From positions 1 through 57,482 of IMG/VR virus record IMGVR_UViG_3300032212_000008: a DNA stretch of 57,482 nucleotides; one strand, 5' to 3'. Every line of letters begins with the position of its first letter. Positions within the stretch are counted from its first letter, which is position 1. The DNA comes from a virus (Duplodnaviria; Caudoviricetes). The translations under genes and the position numbers were made by a program. Below are positions 1-57,482 of this stretch, piece by piece. The notes beneath the pieces were generated by a model, which did not search any database, had not been told where the DNA came from, and was given only the letters and a program-made list of their open reading frames with translations.

Positions 1-127
1 GTGGGCGTAGTAGAAGCCCGCTGACAGCTCGAACAGGTACTTCCACTTGTGTAGGGCGTAGCTGATCTCGTCACCGTCAGGCGTGATCCACAGCTCGTCT
101 ACACCACGTCGGAGTTCTTCGAGTCGC
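1..127. repeat. 127-bp exact terminal overlap with 57356-57482 (circular contig)
   Basis: Bases 1-127 are identical to the last 127 bases. A CDS reads in frame across the join. The length matches a common assembler k-mer. Confidence 0.97.
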
Positions 128-1134
128 TTATAATCTTCTTGTACTGTTCGGGGGTGATCCTTGCCCGGCGCCGGGTCGAGAATGTCGAGCAGGAGAGAGA
201 CCCCGATGTTTCCATCCGACGCAGGTACGACACCTGGGCAGGTGACAAAGCGAGCGCGAAACGCGCGCCTGATGCCGTCAAGATCGGGGCGGCTGTCGAC
301 TTTCGGGAAGTGCCGCTGGTACCACATGACGAGCGGTGCGATTCGGTGGATCTGTGTTTCATCAGGCTCTGCCGCGTCGGAGTTGAGCATCAACGACCAC
401 GAGTACAAGAGGCTCGAATCGAGAGGTACGGGGCTCAGGTCGCCCAGCGCTTGGTTGATGATGTGTGCGAAGTCCTGCAGCTTCTTGTCGGACATGGTTC
501 CCGACATGGGCAACAGGTGAGGGTCCTTCTCCTTGACCCAATCCATGAAACGGCCGGTGCGCGCGGAGTAGAAGTCTTTGAGGCTGTGGCTTTCGTCGAG
601 GATCACCAACGACGCATCGACAGCATGGAGCAGCTCCTCCCCGTCGAGCCCACTGTAGAGCGAGTACGGCACGAGGTAGAGCCCCGGTCGTCGCTGCTCA
701 GCGAACTTGATGCGTTCCTTGGGCCCCTTGGCGTGAAGGTTGTGGACTTGGTAAGGGAGGTCGACTCGAGCGCGCCACCAAGGGATGTCGTTCTTGACGA
801 GCTGACCGACGAGGTTGGGAGGACAGGACAGCATGATTCTGCGGTGCCCCTGGGCCTGGTAGGCTTCAGCGGCGCAGAGAAGCCCCACTCCGGTCTTGCC
901 GTCTCCAAGACCCAAAGGAGCCGCCAAACGCCCGTCCGTCTGGATGAAGGTGAGCAGCGACTCGGCCTGCTGGGGCCAGAGTCTGAAGCCTTTGTCGAAC
1001 CAATGCTTTCGCACGACGATTCGACTCACCTCTTCAGCCTCTTCGGGGCTGATTCGGAAGCTAAGCGGCATCTCGACGATGCGCTTGATGTCCTCCGCGT
1101 ACGACGGACGGCGTTTGGCGACGAGGGGGCTCAA
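1..1134 (-). CDS. SNF2/SF2 helicase, N-terminal part (continues across the origin into 57355..56492; about 665 aa total)
   Basis: Manual translation from TTG at 1134 gives Walker A LGLGDGKT, motif II ILDESH and motif III MSGT. The frame stays open to base 1 and joins the 56492..57277 ORF. Absent from the ORF track because it runs off the edge. Confidence 0.9.
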   Translation of the reverse strand, partial: MSPLVAKRRPSYAEDIKRIVEMPLSFRISPEEAEEVSRIVVRKHWFDKGFRLWPQQAESLLTFIQTDGRLAAPLGLGDGKTGVGLLCAAEAYQAQGHRRIMLSCPPNLVGQLVKNDIPWWRARVDLPYQVHNLHAKGPKERIKFAEQRRPGLYLVPYSLYSGLDGEELLHAVDASLVILDESHSLKDFYSARTGRFMDWVKEKDPHLLPMSGTMSDKKLQDFAHIINQALGDLSPVPLDSSLLYSWSLMLNSDAAEPDETQIHRIAPLVMWYQRHFPKVDSRPDLDGIRRAFRARFVTCPGVVPASDGNIGVSLLLDILDPAPGKDHPRTVQEDYKRLEELRRGVDELWITPDGDEISYALHKWKYLFELSAGFYYAH

Positions 1135-1135
1135 G

Positions 1136-2905
1136 TCAGGAGCGGGTGGCTTCGAAGACTTCGGTGGCGATCCCACGCAGGGTCCCGAGCAAGCTCTGCT
1201 CGTCGGGCGTCAGTTGAAGCGACACAAAGACTTTCTTGGTGCCAAGCCTCTCTTTGATGGCTTCAGCGTTCGAAGCGATCCAGTCGCGACGCTCGAAGGC
1301 GTCCTCCTGCCAGTAGTCGTTGCCCGTGGCTTCGTGGAACTCCTCTTGAAGCTCCCCGAAGACCTGAGCCAGAGGCACGGTCCCGCTGTTCGCCATGCGG
1401 CCGATGACCGGGACACAGCCGATGAACAAGAAGAGACCTTGGGGCTTGGGCCCCTTGCGCGCTGTCTTCTTGGCTGCTCGCTTGGTCGTCTTTTTGGTGG
1501 CCTTCGGCTCGGGCTCGGGCTCGGGCTCTTCTTCCTCGGGCTCCTCTTCTTCCTCGGGCTCTTCCTCTTCGGGCTCTTCCTCGGGCTCCTCTTCCTCTTC
1601 GGGCTCGTTCTCTTCGGGCTCAGCAGCCGGGTCGTCCGTAGCGGCGAGGACTTCTTCAGCCTCGTCCTGGCCGTCCCAGGTAAGGACGCCATCCTCGACG
1701 ACAGCGTTGAAGTCTTCAGCGCGCTCGTCGCCGTTTCGCTTGTTGGCAACGTCGCAGACCTTGCAGGGATTGCCGGTGCGCTTGTTGATGCCCGTGCCAC
1801 CGCAAGCGTTGCAGCTTGCGACTGCCCACGGGGCTACCACGGTGCCTTGCTCGGGCTCCGGCTTGGTCTCTTCCTTGCCGCTGGGGCGTCCGATAGGGGC
1901 CTTGGTGGTCGGCTTCGTAGAGGTCTTCTTCTTGGAGGCTTTGTTGGCCTTGGCAAAGGGGGCTGCCATGTCTTTCTGTTTCTTGGGTTGTGCAGTGACG
2001 CCAACGCGTCGCTTGCGGAATTTGCCGAGCATGTCACCCTCGGCGGTATCGGAGGTTTCGTTAGCTCGCATCTCTCGATACTCGCCAACGGTACGAAGGG
2101 CTTTCGTGCAGATTTGAGCGAAGGAACACCCGCCGTATTTGGTGCAAGCATCAGGGGCTTGCATAGCGGGTACCTTCGACCAGTCTTCTTCTTCAATGTC
2201 CGCGTCTCGAAGCGCAAGCATGTCCTTGGCCATGGCTTTGCGCGAGTTTGCGAACCTCGTGATCTCGAACTCTTGGACGTGACCAACAGAGTCTACAGCT
2301 CGCACCGGAACAGGCGAGGCTTTCTCGTTCCTGATGAACTGGTTGTGTCTGAAGATGAGACCTTCAGAAGCGATGCCAATGTCCAACGCTACGAGCCCGT
2401 AGCTCAAGAGCTGCTCGTTGCCCATGATCGACTGCGGCTTCTCCAGGTACTTAGTGCCTCCCGCTGTCTTGCAGTCTTGAATCCGCCACACTCGGCCCTC
2501 GTCGTCGAGGTCCATGATGTCGGGCACCAGCACCTGACGCACGCCAGGAATAAGCTCCATGAAGCGCTTTTCTTCGATGAGCTGCTTGCCGGGCTGGCGT
2601 ACCAGCACGCCTTTTTCTACAGACTGGTCGAAGAGGAACTTGATGCGCTCCATCTCCTCGACGCCCATGACGTGCTTCTGTCCGTGCTCGTCCACGACGT
2701 TCCAGCCGGAAGGGTACAGGTCCGCTTCGTTCTCCGGCGTTGACTTGAGGTACCGCTCCACGACTCCGTGCAGGACGGTGCCGAAGGCTTGGCTGCGCGT
2801 AGTCTTGCGCTTGAGCTTGTGGACACGCTGGAACCACCAAGCTCGTTGGCAGTCCTGCCACTGGCCGAACTGTGTCGGTGACAGATAGAGGTCTTTCTTA
2901 GCCAA
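1136..2905 (-). CDS. Cas4/RecB-like PD-(D/E)XK exonuclease with long C-terminal extension
   Basis: N-terminal SPTQ..W..CQR and FGTVLH, DIMD..IQDCKT, QLLSY, and CTKYGGCSFAQIC (1+3 Cys, Fe-S staple pattern). Followed by a CNAC..CKVC Zn finger and a Glu/Pro repeat. Confidence 0.85.
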   Translation of the reverse strand: MAKKDLYLSPTQFGQWQDCQRAWWFQRVHKLKRKTTRSQAFGTVLHGVVERYLKSTPENEADLYPSGWNVVDEHGQKHVMGVEEMERIKFLFDQSVEKGVLVRQPGKQLIEEKRFMELIPGVRQVLVPDIMDLDDEGRVWRIQDCKTAGGTKYLEKPQSIMGNEQLLSYGLVALDIGIASEGLIFRHNQFIRNEKASPVPVRAVDSVGHVQEFEITRFANSRKAMAKDMLALRDADIEEEDWSKVPAMQAPDACTKYGGCSFAQICTKALRTVGEYREMRANETSDTAEGDMLGKFRKRRVGVTAQPKKQKDMAAPFAKANKASKKKTSTKPTTKAPIGRPSGKEETKPEPEQGTVVAPWAVASCNACGGTGINKRTGNPCKVCDVANKRNGDERAEDFNAVVEDGVLTWDGQDEAEEVLAATDDPAAEPEENEPEEEEEPEEEPEEEEPEEEEEPEEEEPEPEPEPKATKKTTKRAAKKTARKGPKPQGLFLFIGCVPVIGRMANSGTVPLAQVFGELQEEFHEATGNDYWQEDAFERRDWIASNAEAIKERLGTKKVFVSLQLTPDEQSLLGTLRGIATEVFEATRS

Positions 2906-5639
2906 GGTATTCCTTCAGGTAGTCGACGTTGGTCTTGGGGCAGTAGCGCATCAGGTGTTCGAAGGTCTCTTTGTCGACCGCTACGTTGAGGTCAGGGTCG
3001 TTCTTGCAGACCCGATACAGCGAGCCCAGGTCAATGCGAACGCCTGAGATGTTTCGTGCGGTTCCCTGGTTCAACCGAATCGCACGTCCGCTCTGATACA
3101 AGACGCCTGCCTTGTCGAGAGTGTCGAACATGAGCTGGTCGGGGGCCACCCCTCGGGGGAAGCCGAAGATAGCTTCAGGCAGCTTCTTGATGATCGTGGA
3201 GCGCATGATCTGCAGCTGACCCTTGCAAATACCTACGTGCGTCTTGTTCTTCGTGATCGCATGGTCTCGAACGCGCTGCAGCAAGAACTCGATGACCGAG
3301 CGTGCTGTCGTCGAGCGAATGGCCGCGCGGCGCACCGGATCGTTGCTTGTCTCCAGGCCGTCCACCATGAAACGCGAGTGGCTGGGGATCTGGCTGAAGT
3401 CCGCTTGCTCCCTCAACCAGAACAGGTGCTCAGTCGCCTTCTGCAGGATGGTGGGGCGGTGCCCTCCGCATGCCTCGGACAGGAGCATGACCGCTTGCTT
3501 AGCTCTCGGGCCTACGTCGACCATGATGAGCCGCTCGGCCAACGCCTCGGTGTCATCCACGCTCAGGTCTTCGTTGCCGAACAGCGACTCGGCGATGGTG
3601 CCCTTGTTTGAGCAGAAGATGAAGCGGGGATAGACCTCGACGCGGTAGGCGTCCACTCCCTTGCGCTCCATCTTCATCCAGCCGCCTACGACCTTCTCGC
3701 GGAAGAAGGCATCGAAGCGCTTGACGTTGTCAGCTCGCGCGGGGAGGCGCTCGTCGTAGAACCAGACTGGGCAGCTCTGAATCTCGGCGTTGAAGTTTGA
3801 GACACCGATGTCCTGGCAGGGCCCCTTCTTGGTCCACATGTTCGCCACCGCATGCGCGATGAGGGACTTGCCTGAGTGGGCTTGGTGCTGCAGGAGCAAA
3901 CCGGCGATCGGGCGGTCGGCGTAGCTGCAGAACATGAGCCACTTGAAAGCGGCGTCGCTCTCGTCCTCGAACAGTGCTTCCAACCACTGGTGTACTTCGT
4001 CGTGGAACACCGCTGGGATGTCCGTGCGAATCCGGTGGATCGGCAGGCTGAGAGTGAAGCCGCTCTCCTCATCGTAGAACAGTCCGCTCGCTCGCGCGGC
4101 TGAGTAGTGGATGCTGTCGATGTGTCCCGCCGCTCCCAGGCTGTGGAAGTGCTTGGGCTCGACGGCAGGCACGTACTCGCCTCGGCTCTCGATGTAGACC
4201 CCGTAGTTCTCGGCGACCTCGGCAAGCTCGGCCGTCTCCGCGACTCGCGTAACGCACCGGGACCAGTGGCTTTTGTGGGGGTAGTATTCGCCGTTGGGCA
4301 GCAGGAAGTAGCAGTCGTTGGGCGCTCGGCCCACGACAGCCGTTGAAGCCAGGTGTGCCGTCAGGTCGTCGTCGTCCATGTCCCGAGTGATCTCGGGGTT
4401 GTTCCGACGGTAGCTGTCGAACAGTGAGTCCTGGCGCTCTTCGATCTCGCCCTTCGTGACCGCGTACTGGGCCTTGGCTTTCTTGCGGGTGCGCTCGATC
4501 GCGTCGCGGCGCTCCACGGTGCGCGCCCAGAGGCGCTCGATCATGTTCCAGGCCCTGAGCTTCCAGTCGGGGGTGTCCCGGTCGGGCTCCAGCTGGTCCG
4601 TGATCGGCAGGATCAGCCCCAGGGCGTGCTCGGCCTCCGCATCGGGCACCTTCTCGGCAGCCCCGCAAATCGCTCCGATGAGCGACATAAGGGCGGTGTC
4701 CCGGGTGCCGGCCGCGGGGGCCTTGTGCCGGAGGATCTGGGCTCGGGTGCTCTGCCCGGCGTTCTCCAGGAGGGCCTCCCCGACGGGGGTCAGGGGGCGG
4801 GCTCTCTCGCCGCTCCAGACGAGCCCCAGGGCCGTTTCGTCGTCCGGGGCGTCTCCGAGGTCCAAAGCGGCCGCAGGTCCAGCGAGGCCCGCAGCTAGGG
4901 AGCGAGCGAGGCCCGCAGCCTTCTTTGACTTGGACTCGTCGTGCTTGTCCCTGAGCCACCTAGGGTTGATCCGGGGGAGCGCGGCCCCGATCAGCTGGTT
5001 GTGGCTCTCGGCGTGGTCGAGGAACGAGAACCACGCTTGGTCTCCGAGCTGAGCTCCGTCGCGCTGGGCATTGGGGGCCCGGAAGAACCGGGTCCAGTCC
5101 AGGCACCCCAGGTCGATGGGGATGCCGCAGTTGTCGATCAGGTAGTCGACCAGGCCGGAGAGGGCTTGCTCCCCGTCGTCCACAGGCAGGGGCTCGTCCA
5201 GCTCCCAGATGTGTCGGACGCCAGCGCGGGTGGTGTAGCTGTAGCGCGGGGTCAGGTTGTGTTCCGCCAGGATTCCCAGCTGGCGGTTGAGTTCGCCGCG
5301 TGCCTGCTTGGCTGCCTTCCAGGGAGTGTGCTTAGGGTTGTCGTACTCGACGACCATCAAGCCCATCATCGCTTCGAAGTCGTGCTTGCGCCAATCGCTC
5401 AGGCCCCACCCGCGCTTGTTCTTGTGGGGGCCCTCGATGTACTTCGCGACGGGCTGCTTGAGGATGCGAGCGTAGAGTCGCTCTACACCGTTCTGCAGGT
5501 AGTACGTCGCGAAGTGCGCGTCGCAGTCCCACTCTCCGAACAAAACCTCTTCGATGGTGAACCCTTGTTGCTCCCGAGCAACATCGGCGTTCGGCACCGA
5601 GTACGTCTTGATGTGGGGAATGACCGGAAGGTAGTCCAT
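2898..5639 (-). CDS. primase-helicase (prim-pol-like N-terminus plus SF3/D5-like helicase)
   Basis: YTTRAGVRH and DWTRFFRAP primase-like motifs; P-loop QAHSGKS, WFYDE and FCSN; lies in the replication module. The ATG at 5639 is preferred as start. Confidence 0.8.
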   Translation of the reverse strand: MDYLPVIPHIKTYSVPNADVAREQQGFTIEEVLFGEWDCDAHFATYYLQNGVERLYARILKQPVAKYIEGPHKNKRGWGLSDWRKHDFEAMMGLMVVEYDNPKHTPWKAAKQARGELNRQLGILAEHNLTPRYSYTTRAGVRHIWELDEPLPVDDGEQALSGLVDYLIDNCGIPIDLGCLDWTRFFRAPNAQRDGAQLGDQAWFSFLDHAESHNQLIGAALPRINPRWLRDKHDESKSKKAAGLARSLAAGLAGPAAALDLGDAPDDETALGLVWSGERARPLTPVGEALLENAGQSTRAQILRHKAPAAGTRDTALMSLIGAICGAAEKVPDAEAEHALGLILPITDQLEPDRDTPDWKLRAWNMIERLWARTVERRDAIERTRKKAKAQYAVTKGEIEERQDSLFDSYRRNNPEITRDMDDDDLTAHLASTAVVGRAPNDCYFLLPNGEYYPHKSHWSRCVTRVAETAELAEVAENYGVYIESRGEYVPAVEPKHFHSLGAAGHIDSIHYSAARASGLFYDEESGFTLSLPIHRIRTDIPAVFHDEVHQWLEALFEDESDAAFKWLMFCSYADRPIAGLLLQHQAHSGKSLIAHAVANMWTKKGPCQDIGVSNFNAEIQSCPVWFYDERLPARADNVKRFDAFFREKVVGGWMKMERKGVDAYRVEVYPRFIFCSNKGTIAESLFGNEDLSVDDTEALAERLIMVDVGPRAKQAVMLLSEACGGHRPTILQKATEHLFWLREQADFSQIPSHSRFMVDGLETSNDPVRRAAIRSTTARSVIEFLLQRVRDHAITKNKTHVGICKGQLQIMRSTIIKKLPEAIFGFPRGVAPDQLMFDTLDKAGVLYQSGRAIRLNQGTARNISGVRIDLGSLYRVCKNDPDLNVAVDKETFEHLMRYCPKTNVDYLKEYLG

Positions 5640-5656
5640 CGTTTCACAAGGCAAGG

Positions 5657-5687
5657 AAAGTGGAGGCCGACACCCCTGCCGGCCTCC
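5657..5687 (-). terminator. GC-rich hairpin with short U tract upstream of primase (terminator/attenuator candidate)
   Basis: GGAGGCCG 5662-5669 pairs with CGGCCTCC 5680-5687; followed by ACUUU on the minus strand. Confidence 0.45.
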
Positions 5688-5735
5688 TAGTGCGCTAGGC
5701 GCACTCCCTTACCCTCACTGCAGCGCAGCGAGAGA

Positions 5736-5807
5736 TCACTTGCTCTGTCGCACCTCCGAGGAAGTGGCCAAGGCGATCAGAGTCAGGAGGTTCGGTTCTC
5801 GAAGCAT
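5736..5807 (-). CDS. 23-aa possible leader peptide MLREPNLLTLIALATSSEVRQSK
   Basis: ATG preceded by the CCCTTACCCTC leader motif found before other genes; very short ORF. Confidence 0.3.
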   Translation of the reverse strand: MLREPNLLTLIALATSSEVRQSK

Positions 5808-5829
5808 GGGTGAGGGTAAGGGTTGTCGG

Positions 5830-5976
5830 TTAGCGAGGGGACCGTTCGATGGCCGCGCCTGCGACCCGGATGATCGACAGTACCCCAAGCGAGGTACCGG
5901 CTGCAAGCAAGGACCACGTCAGAGATCCCGTCGAAGCGAGAGCCGTAGCGGTCGAGAGGAAGAGGATGGGGTTCAC
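5830..5976 (-). CDS. 48-aa hydrophobic membrane peptide
   Basis: GTGA start/stop overlap with the upstream ORF; MNPILFLSTATALASTGSLTWSLLAAGTSLGVLSIIRVAGAAIERSPR; below the ORF-track cutoff. Confidence 0.55.
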   Translation of the reverse strand: MNPILFLSTATALASTGSLTWSLLAAGTSLGVLSIIRVAGAAIERSPR

Positions 5977-6275
5977 AGGATGGAGTCTCCGGGTCGGTGG
6001 GCGGGAAGCACCCGAATTTCACGAACGGTCAACACGGGAAGATCGACGTCTGTCGTGTCGTCGGCTTCCGCATCTACGGGATCGGATCCGAACAAGAAGA
6101 GGCGCATGTTCTCTTCATTGAACTCATCGAACGTCAGGGAGTACACCAGCTTTCGAGGGACTGCAGCTACAGGCAAGATGCCTGACCGTTCGCGCAACGC
6201 AAGCGCAGGCGCTCCGTAGAGCGCGAGCGATGCCATGCCTGCAGCGGCGGCTTGGAGGAAGGATCGTCGTTTCAA
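5973..6275 (-). CDS. small protein with twin-arginine (Tat) signal peptide
   Basis: MKRRSFLQAAAAGMASLALYGAPALA has RRxFL, an h-region and an AxA cleavage site; SD-like GGAGGGGGAG upstream; overlaps the upstream stop. Confidence 0.7.
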   Translation of the reverse strand: MKRRSFLQAAAAGMASLALYGAPALALRERSGILPVAAVPRKLVYSLTFDEFNEENMRLFLFGSDPVDAEADDTTDVDLPVLTVREIRVLPAHRPGDSIL

Positions 6276-7726
6276 ATCTCTCCCCCTCCCACTTCAACGT
6301 CCGACTCACCGGGACCGGAGAACAGGCTGACGTTCGTTGAGCCGAACGGGTGGCATGACTCCGTGGCCCACTTGGAGGGCACAACGAGCTTGTGGGGCTC
6401 GACGTCGGTTTCGAGAGTGCTAGCCCCCGAGACCTCCACAACAGCACGGTTGGTCTGCACGTCGATCGTGTTGTCGAAGATGCGGGCCTCGTTGATGGCG
6501 TACTCTTCGCTGACCCACCTCACCGGAGGGTACGCCAGCCAGTGCTTGGCGTCCGGGTTCTTCCAAGCGGAGTTGGCGGCGCTTGCGTCCGGGCCGCTGA
6601 ACAGTCCCTCATCTTTCTTGAAGTCGTAGACGTCGTATTCCAGGACCACTGCCCAGTTGAGCTTGTTCTCTTGGCTCACGGCGTTCCAGCCCGGCTCGGG
6701 AAGGATCGCGATGCCTCCGCTGTAGCTATTCGTGATCTCGTTCCCTTTGACCTCAATCCGACCGTCGCGTGAGGCTCCGTAGAACGTGATCGCCGACCCG
6801 TTACCGTTGGGGGTGTCGAGGCCGATTCGGCTGATCTTGTTGTGTGCCACGCGCAATTTGTCGTGCTTGTAAGACGTCTCAGGCATCTCGTTTTGGGTTC
6901 CGCGTCGTGCGAACTGGAACGCCGTGCGGCCACAGTCACGAACAGTGTTCCGCTCAACACTCGCGCCTGGGCAGTGATGCGCGTAGATCGCATGCTCGCG
7001 GAAGTTGAAGAACTCACAGTGCGAGACCACCATCGGCGTTCGGTAGCTATGAATACCCCACATGCAAATACCTGAGGCGTCCCCGACGATAGTGCATCGC
7101 TTCAAACTCAAGACCATGTCCTTGACCAAGATACACGCCTTGGCGTCATTCGGTCGGTGCAGGTAGATCCCTTCGAAGTGAAAGGCATGTATCGACGCTT
7201 CCGCGATCGGACCCTCACCGTAGAACCCGAGGATAGAGGGAGCCAGGTTTTCATCCTTGTCATAACGGAACGTCACACGCTCGAACATCAACAGCGCGCC
7301 GCAGTAGTTCTTGCCGTTCTTGGAGAACATCAGACCGGACACGTCGATCGAGTCGTAGTGGTCTCCTGGCTGAAGCTCGACCACTAGGCGGTTGTACTTG
7401 ACGTCTGCCGACATGGCCTCACGTACCTTGGCATCCAGGTCGCTCGGCGACTCGTCGGCACTCCAAGCCACAGAAAGCTCGGACCACTCGAACGGAGGGG
7501 GCACCTCGGGCACCTCGGGCACTTCGGGCACTTCGGGCACTTCGGGCACTTCGGGCACTTCGGGCACTTCGGGCACTTCGGGCACTTCGGGCACGGGCTT
7601 CAATGCCTCGAAGTATGCTTCTCGAAGCGCGATGCGTGCGTTGCCTGCCTCAATTAGCTTGGCGGCAAGTGCGAGGTCGAGGTCGGCAAGACGCTGCGCG
7701 TCTTCGTGGCTGATTTCGTACTTCAT
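6272..7726 (-). CDS. right-handed beta-helix (pectate lyase-like) protein with (PEV)10 linker
   Basis: Repeating beta-helix rungs (VSHCEF, VERNTV, VAHNKI, VKGNEI, IFDNTI) and EHAIYAH; the ATG at 7726 lies just after the upstream stop. Confidence 0.7.
   Translation of the reverse strand: MKYEISHEDAQRLADLDLALAAKLIEAGNARIALREAYFEALKPVPEVPEVPEVPEVPEVPEVPEVPEVPEVPEVPPPFEWSELSVAWSADESPSDLDAKVREAMSADVKYNRLVVELQPGDHYDSIDVSGLMFSKNGKNYCGALLMFERVTFRYDKDENLAPSILGFYGEGPIAEASIHAFHFEGIYLHRPNDAKACILVKDMVLSLKRCTIVGDASGICMWGIHSYRTPMVVSHCEFFNFREHAIYAHHCPGASVERNTVRDCGRTAFQFARRGTQNEMPETSYKHDKLRVAHNKISRIGLDTPNGNGSAITFYGASRDGRIEVKGNEITNSYSGGIAILPEPGWNAVSQENKLNWAVVLEYDVYDFKKDEGLFSGPDASAANSAWKNPDAKHWLAYPPVRWVSEEYAINEARIFDNTIDVQTNRAVVEVSGASTLETDVEPHKLVVPSKWATESCHPFGSTNVSLFSGPGESDVEVGGGEI
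7500..7594. repeat. 9-bp tandem repeat GGCAC(T/C)TCG x10 encoding Pro-Glu-Val
   Basis: Directly visible tandem array. Confidence 0.95.
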
Positions 7727-7728
7727 GG

Positions 7729-7974
7729 TCAGTCGATGTCTTGGTTGATTTGGTGTCGTTCTACGCACACTAGGCTGTCGTCGCACACGCCTTCGGAGTC
7801 CGCCACGGTCAAGCGATCGTCAGTACCGTAGGGGAGGAAGTCGCAGCGTAGATCGTGTTCCTTGCCTACAGCCAAGCCTCTAGCTATCGCCAGGTATCGA
7901 GAGGAGTAGACGCCGGCAAGGTGGGTCGTGTCAAGTCCCCTGTAGAGGAACACAAGGAAGACGAACTTGCTCAC
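7729..7974 (-). CDS. hypothetical protein
   Basis: Tightly packed in the operon; GTGA overlap with the upstream gene. Confidence 0.6.
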   Translation of the reverse strand: MSKFVFLVFLYRGLDTTHLAGVYSSRYLAIARGLAVGKEHDLRCDFLPYGTDDRLTVADSEGVCDDSLVCVERHQINQDID

Positions 7975-9575
7975 TGCTTTGCCCTCATCAATTCAACCAT
8001 GCGGCGAAGCCAGGGGATTAGATCGGCGGCGTAGTTGGGAGCCTTCTCTTCGATGATGTCGGCTCCTGCGGAAAGGAGGTCGTCAAGCATCGGGTAGCGT
8101 GCCCCCACCAGTCGAAAGAACTCGTCGAACCTCTCCTTCTCCGTCGCGTTGTCGGCCAGCTCTTGGAGTTGGTCGGACGCCTTGCCCTTCAGGAACGGCG
8201 ACAGGGTTTTCATCCGAGGAGTGTCGAGCGCGTGGGTCGTCTGCAACGGGAAGAAGCGCAGACCCATCGGGTCGGGGTCGTTGAGCTTCGGCGGGCGCGG
8301 GCCCTCGAAGAGAGCGACACGCTGGATGCCTGCCTCTTCTGCCTCCTTGAGCAGGGCGGTCAGCACTTCCTCGAGCGTCCCGTCGTCCTGCGCCTTCTGC
8401 ATGAGCTCAAGCGCCCTGGGGTCGACCATGCCGGCACCTGCACCGGGAGGATGAATGCCTGTCTCGTAGAGATCGAGGGGCATCGCGTAGCCGGGGAAGC
8501 GCTCGTCGAGCCAAAGGCGCATGGCCTTCCAAGTGCGTGACATCGCCTCGATGTCTTTGACGGCTGCTTGGCGGAAAGCCTTGGGGTCGTACCCCTTGCT
8601 TGTGTCGTCGTAAAGCGCCTTCAGATGCTCGCCGTGCCCGACGTAGCCCCCGAGAGCATATCGGATGCCTTTGGGGTCGGTGACATCGGCGAGTTGTTGA
8701 GCTGCGATGCTTTTGGTGTAGTCGGCGTCGCTGGTGGTCTGCCCTCCGATGACGACTTCCTTCTGACCGTTGGCGACGAGAGCTTGGGCGACGCGGCCCA
8801 TGCGTGCGGCGAGGTTACGCTTGACCTTGTTGAAGTCGGCCCTCGCGCTGTCGGACCAGTCTGCCCAGTCATAGTCCCAAGGGAAGGCCGTAGGGTTGCC
8901 TCCCGTTTTGATCCTGGTGCGATCGAACAACGCGCGTTGCTCCTCCCAGTCCGCAGGTGCCGTGTTCCAGGGCAGCTCGTTGTGGATCTCGACGATGTCG
9001 CAGACGACGATGAATGCACCTTGGGCTGCGACCTCTTCGCAGTCTTCCAAGTGGTAAGGAACCCAGGCCCTTCCAGGCAACATGCCGCGCTCATGTTCGG
9101 GGTCTTCGCTCATCTCCACCCTTCGCATCATCGGCAGCGTCCAGTTCAGGTAGCGGCAGCCGGTGAACTGAGCGTAGAAGTGGTTGATCTCCTCGTCTCG
9201 ATCAAACTCCAACACGGGCTGAACCTCCGGGGCGATTCCCGGGCGAGGGCGAAAGGCTACGACCGTGTGACCTTCGGGGATGAACCAGGCCATCGCTTCC
9301 GTGTTGTCGATGCTTCCTCCTGACAAGAAGCGCGTGTCGTAGTCCTTGGGCAGTATCACGGCAACTCCTCGTACATCGACCTCCATCGGTGCCCCTGCGT
9401 GGTTGCCGAAGCTGTAGTAGCAGGCTTCCTCGGTCGGGTCGACCTTGCGAGGCGGCTGCTCGGGGCGGTAGTTGTTCCAGTCGTACGCGAGGGGGCCGCT
9501 CGATGCGTCGAGCAGGTTGTTCGTCAGCGCGTAGGTGTCCTCTTGGAGGCGCGGGGGGTTGATCCAGATTTCCAT
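7971..9575 (-). CDS. putative glycoside hydrolase (clan GH-A-like TIM barrel)
   Basis: IVEIHNELPWN (NE acid/base-like) and LDLYETGIH (nucleophile-like) motifs, plus CRYLNW and aromatic-rich segments. Family recognised from memory, not by search. Confidence 0.55.
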   Translation of the reverse strand: MEIWINPPRLQEDTYALTNNLLDASSGPLAYDWNNYRPEQPPRKVDPTEEACYYSFGNHAGAPMEVDVRGVAVILPKDYDTRFLSGGSIDNTEAMAWFIPEGHTVVAFRPRPGIAPEVQPVLEFDRDEEINHFYAQFTGCRYLNWTLPMMRRVEMSEDPEHERGMLPGRAWVPYHLEDCEEVAAQGAFIVVCDIVEIHNELPWNTAPADWEEQRALFDRTRIKTGGNPTAFPWDYDWADWSDSARADFNKVKRNLAARMGRVAQALVANGQKEVVIGGQTTSDADYTKSIAAQQLADVTDPKGIRYALGGYVGHGEHLKALYDDTSKGYDPKAFRQAAVKDIEAMSRTWKAMRLWLDERFPGYAMPLDLYETGIHPPGAGAGMVDPRALELMQKAQDDGTLEEVLTALLKEAEEAGIQRVALFEGPRPPKLNDPDPMGLRFFPLQTTHALDTPRMKTLSPFLKGKASDQLQELADNATEKERFDEFFRLVGARYPMLDDLLSAGADIIEEKAPNYAADLIPWLRRMVELMRAKQ

Positions 9576-9577
9576 GG

Positions 9578-9823
9578 TTATTTGATGCCTGCGGCTCTGT
9601 AGTCGATGCCTTCGGGGTTGAGGGTAAGGGGTGATGTTTCGCGAATGTAGACGGGTCGGGGGAGAGGGGGAGGTGCCTGCTCTTGTTGTTCCTTGAGTCG
9701 ACGGATCTCCTCCCGCAACTCGAGGATCTCTCGTCGATCTTTACGTGCTTGGTTTTCCTGAAGTACGAGGCTGAAGAGCGCAAAGCAAACAGCGCCGATG
9801 GCGAGTTTGTGGTGGGGCTTCAA
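9578..9823 (-). CDS. small membrane-anchored coiled-coil protein
   Basis: N-terminal hydrophobic helix, then a charged helix and a Pro-rich tail. Confidence 0.65.
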   Translation of the reverse strand: MKPHHKLAIGAVCFALFSLVLQENQARKDRREILELREEIRRLKEQQEQAPPPLPRPVYIRETSPLTLNPEGIDYRAAGIK

Positions 9824-10071
9824 GACGCACCCCCCTCATCGTCCAGAGTCGCCGAAATACGCACGGAGCGGACCCCCGTCGGAGACGGCGACTGCCGCGC
9901 CGAGGTGTAGGCGATAGTCCCGCATCGAACGCACCTCCAACCCGCCCAGACGTAGTTCGGGGATGCCTCGGGCTCGATCAGCTCCTGGGGCACTTCTACT
10001 CGCACCCATTTCGGCCAGCACCACACCTCTCGAAGGTGGGCCCAAAACTTCGGCTTCTTCGGTAAACGCAT
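9820..10071 (-). CDS. hypothetical protein (CxxC)
   Basis: Operon packing, purine-rich RBS, CVRC motif. Confidence 0.55.
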   Translation of the reverse strand: MRLPKKPKFWAHLREVWCWPKWVRVEVPQELIEPEASPNYVWAGWRCVRCGTIAYTSARQSPSPTGVRSVRISATLDDEGGAS

Positions 10072-10073
10072 GG

Positions 10074-10439
10074 CTAGGACGTTCCCCCCTCGCCCTGCGC
10101 CCCGGAGGGGGCGGTGGGCTCAGCCCTTTCCACCGGCCTCGGGTCTTTCTGCCAGCGCTGCGATCGGATGGCCCTGCCGTACCAGGGCCTAAGCGCCATG
10201 AAGCCAATAGGCCCGACATAGAGCGCACAGAACCTCCTTGCGCTGGCATCCGTGCGGAAGCACGAACGCTCCCGGGGGATCCAGTTCACTTCGAAAGCCA
10301 GGCACCACCACAGCAGGAAAAAACAGACGTCGTCCCTGGAGAGGTACACCTCGACCAACGGACCTAGCTTGATGGCAGGCTCGTCCCACCGACGATAGAC
10401 GTTCTTCTCGAACCGAGTGAGTTCCTTCGGGTTGTTCAC
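10074..10439 (-). CDS. hypothetical protein
   Basis: GTGA overlap with the upstream gene and a GGGGAGG RBS. Confidence 0.6.
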   Translation of the reverse strand: MNNPKELTRFEKNVYRRWDEPAIKLGPLVEVYLSRDDVCFFLLWWCLAFEVNWIPRERSCFRTDASARRFCALYVGPIGFMALRPWYGRAIRSQRWQKDPRPVERAEPTAPSGAQGEGGTS

Positions 10440-10705
10440 TGGCCCGCCTCCCCGCCCTCAGCCCCCGCAGGGGCGGAGGCCCTCTCAGCAAGCGCCCGTC
10501 TGATCGCCACGGCCTTTGCCTGCGCCAGCGTAGACGCTTCCTCGCTCGTGACGTGATAAGGCCCGTAGAGCGTTTCCACGTCCTTATTGCTTTCCCAGAC
10601 GCTCATGTAGGCGCCGTGTCCTCGCATCGAGTAGGCGCCCCAGCTCACGCGCCCGGTGTCCCGGTCCTCCCAGCGCGAGACCTTGATGTCCCAACTACTC
10701 GGCAT
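10436..10705 (-). CDS. hypothetical protein (start MPSSWDIK)
   Basis: GGAGGT RBS before ATG 10705; overlaps the upstream stop. Confidence 0.6.
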   Translation of the reverse strand: MPSSWDIKVSRWEDRDTGRVSWGAYSMRGHGAYMSVWESNKDVETLYGPYHVTSEEASTLAQAKAVAIRRALAERASAPAGAEGGEAGQ

Positions 10706-12344
10706 CTTCCACCTCCCCGCTCTCAGCGCCCGCAGGGGGCGGGGGGAGGGGCCGGACGTACAGGCCGCGCGCGCTAGTGATCGCATTCCCCCACTTGTCT
10801 GACCAAGCATCGATGCGGTCGTCCCAAAACACGATGGACATTCCGGGGAACCGGTCGTCAATCAAAGAACAGAGCCAACGGTTCCCGTCCCTCGGCGCCG
10901 TCTCGATCGGCTGCCAGCCGCCGGGCTCTGTCAATCGAACCGCATAGCCTTCCTCGCGTACTGCCGCCCACGCCCACGCCTGGACCTCATGAAAATCATC
11001 GCTGTGCGCCTCTACACTATCACACTGCCTGGCGCGCTCGCCATCCGCGCTGATCCGACCCCCGCAGCCACAAAGCCCGGGTGCGCCGTCTCCGTAGAGG
11101 CCATCGCTGGAGAGGAACGCGGAGTCGCCGCAGGTGTCGCATTGCATGTCCCCCCACGCGCCCTTGGGGATCGCGTGGTGTAGGTAGGCGACCGTCAGGG
11201 CCAGGCGCTTGCGGTCGTCCTCCAGCTCGGCCACGCGGTCCCGGAGGCGCTGCACCTCAGCGAGTGCGGCCCTGGCCTTGCTCTCGCCAGCCCGCCACGG
11301 CACTAGCTTCGCGACCTCTCCCCAGCGGTCGAGCACGGTCAGCGCCTCGCGCTTCCAGCGCTGCAAGTCGGCCATCTCAAACGCCGCCGCCTTGCGCTTC
11401 TTAATCACCGCCTCGGCGCTCTCCAGCTCCTCGAACGTGCCGTCTGCCTTGTAGAAGCGCAGAGCCTCGGCCTCCAATTCGTAGCGCCGAGCGTGGTCGC
11501 GCTCCCATTCGCAGTAGACGCACCACTCGGACGGCTCAGCGTTAGGGACGCTCTCGTCGAAGGTCTCCTCATGGAAGCGCTTGGCGTGGCCGCACTCCAT
11601 CTTCTCGCCCAGCTCGGCAACGCGGGCGCGCAGCTCCCGAACCAAGCGCTCGATGCCGTGCGGTGCGTAGGTAACGTCGTCCAACGTGACCCACTGGCTT
11701 TCCCTCTCGGTCGCCCGGAGGTTGTGGACATGCCCAAGCACCTCGGACTTGCCCTCGAACCCAGCAAGGGCATCCAGTAGCGCCTGCCAACGATCCTTCG
11801 ATTCCTCCGGTGGTGTTTCCAGCTCGGCCACGCGGGCCTCGGCGGCTTCGGCGCGGGCGGTTGCGGCCCCCAGAGCCTCAAGCGATGCAGAGGTCGCGGC
11901 CTTGCGGCCTCGATTTACCAACTCCAACTTGTCCCGCTCCGCGATCACGGCCTCCAGGCGGGCCTCGGCGGCTTCCAAGTCGTCGAAGATCACCGTCAGC
12001 TCGTCGGTCTCACCGTTGATCCACTCGGGTGTGTTCCCCTTGTAGCGGTCTCGGATTGCCTTGGTGCTGCGGCGGCTAATCGCAAACGAAAGCTTAGTCC
12101 AGAGCGCTTGGCGGCGCTCAAACTCGGCCTCGGCGGCTTTCAGCTCCGCGAGCGTATCGCCGTCCTCCTGGAGCTCTCGCGAGCGCTTAGAGTTCACACG
12201 ACCCCAGCCCGCTTCTGCCTCGTCCCGCTCCGCAATCAAAGTCTCCAGGCGGGCGGCCAACGCAGGGGCGGCCTTCGCTTGAACATCTGCGTGTGCGTCG
12301 CGCCCGTTGGCGATCAGTTGCTCGTCGGTCAGTTGGTCACTCAT
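10695..12344 (-). CDS. Ead/Ea22-like mosaic coiled-coil protein with C-terminal WQPIETAP (DUF551-like) domain
   Basis: Repeated RVAELE/AAEA coiled-coil linkers, Cys clusters, GWQPIETAPRDG. Confidence 0.7.
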   Translation of the reverse strand: MSDQLTDEQLIANGRDAHADVQAKAAPALAARLETLIAERDEAEAGWGRVNSKRSRELQEDGDTLAELKAAEAEFERRQALWTKLSFAISRRSTKAIRDRYKGNTPEWINGETDELTVIFDDLEAAEARLEAVIAERDKLELVNRGRKAATSASLEALGAATARAEAAEARVAELETPPEESKDRWQALLDALAGFEGKSEVLGHVHNLRATERESQWVTLDDVTYAPHGIERLVRELRARVAELGEKMECGHAKRFHEETFDESVPNAEPSEWCVYCEWERDHARRYELEAEALRFYKADGTFEELESAEAVIKKRKAAAFEMADLQRWKREALTVLDRWGEVAKLVPWRAGESKARAALAEVQRLRDRVAELEDDRKRLALTVAYLHHAIPKGAWGDMQCDTCGDSAFLSSDGLYGDGAPGLCGCGGRISADGERARQCDSVEAHSDDFHEVQAWAWAAVREEGYAVRLTEPGGWQPIETAPRDGNRWLCSLIDDRFPGMSIVFWDDRIDAWSDKWGNAITSARGLYVRPLPPPPAGAESGEVEDAE

Positions 12345-12676
12345 TGCTCTTCACCTCTCTGGTACTCGTAGCCTTCAGGGACGCAGGCGAGGAGCCCGCG
12401 ATATTCGATCCATTCGTACTCGGGGATGAAGAACCACTGGCCGCCCCACTCCCCGAGCCACTCAACACGGCCACCAACCCGACGACTGCCAAGCCGGGAA
12501 GGGTCGCGCTGGGCGATAGGCCCCTTGATCGAGTCCGGCTCCAGCGTGGAGACCCAGACTTGATCGGGAGTGATAGACCTTTGAGTGTTGCCGGGGGGAA
12601 AGGCGACAGCGACACACACAACGAGCACCACGCACCCGAGGAACAAGGCAGGGCCGGTCTTATTGTGGTCAGTCAT
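12341..12676 (-). CDS. membrane-anchored hypothetical protein
   Basis: GGAG RBS before ATG 12676; N-terminal TM segment ALFLGCVVLVVCVAVAF. Confidence 0.65.
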   Translation of the reverse strand: MTDHNKTGPALFLGCVVLVVCVAVAFPPGNTQRSITPDQVWVSTLEPDSIKGPIAQRDPSRLGSRRVGGRVEWLGEWGGQWFFIPEYEWIEYRGLLACVPEGYEYQRGEEQ

Positions 12677-12971
12677 TGTTGTTCTCCAAGCCAGCAGCCT
12701 CCTCGATCTCGTCGGCCATGCGGCGAAGCCTGTTGGCAACAGTCTGCGCTCCCACGGCTTTTGCCTCCGCTTCGGTCAAGTCGTCGACCGGGCCGATTAC
12801 GTGCAGGTCCATAGGGACGACCCAGGCGCTGAGGATCCATGGGCAAGGGTCCATGTGGACATGTCGATTGCCAACGGAGACCTTCCAGCTGCTGCCTTCG
12901 ATTTCCCACCAAGTCGGCGTCCTTTCTTGGCCCCGCCTGTAAGAGGTTGCGTCTTTCCAGGAGTCAGACAT
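12669..12971 (-). CDS. phage hypothetical protein (WKDATSY)
   Basis: GGGAGG RBS and overlapping junctions. Confidence 0.7.
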   Translation of the reverse strand: MSDSWKDATSYRRGQERTPTWWEIEGSSWKVSVGNRHVHMDPCPWILSAWVVPMDLHVIGPVDDLTEAEAKAVGAQTVANRLRRMADEIEEAAGLENNND

Positions 12972-13206
12972 TGATGCCCTCCCGGCCTTCGCTGGCCTCC
13001 CGAATGATCCGCATAAGGTCCGCGGAAAGCGCGGGCCGCTCCTCTGCGCAGTCCTCGGCATAGGCGCGAAGCGCCGGGATCGCGTGCCTGTCGTGCGTCA
13101 GGTCGAGCACGAAGTATCCGCACCCGTCATGCTTGCCGCCGGGGGCGTCCGAGCCATCGACTCGTTGCACCCTAAATTTGGCGATCAGTCCTCGTTGGTC
13201 AGGCAT
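12964..13206 (-). CDS. conserved phage hypothetical protein (GGKHDGC.YFVLDLTHD.HA.PALRAYA)
   Basis: Motif familiar from small phage accessory proteins; RBS and overlap support ATG 13206. Confidence 0.75.
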   Translation of the reverse strand: MPDQRGLIAKFRVQRVDGSDAPGGKHDGCGYFVLDLTHDRHAIPALRAYAEDCAEERPALSADLMRIIREASEGREGINV

Positions 13207-13909
13207 CAGTTTCCCCCTGGCCTTCGCTGGCCTCCTGGGGCTGGGGCTTGATGCCTTGGGCCAACTCCCGAATCGACAGCAAGGATCGCTCCATCGACTG
13301 CGCGACGGTTTCTCCCGGGCGAGGGTTGGCCGCGTGCTCGGCAGCATAACGAATCTCGAACAGGCGCTTCCGCAGCCGCTCCAGCTCGGCCCTCAACTCC
13401 GTCGCGTGCGTGAGGTTCGCGTCCCGCGACTTGGTAAGCCCCTGGAGCCCCTCGCGGATCTCCCGAAGGATGCTCGGCCGGACTTCCTCATCGGGAACCT
13501 TAGTCGGCACGAACCCAGCGCAGCATCGGGACGCTTCGTGACGCCATTGCGCCAGCTCGGTCTCTGATTGATTCAGTTCCTCGCAGAGCCCGTCAACTGC
13601 GGCATTCAGGTCAGCCGCCTCCGCTTGAGCCTCCGCTTGAGCCTCCAGCATGTCGCTGACTTCGGTGGATGTCAGCCTAAGTTCGGCCTCCTGGGCCTCG
13701 CGCTCGGCGAAGCGCTCCTCAACCTCCAAACGCATCGCGGCCAAGGCTGTATCGACTGCGCTTGAAGGGTTGTCAGAGTCAGGCGGGAAGGCTGCAGCGA
13801 TCGCCGCCTTTGCACTTTCGAGAACTTGTATTCCCAGCCTTAAAGAAGGCTTCCATCCCTTCTCCTCGGCGCGGTCGGCGCTCCCCTGGGCTTTCGTTTG
13901 ATCTCCCAT
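13199..13909 (-). CDS. coiled-coil hypothetical protein
   Basis: GGAGG RBS before ATG 13909; heptad-rich. Confidence 0.7.
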   Translation of the reverse strand: MGDQTKAQGSADRAEEKGWKPSLRLGIQVLESAKAAIAAAFPPDSDNPSSAVDTALAAMRLEVEERFAEREAQEAELRLTSTEVSDMLEAQAEAQAEAADLNAAVDGLCEELNQSETELAQWRHEASRCCAGFVPTKVPDEEVRPSILREIREGLQGLTKSRDANLTHATELRAELERLRKRLFEIRYAAEHAANPRPGETVAQSMERSLLSIRELAQGIKPQPQEASEGQGETDA

Positions 13910-13911
13910 GA

Positions 13912-14232
13912 CTAGCACCCTCCTTGCAGGTGAGGGAAGCGCTCGTAGTAGCGCTTCAAGTAGCGGGCGCTGTTGCCGAAAGCCTGGTGCATGGTGACGC
14001 GGGAGAGCCTGGCTGCCAGCCAGCGGTTCAAGATGTCTTCGAGGACGGACCAATTGTCGTAGCCCACCTTGCCCCGGGTGTTATCGTAGAACATGTAAGC
14101 CCGCACCACCGCGCGGTACATGCGAAGCTCCCACTCGTCGTCGCTCCACTCAGGAGCCGGGACGGGGTACAGGTCAATGAGGGCGTCGAGGATCTCGACC
14201 TCGCCTTCCAGGTAGTCGGGTTGGTCACTCAC
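13912..14232 (-). CDS. hypothetical protein
   Basis: GGAG RBS, GTGA overlap. Confidence 0.7.
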   Translation of the reverse strand: MSDQPDYLEGEVEILDALIDLYPVPAPEWSDDEWELRMYRAVVRAYMFYDNTRGKVGYDNWSVLEDILNRWLAARLSRVTMHQAFGNSARYLKRYYERFPHLQGGC

Positions 14233-14570
14233 CGCAACTCTCCTTTGGTTCTCTTCTCCTCTGAGTTCAATCGGATGGCTGAGCCCGCGAACGCTTCGCC
14301 GTCTTGGCGCTGGTATCCGACCTCTCCGTTTGAAAAAACAACCAGGCGGATAACGAGTCCTTCGTACTCAAGGTGCCCCCCACAGTGGGGGCAAGGGTCT
14401 TGAGAATACGTCCTGTCGATCATTTGTCCTGTCAGCCAGTTCGATCTCACGTAGCCTGCGAACCCGCAGCGATTGCAAGGGCAGGTAGTTTGGAATGCTC
14501 CCACCTTCTTGATCGTCAGAGGCTTTTCCTTCGGCCACAGCCCGCCAAAGATTCGGTTCCAAAGTCCCAT
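14229..14570 (-). CDS. Zn-ribbon hypothetical protein
   Basis: CNRC and CPHC pairs; GGAGG RBS. Confidence 0.65.
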   Translation of the reverse strand: MGLWNRIFGGLWPKEKPLTIKKVGAFQTTCPCNRCGFAGYVRSNWLTGQMIDRTYSQDPCPHCGGHLEYEGLVIRLVVFSNGEVGYQRQDGEAFAGSAIRLNSEEKRTKGELR

Positions 14571-14572
14571 GA

Positions 14573-15013
14573 CTAGCGAGCCTCCGACTTCTTGATCTCG
14601 ACGAACGCCTTGACGCTCACGCGACCTTTGACGATCAGCTCTTCCGGCGGGTTGGTCGCCTTGTAGAGACCCTTGGCTTCCGCCTGGATGCGACTGCCGC
14701 GCGCGGCGCGTTGAGCGCGGGAGCGCTTGTTGTGCGTGCTCACCAGCTCTTCAAGGATCGTCTGATCGTCGCCGTATACCTGCGACGCCAGCGCGCTCAC
14801 CGCATCGGCCAACAAAGCCCAAGGGTCCGCGCTCGTTTCCTGTTTGCGCGTGTGGTCCTTGCCTACCTTCATCTCTCCTACCACTCGGAGAGTCGTATCG
14901 AACTCATAGTCCCCCGGGAGGATGAGTCCGCGCGCTGCCTTGCGCTTCGCTTCGCTGTACGTTTTGGGGAGGGCGAGGACGGTAACGGCCTCGGTCCTGG
15001 TCATGCTCGACAT
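14573..15013 (-). CDS. hypothetical protein
   Basis: Directly downstream of the predicted promoter; C-rich leader. Confidence 0.75.
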   Translation of the reverse strand: MSSMTRTEAVTVLALPKTYSEAKRKAARGLILPGDYEFDTTLRVVGEMKVGKDHTRKQETSADPWALLADAVSALASQVYGDDQTILEELVSTHNKRSRAQRAARGSRIQAEAKGLYKATNPPEELIVKGRVSVKAFVEIKKSEAR

Positions 15014-15062
15014 GGTTCAGTGGGGTAAGGGTCTCCCTGGATCGCTCCAGGTGGGTGCTAGA

Positions 15063-15092
15063 AGCCTAGGCGCTTCTAGGGTTGGGTGTCAA
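15063..15092 (-). promoter_or_regulatory. sigma70-type promoter TTGACA-N18-TAGGCT, overlapped by an 8-bp inverted repeat (CTAGAAGC/GCTTCTAG)
   Basis: Consensus -35 at 15092-15087 and -10 at 15068-15063 in an intergenic gap. Confidence 0.6.
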
Positions 15093-15102
15093 GGGGTGTC
15101 TC

Positions 15103-15330
15103 CTACCAGAGACCGGTACCCCAGCCAATCACGCCAGCCGTGCAACCGGCCACTGTTAGAACGGCGGCGATGCAGACAAAGCGAAGAGTGAACTTCCACA
15201 TGGCTTCAATTTGCTTCGTGGAGCGCTTTACGGCGTCCTTGGTCACCTGGGTCTTCAACTCTTCCGGCAGCTCGGAGAACTTGAGGCGAGGAAGGTCGAT
15301 CGGGATTTCGGGATCTTGAGGTTGGGTCAT
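15103..15330 (-). CDS. small membrane protein
   Basis: Start MTQPQD; C-terminal hydrophobic helix. Confidence 0.6.
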   Translation of the reverse strand: MTQPQDPEIPIDLPRLKFSELPEELKTQVTKDAVKRSTKQIEAMWKFTLRFVCIAAVLTVAGCTAGVIGWGTGLW

Positions 15331-15332
15331 CG

Positions 15333-15422
15333 TTACAGCAGGCAGAGGGTCAGGAACACGTAGCCTAGGACGAGAAGGCCCCCTAGGCGTAGGCCGTTGG
15401 CGACGGTTTGGGCGGGTGTCAT
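15333..15422 (-). CDS. 29-aa membrane peptide MTPAQTVANGLRLGGLLVLGYVFLTLCLL
   Basis: ATGA overlap with the upstream stop; fills the gap exactly; not in the ORF track. Confidence 0.5.
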   Translation of the reverse strand: MTPAQTVANGLRLGGLLVLGYVFLTLCLL

Positions 15423-15679
15423 CGGTTCGCCTTCTGGAAGCGCTCAATGGCTTCCTCTTTGAGCGTGTCTCGGAAGCGTTCGACGAGTCCGGCAGGGCTG
15501 GACACTAAGTCAATGCCCCACCACTCGCAAACACGCTGCATGTTCGCATCGTCCTGGGGCTCGATGTCCAGCTCGGCCGTGATGTTCTCGACCTCGTAGT
15601 TCTTGCCCTCCTCGCCCCAGTCTTCATCGAAGACGTCGGCGGTGAAGTGGAGGCCGTCGCGGTGCCATTCAACTTGCAT
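15419..15679 (-). CDS. acidic hypothetical protein
   Basis: AAGGAG RBS, operon packing. Confidence 0.7.
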   Translation of the reverse strand: MQVEWHRDGLHFTADVFDEDWGEEGKNYEVENITAELDIEPQDDANMQRVCEWWGIDLVSSPAGLVERFRDTLKEEAIERFQKANR

Positions 15680-16040
15680 TGGTGCTCTCCTTCAGCTCTT
15701 CGGCTAGGTCTTTGAGGAAGTCGCCGTGTAACACGTACTCGCGCACTTCGTCGTCGGGCGTTCCGTCAAGCATGGCCTCGAATGCGTTGTATGGGGACAG
15801 CATTGCGATTCTAGTCCGTCGTTTGGCTTCGATCGCGTCTTCTTCGATAGCGCAGATACTGTGGTACACGGCGCAGGCCATATCAGAGCCAGGGATGCGC
15901 TCGGACGTGCCATCGGCAAAGCGATACTCTGCCGGGCCTCTAGACGGGCGTGTGATGGCCACTAGCTGGCGGGTGGTGCCGTCTGGGTGCCTAAACTCGA
16001 ATGTCTGCCCTTCGGGCATCCTTGCGTATAGGGTGCCCAT
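15669..16040 (-). CDS. hypothetical protein
   Basis: GGAGG RBS, operon packing. Confidence 0.7.
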   Translation of the reverse strand: MGTLYARMPEGQTFEFRHPDGTTRQLVAITRPSRGPAEYRFADGTSERIPGSDMACAVYHSICAIEEDAIEAKRRTRIAMLSPYNAFEAMLDGTPDDEVREYVLHGDFLKDLAEELKESTNAS

Positions 16041-16043
16041 GAC

Positions 16044-16412
16044 TTAGCCCTCCGAGGCTTCGGTGATTTGCTTGCCGTACTTGGCCGCGAGTCTCTCGGC
16101 CATCTCGGTACGATTGCGGATCATGGTGGGCATGTGAACACCTAGGCCGATGGTGGTGCCTTCCTTGTCGAGGTAGATCGCGCAACCGGAGGAATACACC
16201 TGGACCTCGCCGTCTTCCTTGGCCTTCTCGTAGATCACGACGTGGTTGTCTAAGGAGCCCAGCGCGAACGCGTGTACGAAACCGTAGTCGACGGTCGAGT
16301 TACTCAGCAAGCCCTTGACGTGGTTTGAGTTCAAGCCTCGGCGCGTGGTAGGTAGCTCGGCCTCGGTGACGATCCAGACAATCTCACCCTCCAGAACCTT
16401 ATACGGCTCCAT
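16044..16412 (-). CDS. hypothetical protein
   Basis: GGAG RBS, operon packing. Confidence 0.7.
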   Translation of the reverse strand: MEPYKVLEGEIVWIVTEAELPTTRRGLNSNHVKGLLSNSTVDYGFVHAFALGSLDNHVVIYEKAKEDGEVQVYSSGCAIYLDKEGTTIGLGVHMPTMIRNRTEMAERLAAKYGKQITEASEG

Positions 16413-16653
16413 AGTAAGCTCCGGGCTTGCGGTTGCTGGGGTCGTGCTCGGTGACGTACATGCGTTGGAGCGAGCCGTTCTCTACCCCGTTGTCTAGGAT
16501 GCGCGTTAGGTGTCGGATATCCGAAAGCCTGCGGTTCAGGTCGGCGCGGTGGAAGAGCTCCCCCTTCCTGACCTTGAACCAGTCGTCAACCTCGAGCTGC
16601 TCGGAGATTAGGCCCTTTAAGTGTTCGGGGGTTTTGGGATGTGCTTGGTTCAT
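16399..16653 (-). CDS. hypothetical protein
   Basis: ATGA overlap. Confidence 0.6.
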   Translation of the reverse strand: MNQAHPKTPEHLKGLISEQLEVDDWFKVRKGELFHRADLNRRLSDIRHLTRILDNGVENGSLQRMYVTEHDPSNRKPGAYYGAV

Positions 16654-16895
16654 TTGGCGTTGGGGTCTTTGGTGGTGACGGTGAGGGTGAATGGTGAGTC
16701 AATCTCGATTCGCTCTCCTCTATAACGCGCGACGTAATCAGGGGCCTCGTTGGCCACGGTTTGAACGATCTTCCGGGCTGCGTCCGTGGCTTCGGCGTTG
16801 TCGTCCGCAGCGATCTTGTAGTGGTCGATCACCCTGCCGTCGGACATTAGCGTCTTACCGTTCGAGTGCTCTATCGTGATCCAGTAGTCAGGCAC
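16650..16895 (-). CDS. hypothetical protein
   Basis: AGGAG RBS, GTG start. Confidence 0.65.
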   Translation of the reverse strand: MPDYWITIEHSNGKTLMSDGRVIDHYKIAADDNAEATDAARKIVQTVANEAPDYVARYRGERIEIDSPFTLTVTTKDPNAK

Positions 16896-17139
16896 GGGTG
16901 ATTCTCCTGCGTTTGCGAGCGTTCGAGCCCGCGCGGTTCTTGAGGGGTACCAAGCGCCCGCCTAGGCGCTTGCGTCGTTTGGGCGTGCGTGGCGTCATCG
17001 AGGCCCGAAAGAGCACCACTAGGCGTGCTTCTAGACCTGTCACGTCTATAGGCACAAGAATCGGGGCGAGCGGCTCTCGGTCGATTACCGGAAGGTCTCT
17101 AACCTCCCCCGGTATTTTCGTCTGAGCTCGGACCCTCAC
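16888..17139 (-). CDS. small basic hypothetical protein
   Basis: GTGA overlap at 17139; Arg/Lys-rich C-terminus. Confidence 0.45.
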   Translation of the reverse strand: MRVRAQTKIPGEVRDLPVIDREPLAPILVPIDVTGLEARLVVLFRASMTPRTPKRRKRLGGRLVPLKNRAGSNARKRRRITRA

Positions 17140-17321
17140 AACGCGAGTCCTAGGGCCTTGAGTGCCCAAGCTGCTCCGAAGCCGAAGCACGCCCCTGCGG
17201 CGAAGGCTAGGACCGACATACGGATAAGGGATCGAGTTAGGGCGGCGTCGGCGTCTTTGAGTTCTTCGGCTACGGGTGCCCACTCGATCAGAGGGTCGGG
17301 GTCGGGTCCTACGGGTTTCAT
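17136..17321 (-). CDS. small membrane protein
   Basis: Start MKPVG; C-terminal TM segment. Confidence 0.6.
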   Translation of the reverse strand: MKPVGPDPDPLIEWAPVAEELKDADAALTRSLIRMSVLAFAAGACFGFGAAWALKALGLAL

Positions 17322-17325
17322 CGTG

Positions 17326-17643
17326 TCACCAGTCAAAGGTGGGGAACGCGGGGCAGACGTCCGCGTCCGCGTCGAAGTCAACCCACCGAAAGCCTTGAGC
17401 GTGTGCCTCTTTGATGATCGCGGCGACGGGTCCGGGCAGCTTGTCTAGACACTTCTCGGTGCCGTCGAAAGCTCCGACGAGTACGCGCCCCCCGTAATCG
17501 TGGGGCTTGTAGGCCGGCCCTAGCGTGGTCTGTAGTGCTTCGCACGTCCCCAAACCAGGCCAGTGCGCCGTTGATAGCGCGAGGGTGCGCTCGGTCCAGG
17601 GCCCTAGGTCGATGTCGGGCGCTTCGGATTGCTCGGTGTCCAT
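17326..17643 (-). CDS. DUF5983-like hypothetical protein
   Basis: LSTAH...GFRWVDFDADA...PTFDW pattern, recognised from memory. Confidence 0.6.
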   Translation of the reverse strand: MDTEQSEAPDIDLGPWTERTLALSTAHWPGLGTCEALQTTLGPAYKPHDYGGRVLVGAFDGTEKCLDKLPGPVAAIIKEAHAQGFRWVDFDADADVCPAFPTFDW

Positions 17644-17688
17644 GCTTGGAGGGTAAGGGTAAGGGGTTCCAGGGTGCGACCCCGGGAG

Positions 17689-17756
17689 GGCTCGTCAGGC
17701 ACGGGGCGACCGTGCGACCGAGGGGGCGACGCTTGTTGTGCCCCCTCGGTTTCGCC
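17689..17756 (-). ncRNA. hammerhead ribozyme, type II topology
   Basis: Minus strand reads GGC-GAAAC-CGAGGGGGC-loop-GCCCCCUCG-GUC/GCACGG-UCGCC-CCGUGC-CUGACGA-GCC. All core nucleotides and stems I, II and III are present, and the site is intergenic. Confidence 0.88.
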
Positions 17757-17877
17757 GGGCGAGTGCGTACTCTCGCCTAGCTGCCGGGGTCTCCTAGGTC
17801 CCGGCGATTTACCTCCCGCGTCCCCACGGGAGGCTCCCACCGAACGCGGCCCTAGAGCCGCCCTCGATATCGTGTTT

Positions 17878-18489
17878 CTAGTTGTCCCAGGCTTCCAGCT
17901 CGCAGTGGTCGACCCAAGCCTCGGCGGCCTTCGCGGCCCTAGCCAGCGCTTCGCGCAGACCGTCCACCTTGGATAGCGCTTGTTGCTTGCCGTAGGCGGC
18001 GCACTCCTTACGTAAGTCGGCGCCTAGCTCCTGGCCTTCGGGCGTGTCGTTGAGCCAGTGGCACAACCCATCAACGGCTACGTTGATAAAGCGCTCTTCG
18101 GCGTCGGTGAAGTGGTCGAAGTCCGAGCCATACTGGGATGCCCACTGCCCCTTTTCCTTTTGATACTCGGGCCTGACGTGGTGTCGCCCTGACGGATCAA
18201 TGCGTCGGTAGGTTTCCAGCTCCACGTCGCCGGAGCGCTTCGGTAGCGTCGCTTCGATCTGGATATTGACCTCGGGATAGGGCCACGCCTCGCGGAAGCG
18301 TGCGCCGTTGTTGGGGGCGTTGGGGTCGGCTAGGCGCTTGTCGGGGTCGAACACCTCGGACATGCCCGGATGTAGCGTGAACTCGACCGTGCCTTTTGTT
18401 TGGGTCGTGGATTGGACGTAGGCCCGGATGGTCGTGCCTTGCTCGTCGCGCGAGGTGTCGGTGAGGGTCCAGGAGGATTGATCGGTCAT
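17878..18489 (-). CDS. early hypothetical protein (start MTDQSS)
   Basis: Shares the ACCGATCCG-ATG leader with the neighbouring gene. Confidence 0.75.
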   Translation of the reverse strand: MTDQSSWTLTDTSRDEQGTTIRAYVQSTTQTKGTVEFTLHPGMSEVFDPDKRLADPNAPNNGARFREAWPYPEVNIQIEATLPKRSGDVELETYRRIDPSGRHHVRPEYQKEKGQWASQYGSDFDHFTDAEERFINVAVDGLCHWLNDTPEGQELGADLRKECAAYGKQQALSKVDGLREALARAAKAAEAWVDHCELEAWDN

Positions 18490-18529
18490 CGGATCGGTAG
18501 GGATGGAGTGTGAGGGTGGAGGGTAAGGG

Positions 18530-19258
18530 CTAGGCTTTGAGAGACACTTCGACTTGAGAGAAGAACGGGCTCGGGTCGAACGGTCCCCCGAAGCGTTCCT
18601 GGAACTCGCGGGCGAACTTGGCATCGGTCAAGCACTGGAGCACTTCGGCCGGGTCGATGCCGTGCTTGAGTGCTTCCAGTGCTCCCTTGTTGTGTGCGCT
18701 GGCTTCCTCGTTAGCATCGTTCGGGTTGAAGTAGACCGTGCGCTCGGTGGGGTCTGCGTCGTCGCAGTGCGCCAAGGACCGCGAGTGCGCCAAGTCGTGG
18801 AAGAACCAAACCGCGTTGGTTGTTTCTACGTGTAGCTCCAGGGTCTCGGGGATCTGGACCCTGCCTGGCGCGTCGTCCACGTCTTCGAAGATCGCGAGTA
18901 AGGCAATCAGCCCGTCAGCGCTGGAGAACTCCCATTCGTCGCCCCGGTCTAGGTGCTGGACTTCCTCGGCTAGGTACCTTGCGGTATGGGTCCTTCTCAG
19001 ATCCTCGGACCCGTTCAGGTAGTCCTCCCCGCACAGGGCCGAGACGACTTCGCTTCCGCCTACGGCTTGCTGAGACAAGCGCCAAGGGAAGAACGCACGT
19101 AGCGCACCTTTGCCGGTCCTGGACGTGTCGGGCGTGCTCAACGTGTAGTGGCAAGCGCCCAAGAGCTCGGCGCTGTCGTCGTAAGGGTCGGACTCGATCG
19201 TAACCTTGAGGGTGCGCCGGTTGTCGTGGAACGGGAGCGTCAGGTTATAGGTGTTCAT
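18530..19258 (-). CDS. early hypothetical protein (start MNTYN), first gene of the leftward operon
   Basis: ACCGATCCG-ATG leader; adjacent to the non-coding control region. Confidence 0.75.
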   Translation of the reverse strand: MNTYNLTLPFHDNRRTLKVTIESDPYDDSAELLGACHYTLSTPDTSRTGKGALRAFFPWRLSQQAVGGSEVVSALCGEDYLNGSEDLRRTHTARYLAEEVQHLDRGDEWEFSSADGLIALLAIFEDVDDAPGRVQIPETLELHVETTNAVWFFHDLAHSRSLAHCDDADPTERTVYFNPNDANEEASAHNKGALEALKHGIDPAEVLQCLTDAKFAREFQERFGGPFDPSPFFSQVEVSLKA

Positions 19259-19312
19259 CGGATCGGTGGGATAGGAGGGAGGGAGGGAGCGACGCGCGCC
19301 GCTCGCACACAC

Positions 19313-19349
19313 ACTATAACGGCCGGAAGCGGCAATAGTTGCCAACTAT
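19313..19349 (-). promoter_or_regulatory. putative early promoter (-10 TATAGT) with overlapping palindrome ATAGTTG-C-CAACTAT (operator-like)
   Basis: TATAGT lies about 55 bp upstream of the first ATG; perfect 7-1-7 palindrome at 19335-19349; no well-spaced -35. Confidence 0.45.
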
Positions 19350-19627
19350 CTTAGGTTTCTTCGCAAACCCCTCGAGGGTGATTCGCCGTAAGTCGTTTGG
19401 AGACCAGGGGATATGCTAGAAAAACAGGTAGGCTTCCAGAGGGGGTCCGCTATTCCTTAAGTTCTGGGAGGTACTTAGTAGGGTACTATTGTTTTACTGA
19501 GGAATCGCCCCTTTTTTTCTTCTGGTATGGATGCATAAAGTGTCGTAAGTGACGTGGTCGTAAGGGTTTAGGCGGCGGAGGCGAAATGGCTTGGGTGTCA
19601 AGGTGCCGTCGGAGTGCCGGGAAAGTT

Positions 19628-19662
19628 CCGTGGAACATATGCATAATTATGATGTTCCACGG
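19628..19662. repeat. near-perfect 35-bp AT-cored palindrome
   Basis: CCGTGGAACAT-atg-CATAATTATG-ATGTTCCACGG. Confidence 0.85.
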
Positions 19663-19824
19663 TGCATATCGTGCATATTTATGCATGCTCCCATACAATG
19701 CGCTAACATGCATTAGTAGGAGACTATTCCCAGCTATTAGAACGTTACTAAGTCGACCGCCCCGCCGGGTTCTGTAAGGGTATACCCTACGGGGCGTATC
19801 TATAGTGCGCTACTGTAGTTGAGC

Positions 19825-19929
19825 CCCGATGCGCGGCGTGCGGATGGTCGGGACAACGGACGTTGTGGGGCGGATGGTTGGGGTGCCGATGGATGTGGTG
19901 ACGATAATCGTGGTGACGATAGTTGTCTT
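19825..19929. repeat. seven degenerate 15-bp tandem units
   Basis: For example GCGGATGGTCGGGAC, GCGGATGGTTGGGGT, GCCGATGGATGTGGT, GACGATAATCGTGGT. Confidence 0.6.
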
Positions 19930-19983
19930 TACGCAGTGCTTACCCGCCCCGGCCCACCCTACCAACAAAAAATCAAACCCCCA

Positions 19984-20136
19984 TTTTTCTCCGAGCCTCT
20001 ATTTCCGTTCTATTTCCGAGACGTGCTCGATTCCTTCATTTCCGTTCTATTTCCGGACGAACCCTCGTTTTTTCTCCAAGCCTCTATTTCCGTTCTATTT
20101 CCGTATCTCTATTTCTGCATCTATTTCCTTCTATTT
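19984..20136. repeat. TCTATTTCCG iteron-like repeats, including a duplicated unit of about 35 bp
   Basis: TTTTTCTCC(G/A)AGCCTCTATTTCCGTTCTATTTCCG occurs twice, plus further TCTATTTC copies. Confidence 0.9.
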
Positions 20137-20219
20137 AGGTGTAAACCTTTCGGGACCCAGGGCGTCAACCTTTCTCTTGACTCTTGCTTCTCTGGCCACT
20201 AGGCGTTAGACACGCGAGA

Positions 20220-21335
20220 ATGCCTTTCGACAACCACTCCAACGATGAGCTCGATGCCCTGGGGGACACGTTCGCCTTCGCTCGTGAAGAGGCGCCGATC
20301 TCTCGCCGTAAGTCCTCCGTGGTGAGGGAGGCGGCACATCAGATCTCCCGGGCGCTGAGCGTCCGTGACATGGCTGAGGGGGACGCGCACTCTCGAGCGG
20401 TCTTCTTGGCGTGGCGGTACGCTCGCTGGGCTCTGCAAGCGTCGGGGTGGGCTCAACCAGGCGAGGCCTTTATCTTCTCCTGCGACACTCTCGCCAAGCT
20501 GCCGAACAACCCCTGCTTCGGAAAGCCGATGGGTCCGTGGGGTGTCGAATTGCCTCGGAGGCCGAGCGCGCAGCTCAACCTGAGCACACCGGGGCTTCCG
20601 ACGACGCATCGGATAATGCACCGGTTCGGCGCGGGATTCTTCGTGTCGCCCCCCGATCCCCTGGACTCGAAGGCGACGCACCGCGAGGCGTTCTGTCACC
20701 TCATGCACGCGGCGGTTAGGAGCCTCGGGCTCGACGCACCGACGAAGGAATCTCTCAAGGCGGGCATCTACAGGATCTCCCCGTTCCACTTGCTGCCCGA
20801 TCACCCGTACTACTCTCAGGAGGCGTACGAGCACGTAGCTGACGTTTACCCGAGCTATGAGGAGATTCTCGAGTTCGAGCAGGAGTTCCTGACGGACTGT
20901 GCGGAGGCGATCATCCGCCGAACGGAGGACGGTCTCCGTCGGTGGCTCATCAAGCGCTACTCGATGTCGACCTACGAGGCAACATCGATCACGGCAACGG
21001 CCAAGGCCTGGGGGGCCTCGATGCGACCGGTGGATATCGAGGTGGAGCGCTCAACCCACCTCCGACTCCTGGACCATGCGGGGCAAGAGGCAGCCGACAA
21101 CGGGGATTACAGGGCCCTAATCATGGCCTCGACCCAGGCAAGCCGTATCCTTGGCCTGGCCCAACACAGTCCCGCTGACGAGAATCAAGAAGCTCTCGCA
21201 GCAGCTGGAGAGGCCCACCAAGACCTCATCAACGCCCCCGAGGGCGAGGATGGTCTAATCGACGAACCGATCGACCGCACCGCATGGAAGGGGCGCTCGA
21301 TCGACACCTCCGCTAAGCGAACCCCTCAACAGTAG
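20220..21335 (+). CDS. hypothetical protein, possible terminase small subunit
   Basis: First gene of the TerL operon, next to the repeat region; C-terminal helical GDYRA..ASRILGL motif resembles TerS; unusually long (371 aa). Confidence 0.45.
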   Translation: MPFDNHSNDELDALGDTFAFAREEAPISRRKSSVVREAAHQISRALSVRDMAEGDAHSRAVFLAWRYARWALQASGWAQPGEAFIFSCDTLAKLPNNPCFGKPMGPWGVELPRRPSAQLNLSTPGLPTTHRIMHRFGAGFFVSPPDPLDSKATHREAFCHLMHAAVRSLGLDAPTKESLKAGIYRISPFHLLPDHPYYSQEAYEHVADVYPSYEEILEFEQEFLTDCAEAIIRRTEDGLRRWLIKRYSMSTYEATSITATAKAWGASMRPVDIEVERSTHLRLLDHAGQEAADNGDYRALIMASTQASRILGLAQHSPADENQEALAAAGEAHQDLINAPEGEDGLIDEPIDRTAWKGRSIDTSAKRTPQQ

Positions 21336-21347
21336 CCCAACCAAACT

Positions 21348-21653
21348 ATGAACGCAGAAGCCATCCAACTCGCCGGTCTCACGATGCTCCTTCGCGCCCT
21401 TCCGCGTGACCACCAAGACGATGACAACATCGTCATGGAAGACGGCACTCTCGTCCCGTTCGAGAGCGCGGCCAGTCACCTCAAGCAGGACCTCACCACC
21501 TACCTGCAGCAGAACGACGGAAGCGCGGCGGGGTACAACTTCCACGCCTTCATCAACGACAACTACGGCCACGACCTCAACATCGACGCCGACAGCACCC
21601 CCAACAAGGGCATCGAGCAGTTCGTCGCGAGTTTCCTCCCCGGCGGGAACTGA
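21348..21653 (+). CDS. hypothetical protein
   Basis: Strong C-ending codon bias. Confidence 0.8.
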   Translation: MNAEAIQLAGLTMLLRALPRDHQDDDNIVMEDGTLVPFESAASHLKQDLTTYLQQNDGSAAGYNFHAFINDNYGHDLNIDADSTPNKGIEQFVASFLPGGN

Positions 21654-21673
21654 AATAGAGGTCCGATCGAACT

Positions 21674-22042
21674 ATGGCCGAGCCCCACCTCACCTTCATC
21701 GTGCCTGAGGACAACGACACCCTCGACTCGATGATCGTCAACCTGACAGCGGAGATCCAGACGAGTGATCTCGCGGGGAGCTACACCGTGCTCAATTCGG
21801 GCGTGGTGCAAGCGACCGCAGCGGGTAAGGGGCTCGCCGGCCTCGACGTCGTCAACTTCGTGCGGGCCTTCATGGGCAACGGTGCCGATCTCCCCACCCG
21901 CACGAAACAGGAAGGCTTCAAGGCGGGGCTTCTACGCCTCGTCCACGCCTTCGCATCCACGGACCCTTCATTCGACCTCAGCCCGTTCTACCCAACGGGC
22001 AACCAACAGCAGTTCCTCCCGACAGGAGGGGACGCGGTATGA
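21674..22042 (+). CDS. hypothetical protein
   Basis: Codon bias, operon packing. Confidence 0.8.
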   Translation: MAEPHLTFIVPEDNDTLDSMIVNLTAEIQTSDLAGSYTVLNSGVVQATAAGKGLAGLDVVNFVRAFMGNGADLPTRTKQEGFKAGLLRLVHAFASTDPSFDLSPFYPTGNQQQFLPTGGDAV

Positions 22043-22551
22043 CTTACACCTCATCCTTCATCGTCATCGCCCCTAGCGTCTCCGAAGCAAAGGAGATGGT
22101 CCGATCTCTCGTCTATGCACGAGACGTCGACATGCTCAAGACCTACGTCATTCGGTACTGGCCCGACGCGCCGGCCAACCAGCTTGCCGGCGTGCCGAAG
22201 GAAGGGCCCGTCTGTGTCATTCGACTCAAGGGCTGCGATGACACCTTCGGCGACGGCAACAAAGAGTGGGACCGACACAAAGAAACTATCGACCAAGCAA
22301 TCGACTCCCGAGATTTCTTAATCGAAGAGTGGGACAGCCCCACGGACCCGGGTGACTTGACTAAGACCATCATCATCGACGAAGTCGATACCGAAGAAGA
22401 CATCGTCGCAGACATGCCCGAGACCAAGGTCATCCCCGTCCGACCCTCGGACGTCCCCCAAGACATCATCTCGGAGGAAGGCCAAGCACAGCTCGACGCC
22501 TACGAGCAACGACAGCGCCGTTCCTTCGAGAACCAAGAACTCAACGACTAG
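22039..22551 (+). CDS. acidic hypothetical protein
   Basis: AGGAGG RBS, ATGA overlap. Confidence 0.75.
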   Translation: MTYTSSFIVIAPSVSEAKEMVRSLVYARDVDMLKTYVIRYWPDAPANQLAGVPKEGPVCVIRLKGCDDTFGDGNKEWDRHKETIDQAIDSRDFLIEEWDSPTDPGDLTKTIIIDEVDTEEDIVADMPETKVIPVRPSDVPQDIISEEGQAQLDAYEQRQRRSFENQELND

Positions 22552-22570
22552 CCCTCGACCACACCCAACC

Positions 22571-23287
22571 ATGCCCATCTTCAAACACGCCTTCCTTCTG
22601 CTGCTTCTCGTCTGCGGAGCAAGCTCCTGCGTCGCCACGACCGGCGATTTGCGCGACATCAACGCGGCCCTGGCCTCCGAGGTCCAAGACCTCACGACCC
22701 AGTTCGACCAGAGCCTCGCCACCATCGAAGCGAAGCAAGAGGAACTTCTAGAGGAGCGGCTCGACCGTCACGACGCGGCCCTGCTCGGCGCAACCTCCGA
22801 GGAACTCCTGGAGCGCGACGAGCGCATCGCTAATCTGCAGGAGGAGCTGCAGGCCTCGATCGCCAGGGAAGCGGAAGCCTCCAAGGTGGCTGTCGACGAC
22901 GCCATCGACGCCATCGGAGACGCGGTTGAAACCAAGGTCCAGGAGATCACCCAGCGCGTCGAGGGCGTCGCCACCCAGACAGCCCAGGTAGGCCAGAAGC
23001 TCGCCGAGGGTCCCAGCGGCTGGCTCGAGCTGATCGGAATGGTCCTAGGAGGCGCAGGCGTGGCCGGCGTAGGCGCGCACCGCTACACCATGGCCAAGCG
23101 CGACCAGACGCGTCGACAGGACTTGGAGGCCGAGGGGCAGAAGTCAGCCGTCGCGGCCATCAGCGAGGCTGAGAGGCGCTTCAACGAGAAGCTGGCCCTG
23201 CTGCAGCAAGCCTCCCCCTTCGGCGCGACCCCCGCCCCCTTCGTGCCCCCGCCCCCGGGCACCACAGGTCAGCCCCCGATGTCCTAG
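22571..23287 (+). CDS. coiled-coil lipoprotein with a second hydrophobic segment (spanin-like)
   Basis: Signal MPIFKHAFLLLLLVCGASS-C, long coiled coil, then WLELIGMVLGGAGVAGVGA. Confidence 0.55.
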   Translation: MPIFKHAFLLLLLVCGASSCVATTGDLRDINAALASEVQDLTTQFDQSLATIEAKQEELLEERLDRHDAALLGATSEELLERDERIANLQEELQASIAREAEASKVAVDDAIDAIGDAVETKVQEITQRVEGVATQTAQVGQKLAEGPSGWLELIGMVLGGAGVAGVGAHRYTMAKRDQTRRQDLEAEGQKSAVAAISEAERRFNEKLALLQQASPFGATPAPFVPPPPGTTGQPPMS

Positions 23288-23438
23288 GGGTAGACACTAG
23301 GGAATCGAACACCGTACATTCCCTAGGGAAGACGAGCGAAAAACCATGGCTTGTTGAAACCTGAGACGCCGCTCCCGTGGATAACAGGCGGCGGCGTCTC
23401 GACTCTTACGGGATGCCCTCGACCCCACGAGGATTATC

Positions 23439-23756
23439 TTGCAAGAGCCAAAGCAAAAGGGCAGCAGCAGCACCGCCTCGGTGTGGTTCATCGCCTTCTT
23501 TTCTTTACTGACGGCATACGGGTATTCTGAGCGTTCGGACCTCCTTACAGAGATCCGAAGCAACCGAGAAACCCTCTCCAGCATTCTCCTCTCAGAACCC
23601 GAAATGCAGACCATCACCACCACCTGGACCGACCAAAACGGCAACACCCGATCGGTCACCACCACCCAGAGAGAAGGCGAAGACTGGGCCGACACCCTGC
23701 TTCGCCACCAAGCCGATGTGACCGCCGCACAGCAAGTCTTCCCGCCCGCCCGGTAG
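23439..23756 (+). CDS. small single-TM protein
   Basis: GAGGA RBS before TTG; TM segment VWFIAFFSLLTAYGY. Confidence 0.65.
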   Translation: MQEPKQKGSSSTASVWFIAFFSLLTAYGYSERSDLLTEIRSNRETLSSILLSEPEMQTITTTWTDQNGNTRSVTTTQREGEDWADTLLRHQADVTAAQQVFPPAR

Positions 23757-23763
23757 TCTTACG

Positions 23764-24435
23764 ATGTGGGAGTACCTGACGCTGTCCAAGGATTCTGTCC
23801 TAGGAGTCCTGATCTCGACAGGTACTCTCGCTTCCTTCGCAGCCTTCATCTACAAGAAGGTGAGTGCTTGGCTTTCCGCCCGAACGGCACTCAAGGATAA
23901 GAGGGCCGCCATCGCGCACGAGAGCGAGGTGCTGCGCGCGGTCGTCGAAGTGCTCGACACCCTGCAGCACATAGAGCGGGCGACGAAAGCCTCCCGAGCC
24001 ATGGTCCTGCGAGCCCACAACGGCGGGGGGCCTCTCTCGATCGCGGACCATATGTACACCTCGATCATCCACGAGAGCTTCGAGCGTAAGGCAGACAGCG
24101 TGCGGGAGATGTGGCAACGCCGCCCCGTGGACAACCAGTACGCCCACCTCCTCAACGAGATCGACAAGGAAGGAAAGGCGCGCCTGGTCACTTCGGAGAT
24201 GCACGAGTCGAGTGATCTAAGGACCGTCTACGAAGCGACCGACGTAGGAGAAGCGTGGGTCTACAAGATCGGCAAGACGGGCAAGGGGATGCTCTACCTG
24301 AGCGTCACCTTCAAGGAAGAGGACAACGTAAGCGCAGCCGACCAGATGGTCATTTCTGCAGGTCAAGCTCAACTGCAGCATCTCTTCGAGCAGCATGAGC
24401 ACATCTTCCACGTAGACTACGCCAACGGTTCGTGA
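23764..24435 (+). CDS. TM plus GAF-like domain protein, putative T4 gpT-like holin
   Basis: One N-terminal TM, then an alpha/beta domain (ASRAMVLRAHNGG...YLSVTF) with a GAF-like pattern; immediately upstream of TerL. Confidence 0.5.
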   Translation: MWEYLTLSKDSVLGVLISTGTLASFAAFIYKKVSAWLSARTALKDKRAAIAHESEVLRAVVEVLDTLQHIERATKASRAMVLRAHNGGGPLSIADHMYTSIIHESFERKADSVREMWQRRPVDNQYAHLLNEIDKEGKARLVTSEMHESSDLRTVYEATDVGEAWVYKIGKTGKGMLYLSVTFKEEDNVSAADQMVISAGQAQLQHLFEQHEHIFHVDYANGS

Positions 24436-27119
24436 GGCCTGTAGCACCGCTCACCCGCGCTGTCATCGGTGCGGACTACTCGGGACTCTTCAAGGCAATC
24501 CAGAAGAGCCCTCGGCCGATTCTCGACCTCTTCCAGCTCAAGCCCACGCACCAGCAAGAAGAGCTGGTGGACTTCGTGGAGATGGAGCACCACTATGCTC
24601 CTAGGCACCGGAAGAAGCGCGCGGCGATCCGATCGGGACAAGGCACGGGCAAGTGCCAAAGGGCAGGAAAGGAATTTGCGCCCAGGATCTTCGATCCCCA
24701 CACTGGGAGCATGAGCCTTGCGACCCCTGATCTGCCCGCGAAAGTAACCGCCTGCGACCACAGCAACGGAGACCGCATGGTTTCGGCTGCTGCGACTCCA
24801 GTACCTCAGCCGAACAAGAAGGAGACCTACCGACTCGAAAACGCGCTGGGGGACGTGATCCACCCCAGCTTCGACCACCCGATCTTCACGCCGAGAGGCT
24901 ATGTGCATGCCGAGGATCTGAAGGAAGGCGACTACATCGCTACGTGCCGGAAGCTGCCGCCGCCTTCGATCTCCGTCGACCCGAAGCTCTCGGACGACGA
25001 GGTCGTGTTCCTCGCCGGGATGGTGGCCGACGGAGGGCTGACCCAGAGCTGCGTGAGGTGGACCCACCTTCCAGGGCCCTTCTTCGACGAGTTCGAGCAA
25101 ACAATCGCCAGGCTGGGACACACCTACTCGCGTTTCGAGGAGGGGAGTCGAGCAGACACGTTGCGGGTAGGTGTTACGTGCAAACCGCTGCTACAAGAAG
25201 CCGGTCTGCTGGGAGCGCTCAGCAAGGGGCGTAGGCTGCCTCCGCAAATCTTCAAGCTGCAGGACAGGCAGTTGGCCCTCTTCTTGAACGCGTTTTGGTC
25301 GTGCGACGGCTACTACGGCAAACAAGGGCCGGAGTGCGGACTCGCCAGCGAGGGGCTGATCGACGACCTGCGCGTGGTCCTGCAACGCTTCGACATAGTG
25401 GCACGTAAGCGGCACAAGAAAGCCAAGTGCCAAACGGGGGAGTTCGATGCTTGGGTGCTGACGGTAAGCGGGCCTCACGTCAAAACCTGGATGGAGCGCA
25501 TCGGCTTGTCTAAGGGGCGCGAGTTCCCCGAGTCGTGGCACGTTCGGAGCAATCCCAACGCTGATGCGTTCCCTGTGGATCGTGAGCTGTTCGAGCAACT
25601 GCTTGAGCACTTCGAGTTGACTGCTGCAGAGGCCCGAACTCGGTTCGGGCTTCGCTACCGTCCTTCTGCCGCAGCCGTGTCTCGGATGAAGGTAGAGGAA
25701 GTTGCCGAGGCGCTAGGCAAGGAACTGCCGTTCTGGACAGACATCGCATGGTCGAAGATCGTCAGCCTTGAATCAGAAGGGCTGAATGACGTGTTCGACC
25801 TGACCGTGCCTCCCTACGGCAACTTTGTGTCCAACAACTGCGTCGTCCACAACACGACCCTCATGGTCGCGCTCTCGGGATTCTGGAGACCTCTGAGAGG
25901 CAGGGACGGGCAGACGCTAGTGACCGCGCCCACGGGCCGGCAGTGCCGCGACGTGTATCTGGGGGAAGCGCGCCGACTGCTGGCAGCCGCGCCCAAGTGG
26001 TTCCAGCGCATGGTCGACATCAAGCACGACCGCATGGACTTCGCCGGCCGGAAGACGTGGGGGGTCATCACCGCGACGTCGGCGAACGATCGCAACATGC
26101 AGGGCTTCCACAACCATCTTCTCAGTGTCTATCTGGAGGAGATGTCGGGCCTGTCGGATGAGATGGTTGAGCAGTGCCAAGGCACGCTTTCAAACGCCGA
26201 CAGTTACCTCTTCGCGGCGGGGAACCCCAACCTCCGCGCCTGCAAGATGTACAAGGTCTTCTACGGGCCGGAGGCCGACGAGTGGGAGCTGTTCCACTGG
26301 AACGCGGAAGAGAGCCCCATCGCCGACAAGCGGAACCAAGAAAAGCTCGCTCGAGAGTACGGTCGGGAGAGTGACGTCTATCGCGTGCGCGTGCTGGGGG
26401 AGTTCCCCCGAGGCAACCCCGAGGCCATCATCGACGCCGACGCACTCATGGAGTGCATCGGACACGATCGCCCCGAGATGGGCATGTACCGCCCGATGGA
26501 CGGCCAGCGGACGCACTGGCAGTTTGGCATCGACCTCGCGCGCTTCGGCGGAGACGAGTCGGTGATCTGCCTGCGTCGAGGCCAGTCGGTGTACGCCCTT
26601 CGCACTTTCATGCACGCCGAGCCGGCGGACGTGATCGACTTCGCCATGGAGATGCAGGGGGAGTTGGACATCCCAGACATTGACTGCACGTACGTCATCG
26701 ACTCCGGCGGTCTGGGAGGCGGCGCGCTGCGCGACATTCACCGGGCCCGCAAGCGCGTTCACGAGTTCCACAACGGCGGCAAGTCGAGCAGCAGGGACTT
26801 CGACAACAAGATCACGGAAGCGTGGTTTTGGTTGCGAATGCTGGTCAAGGAACGCGCCATCTTCTTGCCTGTGGACAACAAGCTGCACGACCAACTCATC
26901 GGCCGCGTCTACAAGCTGACGGACACGGAGGCTAAGATGCGCGTGCGCTCGAAGGACGAGCACCGCACTTTGGGACTGGAATCGCCCGACCGGGCCGAGG
27001 CAGTCGCCTACGCCTTCTTCCCGAAGGTGACTTGCAAGCCCCTTGTCTCGAAGAACAACTCTCCCCGCCGAGCGAAGCCTACGCGCTCGCTCGGAGCAAG
27101 CCTCAGACTCGCACGGTAG
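24432..27119 (+). CDS. terL: terminase large subunit (intein-containing)
   Basis: Walker A RSGQGTGK|TT, Walker B VYLEEM, coupling motif GNP, nuclease motifs GIDLARFGGD and SPDRAEA. Confidence 0.95.
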   Translation: MRPVAPLTRAVIGADYSGLFKAIQKSPRPILDLFQLKPTHQQEELVDFVEMEHHYAPRHRKKRAAIRSGQGTGKCQRAGKEFAPRIFDPHTGSMSLATPDLPAKVTACDHSNGDRMVSAAATPVPQPNKKETYRLENALGDVIHPSFDHPIFTPRGYVHAEDLKEGDYIATCRKLPPPSISVDPKLSDDEVVFLAGMVADGGLTQSCVRWTHLPGPFFDEFEQTIARLGHTYSRFEEGSRADTLRVGVTCKPLLQEAGLLGALSKGRRLPPQIFKLQDRQLALFLNAFWSCDGYYGKQGPECGLASEGLIDDLRVVLQRFDIVARKRHKKAKCQTGEFDAWVLTVSGPHVKTWMERIGLSKGREFPESWHVRSNPNADAFPVDRELFEQLLEHFELTAAEARTRFGLRYRPSAAAVSRMKVEEVAEALGKELPFWTDIAWSKIVSLESEGLNDVFDLTVPPYGNFVSNNCVVHNTTLMVALSGFWRPLRGRDGQTLVTAPTGRQCRDVYLGEARRLLAAAPKWFQRMVDIKHDRMDFAGRKTWGVITATSANDRNMQGFHNHLLSVYLEEMSGLSDEMVEQCQGTLSNADSYLFAAGNPNLRACKMYKVFYGPEADEWELFHWNAEESPIADKRNQEKLAREYGRESDVYRVRVLGEFPRGNPEAIIDADALMECIGHDRPEMGMYRPMDGQRTHWQFGIDLARFGGDESVICLRRGQSVYALRTFMHAEPADVIDFAMEMQGELDIPDIDCTYVIDSGGLGGGALRDIHRARKRVHEFHNGGKSSSRDFDNKITEAWFWLRMLVKERAIFLPVDNKLHDQLIGRVYKLTDTEAKMRVRSKDEHRTLGLESPDRAEAVAYAFFPKVTCKPLVSKNNSPRRAKPTRSLGASLRLAR
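24654..25853 (+). mobile_element. 400-aa intein with LAGLIDADG homing endonuclease
   Basis: Starts with Cys, has DHPIFT (block B), FLAGMVADG and FLNAFWSCDG, and ends VFDLTV..NFVSNNCVVHN followed by Thr. Confidence 0.95.
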
Positions 27120-27122
27120 ACG

Positions 27123-27371
27123 ATGTCAGACAACCACAGCGGAATTCGCTGCCCTCACTGCGACAAGGGCACGCTACGTCACTCCTACACACTACGCGCC
27201 GGAGACTACACTCGAGTTCGACGAGTCAAGTGCGACCACTGCGAGGCCGTTTGTTCCGTGGTGGCCTTCGTCGTTGATATGCCGGGAACCAAGAAGCTCG
27301 CCACCGAGATCAGGAAGAGGGAGGCTCGTCCTGTGATGGCGGGGCGCCGGGTGTATCCGAGTCTCGAATGA
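27123..27371 (+). CDS. Ogr/Delta-like Zn-finger protein (putative transcription regulator)
   Basis: CPHC...RRVKCDHC in 82 aa. Confidence 0.55.
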   Translation: MSDNHSGIRCPHCDKGTLRHSYTLRAGDYTRVRRVKCDHCEAVCSVVAFVVDMPGTKKLATEIRKREARPVMAGRRVYPSLE

Positions 27372-27413
27372 AAGAGCCCCGTACCAACAAGGGGATCACG
27401 ATGGTACGGGGCT
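27371..27413 (-). terminator. hairpin terminator between convergent operons
   Basis: Perfect 12-bp IR AGCCCCGTACCA (27375-27386) / TGGTACGGGGCT (27402-27413); CUUU follows on the minus strand. Confidence 0.65.
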
Positions 27414-27460
27414 GCGACACAGTACGAACGAAAGTCGGCGAATGGCTTAGAGGTTCGCGC

Positions 27461-29878
27461 CTACGCCGGAGTGAACTCGAAGGCCGTGATCTCGTCAAGG
27501 CTGGGGCTCTCCCCGGCTCCCGTAGGCTGGACCTTCACGGCGACGGACTGCCCGCTTTGCAGGAGAGCTGCGCTCACCTGAGGTACCCAGTTTTGGTTCT
27601 CGACAAGGTAGACCTGGGCTCCAGCTGCGTGCGCAGCCTCGCTCGTGCCCGCCTGGGCCCGAACGAGTCCTAGGAGCTCGGCCCCCAGTCCCGTGACGTT
27701 CACCCCCGAGCAGAAGAAGACCTCCTCGTCGATGATTGCCAGGAGCTTGCCTGCAGCCGCTCCAGTGGCGTCTCCCGTGAGATCAGGCACCTGAGCGATG
27801 TCGGGGCCCTCGACGGTGATGGAGACGCCAGAGACGCTCCCAGAGGCTGCGATGGGGGACGAGAGGGTGCCGCCGGTAGCGTAGTTCGGCTCCGCACCGA
27901 TCGGAGTGTAGCTCAAACCCCCCAGGGACAGGTTCAGGAGGGCCGTCGAGGTGGTCGTTGACCCCCTGATCCACAGCAGGACGGCCTCGACCCCTGCGGA
28001 GGTGACGGTCAGGGACGATGACGGCTCCCAGAGCCTCGCTTGGGCCACAGAGGAGGCGGCGACCGTAGAAGGGGTCCCTAGCAGGTCCTGGAGCGACGAG
28101 GGGGCTGTAGGCACCAGGTACCCGTCAGGTTGAGCGAGGATCTCGGCCCCAGGGCCGTTGGGATCGGGCGTGGATTCGAGCACCAAAGCGGGCAGAGGGT
28201 ACCCGGGGACTCGGATCACGTCACCCGGGCGGAGGCGCCGACCTTCGTACCCGACAGTCGGGGCCAGCTGGTCGAGCGACCCGAGATACTCCTTTGATCG
28301 ACGTTGGGCGATCACCGCAGCAGAGTCAAAGTCGACGACAGAGGGGATAGAAGTGCGATCCGCTCCTTCGTAGTTCGCCAGTTCCGCCTGGCCATCGTTT
28401 CCAATGACGATGGGCTCGTCTCTATAGTTGCTGTACCTGTTCTTGAACGTGAAAACTCGACGGTTCACCCGAGCGGCCAGGATCGTGCTGCGTATCTCGG
28501 CCAGGTTTCCCTGAATGGCGGACTCTGGAATGTCCGTGATCTCAGATTCGTCCACGGGACGCATGGGCTTGAACTCAAGCAGACCCGAGTCGGGGTTGAG
28601 TCGGCAGAGCACGCCCAGATCGAGTAGGAGTTCGTCAATCACCGATTGAGCGGTTTGCCCTGTCTCCGCATTGACGCGGCCTCGGATACCTTCTGCGATA
28701 ACCAGGTCAGACAGTGACTTGACGGATTCGAGGCTCCAGAGCGACTCATCCAGCCCGATACCGTTCGGGAAGTCCGAGAACAGTATCTGCGAGATCATGT
28801 AGGCGTGGTTCGCTCCATTGCTGTCGTTCTCGGAGACGGGTACTAGCGACCCGTAAGTGTTGGAGATCTTGGGCGTGTCACCGTTGAACGAGCACGTAGC
28901 GAACGGATCAACGAGGTTAACGGGAAGACTGGCCCCGACCTTGATCTCGGTTACTATCTCAGAAGCAGCAAACGCAGCGTTTGCTGTGTACTGAGTTGAC
29001 GTCGCACCTCCGCTACACGGATATACAGACGTGACTAGGTTGGTGTCTTTGGCCTCGACGAGGTTAACCGAGAGCACTGAGTATTCCGTTCCTGTAGGAA
29101 TGCCCGTGTTCGACGTGCCGTTGATGATGACTTTGGACGGAGAGGCGAGATCGGCCAGCTGATCTCCCTTCAGGTAGAACGCGCTGGCCGCTGTACTGAT
29201 ACCGGCTATAGCCTTGGCCTTGTCCGGCTTAGCGACTGGTTGGCCTTCAAACCACGCGTTCTCTAGGGACAGATTCGACGAGTAGTTGGTCGGTTCGACC
29301 TCTACCTCGTAGTCCGTCACCGGCCATTGAGCTACTTGACCCAACCGGCGCTCAAGCCAGTTGATGCGGAACATGAATGGCCATCGAGAGGCAACGCCGA
29401 GCCTGCTGGAGTCGGCCAGCCACGTGTCGATAGGGTCGTCCTCAAGCCCCCAATAGATCTGAAACCTTCCCTCTGTCCCTAGGTTGATCTCAGACCCTGA
29501 AGGAAAAGTCGAAGGAGACAGAGGGCCTTCGAAGATAGTCTCGCCTTGCGTGATGATCCTACGAAGCGCCCGCCCAGGGCCCACCCCTAGGACATGCACT
29601 CCTTCTTCGTAGTAGATCGTGGACGTGCCGCCTGAGCCGGCACCGAATCCTTTACCGCTGGCCTTGATGGGTTCCGTTTTAGTGGTGCGTGCCCCCCACC
29701 AGGGATGAATAGGGCCCACCCGTCCAGCACCTAGCACCAGAGGGATGTAGGAGCCCAGGGCCGCCAAGGTCGTCGGCGTGTCGTCGAAGGAGTCTTCGGC
29801 TTTCTTTTGAAAGAGCAGCCCTGAGAGGATCCTACCTCCGATCGCGATGGCTAGTTTTGTTGCCGGATCAATAGGCAT
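27461..29878 (-). CDS. tail tip / host-specificity protein (lambda J / GTA-like)
   Basis: IPLVLG, NHAYMISQIL..GIGL, LRPGDVI motifs; last gene of the tail-tip cluster. Confidence 0.8.
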   Translation of the reverse strand: MPIDPATKLAIAIGGRILSGLLFQKKAEDSFDDTPTTLAALGSYIPLVLGAGRVGPIHPWWGARTTKTEPIKASGKGFGAGSGGTSTIYYEEGVHVLGVGPGRALRRIITQGETIFEGPLSPSTFPSGSEINLGTEGRFQIYWGLEDDPIDTWLADSSRLGVASRWPFMFRINWLERRLGQVAQWPVTDYEVEVEPTNYSSNLSLENAWFEGQPVAKPDKAKAIAGISTAASAFYLKGDQLADLASPSKVIINGTSNTGIPTGTEYSVLSVNLVEAKDTNLVTSVYPCSGGATSTQYTANAAFAASEIVTEIKVGASLPVNLVDPFATCSFNGDTPKISNTYGSLVPVSENDSNGANHAYMISQILFSDFPNGIGLDESLWSLESVKSLSDLVIAEGIRGRVNAETGQTAQSVIDELLLDLGVLCRLNPDSGLLEFKPMRPVDESEITDIPESAIQGNLAEIRSTILAARVNRRVFTFKNRYSNYRDEPIVIGNDGQAELANYEGADRTSIPSVVDFDSAAVIAQRRSKEYLGSLDQLAPTVGYEGRRLRPGDVIRVPGYPLPALVLESTPDPNGPGAEILAQPDGYLVPTAPSSLQDLLGTPSTVAASSVAQARLWEPSSSLTVTSAGVEAVLLWIRGSTTTSTALLNLSLGGLSYTPIGAEPNYATGGTLSSPIAASGSVSGVSITVEGPDIAQVPDLTGDATGAAAGKLLAIIDEEVFFCSGVNVTGLGAELLGLVRAQAGTSEAAHAAGAQVYLVENQNWVPQVSAALLQSGQSVAVKVQPTGAGESPSLDEITAFEFTPA

Positions 29879-30404
29879 CGGGTACCTCCAGCCAGATGCC
29901 GGGGTCGGCGCACCGGTAGACGTGCTTCAACTCTTGGTAGTCCTGGAGCAGGCCGACTCCGGTGTAGTGAACGCCGGAGTTTTGAACACAGTGAATCAGC
30001 GTGTTGGGCCTGTCTCCGACCATGATCGCATGTCCGGGCCCTCCGTTTCGGGGGCCCACGCCGAGGACGTCGCCGGGGTGCAGACAGTCGAAGGTGGCGT
30101 GCTTTGACCACTCAGGATACGCCTCCATCAACATACGCATGCCTGCCATCGCGGTGCGCTTGCTGTGGAAAGCTACGTCTTGAGGCAGAGAGGAACGCAT
30201 GTACTCCCTGGAGGTCAACTCGTTAGCTACGCCGATCAGAAAGCCCACGCAGTCGGCGAACTTGCCCTTGGTTGACTGGCCCTGCATGTAGTGCGTGCCT
30301 TCCCACGATCTGAGCACATTTCCCAGGTGAGCTTGGGCCGTTGTGTTGTCCAGGCGCCTCCACGGGGGAAGCGGCTTCATTTTGAGCTTGCGACGGACCG
30401 GCAT
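29868..30404 (-). CDS. NlpC/P60-family tail assembly protein
   Basis: W.GT.Y, DCVGF, PGDVL, GHA, LIH; position between hub and J. Confidence 0.85.
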   Translation of the reverse strand: MPVRRKLKMKPLPPWRRLDNTTAQAHLGNVLRSWEGTHYMQGQSTKGKFADCVGFLIGVANELTSREYMRSSLPQDVAFHSKRTAMAGMRMLMEAYPEWSKHATFDCLHPGDVLGVGPRNGGPGHAIMVGDRPNTLIHCVQNSGVHYTGVGLLQDYQELKHVYRCADPGIWLEVPDAY

Positions 30405-31255
30405 CAGTTGCCTCCTGTTTCAAACTGAGGAGTGTACGAGGGGATTTCTTTGCCGATACCGCAGAAGGTTCTCGTGTCTGTGAGGCGCTCCTCGCACGCC
30501 TCAACGGTGTTCAGGCATCCTGCTTTTAGTGCGGCTGTTTCGCCTACCCAATCGTCAGGGGGCAGAAGGCCCACGTAGAAGGCGCCCGGCACGTCGGACG
30601 TCCAGTAGAGGATAGGGACTAGCACGCCTCCCACCTTGATACTGCCGTTGGTGAACCACTGATCCGGAGTGGGTTGGTCCACTAGCTCTCCTACCGACGG
30701 CTGCGCCTGCACGGTTGTGGGCACGTTGGAGAGTGTGACGATTCGGTTGGTCTTGTCGATGGAGGACACGACCGTTTCATATTCGAAGTTGCTGCCGGTG
30801 GCGTCGCACCCTCGACCCGTGAATCTCCAAGGGCACTCTCTTAAGAGAGGGATGCCCAGAGGCACGTCAAGGAGCGACTTCTCGGACAGACACTCCACGG
30901 ACACTCTGGAGGCGAGCCCGTCTGAGTTTTGGATGACCTGGAACACCACGCCGCGAAACAGTGAGGATTGAGCCTCTAGCTGACCTTGAGCGTTGAAGAC
31001 TAGCTCCGCCACCCGGATGCGAACTTTTGGGTACTGGCCTTGAGGGAGCAGAGACTCGAAGAATGAGTCTCTAGGCATGCTCAGAGTTGCTTCTTCCTCT
31101 TGCAGCGTTCCAGTCAGTGTCCCGGTGTCTACCTCGATAGCGGGGTCAGAACTGTAGCCCTCGAAGTCTTCCGTCCAGTTGGTGTACCTGTACGGAGTGT
31201 CCTGGTAGATAAACTCTATCAGGTGATATATGGATTTGCTTTCGTCTGACGTCAT
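30404..31255 (-). CDS. tail hub protein (DUF2163/BR0599, lambda L-like)
   Basis: RYTNW, CPW...C, AGC..T..AC..R...F.G Cys pattern. Confidence 0.8.
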   Translation of the reverse strand: MTSDESKSIYHLIEFIYQDTPYRYTNWTEDFEGYSSDPAIEVDTGTLTGTLQEEEATLSMPRDSFFESLLPQGQYPKVRIRVAELVFNAQGQLEAQSSLFRGVVFQVIQNSDGLASRVSVECLSEKSLLDVPLGIPLLRECPWRFTGRGCDATGSNFEYETVVSSIDKTNRIVTLSNVPTTVQAQPSVGELVDQPTPDQWFTNGSIKVGGVLVPILYWTSDVPGAFYVGLLPPDDWVGETAALKAGCLNTVEACEERLTDTRTFCGIGKEIPSYTPQFETGGN

Positions 31256-33012
31256 AGTAGATCGACCCCTCCAGGATCGACGTTCTCTACTGTGGAGAAG
31301 GACACCTGTACCGTATCAGGAGCCACCCAGGTCTCTTCTAGCGTATCGTTGTCGAAGAATCCAAGCCTAGCAGGGAAAACAGAGACTACGTCTGCCTCTG
31401 AGTAAGTGCTGTTGTCGAACGCTTCGGTAACTACCACTAGCCAGGACACGGACTGGTCGCTGATCGTGGATACTTGACGTATGACGAAGCTGCCATCATT
31501 AAACAACACGGCCACGTACCCTGAATGGGCCAGACGCTGTTGGAATTTGGCGTACGACGTGCCTGGCTTCAGGAACAGGCTGGTGCTATTGGAGATGCCA
31601 AAGGAATCGAACGTGGCCGAATGGTCGGGGAACACGAAAGGCAGCCATCGTCCTCTACGGCCGTCGAACAGCTCCGTGAGGGACTGCCACTCTGCACGCG
31701 TGAGAGTCATGGGCCATGACTGTACGTACTCGTATCTTTCTCCCTGACCTTCGAGCACGATCGACCGGCCTGATTGCACGAGCAGGGACGGGCGGCGGAG
31801 GCTTCCCGTTATTTGACTGCTCGCATCAGGGGCCAAAAGCAGCTCGGGCGTTGAAGCAGTGTCCGGCAGTGACGCTGGCGCTAGAGACGATTTCGACAGT
31901 ACCTCGATGGCGTCGATAAAGACCGAGACGCCGTCTTTTCGCAGGAACTCTTTTCTGGGTTCTGTTACGATTTCACACAGTAAGACAGGGACTGCAAACC
32001 ATCTCTTGTTCGTGAAGCTCAGGGACGGGAACGAGTCTGCATCGAGAGTCAGGCCCGATGCCTGCACAGAGAGGATGTTGTAGTAGAGGACATCCTCGGT
32101 AGCGTCCAGCTTCCCCTCAGCGTCGATAGCGAACAACGCTACTGCTCCGTTGGCTCTGAACCTCCGGTTGGTCGTGTCTATTGTGACTTGCTCGGAAGTA
32201 GCAGCGTCTGACAGCAGTGCGGTTACTGAGCTGAACAGGACGTCATCTTCGCTCCAGAGCAATGCCGTGCCGTCTCCTGAGGGTTTTAGTTCGGATACGT
32301 CTGCGTAGATAGGCAGGAGCTGCTTCGAGCCTGTCATGTCCCGAAGGGCTTGCTCGAGCTCGTTCAATTCGTCGTCGTCGCAAACGGTCCAGGCGAACGA
32401 CAGCTCGCGCTGAGGCTTGGATTGAAGGCTGACTCGTTCAATCTTTCCGGCCGTAGGGGAGCGCCGAGACGTCGTCTGCCATGAGGTGAGCAGTCTGAAT
32501 GCCACGGCCCAGTTCTTCAGGAACAGCGAACCTCCGCCGCTGATGGGAGTCTTAGGCGCACTGACTGCACTCTCTTGGCCTAGCAGGAACTCGGCACCTA
32601 GCTTTTCGAGCTGCAGGGAGCCTTGGTGCCCTCCTTCAGCTCCCGTGAGGGCAGAAGCAGATACGTTATGCTTCTGGAACCTCTGATCTGATAGTGCCAC
32701 GAAGCTGACAAGGGCCTGAGCGCCTAGCTCCTGGAGCTGCAAGGCGGAGGAGACGGAGGCGTCGGACCCTGTCGACGCGGCTGCCGACGTGACGTGCTTG
32801 AGCAGTTGCCGGGCGCCGCTGGCATTGACCAGAACCTGGCCCTTCAACTCAGACACCTGCAGCGAGGGGGTCACGCCCGAATCAGCCCCCGAGGGCGCGG
32901 CGGCGGCAACGGCGTGGCGTTCGAGTTCGTTCAAATTGAGCACCCGCGCAAGGGCCTGGCCGCGCAGCTCTTCAAGCCGCACGGGGGTTAGAGATACGGG
33001 CTTGTCGACCAC
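31252..33012 (-). CDS. distal tail protein-like with N-terminal repeats
   Basis: LFDGRRGRWLPFVFP motif; located between tape measure and hub. Confidence 0.6.
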   Translation of the reverse strand: MVDKPVSLTPVRLEELRGQALARVLNLNELERHAVAAAAPSGADSGVTPSLQVSELKGQVLVNASGARQLLKHVTSAAASTGSDASVSSALQLQELGAQALVSFVALSDQRFQKHNVSASALTGAEGGHQGSLQLEKLGAEFLLGQESAVSAPKTPISGGGSLFLKNWAVAFRLLTSWQTTSRRSPTAGKIERVSLQSKPQRELSFAWTVCDDDELNELEQALRDMTGSKQLLPIYADVSELKPSGDGTALLWSEDDVLFSSVTALLSDAATSEQVTIDTTNRRFRANGAVALFAIDAEGKLDATEDVLYYNILSVQASGLTLDADSFPSLSFTNKRWFAVPVLLCEIVTEPRKEFLRKDGVSVFIDAIEVLSKSSLAPASLPDTASTPELLLAPDASSQITGSLRRPSLLVQSGRSIVLEGQGERYEYVQSWPMTLTRAEWQSLTELFDGRRGRWLPFVFPDHSATFDSFGISNSTSLFLKPGTSYAKFQQRLAHSGYVAVLFNDGSFVIRQVSTISDQSVSWLVVVTEAFDNSTYSEADVVSVFPARLGFFDNDTLEETWVAPDTVQVSFSTVENVDPGGVDLL

Positions 33013-34166
33013 TAGCTAACCAGCTTCAGCCCGAACTCCCCTGAGTTCAGAACTGCTTTGGTCCAAGACGAGGCATCCAACGGATTGTTCGTTCTGGTAG
33101 ACGCCTTGCTTGTGCCTTGAAGGGTGAATGCCGAGGTGAAGTCGGCGTTGGTGCCCGAAGAGATGGCATCGTCCCGGTAGATTTGAGAGTAGGTGCCGTT
33201 CCCCACTACAGGCTCCGTGATCCACGATCGCTGCTGTACTGCTTCGATGACCTGGGACGCTCCGATGTTGGAGCCGATGTCGTCGTGCTCGTACAGGTCT
33301 TTAGTGTCGGCACTGGAGGCCGCCACGCTGTTGTTGTCTAGGCTTCCCGCGTTGTCGGCATCGGTGTCGTCCACCATTGTGTAGTTGTCTGCACCTGCAG
33401 ACGTGGGCGTCCACTCCGACAGAGTGCCGACAGCACTGGGACCTAGAGTCAGCACATGCCTTTGCGGAGAGAAGAGCGCAGTGTCGTTGGCGACCACTAG
33501 GTTGTCGAGCACCAGTCCGTTGAGCCACAGAAAGCGTAGATTCTGCTGAGCGACGCTGCCGGGGTCGGTGGCGACACCGGTCAGGTTCTGGTCGATGATC
33601 TTTTCTCCGAACTCGTTGAACACCTCTAGCTCAACCACGCCCCCTGATGCTGCGAATTCAACACGCAGCTTGACGTGATACCAGGTGTTCGCCAAGAGCT
33701 GCCCCTGCGTAGGCAAAGGGGCCAGGAGGGACTGATAGCCTCCCGACCCGTTGGTCGATTGCACTGAGAGCTGAAACCCGCCGGGCTCGGTTGTCTCGAA
33801 CGTGGACTTGTTCATCGTCAGGCGAAGACCTGACGGTATCTCGAACATTACGTGAGACGTGAGGTTGTTGAGCGTGGCCCCCGTGATGCCGTCCACTTCT
33901 TTTTTGAAGTCGAACTCTACGTGCCAGTTATCACTGCTGAGGGCTGTCGACCATAGACCGATGCCGTAGTTGAGTTGGATCTGGCCGGCAAAAGCGGAGG
34001 TTGAGGTCTTCATCCGAACCGCGTTACCGAGGTGTCGACCTTCGACAAGCTCGAACAGCGTTCCTACGGAGCTAGGGAACAAGAAGCCTGAAGCGCCTTG
34101 CACGTCGGAGAGATCGCCTGCGATCTCCACGAGTTCCTCGAACCCGACCATGAATTGAATGGCCAT
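33012..34166 (-). CDS. virion structural protein (LamG/ConA-like beta sandwich), paralog 2
   Basis: MAIQFMVGFE start, NTWYHVKL, LDNLVV, WT..LNSGEFG end. Confidence 0.65.
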   Translation of the reverse strand: MAIQFMVGFEELVEIAGDLSDVQGASGFLFPSSVGTLFELVEGRHLGNAVRMKTSTSAFAGQIQLNYGIGLWSTALSSDNWHVEFDFKKEVDGITGATLNNLTSHVMFEIPSGLRLTMNKSTFETTEPGGFQLSVQSTNGSGGYQSLLAPLPTQGQLLANTWYHVKLRVEFAASGGVVELEVFNEFGEKIIDQNLTGVATDPGSVAQQNLRFLWLNGLVLDNLVVANDTALFSPQRHVLTLGPSAVGTLSEWTPTSAGADNYTMVDDTDADNAGSLDNNSVAASSADTKDLYEHDDIGSNIGASQVIEAVQQRSWITEPVVGNGTYSQIYRDDAISSGTNADFTSAFTLQGTSKASTRTNNPLDASSWTKAVLNSGEFGLKLVS

Positions 34167-35191
34167 TAGCTTGCTACCTCCACGCCCATTTCGAGCGCTT
34201 GCAGGTCAGACAACGTCCAGGCGGCAGCGTCCGGCTGAGCGTCGAAGATTTCGAAGAATCCCTTGGACCGGGTGACGGCCACGTCAAAGGCTGACCCCCA
34301 GTCGTAGTTCGTGGACGCCTTTCTCGCAACGAAGCGAGCGTCCCTGGACCCTAGAGAGTCCACGCGCATTAGGGCGTTGAGTTGGACTGCGTACACGGTG
34401 CCTACTAGGCCGGAGATGTCCGAGAAGGAGAACATCTGCCCTTGGTTGTTTGTGGCGCTTTGCAGGTATGTGTCGCTGTCGTCGTCGGTCACCGCAGCTA
34501 CCTTGCTTGCGGCTCCTCCCTCGTTGGACCAGTTATTCACTGATCCGTTGCCGTCGGGCTCGAACCCGACGATCTCGAGAGGTCCCTGGAAGTCGTTTAA
34601 CGAGGACCCTGTTCCGTCCAGGAGTCGAATGTCGTCGAAGTGCCAGTCATTCTCGGTATGCCAGACAAGACGATCCGCGCCTCCAGTTGCCGCAGCGGTA
34701 TCCACGCTTGAGAGCGACCATAGAGGAGAAGCGCTACCGTCGAGTCGCACTTCTACGGAGCCGGTACTTCCTGCGTTTGAGAGGACGACCTTGACCTCAA
34801 AAAAGTACCACTGATCCGTGGTCATGAAGGTCTGCGAGCCGTCCGAGTTGTAGGACCCTATCAGTACGGACAGGTTCCCTCCCCTCCATGCGTACAGGGA
34901 GAACCGACTACTCTCGCGGCGCAGCTCGAGGGTGAACTGAGAGGATCCTCCCAGGTTCAAGCTGCAGTAGACCCTCGATGTGGAGCCGATGGAGGACTCG
35001 GCGTACATGCCGAACCCCAAGATCCAAGTGGATTGGGCCGAGGTGAGCTGAGGTGTCGTGAAGGTGCCGTTGGGGATGTTCTCCGCCAGGCCCAGTTTCC
35101 GCCCGGGGAAGTCGGTGGTGAAGTTACCGGTGGAGGCCTCGTAGATGTTCACATCCCCGATTTCGAAGCCTTCGATGAAGCGAACAACCAT
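34166..35191 (-). CDS. virion structural protein (LamG/ConA-like beta sandwich), paralog 1
   Basis: MVVRFIEGFE start, DQWYFFEV, VEVRLDG, FDDIRL, WT..LQALEMG end. Confidence 0.65.
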   Translation of the reverse strand: MVVRFIEGFEIGDVNIYEASTGNFTTDFPGRKLGLAENIPNGTFTTPQLTSAQSTWILGFGMYAESSIGSTSRVYCSLNLGGSSQFTLELRRESSRFSLYAWRGGNLSVLIGSYNSDGSQTFMTTDQWYFFEVKVVLSNAGSTGSVEVRLDGSASPLWSLSSVDTAAATGGADRLVWHTENDWHFDDIRLLDGTGSSLNDFQGPLEIVGFEPDGNGSVNNWSNEGGAASKVAAVTDDDSDTYLQSATNNQGQMFSFSDISGLVGTVYAVQLNALMRVDSLGSRDARFVARKASTNYDWGSAFDVAVTRSKGFFEIFDAQPDAAAWTLSDLQALEMGVEVAS

Positions 35192-38100
35192 TAGGATCTG
35201 AGGATCTGTTGGAGCCCCTGGCGGTCTTTTTTGACGGCCCGGCGAAGTACGCCGTTTCGGCCGGTGAGTACGTCTTCGATCATCTTCTCAGATACGGTCG
35301 GAAGAACGGTGGTTTCGGAGTTCGAGCCCCCCGGGTTCGATCCGGAAGAGCCTCCGAAGGAGGTGTTGGGTCCTCCGGAGAGCACGGGACCTCCATCAGC
35401 GTACCCTAGTTTGGGTCGATGGTTCGAGGGGCGCACTCTCCGCATGAGGGATGTGACAGCGCTCGGGTTCAATGTGCCCGAGTTCAAGGCGTCCATGAAC
35501 TTCCGCCCAAAGGGCTTCCAGCCCTCGGGAGTCACCACGTACTCGTCCTTGCGGAGCATTGCAGGGATGCGGTCCCGCTTGTCGAGCCCGGAGGGAAGCT
35601 GGCTGAGGGGGACAGGGGTGTTCTTGACCTTGCCGCCGTTGTCGAAGGGCTGCAACGGGGTTCCGCCCTTGGCGAGACCGACACCCACGGCTGCGCCTGC
35701 GGTGCTGAACCCTAGGAGCGACGCGGCCTGAGCAGCCGAGGCCACTAGGGTGGCTCCAGCTGCTGTTGCGGCTGTCTGGATTGCGGCGCCTGCCGCGACG
35801 CCACCTGCTGTTAGAGTGGACGCCGAGGCTGTCGCACCTAATAGGTCATTCACGCTCTCTCCAAACAACGAGTCTAGGACATCGGCGGCTACCTTGTTGA
35901 GCAGCTCTTCGATCAGCGAGTCGAAGATGCCGTTGACCACGTTTGCTGCGAGTTGGGCCAGCGCGTCGCCTACGTCTTCTCCCTCAGCGATTTCGGTGAT
36001 TGCCGTGCGGATAGACCCAGTGAAGGTCTGTAGCGCGGACGTGACGATGCGCTCACCCGCACGCGCCAGGGACTGGTACTGGCGGATGAACTGGTCGATG
36101 CCCAGCAGCAGTCCGTCCGTTAGAGTGCCTGATTCGTACAGTTCGGCTCGTCGAAGCTCCAGGTTGAGCGCTTGTTCCTGCAGCTCAGCGAGTCGCTGGT
36201 AAGTAGCGGCCTGGGCTTCGAGCTGCACGAGCTGCGCGCCTAGCTCGGCCGCGACGGAGACGTTTCCGGTTGCCGCCGCTTGAGCGAACTGCGCTTGGAG
36301 CACTTGGCGCTCCAACACTAGACGCTGTTGGAGGAACGAGTTTCTCAGGCGAGCCTGGTCCACGGCGTTTTGCGCTCGCGCCGCAGCCTGTGCGTCGGTG
36401 CTTGCCTGGGCCGCCTGCAGTCGGATTTGGTCGTCGACCTGCGCGCGGAGCAGCGCCAATTCTTCCTCGCGCTGCAGGCGAGCCGTGCCGCTACGGAAGG
36501 CTGCGGCCGCTTGCTCCTGCTGCGCTCGTTGCGCTTGAAGTCCGAGCAGCTCCTCTTCGAGACGAAGTTGGCGTTGAAGCTCTGTGAACTGCTGAGCCAG
36601 GGCAGCAGCCCGAGCAGGATCGCCTTCCAGCAAAGCGCGGTTGCCCTCGATCTCCAGAAGCGCAAGTGCGTCACGCCGCTGCTGGAGCGTCGCCGCGTTG
36701 CGTTCCCGAGTGAACTGCTGCTGGATGGAGAAGCGCTGAGCTTCGGCTGCAGCGGTGTCTCCCACAACCCTCAGCAGTGCGCGCTCTTGATTCACGCGAG
36801 CTTGGAGTAGGCCTGTCTCTCGACGCGCGGAGTTGACTGCCTGCAGCTCGAAACGCCGTTGCTCCAGGTCGAGCAGGCGTTCGGTGGACTCGATCTGTCG
36901 CTGCAGAGCAAGCTGCTCGATTTGAGCAAGTTGGCTTGATAGGGAAAGTTCTTCGCGAAGCTGCGAGAGTTTGGCACTCAGCTGCTCTTGGGCGAACGAG
37001 CTGATGTCGGCAGCTTTGAGTTGCTCCTCGGTGAGAGCAATACTGTTGGTGAGCTGATCTTGCAGCGCCTGAGAGGCAGCCAGGCGCTCGTTCTGCTCGC
37101 CTCGGAGAGCCAGAATGCGTTGCTGTCCAGTGGACAGACCTTCGCGGTTGAGTTCGCGCTGCAGCTCAACCTCGCGTCGCAAAGAAGCGAGGCGAAGATC
37201 AAGGTCGAGAGCGCCAGCTTGAGCAGCACGGGCCGCGCGCTCTGCCTCAAGTTGCGACAGGTCTTGAAGCAGGGCCTTCGAGGATTCCAGCAGCGCTTTC
37301 TCGTCTGCAGCCAATCCCTTGAGTGTCGTGCGCTCCTGCACGATCTCCTGCAGTAGGGAAGCCAAATCGTCGGTGAGCCCGAGGGAGTCCAGGAGAGCGG
37401 CGGTTTCTTCTTCCCGGCTCTGTGCCGCCTTCAACGAGGCGTCCAAGGCAAAGCGGCGGGCCTCTAGCTCTTGCACGAGAGCCTCGTTCCCTTCGCGCAG
37501 CGCTCGGCCGCTTTCGAGGTTGACGTCCTGGATCTCGCGCTCTGTGTCTCGGATCTCGTCGAGCGTGGACTGTCGACGCTCAAGCAGCGAGATTGAAGCG
37601 CTGATCTGATCGAACTCGGCGGCTGAGAGACGTTGCCGCTTGGACTCAGCCTCAAACAACGCGCCCTCAGCGCGAACGCGTGCAGACTGCAGCGTTTGAA
37701 GTTGTTGTTCGAGTTGGATCTGGGCCCGGATCGCATCCGTGCGAAGGCCGAGGGTGTCGCGGTCGGCTCCGAGTTCAAGGGCCTGCGACTCCTGCTCCAG
37801 CTTCTGCAGCTCGGAGGTGACCTTCTGTGAGTCTTCGGCGATCTTGTTGAGTGTTTCGGACACCGCGCTCAACGCGGGTCGGACGCCAAGCAGGATGTTC
37901 GACAGCGACGTGAGCTGCTGCTCTCCTGCTTTGGTGATCTCTTCTGCAGCGTTGGCTGCGTCCCTGCGTGCGTCCTCCAAGATGCGCTCGCGGTTGGCGA
38001 TCTGTTGCTGTACGAACGAAGTGCCTCGGTCCTCGATCGTTTGGGTTAGGTCGTCGATTTGACCCACGACGCGATCGAGGTCGCCGATCGCTCCGTCGAA

Positions 38101-40314
38101 GAAGCTGGAGCCTGAGAACTCTGCTGCGGCTTGGATCAACGAGCGGAAGGCATCCACAGCAGCGCGGACGGGGCCAAGCACGAGCTTGGAGACACCAATA
38201 CCGATGCCGACGATCGCCTGGAGGAGCACGGTGCCGACGACAGTGGCTGTCTCAAGCAGCGACAGACGCACGCCCGCGATGCGAGAAATGATCTCTCGCA
38301 GCACAAGCGAGATGGTCGTGACGGAGGCCACGAAAATCCCGACGGGGCCGGTAGCGATTGCCAGGAACGCAACGCCGATGCGCTTCACGATCGCTTCCGT
38401 GGCGATGAGGATAGGCGTCCACCCTCCTGCCCTTGCGACAACGGCAGTCACTCTTGCTGCAAGAGCGGTGTAGACCCCGACAAGTGATTTGCCGATACCT
38501 AAGACGATTTGGAACGGGAAGGCGATGGCAGTGGCCGCAGCGCCGATCGCGATAACGACTGTTGCGATGCGGGCGAAGCTGCGTGCGATGTTCTCAAGGA
38601 ACTCGGATTGGTTCTCGATACCTCCGAAGATGCCGGCGAGGTCGCCAAGGCCTTGAGCAAAGCCCTCAGCCAGGGCAGCGCCGATGCCTAGCAGGTTGTC
38701 CAGGGCCCGGGAGAAGACCTCGACACGCTCGGCGATTTCGTCGAATTCAACTCGCTGCAGTGCCTGACGGAAGGATTGCAGTCTGCGAGTGAGCGCGGCA
38801 AAGATCGGCTCAAGCGCAGCGATGAAAGTCTGGTTCGGGTCCGTGCCGTCGAGCAGCAGCCCCAGGATGTCTTGCAGGACTCCGCGCGTCTCGATGAAGA
38901 AGTCGCTGCCTGCTTCGCCCAGAAGCACCTGCAGAGCATCGCGGATACGCGCGGTGAGACCGGCGAAGCTCTGAGCGACGCGCGTGGCTGAGCGATCGAA
39001 CGCGTCGAGCCGCCCTTGCAGGAACTCGAACAGATCGCCGAACTCACGCGCTCGGTTGACGTCCTCGTTGGTGATGCCGAGAGCGGTCGCGATGCGCGAG
39101 GTACGCACATTGATCGCGCCTGTCAGTACCGAGCGGATCTCCTCTGCAAGCTGATTCTGAGCTACGCCCAGAGAGGTCGCGGCTTGCGAGATGAGAACGG
39201 TGACTTGACGGATCTGTTCGACATCGAGGCCGGCGGTCAGTCCAGGAGCGATGGACACCTGGAAAGCGTCCAGCAAGTCCACGAACGTAGCGGCCGTGCG
39301 AAGCGCGTCGCGACGCAGGTTGACGGTCTGCTCTCGGGCGATAGCGAGCGCTTGCTCGAACCCGTTGGCCGCACCGTCCGCAGTGCCGAAGACTGTGGAC
39401 AAGGAGCCAGCAGCGGTGACCAGACCAGCGATTGAGATTTCCGCTTTCTCAAGAGCTGAGTTGAACTGCAGCGCAGTGGTCAGCAGCGAGCGGAAGGTCT
39501 GCAGCGCGGCCCGCGCGGCAGTGAACAGCAAGAAGGCAGCGACGATGCGCCGCAGGGACGGCACGATGCCGTTGAGGCTCCGTTGCAGGAAGCCTACCTC
39601 TTTGTTGAGGCTCTCGACTTGTCCCTTGGCACGAGCCAGCAGAGCAGGGGTGACAGGCAGCCCCTGGGACTGTCGAATGCCTACCTCAGCCTGGGCGATG
39701 CGTTGCTCGCGCGCCGCTCGGGCGACCCGTTTGCGCGCCTCTTCCTCGGCAGTGAGAGCGCGGTTCTCTCGGATGCCGAGGTCGACGCCCAACTGCTTCT
39801 GCGCTGCGAGCAGGCGTGCTTCGGTTCGCTGCTTCCGCAACGCCGTGGCCACCTTGCGGCGCACGAACAGCTCGTCGTCGAGCTGCTCCAGCTCGCCTCG
39901 CTGCCCTTCGGTCTGGCGCAGCTTCCGAAGCTCCACCTGAGCGCGGCGGATCTGGTCTGCGAGCTTTTGACGCGCTTCGGCTTCCTTGGAGACCTCAGCG
40001 GCGCTCCGACGGCTCAGGTTCGCGCCGCGCTTGGAAAGCTCCAGGTCGACCGCGCGGGAGCGTCGAGCCGCGTCGATGCGCTTAGTGGCCAGCTCCTCAA
40101 TCGTGAGTTGCTTCTGCTTCTCACGATTGAGGGCTTTCTGGGCTGTCGTGGCCTCCCGCGTAGCCTTGGCCTGACCGCCGCGTCCTTGCAGCTTACGAAG
40201 CTCGGCAAAGCTCTCCCGAGCCTTGTCGATTTCCTCGCGGAATCGAGTCGTCTCCTTAGAGAACTCGTCGACTACCGCGATCGTGTAGCGCAAGCCGCCG
40301 CGATCTTCAGCCAT
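35191..40314 (-). CDS. tape measure protein (1707 aa)
   Basis: Long Ala/Leu/Gln-rich helical protein with central hydrophobic segments and C-terminal AKGG..DRIPAML..EYVV..YADGG; follows the chaperone genes. Confidence 0.93.
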   Translation of the reverse strand: MAEDRGGLRYTIAVVDEFSKETTRFREEIDKARESFAELRKLQGRGGQAKATREATTAQKALNREKQKQLTIEELATKRIDAARRSRAVDLELSKRGANLSRRSAAEVSKEAEARQKLADQIRRAQVELRKLRQTEGQRGELEQLDDELFVRRKVATALRKQRTEARLLAAQKQLGVDLGIRENRALTAEEEARKRVARAAREQRIAQAEVGIRQSQGLPVTPALLARAKGQVESLNKEVGFLQRSLNGIVPSLRRIVAAFLLFTAARAALQTFRSLLTTALQFNSALEKAEISIAGLVTAAGSLSTVFGTADGAANGFEQALAIAREQTVNLRRDALRTAATFVDLLDAFQVSIAPGLTAGLDVEQIRQVTVLISQAATSLGVAQNQLAEEIRSVLTGAINVRTSRIATALGITNEDVNRAREFGDLFEFLQGRLDAFDRSATRVAQSFAGLTARIRDALQVLLGEAGSDFFIETRGVLQDILGLLLDGTDPNQTFIAALEPIFAALTRRLQSFRQALQRVEFDEIAERVEVFSRALDNLLGIGAALAEGFAQGLGDLAGIFGGIENQSEFLENIARSFARIATVVIAIGAAATAIAFPFQIVLGIGKSLVGVYTALAARVTAVVARAGGWTPILIATEAIVKRIGVAFLAIATGPVGIFVASVTTISLVLREIISRIAGVRLSLLETATVVGTVLLQAIVGIGIGVSKLVLGPVRAAVDAFRSLIQAAAEFSGSSFFDGAIGDLDRVVGQIDDLTQTIEDRGTSFVQQQIANRERILEDARRDAANAAEEITKAGEQQLTSLSNILLGVRPALSAVSETLNKIAEDSQKVTSELQKLEQESQALELGADRDTLGLRTDAIRAQIQLEQQLQTLQSARVRAEGALFEAESKRQRLSAAEFDQISASISLLERRQSTLDEIRDTEREIQDVNLESGRALREGNEALVQELEARRFALDASLKAAQSREEETAALLDSLGLTDDLASLLQEIVQERTTLKGLAADEKALLESSKALLQDLSQLEAERAARAAQAGALDLDLRLASLRREVELQRELNREGLSTGQQRILALRGEQNERLAASQALQDQLTNSIALTEEQLKAADISSFAQEQLSAKLSQLREELSLSSQLAQIEQLALQRQIESTERLLDLEQRRFELQAVNSARRETGLLQARVNQERALLRVVGDTAAAEAQRFSIQQQFTRERNAATLQQRRDALALLEIEGNRALLEGDPARAAALAQQFTELQRQLRLEEELLGLQAQRAQQEQAAAAFRSGTARLQREEELALLRAQVDDQIRLQAAQASTDAQAAARAQNAVDQARLRNSFLQQRLVLERQVLQAQFAQAAATGNVSVAAELGAQLVQLEAQAATYQRLAELQEQALNLELRRAELYESGTLTDGLLLGIDQFIRQYQSLARAGERIVTSALQTFTGSIRTAITEIAEGEDVGDALAQLAANVVNGIFDSLIEELLNKVAADVLDSLFGESVNDLLGATASASTLTAGGVAAGAAIQTAATAAGATLVASAAQAASLLGFSTAGAAVGVGLAKGGTPLQPFDNGGKVKNTPVPLSQLPSGLDKRDRIPAMLRKDEYVVTPEGWKPFGRKFMDALNSGTLNPSAVTSLMRRVRPSNHRPKLGYADGGPVLSGGPNTSFGGSSGSNPGGSNSETTVLPTVSEKMIEDVLTGRNGVLRRAVKKDRQGLQQILRS

Positions 40315-40315
40315 T

Positions 40316-40729
40316 TCAGGTCACCTTGGCGTTGGGGAACAAACTCAGCGTCTTGGAAATGTTGGCTTTCCAATCCTTTTCGCTGGCGGCGGGGTCAGTA
40401 TCGTCGAGGTCTTCGATGCCGAAGTCCTTGAGGAGACCAAGCACTTCCTTCTTGCTGCCCAGCACGATCGTTCCGATAGCCATGGCTAGCTCTACCGCCG
40501 CAGTGCGGCGGCGGCGTTCGATCAGGTAGAACCAGTCTCCGATCTCGAACAGTGACATGCGGGCGACAGAAGGAAAGGGGTGTCCGTTTTGGATGAGGAC
40601 TTGGACGGATTCTAGGAGTCGTCCCCACTCTCGGTCGTCGTCGAGCCAGGTTCCTCGTCCGTCGGCGTCAGCGGAGTCTCCTTGATCCTGTCCTTGAGTT
40701 CCTCCGCTTTCGCCTTCAGGACATTTCCC
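40316..40729 (-). CDS. tail assembly chaperone, -1 frameshift extension (GT-type)
   Basis: The -1 frame from slippery G GGA AAT (40729-40723) is open and in frame with the 40316..40558 ORF. Confidence 0.8.
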   Translation of the reverse strand, partial: GKCPEGESGGTQGQDQGDSADADGRGTWLDDDREWGRLLESVQVLIQNGHPFPSVARMSLFEIGDWFYLIERRRRTAAVELAMAIGTIVLGSKKEVLGLLKDFGIEDLDDTDPAASEKDWKANISKTLSLFPNAKVT

Positions 40730-41271
40730 AGGTCGCCCTCCCCGCTGTTCGCGTCAAGCCAGCCGCGCACGAGCTGGAAGAGGACAGGCAGGTCGATGGT
40801 CGACAAGAAGTTCTGGATGACTTCGGGCTTCAGCTCGCCGCTGTCAGCGTCTCGGTCTTCGGGGTCCTGCTCGTCGCGAAGAGAGTCAAAAACCAGCTCG
40901 CCAATGAGCACGGTGTTGCGCTCGTCGAACAGGGCATCCACAGCTTCGGAGCGCGAGGAGTGCTTGATGTCCGCGAGCTTCTTGAGTTCGTCCGCTGCCG
41001 GGGGAGTGTGTTCCACCTCGCGCTGCTCAACAGAGCCTTCCGAGGTGGTCTTCTCTCGCCAGCCCGTGGTCTTCGCGGCATCGAAGGACCCTTGGTCCGT
41101 CAGCGTCGAGATCGTCGAGACCAGACCTGCGATGAGCGGCCGGCAGCGTCGAGCCGTAGCGAACGTGGCGGGGTACATCTTGAAGGTCTCGGTCTTGTCG
41201 TCTCCGAGGTCGACTTCGACTTCGACGCTCCTCGTGGAGCGGAATCGCTTGAAGCGGGATTTGGCACTCAT
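40612..41271 (-). CDS. tail assembly chaperone (G-type)
   Basis: Between tail tube and tape measure; start MSAKSRF; LGN slippery site near the end. Confidence 0.85.
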   Translation of the reverse strand: MSAKSRFKRFRSTRSVEVEVDLGDDKTETFKMYPATFATARRCRPLIAGLVSTISTLTDQGSFDAAKTTGWREKTTSEGSVEQREVEHTPPAADELKKLADIKHSSRSEAVDALFDERNTVLIGELVFDSLRDEQDPEDRDADSGELKPEVIQNFLSTIDLPVLFQLVRGWLDANSGEGDLGNVLKAKAEELKDRIKETPLTPTDEEPGSTTTESGDDS

Positions 41272-41291
41272 GTCTAACTGGTGGGGTTGAA

Positions 41292-41325
41292 GAGAAAGGG
41301 CCAGCCGGAAAGATCCGACTGGCCC
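41292..41325 (-). terminator. intrinsic terminator after the tail tube gene
   Basis: GGGCCAGUCGGA-UCUU-UCCGGCUGGCCC-UUUCUCUU; the G-U pair fits the minus strand. Confidence 0.75.
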
Positions 41326-41385
41326 CCACGGTAGCCCTTCGCTAGGAGTTAGACAACCCAACGGAGGATGCTGCTACCTACCAGA

Positions 41386-42231
41386 TCACGCAGCGTCGGG
41401 CAGGCGGATGGTGAGGTAGGGGCTGTCGGCGTCGGCGGTGGTGTTTTCTTCCACCTGGCCCGAGATCGGGATGGACGCCAGCTCGTCGCCGATGAGGCTC
41501 ATGTCGCCGTCGGCAAGCAGGGTGACCTTGTGGAATTGGTACTCCACCTTCTGGTCGTTGTTGGCCGGGTTCTCCGAGACGAACTTGAGCGCCACCTGGA
41601 CCGAGGACTGGGACAGGGCGCGTACCTCGTCGACATCCTTGTCGGCAGCGGCAGCGGTCGAGGTCCAAGTCAGGGCCCCGGTTCCGCTGTGTGTGGTAAG
41701 CACACGAACCATGCCCATCTTCAGGTCGACTTCGACTTCGTTGGAGGGAACGATCGCGCCGTTGACCAAGACATGGAAGTTGCCGGCGGCGGGGGTGGCG
41801 CCAGCGTCGTAGCCGTCGAGGTCGTAGTAGCGGCCGTCGGCAGCGGTCTTGAGTTCGTACCACTTGCCTTTGACCACTGCAGCGGACAGGGACTCAGCAG
41901 AAGCAGCGGTCGCGTTCTCGCTCGTGTAGCCCGAGTCGTTGGCGCTGCCCGAGAAGAAGAGAGCCAGGTTGTCGAAGGTCGTCTCGTCTAGTGCGAACGA
42001 GAGGCCCAGCGATTGCTCCAAGACGATCTTCTTGTCGATCGTCGCGAGGCCAGAACGGAAGTTCTTGCGGTCGAGGGTCTCGGAGGCAGCGTTGGTTTGG
42101 AAGTCCGTGACGTTGCCAACGTCGCGGTACGGGCCGGGCAGGTTGTTGGTCAGCTCAGCGACGTAGATGCGACCCCGTCCAAGAAGTACGTTGTCGCCGC
42201 TCGCGTTGCCGGTGGTGTTGACGCCAGTCAT
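41386..42231 (-). CDS. major tail (tube) protein
   Basis: LGRGRIY, DVGNV, LDE...NLALFF motifs; position; followed by a terminator. Confidence 0.88.
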   Translation of the reverse strand: MTGVNTTGNASGDNVLLGRGRIYVAELTNNLPGPYRDVGNVTDFQTNAASETLDRKNFRSGLATIDKKIVLEQSLGLSFALDETTFDNLALFFSGSANDSGYTSENATAASAESLSAAVVKGKWYELKTAADGRYYDLDGYDAGATPAAGNFHVLVNGAIVPSNEVEVDLKMGMVRVLTTHSGTGALTWTSTAAAADKDVDEVRALSQSSVQVALKFVSENPANNDQKVEYQFHKVTLLADGDMSLIGDELASIPISGQVEENTTADADSPYLTIRLPDAA

Positions 42232-42243
42232 GGTGAGGAGGGG

Positions 42244-42753
42244 TCAAGAGGGAAGGTACGGCAGAGATTCGAAGCGGTAGGTAGCCTCGGTGCCGTCCGG
42301 TGATTCGTGCTGTTTAGGGTGTTTCACCGACTTCGACAGCACAAGCACGAAGCGCCGGTCGATGCCGTTTTCTGGGTCACTGGGTACTGATAAGTACCCG
42401 GCTTGCTCCAAGGCTCTCTCAAATGGGTCGAGATCCACCCACGCCTGGAAAGTGAGGATCACTTCGAAGACCTGACGGGTGCGTTCCAGGGAGTAGGTCC
42501 GCCTGTTCCTGCGGTCAGGGGACCACTCAGCCGAGACCTCGCCGACGAGCCTTGCCGTGGGTGTCAGCTCGTTGCCTGTGACCTTCAAGTTGTCGTCCAC
42601 TAAAATTAGTTGACGGAACTTGTAGTTGGAGGCGAAGGCGAGAATGGCCTCAAACGCAGCGGTCGTATGGCTTACGTAGCCTTGTGCTTCGAACAGATCG
42701 AAGCTGCCGGCCTCCGCGCTTGATTGCGCGGCAGTGAGGATGAGACTAGCCAA
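42244..42753 (-). CDS. putative tail terminator/completion protein
   Basis: Size and position directly before the tail tube. Confidence 0.5.
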   Translation of the reverse strand: MASLILTAAQSSAEAGSFDLFEAQGYVSHTTAAFEAILAFASNYKFRQLILVDDNLKVTGNELTPTARLVGEVSAEWSPDRRNRRTYSLERTRQVFEVILTFQAWVDLDPFERALEQAGYLSVPSDPENGIDRRFVLVLSKSVKHPKQHESPDGTEATYRFESLPYLPS

Positions 42754-43222
42754 GGTACTTGAGGTTCAAGAAGGAGCCATTCGCGAAGGTCAGCTTCGTA
42801 CCTGACGAAGTGACCAAGCGGTCAACGAACACTTCGAGGTAGTCGTCGGCTGTCGCGTTGTTGAACACGAAGGGGACGATACACGGGGTCTGAGTCACGA
42901 ACCCGAGAGCGGAGTAAACAAAGCCCTGCGCTCCGTAGGCTCCCTGCAGCTGGGTGCCGTCGAGCTTCAGCTTGAGGCCAAACTGGCACGAGCCTGCAGT
43001 ACCGGCGCTGACAGTCAGTTGAGCACACGCTTCGTAGTAGCCCGTCTCGTGAAGCTGGACCCTGTTGTTGGCCAGGTCGACGGTGAACGTGTCTGCGTCC
43101 GTGTTCCTGGTGGTCGAGTTGAACGCTACCTTGGTCTCTGCGGCAGCGTTGAGGTCTTGGTTCCCTGCAGTGTCTACGATCTGGACCATGCGGTCCATGA
43201 CTGTGTTGAGGTCGCGTGCCAT
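42746..43222 (-). CDS. C1q/TNF-like virion protein
   Basis: KVAFN, ETGYYE..AQL, DYLEVFV, SFLNLKYL jelly-roll pattern. Confidence 0.6.
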   Translation of the reverse strand: MARDLNTVMDRMVQIVDTAGNQDLNAAAETKVAFNSTTRNTDADTFTVDLANNRVQLHETGYYEACAQLTVSAGTAGSCQFGLKLKLDGTQLQGAYGAQGFVYSALGFVTQTPCIVPFVFNNATADDYLEVFVDRLVTSSGTKLTFANGSFLNLKYLG

Positions 43223-45441
43223 TAGGCTGCTGTGACTTGAAGGGAGCCTGCGTTCGTGACGGTCACGTTGTAGCCCGTGCCGTTCGCCGAGTAAATCTTG
43301 ATCGCCTTGCCGCTGCCGAGGAGTTCGAAGCCGTTGACGTCGATGACAGCGCGCTTGGTCGCGGACGCGTACCCTGCCGAGGGGCTCTCGTAGAACTCGA
43401 TGATGCCCGCTCGGTCGAGTTTGATGCCCGCAGAGGCGCTCACTCCAGAACGCTCGGCATACAGGTCAACTACGTCACGCCCCCTCAGCGAGGAAACGCT
43501 GGTCTTATCCGAGGTCGCGTTTGCTCGCCATAGCGCCTGCAGGCCGTAGATAGCAGCACCGTCGTTGACCGCACAGGTTGCGCTGTACGGAGTAACCAGG
43601 ATGTTGCCAAATCTGCTGGACGATCCCTGAAGTCCGAAAGCACCTACTTCCTGGACTCCGTACGTCACCGAGACATTCGCTGAGCCGGATGCGGGGGCGG
43701 AAGTGAACGTGACTACTTGCCCTGAGATGCTGTAGTCGGTGCCGGTTGTCTGTTGGACTCCGTCGATGAAGACTCGAACATTGCCGAACGTCGTCGGCAG
43801 CGTGAAGCTGGAGACAGTGAAGGCGGTAGTCGACCCATCACCGTTGAATGTCTGAGACTGGTCGGGCAGGTAGAGCACCGACAGCTGCGCTACGTCTGAG
43901 GTGCCCACGGCCGACGCTTTTTGCTGAAAGCCGGCTGCCCCCCTTACGGCCTGCCCGTAGGCGAAGCCTAAGCCGTCGAGCAGCGAGGCGCTCTGCAGCG
44001 TAGTGGCTAGGGTTCCGGCAGTAACCCCGACGCTCTGGATGTATCCAGAGATGCCAAGCCCTGCGAAGACGAGATCGTCCCCGTATGCCTGACTGCCGCT
44101 ATATCCTGAGGGGAACACGCGGAAGTAGGAAGTGGGGCTCGAGTTCGGTATTCGGGCCCAGTTTCCCGAGAACGTATCGGTGGCCGGGCTGTCGACAAGC
44201 GCAATCAGGATGTCATCGGTCAGGAATTCCTGACCTCCAGGCTCTCCCGCAAGCGTGGTCTGCTGGGTGCAAGTGTAGAAGTCCCCCTTGGATGCGCCCG
44301 AGGGGAAACTGTCAGGATCGGTCGCACGAGGGTCCCAGGTGCCTTTGTAGTGCAGCCCTTTGGACAGGTTGTCCCACTGCGCGGGAGTGTGCGCCCCTGA
44401 GGCTACGGTTGAAGGGGCACGCCACAACCTATCGCTCGCTGCGACGAGCTGCCCTTCGCTGTACTCGACGTTCGTGTCGTGGTCGACGATTCCGTAAGTG
44501 AACTTCGAGCCCTTCGCGGTTTCTTGCAGTGCCTCGAAGCTGACGGCAAAGTAACGCCGGCCCAGCTCGGTGTAGCTCGCCGCGTCGAAGTGGATGTTCG
44601 AGTTGGGCGGGTTGTTGCCTTGATCCTCCAGCGTCAGGCCCGCAGAACTCACGAACCCGAAGCCTCTGTTCTGGGCCACCAGCTCACGGTGCGCTTCGTC
44701 GATGCGCTGGTAGTCAGAGGCGGCCACGGTCACAACAGTCTCAGGCCCGTATCCGTCAGACAGGAGTTTGGGGGCGAGTTGACCGATGAGCACCGTGATG
44801 TCGTCATGGCCGCCGTAGTAGTCGTCGGGGATGTTGTCTTTCCACCCGTTGACCATGTTGAGGAAAGCTTCCTTGTATAGCGACTTGGTCGTGCCGCCTC
44901 CGGCGTCGGCCTCCCCTTGGTGCCAAAGGATGCCCCGAAGCCATACGTCATTGTTGTTGACCAGCTCGGTCATCCGCTGGAGAACGTCCTGGTAGTACGC
45001 GCCTCCTGCAGCGTCGGACTGCCCCGTGGTGTTCGGGCCGTACCAGTCACCGTTGGTTCCGACCATGGAAGAGCCGCCGACCGCGCCTCCGCACAGGATG
45101 ACCTTACGCGCGCCTCCGTAGAGCGCTCGGTAGCGTCCGAACTCAGCAGCTGGGGTTTGCTGGTGGTTGAGGTTGTAGGCCGCTGTGTTTCCTTCCGAAG
45201 AGTTGGTGCGGTGGAAGGGGTGCCTGGCCGGTCGCACCTTGCCTGCGTGGTCGACGAGGAAGAAACCAGGCTGGATGTTGTCGCGAGTCAGGTATTGCAC
45301 GGAGCCGCCGCCGCCCGCCATGTTCGATTGGCCGCAGGCGATCCAGACCTCGGGCACGACATCCTCTTCGAGCTTGGAGCGCAGCTCGTTGAGGTCGATC
45401 GGCTGACCGGACTGTTTGTCCGAGTAGAGGCGGTTGAGCAT
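43222..45441 (-). CDS. virion fibre with SGNH sialate O-acetylesterase (SASA)-like domain
   Basis: GQSNM, GGSS, GILWHQGEAD, IHFD...LGRRY; then YKGTWD and GDGSTTAF..VFIDGV.Q fibre repeats. Confidence 0.85.
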   Translation of the reverse strand: MLNRLYSDKQSGQPIDLNELRSKLEEDVVPEVWIACGQSNMAGGGGSVQYLTRDNIQPGFFLVDHAGKVRPARHPFHRTNSSEGNTAAYNLNHQQTPAAEFGRYRALYGGARKVILCGGAVGGSSMVGTNGDWYGPNTTGQSDAAGGAYYQDVLQRMTELVNNNDVWLRGILWHQGEADAGGGTTKSLYKEAFLNMVNGWKDNIPDDYYGGHDDITVLIGQLAPKLLSDGYGPETVVTVAASDYQRIDEAHRELVAQNRGFGFVSSAGLTLEDQGNNPPNSNIHFDAASYTELGRRYFAVSFEALQETAKGSKFTYGIVDHDTNVEYSEGQLVAASDRLWRAPSTVASGAHTPAQWDNLSKGLHYKGTWDPRATDPDSFPSGASKGDFYTCTQQTTLAGEPGGQEFLTDDILIALVDSPATDTFSGNWARIPNSSPTSYFRVFPSGYSGSQAYGDDLVFAGLGISGYIQSVGVTAGTLATTLQSASLLDGLGFAYGQAVRGAAGFQQKASAVGTSDVAQLSVLYLPDQSQTFNGDGSTTAFTVSSFTLPTTFGNVRVFIDGVQQTTGTDYSISGQVVTFTSAPASGSANVSVTYGVQEVGAFGLQGSSSRFGNILVTPYSATCAVNDGAAIYGLQALWRANATSDKTSVSSLRGRDVVDLYAERSGVSASAGIKLDRAGIIEFYESPSAGYASATKRAVIDVNGFELLGSGKAIKIYSANGTGYNVTVTNAGSLQVTAA

Positions 45442-46385
45442 CAGGGAGTCTCGACGTACAGCTCGACCGTCTGGTCGGTCGGGTTGATTCCGGGGTTGCC
45501 TGGAGGGATCGTGTCAGGGATGAACAGCGTTGCTCCCACGGTGGCCTTGAACGCGGCGTTGCCGTCGAAGTTGGCGGGGTGACCGTGCCAGGTGGTGAAC
45601 ACATTGGACGCCGCCAAGCACAGGCCGCCGAAGAGCACAGAGCCGCCTCCGACAGGGGTTAGAGTCAGTTGCGACGTGCCGGACACCGCGACGTAGCCTT
45701 CGACGCTCTCTACGGACACCAGCTCGTCCGCAGGGTTGGACCGTTGAAGCCACACGACGTCGGTTCCTGCCTGGCTGCCCGAGCTGTCAAAATACTTCAT
45801 GCGGAACCGGAAGGTTCCGTCGTACTGACGGTAGTCCTCCAGCTGCCCCATGACGCTGAATTGGTCTTCGGTTGCAGGGGAGCCCGAGCTTGCGTTGATG
45901 CTCAGCGCTTCCTCGAAGTCGTCGAGCAGGTTGGCGACGGTGTTGGCTCGGTGACGGAAGACCAGCCCTGTCTTCGGCGACTGATTCAGAGAGAAGATCC
46001 TGGCGACGATTTCCTCAGAGCCAGCGGTCACGCCCCCGACGTTGACCAGATCAACGTAGTTCCTTCGCGAGGGGTCGAACGTCCCTTCTACGCGGACGCG
46101 GTTGGGGAAGACCAAGCGTTCGCTGCCGTTGTTGTTCGATCCGTATTCTAGAAGAACGCGGCCGCCTCGCACGAACGTGGATCCCATAGTGAGCGTCTCC
46201 GTCCCGGTGATCGTCTTGGCGGCGTAGTGTTTGTTGCCGCTAAAGTCGAGAACGGTGGAGTAGCTGACGTTTTCCGGGGCGAGGCGGGCAAAGTTGGCGT
46301 TGATCTTCTCTCCGCCAGGCTTGAGAGCATCAGCGCTAGGGTCGTCGGCGAAGTCGCCTACGTCAATGACGTCGAATTCAGGCAT
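45441..46385 (-). CDS. virion structural protein
   Basis: N-terminal D.G...DD...D.L..GGEKINANF virion-anchor motif. Confidence 0.65.
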   Translation of the reverse strand: MPEFDVIDVGDFADDPSADALKPGGEKINANFARLAPENVSYSTVLDFSGNKHYAAKTITGTETLTMGSTFVRGGRVLLEYGSNNNGSERLVFPNRVRVEGTFDPSRRNYVDLVNVGGVTAGSEEIVARIFSLNQSPKTGLVFRHRANTVANLLDDFEEALSINASSGSPATEDQFSVMGQLEDYRQYDGTFRFRMKYFDSSGSQAGTDVVWLQRSNPADELVSVESVEGYVAVSGTSQLTLTPVGGGSVLFGGLCLAASNVFTTWHGHPANFDGNAAFKATVGATLFIPDTIPPGNPGINPTDQTVELYVETP

Positions 46386-46839
46386 CGGACTTGAGGTGTA
46401 AGATGCCTTGGGCGTTGAATTTGACCACGAGCGTCTCCCCGTCGGAAGTGTAGGGGAAGTCGGGCTGCCCTTGAGTCTGATCGTAGACCGCTACGATTCG
46501 ATTCGTCGCGTCGTCGGCCGAGTCCACAGTGCCTTCGTAGATCACCAACGCCCCGACGCTCTTGCCTGTCTCCAACGTGAAGGAGAGCGACACAGCGGCT
46601 TCTGATGAGCCCACCAAGGACGCGAACGGCTCGGCCACGTTGAGCACCTGTGCGGACGCCATTGTCGGCAAGGAGACACGCGAGTAGCCAGAGGCATCAG
46701 TCTCTTGAGACGACACATCCGCTACAAAGTCCAGGTCGGAGGCGTAGATGAAGTCCGTGTCGAGCAGCATCGCGTGGAGACTGCCGACTTGATCGAGCAG
46801 GTGTGCGAGGAAAGGCGCGGGGATCCTGGTGGCCATCAA
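46378..46839 (-). CDS. virion structural protein
   Basis: DFVADVS.....GYSR..L and FNAQGI motifs typical of small phage structural proteins. Confidence 0.6.
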   Translation of the reverse strand: MMATRIPAPFLAHLLDQVGSLHAMLLDTDFIYASDLDFVADVSSQETDASGYSRVSLPTMASAQVLNVAEPFASLVGSSEAAVSLSFTLETGKSVGALVIYEGTVDSADDATNRIVAVYDQTQGQPDFPYTSDGETLVVKFNAQGILHLKSDA

Positions 46840-47420
46840 TCAGTGCCCTCGATCAGCGGATAGAGCTGGGGCCAGGCGGGGAACACAGTGCCTCCGGGCT
46901 TGCGGACAGTGGCCGTGTAGTTGGGGTTGCACGGGCCGATGGTGCTCGAGCGAATGGTTTTCTTGGCCGAGCCTGCCAGCTCTGTCTTGCCTGAGAGGAT
47001 CGAGAACGCGTCTTCGACCTCAGTGGAGAGCATCGCGCGCATGCTGGCCTTCTCCTCGCCGGAGGCGAACAGAGGGGCCTCGGCGTTCCAGGCAGTGCGG
47101 TTCCCCGAGTTGGCGTCGGCGAACCGAACGTCGACCGTGTCGAGCAGGTAGAGCCGGACCAGGCGCACCTCGGTCAGGTTGGCGAGCATCCGCTTCGCCT
47201 CTGCAGCAGAGGTCGGCTGAGGCGTGAACGTCGTATCTTGCAGGGTCTGGATCTGGGCGGCCGTCAATTCGCGGTAGAAGCGAACGACGGCCGCCTGGAT
47301 GGCCTCGTTGACGATGGAGTTACCATCCGCTTCCGGTACCTCAAGCAGCCCCGACATGCGGAGCGCCGCAAGTAGCGCCGGGGTGTCAGCGAGGAACAGC
47401 GGAGCGGTTTGGTTGCTCAC
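46836..47420 (-). CDS. putative head-tail adaptor
   Basis: Helical 194-aa protein two genes after the capsid gene. Confidence 0.5.
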   Translation of the reverse strand: MSNQTAPLFLADTPALLAALRMSGLLEVPEADGNSIVNEAIQAAVVRFYRELTAAQIQTLQDTTFTPQPTSAAEAKRMLANLTEVRLVRLYLLDTVDVRFADANSGNRTAWNAEAPLFASGEEKASMRAMLSTEVEDAFSILSGKTELAGSAKKTIRSSTIGPCNPNYTATVRKPGGTVFPAWPQLYPLIEGTD

Positions 47421-47848
47421 GCGTCCGTGGAGGCAGGTGCGGGCTGGGTGATCGCCTTGAGCCGCATGCGGACGGCTTCGATGGCACCGGCATCGTCGGG
47501 CTGGAAGGTCGAAGCGTCGCCGCCCAGGTGCTCTTCGGCCACGGCGCGAAGCTCATCGACATCGAAGGCATCGACGACGTCGGGCTCGAAGGTCGGAACC
47601 TTGTCCATGGTCCTCTCGAACTGAGCGTCTTTGTCGGCGTCGCGTGAGCGCTCGATGTCGTCCAGCTCCGCTTCGGAAGGCCGGTTGGAGAAAGGCTTGA
47701 CGTATTCGGCCAAGCCGGGGTCCAGCTGTCCGTCCTTGCGGCAGATTTGATCGTGGCGAACGATGGTACCGGCGCGGAACACGCGGCCCCCTTTGTTGGC
47801 CATGACGGACTTACCGTGGCGAACGACGTACTTCTCGGACTTCTGCAT
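47417..47848 (-). CDS. hypothetical head-associated protein
   Basis: Directly after the capsid gene; VDELRAVAEE helix-extension-helix-like C-terminus. Confidence 0.65.
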   Translation of the reverse strand: MQKSEKYVVRHGKSVMANKGGRVFRAGTIVRHDQICRKDGQLDPGLAEYVKPFSNRPSEAELDDIERSRDADKDAQFERTMDKVPTFEPDVVDAFDVDELRAVAEEHLGGDASTFQPDDAGAIEAVRMRLKAITQPAPASTDA

Positions 47849-47871
47849 GTTGGGTTGTCTGCTGAGGGATA

Positions 47872-47910
47872 GAAAAAGGGCCTCCGAGGCCGTGTTTCCT
47901 CGGAGGCCCT
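47872..47910 (-). terminator. intrinsic terminator after the major capsid gene
   Basis: 13-bp perfect IR AGGGCCTCCGAGG / CCTCGGAGGCCCT with a U tract on the minus strand. Confidence 0.85.
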
Positions 47911-47932
47911 AGGGATCAAACGTCTTGAGGGA

Positions 47933-49060
47933 TCAGCCCGAGACGACCTTCGCGCGGCCCCAGACGTTGGGGCGACGCGGGAAGGGAAGGGGAGCGGACT
48001 GAAGGTAACCCTCGACGCCCCGGCCCTTCGACATCATCTCCATGTCGGCGAAGCGGCGGATGGGGACCGCTCCGGCGTTCTGGAGGGACTCGAAGGTCGG
48101 GTTCTCGGATCCGGTGGTGAGCTTGAGGTTCGGGATGGCCCCGTAGTTGAACTCGAACTCGGTGCGAGGCGCGGTCGACAGCCAGTAGGCGTACTTGGGC
48201 TCGATGACGTCGTAGGTGGTACCGTCGGGAGCCACGAGCTGCTGCCCGTACTCCCAGACGTCTTTGCCTCGCCAGCGTCCCAGGTACCGCGCCTGGGCGT
48301 CAGTGAACTGGCGCTGCAACTCCAACGTGCCGGTGTTGATGTTCCGGTTGTCGAGCTTGCTCGCGAGCTTGGTGTTCTCCTCGAAGGCGTCGGCAGCTTC
48401 AGGGCCCAGCAGGATGGTGTCGGGCTGGATTTGCGAGGAGCGCGAGAGCGCCCGGCAGAGAGTGCGGTCGACTTCAGCCGGATCGTGGTCGCTGACTCCA
48501 GAGGTTGCGTCGTCCCAGAACTCGCTGGTGAGCGTGAGGTCCAGCGTCGAGTCGTGCGGGATGGTGACCGTGAACGCCGACCCGTCGGGGTCGGAGTAGT
48601 CGATCACCCAACGAAGCATCTGGGAGACTTCCCATTCTTCGAGGTTGTCGACTTGGTAGGTCAGCTCTTCGAATTCGCCGGCAACGTGACGTGCCAGAGC
48701 GGCACGACGACCTTCGTCGCCGTAGAGCGAAGCCCCCGCGCGACGGACGAACATCAGATCCGAAGGCGTCATGCCTCGGGAGATGTTGACCTGCGGGGCC
48801 TTGACAGCGCGGAAGGTCGTGGTGCGGCCGGAGACCTGGCGAGGCTCGGCTTCGATCGAACCAAAGGGAGCGATCTGCTTCGAGTTCGAGACGATCGCCA
48901 GTTCGAAGGTTTCGGTGGAGCGCAGCTCCTCGCGGAACGGAAGGAGGTTCCGAAGGAAGCTGATCTGCGGGTCGACCTCGTTGACGACGCCCGACAGGGT
49001 GACGTAGTTGAGTTCGGGGACCAGCTCGGAACCCTGCGCGGCAGACGGTGCGGGCGACAT
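47933..49060 (-). CDS. major capsid protein (lambda gpE-like)
   Basis: FLRNLLP, IAPF, EEWEVSQML, QSAPLPFP motifs; 375 aa; follows the decoration gene. Confidence 0.92.
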   Translation of the reverse strand: MSPAPSAAQGSELVPELNYVTLSGVVNEVDPQISFLRNLLPFREELRSTETFELAIVSNSKQIAPFGSIEAEPRQVSGRTTTFRAVKAPQVNISRGMTPSDLMFVRRAGASLYGDEGRRAALARHVAGEFEELTYQVDNLEEWEVSQMLRWVIDYSDPDGSAFTVTIPHDSTLDLTLTSEFWDDATSGVSDHDPAEVDRTLCRALSRSSQIQPDTILLGPEAADAFEENTKLASKLDNRNINTGTLELQRQFTDAQARYLGRWRGKDVWEYGQQLVAPDGTTYDVIEPKYAYWLSTAPRTEFEFNYGAIPNLKLTTGSENPTFESLQNAGAVPIRRFADMEMMSKGRGVEGYLQSAPLPFPRRPNVWGRAKVVSG

Positions 49061-49105
49061 GGTTTTGAGGGGTTAGAAAGAGGTGAGCGGGCGAATCCCG
49101 AGGGG

Positions 49106-49528
49106 TCAGTCCTTAGCGGACAGACCGTCGACGAAGATGCCTTGCTTGCGGAGCTCCGGGTCGCGGAGCGCGGTGTCCAGGAGGCCCTGCGTCTCTCCAG
49201 AGGGGAGCAGGACGTCGGCGTATCGGATCTTGCCGTAGAACAGCGCATCTCCGAGGACTTCGTTGGTCGCATCGACGGTGACGTCGCGCGGGTAGACGAA
49301 GGCGACGATCGGGGTCGCGGCGGCGCCTCCGGGCTCGTTGGTGTCTTGCCACGCGACAAGCTCACCAGCGGCGTTGAGGACCATCGGGGTGCCGACCTTG
49401 TAGGTAGGAGCGCCGGTAGCCGCGTCGAAGGTTTTGGTCTGGACCGCGCCGGCCTGGTTGCCGGGGACGATGCCCGGGAACGGGTTTTGGACCCGATCTT
49501 GGAGCAGCTCTTTCTTGATGAGCGACAT
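49106..49528 (-). CDS. head decoration protein (lambda gpD-like)
   Basis: VGTPM, C-terminal LRKQGIFV; between protease and capsid. Confidence 0.75.
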   Translation of the reverse strand: MSLIKKELLQDRVQNPFPGIVPGNQAGAVQTKTFDAATGAPTYKVGTPMVLNAAGELVAWQDTNEPGGAAATPIVAFVYPRDVTVDATNEVLGDALFYGKIRYADVLLPSGETQGLLDTALRDPELRKQGIFVDGLSAKD

Positions 49529-49568
49529 GGAGGATCAGTGGTGGTTGAGTGAGGTGAAGGCCCGAGGA

Positions 49569-50696
49569 TCAGGCGGTGAGGCCCCGCGCGGCGCGGCGTC
49601 CCTTGTTGACGTCGGCAGCCATGAGCTTGCCCAGCTCGTGGAAGTCGTGTTGCGACTTGTGCAGTCGAATGCCTTGGGTGCCGCCGCCGAGGTAGCGCTC
49701 ACCAGTGGTCTTGACCGGGGTCGGCGAGGAGTCGCTCACGTTGGAGCGGCGCGGGGCAGGCTCGGGCTCGCCCTGGTCGTCGTCCGACTTAGCGAGGGTC
49801 TCGCGGTACTTGGCGACGGAGTCAGGGTCGTTCCAGTCGATCTCCTCTTGAGCCTTCTTGAGGCGCAGCTCCTCTTCGTACTTGGCGAGCGCCTCCGGGT
49901 CGGAGAGGTCTACGTCGGGAGCTGCCGGCGGGTCGCCTGCGTCGTTCTTGGTGTCGTCGTCGTCGTCGGAGTCGTCGCTCTTGGTGAGTCGAGCGTCGAG
50001 TTTCTCGTCCACCTTGGCGAGCAGTCCCTCGCCAAAGCTGTCGAGCATGCCTTTGAGTTCGTCAGGCTTCATGTCGTGAATGTCGAGGGAAGTCGAGGTG
50101 GAGGAATGAGTGTGGATGCTTGCGCGACCTTGGCGCTCGCGCACCATGCCGGCAAGCTCAACAAGAATGTCCTCCGCGTCCATCTTGCTGAGTGTTTCAA
50201 CTTTCGCGGGGCCGTAGAGAGACACCCCGCCGATCTCGCCTTCGCGCGCGGCTTTCTTCAGGTCTTCGTCGAGGAAGACGTAGCGCTGAGCCCAGCCCCC
50301 CGTGGCGTCGATCGCGTTGCCGTCGGTGTCGGTCCAGCCTTCGAACCGTTCGTCAGCTTTTGCCACGATGAAGTTCTCGGCGACGAAGACTTGATCCGAC
50401 GAGAGCGTCTGAAGGTCGTGGTTGATGTCGACTTGGCTGCCGTTCTTGGCCCAGGTCTCGCACATCTTCTGGATGACCTCGGAGCCCGAAACGTCGCCGT
50501 CCGAGTCGAGGTGCTCGGGGATGGTGACGAGAGTGAGCATCTCGCCCTTGTCCTCGTCGTACTTGACCAGAGGGGTCCAAGTGATCGACTGGGCGTCACC
50601 CTCGGATTTCACGAGCACGGGGAGGCGGTTTTTGCCCTTCCGGCACAGAGAAACGTGGGTGATATTCGCGTCGAGGATGCGATACCGAGGCTTCAT
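49569..50696 (-). CDS. XkdF-like prohead serine protease / scaffold
   Basis: VSLC.KGKN, DSDGD, DINH, GEIGGVSLYG; acidic helical C-terminus. Confidence 0.85.
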   Translation of the reverse strand: MKPRYRILDANITHVSLCRKGKNRLPVLVKSEGDAQSITWTPLVKYDEDKGEMLTLVTIPEHLDSDGDVSGSEVIQKMCETWAKNGSQVDINHDLQTLSSDQVFVAENFIVAKADERFEGWTDTDGNAIDATGGWAQRYVFLDEDLKKAAREGEIGGVSLYGPAKVETLSKMDAEDILVELAGMVRERQGRASIHTHSSTSTSLDIHDMKPDELKGMLDSFGEGLLAKVDEKLDARLTKSDDSDDDDDTKNDAGDPPAAPDVDLSDPEALAKYEEELRLKKAQEEIDWNDPDSVAKYRETLAKSDDDQGEPEPAPRRSNVSDSSPTPVKTTGERYLGGGTQGIRLHKSQHDFHELGKLMAADVNKGRRAARGLTA

Positions 50697-50789
50697 GGGG
50701 TTCAAAGCTAGGGGGACTTCCAACTAGAAAGCTACACTGGAAGCCAGATTTCCCTCCACGGAACCCCAGAACAGACAACTTCGGTATCA

Positions 50790-52256
50790 ATGAGTACCTC
50801 AGCCCAAAAGACCGAGCAGCCGTCGACCGCAAAGCGGCGCATCCTTCATGCGGTATCGAGAAACCGCAGCCTGCTCACGGACCCCGATGCGTTGCTTCCG
50901 AAGCTGCTTGCTAAGGCAGTGACGCGGTCCTCCAACGTAGAGAACCAAGAGGGCTCGGTGCAGTGGGACACGATCGTTCCGCCTTTCGACTACGAAGGCG
51001 CGATGGTCATTCGCGAGTACAACACTCACCACTCTACGTGCCTGGAGCAGTTGACTTCCGCTGTGGCCTCGCGGGGGTTCTGGAATGACACTGTCGCGGA
51101 CAAGCTCAACGCGAAGTGCGATATGGACCAAGGCGGGTACTTGCCCATCTTCAAAGACGGGGTCGACAACTATTTTGAGCTTGGAGGCTTTGCCTTGGAG
51201 GTGGTGCGAGATGCGCCGGGCAAGTCAGGAAACAACGCAACTGGTATCCGCTACATCCAGCGAATGCCGGGCGAGCGCTTGCGAGTTCACCGCTACAAGG
51301 ACAAAAGCGGAGATACTGACTGGTGCTGGGAAGTGGTCGCCTCGGGCTACCACGCAGCCCAGGAGTTGATGAGGAGCGCTCAGTACACGGTCAACGTGAC
51401 AGGAGGAGAGACAGACAAGCTACACGCGCGCTTTGGGCACAAGGACAAGTTCATCGCTGACGACAAGGGAGGCAACCGTAAGCCCGAAGAGATCAGCGAG
51501 ATCATCTACATCCCACAGAACCGAACGCGCAGTCGGTACTACGGCAGGCCGCGTTGGATCTCCGCGACCCCGTCGATGGAGATGGTGCAGCTTGCGTCGC
51601 AGCACGAGTTCAACTTCTACTTCAACCGAGGGGTGCCCGAGTTCGCGCTGATCGTCACCGGGGCGACCATCGAAGAGGAAGAGTGGGAGGAGATGGAGGC
51701 CAAGCTCCTGCAGCATGTCGGTCTGGACAACAGCCACCAGAGCATCGCCATCAACTTCTCTAACCCGGAAGTCGAGGTACAGCTTGAGAAGCTGGGCATG
51801 GACGCGGAGCAAGAAAACCGCTTCACGACGGACATCGACACTCTGGCCTTGATGATCGTGACGGCACACGGCGTCCCTCCGATGATGGCGAACATCCAAC
51901 TGCCTGGCCGGGCAGGGGCCACGAACGAGCTGATGAATGCGATCCTGCAGTTCCAACTCACGTCGATCGACGGCTACCAGATTGCTCTGTCTCTCGGACT
52001 GGCAGGCACGCTAGGCAACCCCAAGCTCAACGGAGGCATCGGGCTCACCATGGACGACTTCTTGGTGCGGCCGGAAAGCTCCCCGTCTGCCAAGACCGGA
52101 AGGAACAACGCCTGGCGTCGCATGACCGACGACATCGATCTCCTTCGCATGGAGACCATGGGGAACATGCGCCAGGAAGTGGGCAGCCCTACGACCACGC
52201 GGAACCTCGACGACGGCCCCGCGCGTAACGGGCGCGACCTGAATGGCAACCAGTGA
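50790..52256 (+). CDS. portal protein (PBSX/P2 Q-like)
   Basis: PPFD, HSTCL, LEVVRD, YYGRP.W, FYFNRGVP, AHGVPP. Confidence 0.9.
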   Translation: MSTSAQKTEQPSTAKRRILHAVSRNRSLLTDPDALLPKLLAKAVTRSSNVENQEGSVQWDTIVPPFDYEGAMVIREYNTHHSTCLEQLTSAVASRGFWNDTVADKLNAKCDMDQGGYLPIFKDGVDNYFELGGFALEVVRDAPGKSGNNATGIRYIQRMPGERLRVHRYKDKSGDTDWCWEVVASGYHAAQELMRSAQYTVNVTGGETDKLHARFGHKDKFIADDKGGNRKPEEISEIIYIPQNRTRSRYYGRPRWISATPSMEMVQLASQHEFNFYFNRGVPEFALIVTGATIEEEEWEEMEAKLLQHVGLDNSHQSIAINFSNPEVEVQLEKLGMDAEQENRFTTDIDTLALMIVTAHGVPPMMANIQLPGRAGATNELMNAILQFQLTSIDGYQIALSLGLAGTLGNPKLNGGIGLTMDDFLVRPESSPSAKTGRNNAWRRMTDDIDLLRMETMGNMRQEVGSPTTTRNLDDGPARNGRDLNGNQ

Positions 52257-52833
52257 CCCCCGGTCGATCAAGCTGGAGCTGGTCGAGTACGCATCCAAGC
52301 GTGCCTACGACCGGCTCCAGGAGATCACTCCCAGCCGCCGGCTGAGAGATTCGCTCCGGGTTCTCTTCCTCGGGGGCGGCTCGGTCTTTGGCGATGCCGT
52401 GGCGTTCTTGGAGTACCCGGAGTATTGGGCGGTGTACCTGCACGACGGGCATTCAGGGTTCAACCCGACCTTCGCCAAGAAGCTCGTGTTCTTCGCCGAC
52501 CCCAACGACGACCCGCGCATTGCCCCGCTCCCCGGGGGCTACCCTACGCGCTTCTCTGACGCCAAGCGGCTCACGGCGGCTCAGTACGCCGAGGGGCTCC
52601 GCAGGAACCGCCAGAGAGCGCGACAGGGCGGCACGCCCTTCATGTACGTCTTGCCCTCTGTCGGCCCCTGGGGAGGCTACAAGTGGTTGGAGGGAGGCGG
52701 GGGCTTCGCCGACGGAGGCATGCGAGGCTTCGGAGACACCGTCGGGCCCGAGATGGCCCGGCGCTTCCGCACTTGGATCAAGACCCGCGTGGCAGTCAGC
52801 TCCGAAGCCAAGGTGAGCCTCAAGCTGAAGTGA
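52243..52833 (+). CDS. putative virion morphogenesis/neck protein
   Basis: LRDSL and YWAVYLHDG motif resembling HK97 gp10-like proteins; coupled to the portal. Confidence 0.5.
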   Translation: MATSDPRSIKLELVEYASKRAYDRLQEITPSRRLRDSLRVLFLGGGSVFGDAVAFLEYPEYWAVYLHDGHSGFNPTFAKKLVFFADPNDDPRIAPLPGGYPTRFSDAKRLTAAQYAEGLRRNRQRARQGGTPFMYVLPSVGPWGGYKWLEGGGGFADGGMRGFGDTVGPEMARRFRTWIKTRVAVSSEAKVSLKLK

Positions 52834-53380
52834 ACTTGGAGATGAACTTCTGACCGTTCGGGGTCGAGCCCCAGATCGCCAGACCGATCGCGTCCATCAG
52901 GTGCTTCCAGTCCGACTTCTTGACGGGCTTCCCGTCGGACATCTCGACCTCGACGTAGTCCTCGGTCGGGACGAGGTAGGGGTCCTTGCCCCCAGCGCGC
53001 TCGGTCTCCCAGCCTAGGAGCTTGGCGTACTTGGTGTGCTCGGCCAGTTTGGACCGTTGGCCCTTCCACTCAGCAGGCTTGGGGATGGCTATGCTGCAGG
53101 AGAACTGGCACGCAAGAATCCCTGACACATGCGCCACTTGAATCATGTCGTTGGGGTCCACGTTGCGTCGATTGGAAGCAACGTAGATTTGTTGGCCTTC
53201 AATGACGGCAGCGTCACTATCAACCGCATGGTTGGACACGGAGAATTTGCGAGTCTGCCGAAGCATGTCGGTGTAGCCAGAGGCTCGAACCACCGCTAAA
53301 TGTACAACCTCGTTGTCCTCAGTGTCGTAGACAGCGAAGGCGGTCGAAGTCAGGTCAGGGTCAACGCCTAAGAAACGCAT
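52820..53380 (-). CDS. ruvC: RuvC-like Holliday junction resolvase
   Basis: FLGVDP, VIEGQ, P..WKG, DAIGLA. Confidence 0.85.
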   Translation of the reverse strand: MRFLGVDPDLTSTAFAVYDTEDNEVVHLAVVRASGYTDMLRQTRKFSVSNHAVDSDAAVIEGQQIYVASNRRNVDPNDMIQVAHVSGILACQFSCSIAIPKPAEWKGQRSKLAEHTKYAKLLGWETERAGGKDPYLVPTEDYVEVEMSDGKPVKKSDWKHLMDAIGLAIWGSTPNGQKFISKFTSA

Positions 53381-55764
53381 CAGGCAGCTTCCTTGTAGCT
53401 AGGAGGGGACCAGACTTCGAGCTGGCCCTTCTCGTTGTAGATCGGATCGAACAGCTTGGAGTAGGCCATGCAGAGGCCCGGCTCGGCTTTGATTTTCACG
53501 TCAGGAGCGACGAGGGACATGGACTCCTCCAACACCTGGCGCACGCGAGCTGCTTGCTTGCGCGCAGCGGGCACGTCGTAAGGGACTTCGACGAGGACTT
53601 GGTCGTGGACAGGAGCCACGATGCCGCAGCCGTACAAAGGAGAGTCCATGCTCGGGTCGATCATCTCGCGCCAGAGGTTGAACTGGGCGATGCCGAACCC
53701 CTCGGCTGCGGGGCTCTGCATGAACTTGCCATTCGCCAGGGCACAGAACCTGGCCCCTCGGCGCGTGATCCCGAATGGCGTGGTGTAGGTGTAGCCTTCC
53801 ACAGCTCTGCGCTCGTCGTCGTCGAAGGCATCGTCGGTCATGCCGATCACCTCGTTCATCGGGTCGGTCTGCTCGCCACACCACGCCTTGGCGTAGACCA
53901 TCTCGGGGTATGTGGAGAACCACTCTTCGCGGAAGAGCGCCGCGTCTTCCTCGGACATGGCGATGCCGTACGTTGCAGCAGCGAATGAGACCATGGTGCC
54001 CGGGCCTAGCATGCCAGGGAAGCCCAGGCCGACCGGCTTGGCGAATGTGCGCCAGTGCTTGTAGAGGGCCTTCAGCTCGTCCGAGCCCTCAGCAGGCAGT
54101 GACTTGAAGAGCTGGTAGATTTCGTCTTCGTGCGACGCTCCGATCTGTCGGATGATCCCACCGAACTCGTCGCTCTTACGCGCGGCGAGCTTCGACCCGA
54201 GGTAGGCGTGCAGGTCGTAGCCCTTGTTGATCTTCTCGCGGTGAACGCAACGGACTTCGGAACCGAACAGGTCCCACGTCTGCTGAGCGACCATGCACAG
54301 CTCAAGCGCTGAGTAGTCGGCGTCAATGAACAGACGCCCTTCGCGAGGGACGTGGACCCTGCGGGGCTCCACGGGCTCGATCAGCCACTCACCGTCAGGG
54401 CCTCTCTCGCCGCCCAGGAACCCCGCTGCTTGCTGAATGTTGCGGCTGGGGACGATGTCCGACTTGTAGCTCGATGAGCGCGTGGTCTCTTTGAAGCTGT
54501 CGAACTGGGGGTGGACGACGGGGTGCCCGTCGACCAGCGCGATCTCTTCCTTGGCCTTCTTGACCGACTGCCGGCGCTGATACTCGCCGCACACGTCAGG
54601 GTCGAGAGCCGCAAGGATGGGCATAACCTCTTTGTCGATGCTGGTGTACTTAGCGAGCGTCGTGATGTCGCACGGGTCCGCTTCTTGACCCTCGGCAGGC
54701 GGGTCGTTGAGCAGCGGCCAGTCCTCGACCTCGTCAGGCATGAACGCGTGCTGCTTGAATGCCTTTTTTCCTGTCTTGGTGAGACGAATGCGTCGGTTGT
54801 TCTCGATGAGAACGGACAGGCAGTGCGCCTTGAACTTTGTCTCTGCGACCTTCTCCTTCGTGGGTGCGCTAATCTTGACAGGACAGTCGCACCCCTTCCT
54901 GTCGCAGCCCTCGACGTGGTCCTTATGCCCTCCGGCGTGGGGCTTCCCCTCCTGGGCAGGCAGCAAGAACCCTCCTTCTACAAGGTTCGGGAGGGTGTCG
55001 ATGTGCGCGATCTCCTCGACGCGCTCTTTCAGGTGGTCGACATAGTCCTGGTCGACAGCGATCCCGTAGCAACTCGTGAGGTGGTAGCCGAAGTCGATGG
55101 CGGCGCGCATCCGCGCCCCGTGCAGCGTGGCGTGTGACGATGCAGCGCGCTCGATCTGAGCCTCGTACACCTGCAGTGCATCGACAGAGTCCGCGATAGC
55201 GTAGTCGGCGGCTTCCTTCGGGTAGTCCTTGGCGCTGACTCCGTAAAGCAGGTTGTAGTTGAGACGCCAAGCGTCTTCCTCTGTCTTCTGCGCCTTGCGC
55301 GACCGCCCGAGGTACTTGGTGGCCAGCGAGTCCAGGTGGTACTTGAGGCGTTCCGTTCCCTCGCCGTTGGGCAAGTAGATTTGGTCGAGCCTGCCGTGGT
55401 CGCTGAGGTTGAGCACCTTCTCGGCCATCTTCGAGCAGTAAACCCGCATGTCGGCGTAGGCGTCGAAGACCTTGGTGACCAAGTGCGGCCACTTGTTGAT
55501 CGCTACGGCCATGTCGTAGGCCGCGTTGTGCGCGATGATGAGGACATCGTCGGCGTCGAGCACGGAGGTCAGGGTCTCCTCCGCGTCGGCCATCTCCTCC
55601 TTTGTGTCTCCCATCAGGTACTCCTCAATGCGGCCGTTGGCGTCGTGCCAGGCTGCAGAGAAGCAGATCATGGGGGGACACACGCCGAACTTGGACCCAA
55701 TGAGGTCCGTTTCGGAGTCCCAGGCGAACAGGTGTTCGAGCTGCGGTTCGATAAGTTGCGGCAT
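53380..55764 (-). CDS. polA: family A DNA polymerase with 3'-5' exonuclease
   Basis: Exo motifs WDSET, AHNAAYD, YAIAD; polymerase motifs A DADYSALE, B RTFAKPVGLG, C PVHDQ. Confidence 0.95.
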   Translation of the reverse strand: MPQLIEPQLEHLFAWDSETDLIGSKFGVCPPMICFSAAWHDANGRIEEYLMGDTKEEMADAEETLTSVLDADDVLIIAHNAAYDMAVAINKWPHLVTKVFDAYADMRVYCSKMAEKVLNLSDHGRLDQIYLPNGEGTERLKYHLDSLATKYLGRSRKAQKTEEDAWRLNYNLLYGVSAKDYPKEAADYAIADSVDALQVYEAQIERAASSHATLHGARMRAAIDFGYHLTSCYGIAVDQDYVDHLKERVEEIAHIDTLPNLVEGGFLLPAQEGKPHAGGHKDHVEGCDRKGCDCPVKISAPTKEKVAETKFKAHCLSVLIENNRRIRLTKTGKKAFKQHAFMPDEVEDWPLLNDPPAEGQEADPCDITTLAKYTSIDKEVMPILAALDPDVCGEYQRRQSVKKAKEEIALVDGHPVVHPQFDSFKETTRSSSYKSDIVPSRNIQQAAGFLGGERGPDGEWLIEPVEPRRVHVPREGRLFIDADYSALELCMVAQQTWDLFGSEVRCVHREKINKGYDLHAYLGSKLAARKSDEFGGIIRQIGASHEDEIYQLFKSLPAEGSDELKALYKHWRTFAKPVGLGFPGMLGPGTMVSFAAATYGIAMSEEDAALFREEWFSTYPEMVYAKAWCGEQTDPMNEVIGMTDDAFDDDERRAVEGYTYTTPFGITRRGARFCALANGKFMQSPAAEGFGIAQFNLWREMIDPSMDSPLYGCGIVAPVHDQVLVEVPYDVPAARKQAARVRQVLEESMSLVAPDVKIKAEPGLCMAYSKLFDPIYNEKGQLEVWSPPSYKEAA

Positions 55765-55780
55765 GTGTCCCCCTCCAGGA

Positions 55781-56446
55781 TCAGGCGTCGTCTTCGTCGG
55801 ATTCGAACAGGTGACTCACAGCGGCGTACTCCTCTTCGGAGATCAGCCCTTGCAAGTCATCAGGCGAGCCAACCGAGTTCCAGAAGTAAGGCGTGGTGTA
55901 GCCCTTGACCTTCTTGAAGTCGATCATGCCGTGCGACGGCGACTCAGGATCGTCAATGCGAGGCAAGTCCTCCCCGTCGTACTCGGCTTTGCGGAAGCGG
56001 TGCTCCATGGTCATCACGACCACGCGCCCCGAGAGAGACTGCTCTTCGCCGATGACCGCCATGACGTCGTCTTCACCGACGTCGTCGGCGTCGAAGTCTT
56101 CGTCGTCGTCAAACGCGGCAGCAAGGAGGGTGCAGAGCTTGTCCTCCCAACCCTCCGAGCGCTCCCAGTATTTGACGGCGACCTTGTCTCCTGCCTTGTT
56201 GGGGCGATCTGCTTGGAATTCGGGGTGGACGTCTTCGGGGGTAGCCCACGGCTCGATACAACCAAGGACGATCATGTCGACCTTGATGAAAGCACCGTTG
56301 CGGGTCTTCGGGACGTGCTCGGCACCGTCGAGCATGACGACGTACTTACCGGGGCGCATCTTCGCATCTTGCTTGCGGGCTGAGCCCTTGAAGCCGCTGA
56401 ATGCTGTGGGAACGGACTCTTTCTTGGTGGAGGCTTTCTTAGCCAT
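55781..56446 (-). CDS. putative single-stranded DNA-binding protein
   Basis: Between helicase and polymerase; beta-rich with an acidic C-terminal tail (FESDEDDA). Confidence 0.5.
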   Translation of the reverse strand: MAKKASTKKESVPTAFSGFKGSARKQDAKMRPGKYVVMLDGAEHVPKTRNGAFIKVDMIVLGCIEPWATPEDVHPEFQADRPNKAGDKVAVKYWERSEGWEDKLCTLLAAAFDDDEDFDADDVGEDDVMAVIGEEQSLSGRVVVMTMEHRFRKAEYDGEDLPRIDDPESPSHGMIDFKKVKGYTTPYFWNSVGSPDDLQGLISEEEYAAVSHLFESDEDDA

Positions 56447-56491
56447 GGTAGTTGGCGCTGCTCGAAGCAGTCTTTAGGTGTCGGTTGTTGG

Positions 56492-57355
56492 TTAGTTCGA
56501 GCGGAACTTTTCCCCGAAGCGATCGAGGTAAGCCCGCTCTTCCGCCGCGTCTAGGTTTCGCACACGCAAGCCACGAGTGGCGAGGTACTGCGGGGGATAG
56601 GCGCGAGGTTCGGTGAGCCAGCGTCCGTCGATGACCTTCTGTCGGTCACCCATGACGCGGGCTTGGTACACGGCTTCTACAAGCGTGGCTGCAAATTGTA
56701 GATCATCCCAGTCGCCGTGCATGCAAAGGTTCTGCGTGATTTCATCTCGTTCCTGGCCGTTGCGGTGCAGTCGTCCGAGCGTTTGATTGAGCAGCGTTGC
56801 CTTACGAGGCACTTGCACGAAGAGGGCGTTGTGGTGGAACTGCAGGTTGCGTCCCGTTCCGTGGGCCTTCGTACTGGCAACCACGATCTTGTTGACGTTG
56901 CGTTCGTCTCGAATGGCGTCGGCTGCAGCTTTACCGCCGGGGCAGAACAGCACGTCGAGGCCCTGCTCCAGGCAGACAGAGGACAGCCAGCTCCCCACCG
57001 CCTGGTGAGAGTACCACAGGATGCCCCCCTCGCCTTTCGCGGCCCACGACTCAGCGATCGAAGCAGCGTACGTCATCTTGTAGTCGCAGATCAGCTCGGC
57101 GCGTCGTTGGCGTTCGACCAGAGGGCCTTCGGCCTCCAGTGCTTTGAACGCGGACCATGCCTCGAAGAGTTCCAGGTCTTTGACCTTCTCGTTGCCGAAG
57201 CGAGAGAAGCTCAGACCGATCCACTTGGGCGTGTCTAGCTTGGGCCGACGCTTTGTCTGCAGGAACGCTCGAAGCAAGCGGTTGTATTCTTGCTTCAGCT
57301 CGTGGTGCCGCTTCGAGCGCTCCAGGTCGTCAGGGTTGGCGTCGACAGGCCAGTC
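56492..57355 (-). CDS. SNF2/SF2 helicase, C-terminal part (continuation of 1134..1)
   Basis: HGTGRNLQ (motif V) and QTLGRLHRNGQ (motif VI); frame continuous across the circular join. Confidence 0.9.
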   Translation of the reverse strand, partial: DWPVDANPDDLERSKRHHELKQEYNRLLRAFLQTKRRPKLDTPKWIGLSFSRFGNEKVKDLELFEAWSAFKALEAEGPLVERQRRAELICDYKMTYAASIAESWAAKGEGGILWYSHQAVGSWLSSVCLEQGLDVLFCPGGKAAADAIRDERNVNKIVVASTKAHGTGRNLQFHHNALFVQVPRKATLLNQTLGRLHRNGQERDEITQNLCMHGDWDDLQFAATLVEAVYQARVMGDRQKVIDGRWLTEPRAYPPQYLATRGLRVRNLDAAEERAYLDRFGEKFRSN

Positions 57356-57482
57356 GTGGGCGTAGTAGAAGCCCGCTGACAGCTCGAACAGGTACTTCCA
57401 CTTGTGTAGGGCGTAGCTGATCTCGTCACCGTCAGGCGTGATCCACAGCTCGTCTACACCACGTCGGAGTTCTTCGAGTCGC

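Follow-up and report, generated by a model that had tools for sequence, protein, structure and literature searches.

Gene content and position of the cluster

The window analyzed here, the whole stretch of 57,482 nt, is a phage genome of microbial-mat origin that had been taken as complete, which agrees with its direct terminal repeats (IMG/VR), a CheckV value of 100% and an exact repeat of 127 bp found by repeat search. We assessed a cluster at 5830–9823 that had been proposed, from sequence alone, to combine two polysaccharide-active enzymes with envelope peptides as a lysis or surface-remodelling system. All six of the proposed ORFs were found at their coordinates on the minus strand, tightly packed and joined by 4-nt overlaps or 2-nt gaps. 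The features of the locus are as follows.

9578–9823, minus strand: 81-aa ORF, TTG start, TM protein
9621–9630, minus strand: copy of the CCCTTACCCT motif, 46 nt upstream of the GH-A start codon
7971–9575, minus strand: 534-aa ORF, ATG start, putative clan GH-A-like glycoside hydrolase
7729–7974, minus strand: 81-aa ORF, GTG start, between the two enzyme genes
6272–7726, minus strand: 484-aa ORF, ATG start (504 aa if GTG 7786 is used), beta-helix protein
7499–7594, minus strand: 9-nt tandem repeat, 10.7 copies (TRF and repeat search), encoding the PEV linker
5973–6275, minus strand: 100-aa ORF, TTG start, Tat-like N-terminus
5830–5976, minus strand: 48-aa ORF, GTG start, hydrophobic peptide
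5650–5840, minus strand: structured 3′ region with two inverted CCCTTACCCT copies and two hairpins

The cluster occupies the distal end of a long operon that runs leftward and consists of small non-structural genes, and it is bounded by a terminator-like hairpin and a primase/DUF5906 gene (2898–5654). As the sequence-only reading had it, the cluster thus adjoins replication genes and is remote from the tail genes, the nearest of which starts at 27461, leaving a distance of at least 17.6 kb. Both enzyme genes begin as stop-CC-ATG directly after a small ORF, without a Shine-Dalgarno-like run. Codon-position GC was typical of coding sequence for both enzyme genes and for the ORF at 7729–7974 (0.62/0.38/0.70), atypical for the ORF at 5973–6275 and ambiguous for the 48-aa ORF.

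The CCCTTACCCT motif occurred 8 times compared to 2.07 expected, a count reached in 0 of 100 shuffles; it precedes genes of the leftward operon, the GH-A gene included, and is absent from the structural operons. At the 3′ end of the cluster, its two inverted copies form a long-range stem, beyond which lie two hairpins, the last of them terminator-like (5687–5662). The predicted RNA fold of this region (−87.6 kcal/mol, z −4.64) was equalled in stability by 0 of 200 shuffles, and the region had no Rfam match. A close relative showed 10 differences in 376 nt around it.

Two predicted glycan-active proteins

The 534-aa protein matched nothing in Pfam, PHROG, NCBIfam or PADLOC (in Pfam and NCBIfam not even at E 5), had no sequence match in the PDB and showed no sequence similarity to 50,697 phage records searched with tblastn. 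Its structure was predicted with AF2 at a mean pLDDT of 63.5, with most 10-residue blocks in 171–420 at 63–93. Comparison of the model using Foldseek and VIA returned TIM barrels of clan GH-A: all 50 of the 50 best rows in the wide VIA search were glycosidases (Z 11.3–14.4, 231–285 residues aligned), in matches that were modest (rmsd 3.8–6.1 Å, 6–15% identity), and 37 of 44 listed rows in the Foldseek pdb search were GH5, GH26 or GH53 by title. Overall model quality is moderate at this pLDDT.

The NE and YE motifs noticed earlier proved to be real features of the family, since VEIHNE (195–200) and YExGxH (370–375) are kept in 5/5 members, a count obtained after hhalign corrected the MAFFT placement of one of them (P0013). 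In the model, N199-E200 directly follows the strand 194–198 and E371 lies within the strand 367–374, with two strands between them, a predicted spacing that is the β4/β7 arrangement; N199-E200 is the putative acid/base and E371 the putative nucleophile. The protein resembles clan GH-A (‘4/7’) enzymes, such as GH5 endoglucanases and xyloglucanases and GH51 arabinofuranosidases, in its (β/α)8-type core and in placing Asn-Glu directly behind one strand and another invariant Glu three strands on, but differs from them in joining no family by sequence and in its additional parts, which are a poorly modelled, beta-rich N-terminal part (1–130) and a helical C-terminal part (453–531). Relatives form 4–5 clusters in collections of billions of proteins. 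The protein represents an undescribed, very rare family of putative clan GH-A-like (β/α)8 glycoside hydrolases.

The 484-aa protein matched Pfam Beta_helix above the cut-off (E 6.5e-9, 36.1 bits vs. 25.9), as expected from its earlier description as a beta-helix protein, and was related to beta-helix clusters in the ESM Atlas by features (0.96) and by structure (TM 0.51–0.63), one of these clusters being 88% viral. The AF2 model failed (pLDDT 41.2). The protein is a right-handed beta-helix by these Pfam and Atlas matches and consists of a helical hairpin (~1–42), a (Pro-Glu-Val)x11 linker and a right-handed parallel beta-helix (~80–484). A homologue (P0022), with a full-length identity of 65%, has a short non-repetitive linker at the position of the PEV repeat, the length of which differs among relatives. 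Homologues align from residue 1 for both enzymes, which backs both ATG starts, and similarity to the close relative stops exactly at 7726, in agreement with the ATG start of the 484-aa protein. Hydrophobic segments are absent from the N-termini of both enzymes, in line with the earlier claim that both lack a signal peptide.

Among phages, beta-helix proteins are mostly tailspikes. The beta-helix protein by itself, or the two enzymes together, could be virion depolymerases that serve as side or detachable spikes for penetrating capsule or matrix at infection, an alternative that we consider doubtful but of appreciable weight. The beta-helix body weakly matched a tail spike family (phrog_2234, E 0.0035), which, like the largely viral Atlas cluster, favors this alternative, and the N-terminal helices with their flexible linker could be an attachment arm, such that a beta-helix body stands behind an attachment-like region as in beta-helix tailspikes including the detachable TspA of RcGTA. 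TspA is described as a loosely attached tailspike whose gene, like the genes here, lies outside the structural cluster (bioRxiv 10.64898/2026.07.19.739414). For the 534-aa protein, the best viral structural matches in BFVD included GH5-domain proteins of Pseudomonas phages POR1 and Skulduggery, Erwinia phage phiEaP8 and Klebsiella phage SopranoGao, which are likewise phage-encoded GH-A-type barrels and may be virion proteins; phiEaP8 is listed in one family with phage S6, which requires bacterial cellulose to infect (PMC11512310). However, these proteins are 727–926 aa long with a recognisable GH5 domain, and the matches were weak (E 4e-4 to 3e-2, TM 0.2–0.3). The 484-aa protein is without a recognisable particle-binding domain, and the enzyme pair has no sequence in common with the tail proteins of its own phage. 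Tailspikes are expected to keep a conserved virion-anchor domain, whereas in the 484-aa protein conservation is lowest in the first 42 residues (33% vs. 68% in the body). The genes also sit in the non-structural leftward operon beside replication genes and share its CCCTTACCCT motif, with nothing of the setting of the structural operons.

That operon position, the lack of export signals and a family without any assigned function would also suit action inside the cell, either on a cytoplasmic or precursor glycan, in host takeover or as an auxiliary metabolic function, or as inactive binding proteins. We hold this to be very unlikely, since the invariance of the catalytic NE and E in 5/5 members argues for an active glycosidase, and the usual substrates of beta-helix enzymes and GH-A endoglycanases are extracellular polymers.

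Small ORFs and conservation in relatives

The product of 9578–9823 has a short basic N-terminus, one hydrophobic stretch (residues 5–23), a charged helical stretch and a Pro-rich tail, so that the TM segment assigned to it earlier is present. Its profile matches were weak and below cut-off (LapA_dom, E 0.0028; FtsL, E 0.0084). A 4-nt overlap with the preceding stop includes the TTG start, which follows a G-rich SD-like run; GC at the three codon positions (0.68/0.39/0.60) is atypical, with GC3 below GC1. Public contigs of a close relative (runs X2/X3) cover this ORF at ~90% nucleotide identity.

The 48-aa peptide is hydrophobic, has many small residues and contains two stretches of weak hydrophobicity. 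Identity to the relative was ~97% at the nucleotide level over 5600–5975, and of the five listed substitutions in the 48-aa frame four are synonymous and one replaces Ile by Leu, whereas in 3/4 other overlapping ORFs the same five cause 3–4 replacements or a stop. This pattern of substitutions indicates that the peptide is conserved and under purifying selection.

In two assemblies of the phage under study the ORF at 7729–7974 was annotated as a gene, and it had no family match in profile searches; it is missing from the close relative, which has 45 nt in place of 266, and is an accessory, strain-specific insertion. The ORF at 5973–6275 is preceded by a strong SD-like run, shares 4 nt with the end of the beta-helix gene and encodes an RRSFL motif, an Ala-rich h-region and AxA at its N-terminus. 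Its designation as a Tat-signal protein stands as far as the motif goes, but the Pfam TAT_signal score (19.9 bits) is below the cut-off of 22.7, and in the close relative the ORF is replaced (296 nt by 199 other nt).

The TM peptide, the enzyme pair and the 48-aa peptide are all retained in this relative, and a more distant relative has homologues of both enzymes under one contig record (3 contigs, the longest of 33,771 bp). The conserved unit consists of the TM peptide, the GH-A and beta-helix proteins and the 48-aa peptide, because the Tat-signal and middle 81-aa ORFs are absent or replaced in the close relative; of the six-gene system proposed earlier, four genes are therefore retained there and two are not. 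A further alternative is that the two enzymes leave the infected cell while it is alive, for instance by way of a signal-bearing partner such as the Tat-signal ORF, and strip the receptor polysaccharide, so that superinfecting phages are kept out or progeny are not lost on debris. The Tat-like RRSFL ORF and its overlap with the beta-helix gene would fit such export, as would the early-looking operon, and PMC6966330 considers free depolymerase as a means of receptor stripping. Nevertheless, we give this reading hardly any weight, since the Tat ORF is not kept in a relative that has both enzymes, its match is below the Pfam cut-off, neither enzyme carries an export signal, and PADLOC/defence matches were not found.

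Candidate lysis genes and proposed release of the enzymes

No recognised endolysin had been seen in this genome, and HMM scans of ~75 ORFs likewise gave no lysis match, with 0/8 common endolysin families found in six frames, although many orphan proteins remain (383, 271, 248 and 223 aa, among others), any of which might be an unrecognised lysin, and the lack of HMM matches among them is not proof of absence. The cluster could accordingly be viewed as a non-canonical lysis cassette, in which the GH-A enzyme, with or without the beta-helix enzyme, is the wall lysin and the 81-aa TM protein, the 48-aa peptide or both are holin-like gates. It resembles a canonical holin-endolysin-spanin cassette in its small, conserved flanking membrane peptides, its tight translational coupling, the terminator directly after it, and enzymes without signal peptides, like holin-dependent endolysins. 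By contrast, it has no muralytic family, comprises two large enzymes rather than one small lysin, contains no lipoprotein spanin partner and does not lie beside the packaging and tail genes, where other envelope proteins sit. Those just upstream of the terminase gene, a more conventional site for lysis genes than the cluster, include a protein with a lipoprotein signature, a coiled coil and a C-terminal TM segment, features that suggest a unimolecular spanin. The 48-aa peptide is also very short for a two-TM holin, and the 81-aa TM ORF has an atypical GC pattern. Literature searches yielded neither a phage GH5 endolysin nor a phage GH5/TIM barrel depolymerase, we know of no clan GH-A enzyme acting as a phage endolysin, and nothing indicates a host without peptidoglycan. 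We regard the lysis cassette as unlikely.

The earlier proposal is thus supported in its structural part, meaning the two folds, the absent export signals, the place outside the structural modules and the lack of a recognisable endolysin, and is conjectural in its functional part, by which a holin would release the enzymes onto a non-peptidoglycan wall or the enzymes would strip receptors against superinfection. Our tentative preferred reading is that the enzymes are soluble, non-virion depolymerases released at lysis. The core of the locus would be a glycan-degrading module of two enzymes outside the virion, a retaining GH-A-type glycosidase of a new family and a beta-helix glycanase or lyase. 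Both, lacking export signals, would be synthesised in the cytoplasm, with translation coupled to the small upstream ORFs, and would meet their substrate only on lysis of the host cell. The fold matches and catalytic motifs are consistent with such a module, as are the position beside the primase gene, the CCCTTACCCT motif shared with the leftward operon, conservation of the pair in both relatives and an N-terminus that is the least conserved part of the 484-aa protein. Against release at lysis stand the tail spike match, the long phage GH5-domain proteins and the RcGTA precedent for a displaced tailspike gene, as well as the moderate GH-A model and the failed beta-helix model; it accounts neither for the conserved membrane peptides that flank the pair nor for the lack of a recognisable endolysin.

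A precedent for two non-virion depolymerases in one phage is phiNIT1, whose polymer-degrading enzymes PghP and LevP are set free at cell burst (PMC6966330). As in that phage, there are two such predicted enzymes here, without export signals and outside the structural genes. The phiNIT1 enzymes, a gamma-PGA hydrolase and a beta-propeller levanase, are unrelated to this pair in fold and substrate; their absence from the virion has been demonstrated, whereas for the pair here it is inferred, and flanking membrane peptides do not appear in the description of phiNIT1. The substrate of enzymes released at lysis would most likely be host capsule, exopolysaccharide or mat matrix, rather than peptidoglycan, and, as with PghP and LevP, their action would let progeny escape the matrix and would strip the cells nearby. 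The virion itself already has a carbohydrate esterase fibre (SASA domain, E 2.4e-22), which is consistent with a non-virion role for the pair.

Composition and conservation of the cluster

The six ORFs that the sequence-only reading had placed at 5830–9823 were all present on the minus strand, packed with 2-nt gaps or 4-nt overlaps, and a terminator-like hairpin (5687–5662, 11 pairs) followed the last of them, just ahead of the primase start.

Open reading frames of the cluster
9578–9823, minus strand, 81-aa transmembrane (TM) protein
7971–9575, minus strand, 534-aa GH-A-type protein
7729–7974, minus strand, middle 81-aa ORF
6272–7726, minus strand, 484-aa beta-helix protein
5973–6275, minus strand, 100-aa Tat-like ORF
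5830–5976, minus strand, 48-aa peptide

Both enzyme genes begin with stop-CC-ATG directly after an 81-codon ORF and lack a Shine-Dalgarno-like run, whereas the small ORFs starting at 9823 and 6275 have G-rich runs upstream, an arrangement suggestive of coupled translation of the enzymes. The enzyme ATG starts were backed by homologues aligning from residue 1, and that of the beta-helix gene also by similarity to a close relative, which ended exactly at 7726. Codon-position GC was typical of coding sequence in both enzymes and the 7729–7974 ORF, atypical in the 81-aa TM ORF (GC3 0.60 < GC1 0.68) and the 100-aa ORF, and ambiguous in the 48-aa ORF. The two 81-aa ORFs were unrelated to each other in sequence comparison, and PADLOC had no match on the cluster proteins.

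A search of sequencing runs gave a microbial-mat metagenome as the probable source of the window, and two DNA runs with a close relative, whose contigs we compared with positions 5600–10100; ~6053–6203 and the sequence beyond 9831 had no cover in the run contigs and are known from joints and loose ends. The stretch comprising the 48-aa ORF and the non-coding sequence downstream (5600–5975) differed at 10 of 376 nt, and the beta-helix gene over 6272–7357 showed 142 differences and 16 gaps in 1,086 nt. The GH-A gene was ~87–90% identical, with one variable loop (codons ~149–193) replaced, and the 81-aa TM ORF was covered to 9831, beyond which the sequence differed. Within the 100-aa Tat-like ORF, 296 nt were swapped for 199 other letters, and the 7729–7974 ORF was missing, with 45 nt in place of 266. 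Two of the six ORFs are thus accessory, and since these are absent or replaced in the close relative, the conserved unit consists of the TM peptide, the GH-A and beta-helix enzymes, the 48-aa peptide and a 3′ structured region. The two enzymes also recur in a more distant relative, where the GH-A homologue P0002 and the beta-helix homologue P0022 are very probably co-located on the same contigs because they have the same contig record (three contigs, the longest 33,771 bp). A 25-nt pattern drawn from the conserved region had no exact match among genome, metagenome or viral contigs.

By simple hydropathy the 81-aa TM protein has one hydrophobic segment and the 48-aa peptide two weak ones; neither matched a holin family in Pfam or PHROGs. 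The five listed substitutions of the 48-aa ORF relative to the close relative (two of the 10 differences in this stretch are absent from the list) comprise four synonymous changes and one Ile-to-Leu replacement. The same five would cause three to four replacements or a stop in three of four other overlapping ORFs, and in the fourth (90 aa, plus strand) they alter the start codon alone. This pattern supports the 48-aa ORF as a probable real, constrained peptide. Small features of this kind, such as this peptide and the structured RNA after it, are missed by automatic annotation.

The 100-aa ORF carries RRSFL, an Ala-rich h-region and AxA, and its Pfam TAT_signal score (19.9 bits) lies under the 22.7 cut-off. 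Its replacement in the close relative weakens the case for export of the enzymes and stripping of receptors, which we consider very improbable.

Fold and family of the two enzymes

Sequence searches placed the 534-aa protein in no described family: there was no match in Pfam (E up to 5), PHROGs, NCBIfam or PADLOC, the best match among PDB sequences was unrelated (E 1.9), and none of these profile searches assigned it to a curated GH sequence family, GH5 (Pfam Cellulase) included. A word-indexed search of 5.8 billion clusters returned three relatives besides the protein itself, at 67%, 35% and 32% identity. A profile search of 1.84 billion representatives gave three proteins at E up to 0.001, namely P0004, P0002 and the new P0013 (28% identity). 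The relatives' clusters contain 1, 6, 4 and 1 sequences, and no related locus turned up when viral, genome and metagenome contigs were searched with the alignment.

The AlphaFold2 model built on the resulting 5-row alignment was of moderate quality (mean pLDDT 63.5, pTM 0.56). It was poor over the N-terminal 160 residues and 425–480, while the core alternated strands and helices over residues 170–422, with most 10-residue blocks in 171–420 at pLDDT 63–93. Foldseek, the comparison proposed for 7971–9575 in the sequence-only reading, was dominated by GH-type TIM barrels: 30 PDB matches had E up to 0.001, and the 44 matches listed comprised 37 entries titled GH5, GH26 or GH53, six triosephosphate isomerases and one pyruvate carboxylase, at low TM-scores (0.17–0.33 on the query). 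VIA, a comparison independent of Foldseek and run against 48,161 chains, placed glycosidases or close relatives in all of its best 50 matches, with Z of 11.3–14.4 (the typical best chance Z is 7–8), rmsd of 3.8–6.1 Å and 231–285 residues aligned. These included GH51, GH5, GH1-type glucosidases, GH10, GH53, heparanase, leech hyaluronidase and GH86, families that we take to belong to clan GH-A.

In clan GH-A, the acid/base Glu follows an Asn at the end of strand 4 and the nucleophile Glu lies at the end of strand 7. In the model, N199-E200 stands directly after strand 194–198, and E371 lies in strand 367–374, the third strand after it, where 10-residue blocks have pLDDT 87–93; strands 273–277 and 304–312 come between the two. 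With strands numbered from the order of elements in the model, the NE and YE motifs noted from the sequence therefore fit the expected strand-4 and strand-7 positions, and the residues are conserved. E371, Y370, G373 and H375 were invariant in all five sequences. N199-E200 was conserved in the four close members, and in all five once P0013, which MAFFT had misplaced at this motif, was realigned with hhalign; its Asn-Glu then fell on N199-E200 with identical spacing to the next Trp-Asn. R141 (invariant, 5/5) and H175 (conserved in the four closer sequences, not in P0013) sit at strand ends in the model, presumably matching the GH5 residue set.

Other structural resources gave weaker leads. The ESM Atlas model aligned best to unannotated proteobacterial clusters (TM 0.50–0.55), auto-named 'putative cellulose-binding protein', one of them with RTX-type calcium-binding repeats; alignments to GH51, GH53 and GH26 clusters were weaker, and the Atlas feature score of 0.86 is only a lead. 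Among viral structure models, the best matches were phage proteins annotated with GH5 domains, again weak (E 4e-4 and worse). Overall, the models support membership of clan GH-A at the level of fold, and we predict that the 534-aa protein is a GH-A-type glycosidase, active-looking and from a sequence family not yet described.

Classification of the 484-aa protein as a beta-helix, also made from the sequence, was backed by Pfam Beta_helix (PF13229) on residues 198–341 (E 6.5e-9, 36.1 bits against a curated cut-off of 25.9). ESM Atlas feature scores of 0.96 pointed to several Beta_helix, NosD and DUF1565 clusters, and the Atlas's own low-confidence model (pLDDT 0.52) agreed, with TM 0.51–0.63 to beta-helix clusters over residues 80–484. 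At fold level, membership of the beta-helix superfamily is probable. The protein consists of an N-terminal helical part (~1–42), a linker of eleven Pro-Glu-Val repeats and the beta-helix body. The linker is encoded by a near-perfect 9-nt tandem repeat (7499–7594, minus strand, 98% matches) that appears to be a recent expansion because it is absent from P0022, and its length may vary. Assemblies of the source run break within this repeat. Only two homologues were found, the fragment P0005 and the full-length P0022; the latter is 65% identical overall, with 33% identity over the N-terminal 42 residues, 24% over the linker and 68% over the body.

Most phage beta-helix proteins are spikes, and remote or detachable virion spikes are an alternative for the pair, though one we regard as somewhat unlikely. 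A tail spike PHROG matched the beta-helix protein weakly (E 0.0035), and phage proteins with GH5 domains exist. According to PMC11512310, the S6/phiEaP8 group depends on bacterial cellulose, and RcGTA TspA is reported to be encoded elsewhere and loosely bound. Against spikes, the cluster at 5830–9823 lies outside the tail module (tail genes at 27461–47848), although RcGTA TspA shows that position is not an absolute guide. No conserved N-terminal particle-binding domain of the tailspike kind was found in the beta-helix protein, whose N-terminus matched no family beyond repeat-driven ones, and the cluster proteins showed no similarity to this phage's tail proteins.

Shared motif and structured RNA

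The 10-mer CCCTTACCCT of the leftward non-structural operon, read in minus-strand sense, had eight matches at ≤1 mismatch compared to 2.07 expected, a count reached in 0 of 100 shuffles. Between 5.8 and 18.5 kb there are six copies, all oriented alike, and the structural and replication operons have none.

Copies of the 10-mer motif
5813–5822, minus-strand sense
9621–9630, minus-strand sense
15022–15031, minus-strand sense
17650–17665, minus-strand sense
18520–18529, minus-strand sense
5706–5715, inverted copy

The motif stands 5–8 nt ahead of the ATG of the genes at 14573–15013 and 17326–17643 and of a 23-codon mini-ORF at 5807, and ~40–46 nt ahead of the GH-A ATG and of an ATG near 18479. 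It may be an operator, or a promoter element that yields mRNAs with a short leader or none. Either way, the GH-A gene has this signal in common with the non-structural leftward operon, unlike the virion genes.

Pairing between the motif copy that comes after the 48-aa ORF and the inverted copy at 5706 closes a large RNA structure, beyond which stand two hairpins. This region (5650–5840, minus strand), between the 48-aa ORF and the primase gene, folded at −87.6 kcal/mol (z −4.64), and 0 of 200 shuffles were as stable. It is the best-conserved part of the locus in the close relative, at ~97% identity compared to ~86–90% for the flanking enzyme genes, and had no credible Rfam match (one at E 0.22).

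The mini-ORF (5736–5807, minus strand) has a hydrophobic center and begins 5 nt after a motif copy, within the structured region; one synonymous substitution, the only one in the close relative, does not allow a judgment. The longest ORF at 17878–18624 (minus strand) runs 95 nt into the upstream gene; because CCCTTACCCT follows directly after the upstream stop and an ATG lies ~41 nt beyond (near 18479), its start is probably internal.

Genome setting, lysis genes and candidate roles of the pair

The record is complete: its ends are classed as direct terminal repeats, an exact repeat of 127 bp was found at the termini, and CheckV puts completeness at 100%. A siphovirus-like layout emerged when 60 ORFs were scanned with Pfam and PHROGs.

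Main features outside the cluster
24432–27119, plus strand, large terminase with intein and LAGLIDADG homing endonuclease domain (Intein_splicing E 2.1e-13, LAGLIDADG_3 E 7.4e-8)
27461–35191, distal tail proteins
35191–40314, tape measure
41386–42231, major tail protein
43222–45441, minus strand, 739-aa tail fiber with N-terminal SASA carbohydrate acetylesterase domain (E 2.4e-22) and weak T7 tail fiber N-terminal match
47933–49060, major capsid protein
49569–50723, prohead protease
50790–52256, portal
52820–53380, RuvC-like resolvase, replication block
53380–55764, DNA polymerase A, replication block
spanning the record ends, helicase, replication block
1136–2905, PD-(D/E)XK exonuclease, replication block
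2898–5654, DUF5906 primase/helicase, replication block

The terminase PHROG match on the large terminase begins only at residue 475. The SASA domain of the tail fiber suggests that the virion may deacetylate a surface glycan. The phage has no close cultured counterpart: capsid protein matches were to unrelated phages at ≤~25% identity, the cluster region and both enzymes had no match in 50,697 phage records (blastn/tblastn), and no relative of the primase was found among viral contigs.

The absence of an endolysin noted in the sequence-only reading held in the sense that none was recognizable. Pfam and PHROGs scans of ~75 ORFs, with orphans searched at E up to 5, revealed no lysozyme, amidase, peptidase or holin family. 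A six-frame search of the whole record at E up to 1 found none of eight endolysin families (Phage_lysozyme, Amidase_2, SLT, GH19, Peptidase_M15_4, GH25, GH108 and NLPC_P60), each of which was detected in control genomes. This is no proof of absence; many proteins of 200–550 aa are without any match, the orphans including those at 10695–12344, 13199–14053, 17878–18624, 18530–19345, 20184–21335 and 23764–24435. The plus-strand operon ending in the terminase gene includes a run of envelope proteins.

Envelope proteins upstream of the terminase
22571–23287, plus strand, 238-aa protein with lipoprotein-type N-terminus (Cys20), long coiled coil, TM segment 151–169 and basic tail
23439–23756, plus strand, 105-aa protein with N-terminal TM segment
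23764–24435, plus strand, 223-aa protein with N-terminal TM segment, whose domain would face the cytoplasm

The layout of the 238-aa protein resembles, on sequence features, that of a unimolecular spanin, and its match to Rz-like spanins was non-significant (E 0.47). This run is a candidate lysis region that has no recognizable enzyme, at a more conventional site for lysis genes than the enzyme cluster. We considered the 223-aa protein as a SAR endolysin and found this unlikely, given the basic flank after its TM segment, which indicates a cytoplasmic domain, and the lack of a lysozyme match.

We ranked five readings of the enzyme pair: depolymerases, virion spikes, a lysis cassette, export with receptor stripping, and an intracellular or non-catalytic role. 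Lysis without a conventional endolysin would have the new-family GH-A glycosidase, aided by the beta-helix enzyme, act as the lysin that degrades wall or envelope, with the 81-aa TM protein and the 48-aa peptide as gates. Such a non-canonical cassette is in keeping with the lack of a visible endolysin and with the conserved membrane peptides that flank signal-less enzymes. However, neither enzyme belongs to a known muralytic family or matches a lysozyme, amidase or peptidase family, and orphan proteins without a predicted fold remain, such that we judge it unlikely. We know of no precedent for a GH-A enzyme as a phage lysin, and a narrow search of open-access full texts found no paper on a phage GH5 endolysin, nor any on a phage GH5 or TIM-barrel depolymerase. 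If true, a GH-A lysin with dedicated peptide gates would give phage lysis systems a new enzymatic class and widen the known phage lysis repertoire.

The reading we tentatively prefer is that the two enzymes would form a soluble, non-virion depolymerase pair set free at lysis. It is favored because export signals are lacking, the operon and motif context is non-structural and the pair is conserved, and because the beta-helix N-terminus is poorly conserved, tail-protein similarity is absent and the virion has an esterase fiber of its own. It accounts for neither the flanking peptides nor the missing endolysin. Precedent for lysis-released non-virion depolymerases comes from phiNIT1 PghP and LevP, as described in PMC6966330. 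An intracellular or non-catalytic role has a slim chance.

Phage-encoded polysaccharide-active enzymes are an already known kind. New here are a GH-A-like family seen in five protein clusters only, among billions of sequences; the conserved association of this family with a beta-helix enzyme within a non-structural operon; a conserved 48-aa peptide with a structured RNA behind it; and the setting in a genome without a recognizable endolysin. Tailspikes make up nearly all known phage depolymerases, which are in demand as tools for attacking capsules and biofilms. A pair like this one, conserved and apparently non-virion, would be a second well-defined case of burst-released matrix-degrading enzymes, and its GH-A-like member would provide a new glycoside hydrolase family for testing.

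A haloarchaeal host, prompted by the Tat signal, intein and GC content, was unsupported (median protein pI 4.99, Lys 4.0%, G-rich Shine-Dalgarno-like runs). Two small early-operon proteins on the minus strand matched phrog_9572 'sulfatase-modifying factor enzyme' (12964–13347, E 5.1e-21) and the Pfam DUF5983 C-terminal domain (17326–17643, E 2.9e-14). Between the divergent leftward and rightward operons, a gene-poor stretch of 838 bp (19346–20183; 50% GC compared to ~61% for the genome) contains several palindromic stretches with ATGCAT and probably serves as the main regulatory or origin region.

What the first reader, a model, noticed from the sequence alone, without database searches (positions are those of the whole stretch)
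17681..17760. Intact hammerhead ribozyme embedded in the early operon
Seen: on the transcribed (minus) strand, the gap between ORFs 17878 and 17643 contains every hammerhead core nucleotide. These are C-GAAA-C (17754-17749), an 11-bp stem III, the GUC cleavage triplet (17718-17716), a 6-bp stem I with UCGCC loop, CUGACGA (17698-17692), and a short open stem II (GGC/GCC). The open stem II makes it type II. Predicted cleavage is between 17716 and 17715, 72 nt before the ATG of the DUF5983-like gene. Known: hammerheads occur in bacterial and phage sequences, mostly without a known role. Inference: the phage cuts its own early polycistronic mRNA without host RNases. That would give the downstream cistrons a 5'-OH hairpin end and decouple them from the first two genes.
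Basis: partly seen in the sequence, partly recalled or inferred. Interest (0 to 1): 0.9.

Follow-up and report, generated by a model that had tools for sequence, protein, structure and literature searches.

The report
Ordinary type II hammerhead in phage
The gap between two same-direction phage genes carries a complete, well-folded type II hammerhead self-cleaving RNA motif, one more member of a class that is very common between phage genes.

Summary
These are stem II GGC/GCC, GAAA, an 11-bp stem III, GUC, a 6-bp stem I with loop UCGCC, and CUGACGA. The predicted cut lies between 17716 and 17715, 72 nt before the ATG of the DUF5983 gene.

It is not a chance match. My descriptor finds this one site in the window. 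In 1500 dinucleotide shuffles, 0 hits reached comparable stems and 12 were weak.

Rfam Hammerhead_II scores it 20.4 bits, below the cut-off of 37, with E 0.0035 for the genome. The same model also leaves all 10 matches it lists in five multi-hammerhead phage loci below the cut-off. A model built from 113 other viral type II hammerheads scores the site 45.8 bits, E 3e-11; the next best in the window is 10.7 bits.

Such hammerheads typically sit between same-strand genes.

No related locus was found, so covariation at this site, cleavage and biological role remain untested.

Verdict: a new member of a known kind. The proposed mRNA processing role is the one already suggested in print. Interest is low.

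The parts
17754..17756 (-). Stem II, 3' strand (G11.3 G11.2 C11.1), pairs with 17689-17691
   Evidence: Read directly. Aligned to the Rfam and R1 consensus. Three pairs found by the descriptor.
17751..17753 (-). Core G12 A13 A14
17717..17750 (-). Stem III hairpin: 17750-17740 pairs with 17727-17717 (11 pairs, A15.1-U16.1 next to the core), 12-nt loop 17739-17728
   Evidence: Pair probabilities are 0.81-1.0 in 131-nt and 241-nt contexts.
17716..17716 (-). C17. The predicted cut is 3' of this base, between 17716 and 17715.
   Evidence: Position follows from the hammerhead consensus alignment. Cleavage itself is not shown.
17699..17715 (-). Stem I hairpin: GCACGG / CCGUGC, 6 pairs, loop UCGCC (17709-17705)
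   Evidence: Pair probabilities are 0.95 or more in the longer contexts. A 17-nt stem I hairpin is the commonest length among viral type II hammerheads, 44 of 200 descriptor hits.
17692..17698 (-). Core C3 U4 G5 A6 C7 G8 A9 (CUGACGA)
17689..17691 (-). Stem II, 5' strand (G10.1 C10.2 C10.3)
   Evidence: The fourth position is a C-C mismatch, flagged in the alignment.
17757..17877 (-). 121-nt spacer between the stop of the upstream ORF and the hammerhead. It holds several GC-rich hairpins, including GGCGAG/CUCGCC at 17777-17758.
   Evidence: The flanks are not significantly structured when the hammerhead is held fixed: z -1.58, and 22 of 400 shuffles are as stable.
17326..17643 (-). Downstream gene, 105 aa, DUF5983. 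The ATG lies 45 nt after the 3' end of the hammerhead.
17878..18624 (-). Upstream ORF on the same strand. Its likely true start is the ATG at 18489.

Best explanation
The site is a genuine type II hammerhead self-cleaving ribozyme. It belongs to the short-loop form that is abundant between phage genes, with a 6-bp stem I, a 5-nt loop and a 3-4-bp open stem II.

How it most likely works:
1. Any minus-strand transcript running from the two upstream genes into the DUF5983 gene folds stems III and I as it is made (shown by folding only).
2. The short stem II closes the three-way junction.
3. The RNA cuts itself after C17716. This leaves a 2',3'-cyclic phosphate just after the 11-bp stem III hairpin on the upstream piece. 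The downstream piece gets a 5'-OH on G17715, the first base of the stem I hairpin (chemistry recalled from general hammerhead knowledge).
4. Only the 3-bp stem II must hold the two products together, so they should part readily.

Inferred consequence: the upstream and downstream cistrons become separate RNAs with hairpin-capped new ends. Their stability and translation are then uncoupled.

Shown here: the motif, its fold, its statistical standing and the family-typical placement. Inferred: transcription across the site, cleavage and the effect on expression.
For: - All 13 conserved core bases and the three helices are present, with standard pairs next to the core. These are the acceptance rules stated in PMC3088659 (methods passage).
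- The descriptor finds one hit in the window. In 1500 shuffles, 0 hits were of comparable quality and 12 were weak.
- Rfam RF02276 is the only ribozyme family that matches the gap. Its E-value is 0.00345 per genome.
- Model R1 was built from 113 non-redundant viral type II hammerheads without this site. It scores the site 45.8 bits, E 3.4e-11, against 10.7 bits for the next best of 39 listed matches.
- In 58 separately fetched loci, R1 gives 104 matches of 24-60.6 bits. Of these, 68 score above 45.8 and 36 below.
- Stem lengths are family-typical. A 3-bp stem II occurs in 83 of 200 viral descriptor hits, an 11-bp stem III in 7 of 200, and a 17-nt stem I hairpin in 44 of 200. One viral hammerhead in L027 has the identical stem I.
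- The hammerhead fold is the minimum-energy structure of the 76-nt core. Stems I and III persist in longer contexts.
- Family context: of 113 viral type II hammerheads, 93 have a same-strand ORF start within 60 nt downstream and 81 have a frame ending within 20 nt upstream. The opposite-strand control gives 28 and 18.
- This site lies in the only large gap of a tightly packed minus-strand gene array.
- No intrinsic-terminator-like site was found in the gap.
Against: - The Rfam score of 20.4 bits is below the gathering cut-off of 37.
- No related locus was found anywhere. Conservation and covariation at this site are therefore untested.
- The loop I to 3'-tail pseudoknot, which most type II hammerheads have (PMC3088659), is absent. 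The only 5-nt complement to loop I lies in the 5' flank, and chance gives such a match in 596 of 5000 shuffles. High-speed cleavage at cellular Mg2+ is therefore not assured.
- In 131-nt and 241-nt contexts, stem II has a predicted probability of 0.002-0.016. An alternative GCU/GGC pairing is favoured by 2.1-3.5 kcal/mol.
- The site stands 121 nt from the upstream stop codon. The family median is 2 nt and the 90th percentile about 101 nt.
- R1's training set was gathered with a pattern taken from this site's own core and stem II, which inflates its score somewhat.
- A repeated motif between the hammerhead and the ATG could be a promoter. That would change what cleavage achieves.
Confidence: 0.75

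Rival explanations
1. The hammerhead is real, but its job is to make a 3' end rather than to release downstream cistrons. The DUF5983 gene would be transcribed from its own promoter lying between the ribozyme and the ATG. The ribozyme would then trim read-through from the two upstream genes and leave them a hairpin-capped 3' end.
For: - The 12-mer CCCTTACCCTCC, or a copy with one mismatch, occurs 5 times in the window: 5706+, 5811-, 9619-, 17648- and 18518-. Each copy lies upstream of a gene and in its orientation. One lies 5 nt before the DUF5983 ATG.
- With up to 2 mismatches there are 12 matches, against a mean of 4.45 in shuffles. None of 100 shuffles reached 12.
- The copies at 5706+ and 5811- sit in a divergent intergenic region.
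Against: - Nothing shows that the motif is a promoter. No sigma-70-like site was found in 15000-21000.
- The copy at 9619 lies inside a plausible coding frame.
- The distance from motif to start codon varies from 5 to about 44 nt, or 157 nt to the start listed for ORF 2898-5654.
- Most family members sit 13-30 nt before a start codon with no room for a promoter.
Confidence: 0.15
2. The sequence has the hammerhead motif but is a weakly active or inactive copy with no role. Examples would be a leftover of gene-cassette exchange, or a copy kept in an inactive fold.
For: [quoted passage not shown]
- Stem II is out-competed in long contexts.
- It is the only hammerhead in this genome, whereas many viral contigs carry 2-6.
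Against: - Every core base and all core-adjacent pairs are intact. A decaying copy would be expected to lose them.
- Minimal hammerheads without tertiary contacts still cleave in vitro (recalled).
Confidence: 0.07
3. The match is chance. Two GC-rich hairpins, for example terminator-like or RNase III sites, happen to be flanked by hammerhead-like letters.
For: - The region is 73% G+C and rich in hairpins.
- The Rfam score is below the cut-off.
- At E up to 10, the same Rfam model matches in 11 of 14 large control genomes, none over the cut-off.
Against: - 0 of 1500 shuffles gave a hit of comparable quality.
- E is 0.00345 per genome with Rfam and 3.4e-11 with R1.
- Neither hairpin is followed by a T-run, and no terminator-like site was called in the gap.
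Confidence: 0.03

Closest known systems
Type II hammerhead ribozymes of bacteria, prophages and phages (Perreault et al. 2011, PMC3088659; Rfam RF02276)
   Same: It has the same core, the same permuted topology (stems I and III capped, stem II open) and a short stem II. It sits between same-strand small genes. Its stem I hairpin is 17 nt, as in the commonest viral form.
   Different: - It lacks the loop I to 3'-tail pseudoknot of the Rfam consensus form.
- Stem III is long: 11 pairs with a 12-nt loop.
- It stands 121 nt from the upstream stop codon instead of abutting it.
- It is a single copy in its genome.
- It scores below Rfam's cut-off, as did all 10 matches listed for five other phage loci.
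HHphage of haloviruses HF1/HF2 (described in PMC3088659, passage read)
   Same: It is a hammerhead in a virus gene block described as early. It lies a short distance upstream of a gene in a polycistronic transcript. A mapped 5' end lies within 3 nt of the cut.
   Different: HHphage has an atypical core with insertions and is tied to high salt. The present site has a fully canonical core, and no RNA-end data exist for it.
Twister ribozymes in bacterial and phage gene neighbourhoods (PMC6765202, passage read)
   Same: They are self-cleaving RNAs found near the same kinds of genes, with the same proposed role in cutting mRNAs.
   Different: The fold is unrelated. No twister or other ribozyme family matched the window.
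Engineered hammerhead 'insulators' placed in front of genes (recalled from memory; not checked in any call)
   Same: Cleavage gives the downstream gene a fixed 5' leader that begins with a hairpin, whatever lies upstream.
   Different: Those are synthetic parts. This site is natural and untested.

Membership tests
Hammerhead ribozyme, type II | Conserved core C3 U4 G5 A6 N7 G8 A9, G12 A13 A14, A15.1, U16.1, H17 | tested here: met
   All present: CUGACGA at 17698-17692, GAA at 17753-17751, A17750, U17717 and C17716 (consensus alignments).
Hammerhead ribozyme, type II | Three helices around the core, with no mispair next to the core (10.1-11.1, 1.1-2.1, 15.1-16.1) | tested here: met
   The three core-adjacent pairs are G-C, G-C and A-U. 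The stems have 3, 6 and 11 pairs without bulges.
Hammerhead ribozyme, type II | Type II topology: stems I and III closed by loops, stem II open | tested here: met
   The order along the strand is stem II 3' strand, GAAA, stem III hairpin, C17, stem I hairpin, CUGACGA, stem II 5' strand.
Hammerhead ribozyme, type II | Score at or above Rfam RF02276's curated cut-off of 37 bits. This is an operational threshold of one model, not a biochemical property. | tested here: not met
   The score is 20.4 bits. For calibration, the 10 RF02276 matches listed in five phage loci with clustered hammerheads score 21.4-33.6 bits, none over the cut-off. The threshold therefore excludes this short-loop form in general.
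Hammerhead ribozyme, type II | Significant match to a profile of independent family members | tested here: met
   R1, built from 113 viral type II hammerheads, gives 45.8 bits and E 3.4e-11. The next best in the window is 10.7 bits. The score falls within the 24-60.6 bit range of 104 matches in 58 other loci. Caveat: the training set was collected with a pattern taken from this site.
Hammerhead ribozyme, type II | [quoted passage not shown] A pseudoknot between loop I and the 3' tail is seen in most type II members, but it is not universal: about 40% of all hammerheads have one according to PMC3088659. | tested here: not met
   No complement to loop I lies in the 3' tail. The 5-nt complement at 17777-17773 is in the 5' flank and is within chance, 596 of 5000 shuffles.
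Hammerhead ribozyme, type II | Conservation and compensatory changes in orthologous loci | not testable with these tools
   No relative of the flanking genes or of the gap was found in the phage, viral, genome or metagenome collections.
Hammerhead ribozyme, type II | Site-specific, Mg2+-dependent self-cleavage giving 2',3'-cyclic phosphate and 5'-OH ends | not testable with these tools
   No listed sequencing run that holds this DNA is on record as RNA. A bench assay is needed.

The most novel reading that the evidence does not exclude
The ribozyme could be a conditional cutter. In long transcripts the stem II 3' strand (GGC 17756-17754) is predicted to pair with an upstream GCU, clamped around the hairpin at 17777-17758. 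The 5' arm of that hairpin (GGCGA) is also complementary to loop I. Cleavage might then depend on what opens this upstream structure, for example ribosomes finishing the upstream gene or the speed of transcription. That would tie the split of the operon to upstream expression, in a phage whose genes in this block have pyrimidine-rich leaders without a Shine-Dalgarno sequence.
Probability: 0.07. Interest if true: 0.5.

Novelty: new member of a known kind. Interest (0 to 1): 0.2.

Why it matters
The site adds one canonical hammerhead to a class already known in thousands of copies, so it changes little.

Two modest points remain:
- Rfam's type II model, at its curated threshold, missed this site. 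It also missed every match it listed in five other phage loci. Routine annotation may therefore under-count the short-loop, pseudoknot-free form that dominates my viral sample.
- The biological purpose of phage hammerheads is still undefined (PMC6765202). A lone, fully canonical copy in the single large gap of a compact operon is a simple test case for what cleavage does to the two halves of a phage transcript. The host of this phage is unknown, which limits that use.

Tried and rejected
**Search for relatives, to test covariation.** None of these gave a related locus:
- blastn of 17300-18700 against phage records: no match.
- tblastn of the DUF5983 protein against phage records: only a 32%-identical hit in Sphingobium phage Lacusarx.
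- tblastn of the upstream protein against phage records: none.
- The search for related loci with the two flanking proteins, with the two-sequence DUF5983 alignment and with the major head protein, in viral, genome and metagenome contigs: none confirmed.
- The search for homologous proteins: one 68%-identical protein, whose DNA could not be fetched.
- tblastn of the three neighbouring proteins against all 178 fetched loci (L003-L180): none. blastn of the gap against the same loci gave only two short matches within the hammerhead itself.

**Expression.** The look-up of sequencing runs listed one DNA run, a microbial mat metagenome that may be the source. No RNA holder was listed.

**Other ribozymes.** The whole-window Rfam search at E up to 10 gave four weak, unrelated matches.

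**Flank structure.** An outer helix (17790-17784 with 17685-17679) and a hairpin next to stem II appear in the fold. With the hammerhead held fixed they are not significant: z -1.58, and 22 of 400 shuffles are as stable. The 5-nt complement to loop I arises by chance in 596 of 5000 shuffles. I rejected both as evidence for an extended stem II or a pseudoknot.

**Gene association.** I took the 86 complete downstream ORFs found for the 113 viral hammerheads. Their mean length is 125 aa. Only 7 Pfam families matched any of them, and none was DUF5983. There is no recurrent link between hammerheads and this gene family.

**Terminator reading.** No terminator-like site was called in the gap.

**Supplements.** Paper supplements were closed. 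The alignments and figures S4-S6 of PMC3088659 might show whether the short-loop form was already described and assayed.

Full report
**What the window is.** The window is a complete 57,482-bp virus record with direct terminal repeats and about 61% G+C. It carries recognisable terminase, portal, major head, tail and DNA polymerase genes. It has no close relative among known phages: the major head protein is at most about 26% identical to any phage record.

The finding lies in a 234-nt gap on the minus strand. On one side is an ORF ending at 17878. On the other is a 105-aa DUF5983 gene starting at 17643. The neighbouring minus-strand ORFs downstream abut or overlap one another, so this is the one large gap in a co-directional array. 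'Early' is a guess based on small unknown genes next to an A+T-richer divergent region. Nothing tested it.

**The observation.** The cut would fall between 17716 and 17715, 72 nt before the ATG.

**Is it chance?**
- A descriptor I wrote for type II hammerheads finds exactly one hit on both strands of the window, at this site.
- In 1500 dinucleotide-preserving shuffles of the window it found 12 weak hits. None had stems of at least 6/3/6 pairs or 20 pairs in total. The real site has 6/3/11.
- Rfam's Hammerhead_II model aligns the site correctly at 20.4 bits. E is 0.075 for the 301-nt search against all families and 0.00345 for this one family over the genome.
- No family reaches its gathering score anywhere in the window.
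- A permissive scan of the whole window shows no other ribozyme.

**Why the Rfam score is low.** Many of these carry 2-6 copies. My descriptor finds 200 hits in 110 of the 120 loci.

The commonest stem I hairpin length is 17 nt (44 of 200), as at this site. Stem II has 3 pairs in 83 and 4 pairs in 94 of 200. Stem III reaches 11 or more pairs in 15 of 200. Printed side by side, the 17-nt group shows a 6-pair stem I with a 5-nt loop and no room for the loop-to-tail pseudoknot. One member, in L027, has the same stem I as this site.

The Rfam consensus has a 10-nt loop I. When five such multi-hammerhead phage loci were scanned with Rfam, the 10 Hammerhead_II matches listed scored 21.4-33.6 bits, all under the cut-off of 37. 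The sub-threshold score is therefore a property of this form, not a mark against this site.

**An independent profile.** The descriptor hits reduced to 194 distinct anchors. Of these, 164 passed my filters and 113 remained after near-duplicates were removed. I aligned the 113, derived the consensus pairs from each sequence's own stems and built model R1.

With filters off, R1 scores the site 45.8 bits, E 3.4e-11. The next best of 39 listed matches in the window is 10.7 bits.

On 58 loci fetched separately from metagenome and genome contigs, R1 finds 104 matches of 24-60.6 bits. Of these, 68 score above 45.8 and 36 below. Some of those loci are duplicates of one another, so the 104 are not all independent.

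Caveat: both locus sets were gathered with patterns taken from this site's own core and core-adjacent pairs. The R1 score is therefore somewhat flattered. The Rfam E-value and the shuffles carry no such bias.

**Folding.** The 76-nt core folds into the hammerhead secondary structure as its minimum-energy state, -37.6 kcal/mol. In 131-nt and 241-nt contexts, stems III and I keep probabilities of 0.81-1.0. The 3-pair stem II loses to an upstream GCU/GGC pairing. The hammerhead fold is 2.1-3.5 kcal/mol above the minimum, and the energy model ignores the tertiary structure of the core.

The 121-nt region as a whole is more stable than its shuffles: z -3.4, with 1 of 200 shuffles folding at least as well. 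With the hammerhead held fixed, however, the flanks are not significantly structured: z -1.58, and 22 of 400 shuffles are as stable. The 5-nt complement to loop I in the 5' flank is expected by chance in 596 of 5000 shuffles. I therefore claim no extended stem II and no pseudoknot. The tertiary contact that makes many hammerheads fast (PMC3088659) is not identified here.

**Context in the family.** Of the 113 viral hammerheads:
- 93 have a same-strand ORF of at least 60 aa (at least 30 aa if it runs off the end of the locus) starting within 60 nt downstream.
- 81 have an open frame ending within 20 nt upstream.
- 67 have both.

On the opposite strand the numbers are 28, 18 and 3. Median distances are 26 nt and 2 nt.

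This site has 45 nt downstream and 121 nt upstream. It has the usual orientation and a typical downstream distance, but an unusually long upstream spacer.

For 86 of the 113 I found a complete downstream ORF. These are small (mean 125 aa) and mostly without a family. None is DUF5983. This agrees with the statement in PMC3088659 that the flanked genes are not constant.

**How it most likely works.** A minus-strand transcript crossing the gap folds the ribozyme and cuts itself after C17716. The upstream RNA then ends one base after an 11-pair GC-rich hairpin, with a cyclic phosphate. The downstream RNA begins with a 5'-OH at the first base of a 6-pair hairpin, 72 nt before the DUF5983 start codon. 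Only the 3-pair stem II must hold the products together, so they should separate.

That such ends slow exonucleases and 5'-end-dependent RNases is recalled general knowledge, not tested here. The idea that phage hammerheads cut long transcripts into gene- or operon-length mRNAs was proposed in 2011 (PMC3088659). A 2019 review still called it unproven (PMC6765202).

**Rivals.**
- A repeated 12-mer upstream of five genes, one copy lying between the ribozyme and the ATG, may mark promoters. The ribozyme would then mainly define the 3' end of the upstream unit.
- The copy may be slow or idle.
- A pure chance match is very unlikely.

**What could not be done.** No RNA run was listed. Covariation at this locus, cleavage and role remain open.

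**Verdict.** The site is a canonical type II hammerhead of the kind that is very common between phage genes. It is a new member of a known kind, of low interest, and its function is inferred rather than shown.

Noticed in passing
window 5706-5717 (+), 5811-5822 (-), 9619-9630 (-), 17648-17659 (-), 18518-18529 (-): The 12-mer CCCTTACCCTCC, or a copy with one mismatch, occurs five times. Each copy lies upstream of a gene and in its orientation. Two copies sit in a divergent intergenic region. With up to 2 mismatches there are 12 matches, against a mean of 4.45 in shuffles (0 of 100 shuffles reach 12). It could be a phage promoter or a leader element.
   Followed up: partly
window 17644-17670, 18490-18530, 19259-19300 (minus strand): The three consecutive genes have pyrimidine-rich leaders (CCCUCC, CCCUUACCCUCC) with no purine-rich Shine-Dalgarno sequence. 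The two upstream genes share the same CCGATCCGATGA start context.
   Followed up: no
loci L026, L027, L046, L073, L041: Rfam RF02276 at its cut-off of 37 bits detects none of the clustered type II hammerheads in these phage loci. The 10 listed matches score 21.4-33.6 bits, and some descriptor-positive copies are not listed at all.
   Followed up: partly
loci L018, L040, L022, L164, L170: Some viral and metagenome contigs carry 5-7 type II hammerheads within a few kilobases, one before each small gene.
   Followed up: no
window 47864-47938 (-): There is a weak match to the alphaproteobacterial sRNA family suhB/mmgR (25 bits, cut-off 41, E 0.58), starting 6 nt before the end of the major head gene. 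It is probably just a hairpin.
   Followed up: no
loci L174-L180: Genome contigs with the same core-adjacent pattern come mostly from Alphaproteobacteria: Sphingopyxis, Inquilinus, Chelatococcus, Devosia and Hyphomicrobium. The only phage hit for the DUF5983 protein is a Sphingobium phage. This is a faint hint at the host group and nothing more.
   Followed up: no
window, whole: No tRNA genes were found. Several large proteins have no family match: 534 aa, 549 aa, and a 918-aa protein with only a DUF5906 match.
   Followed up: no
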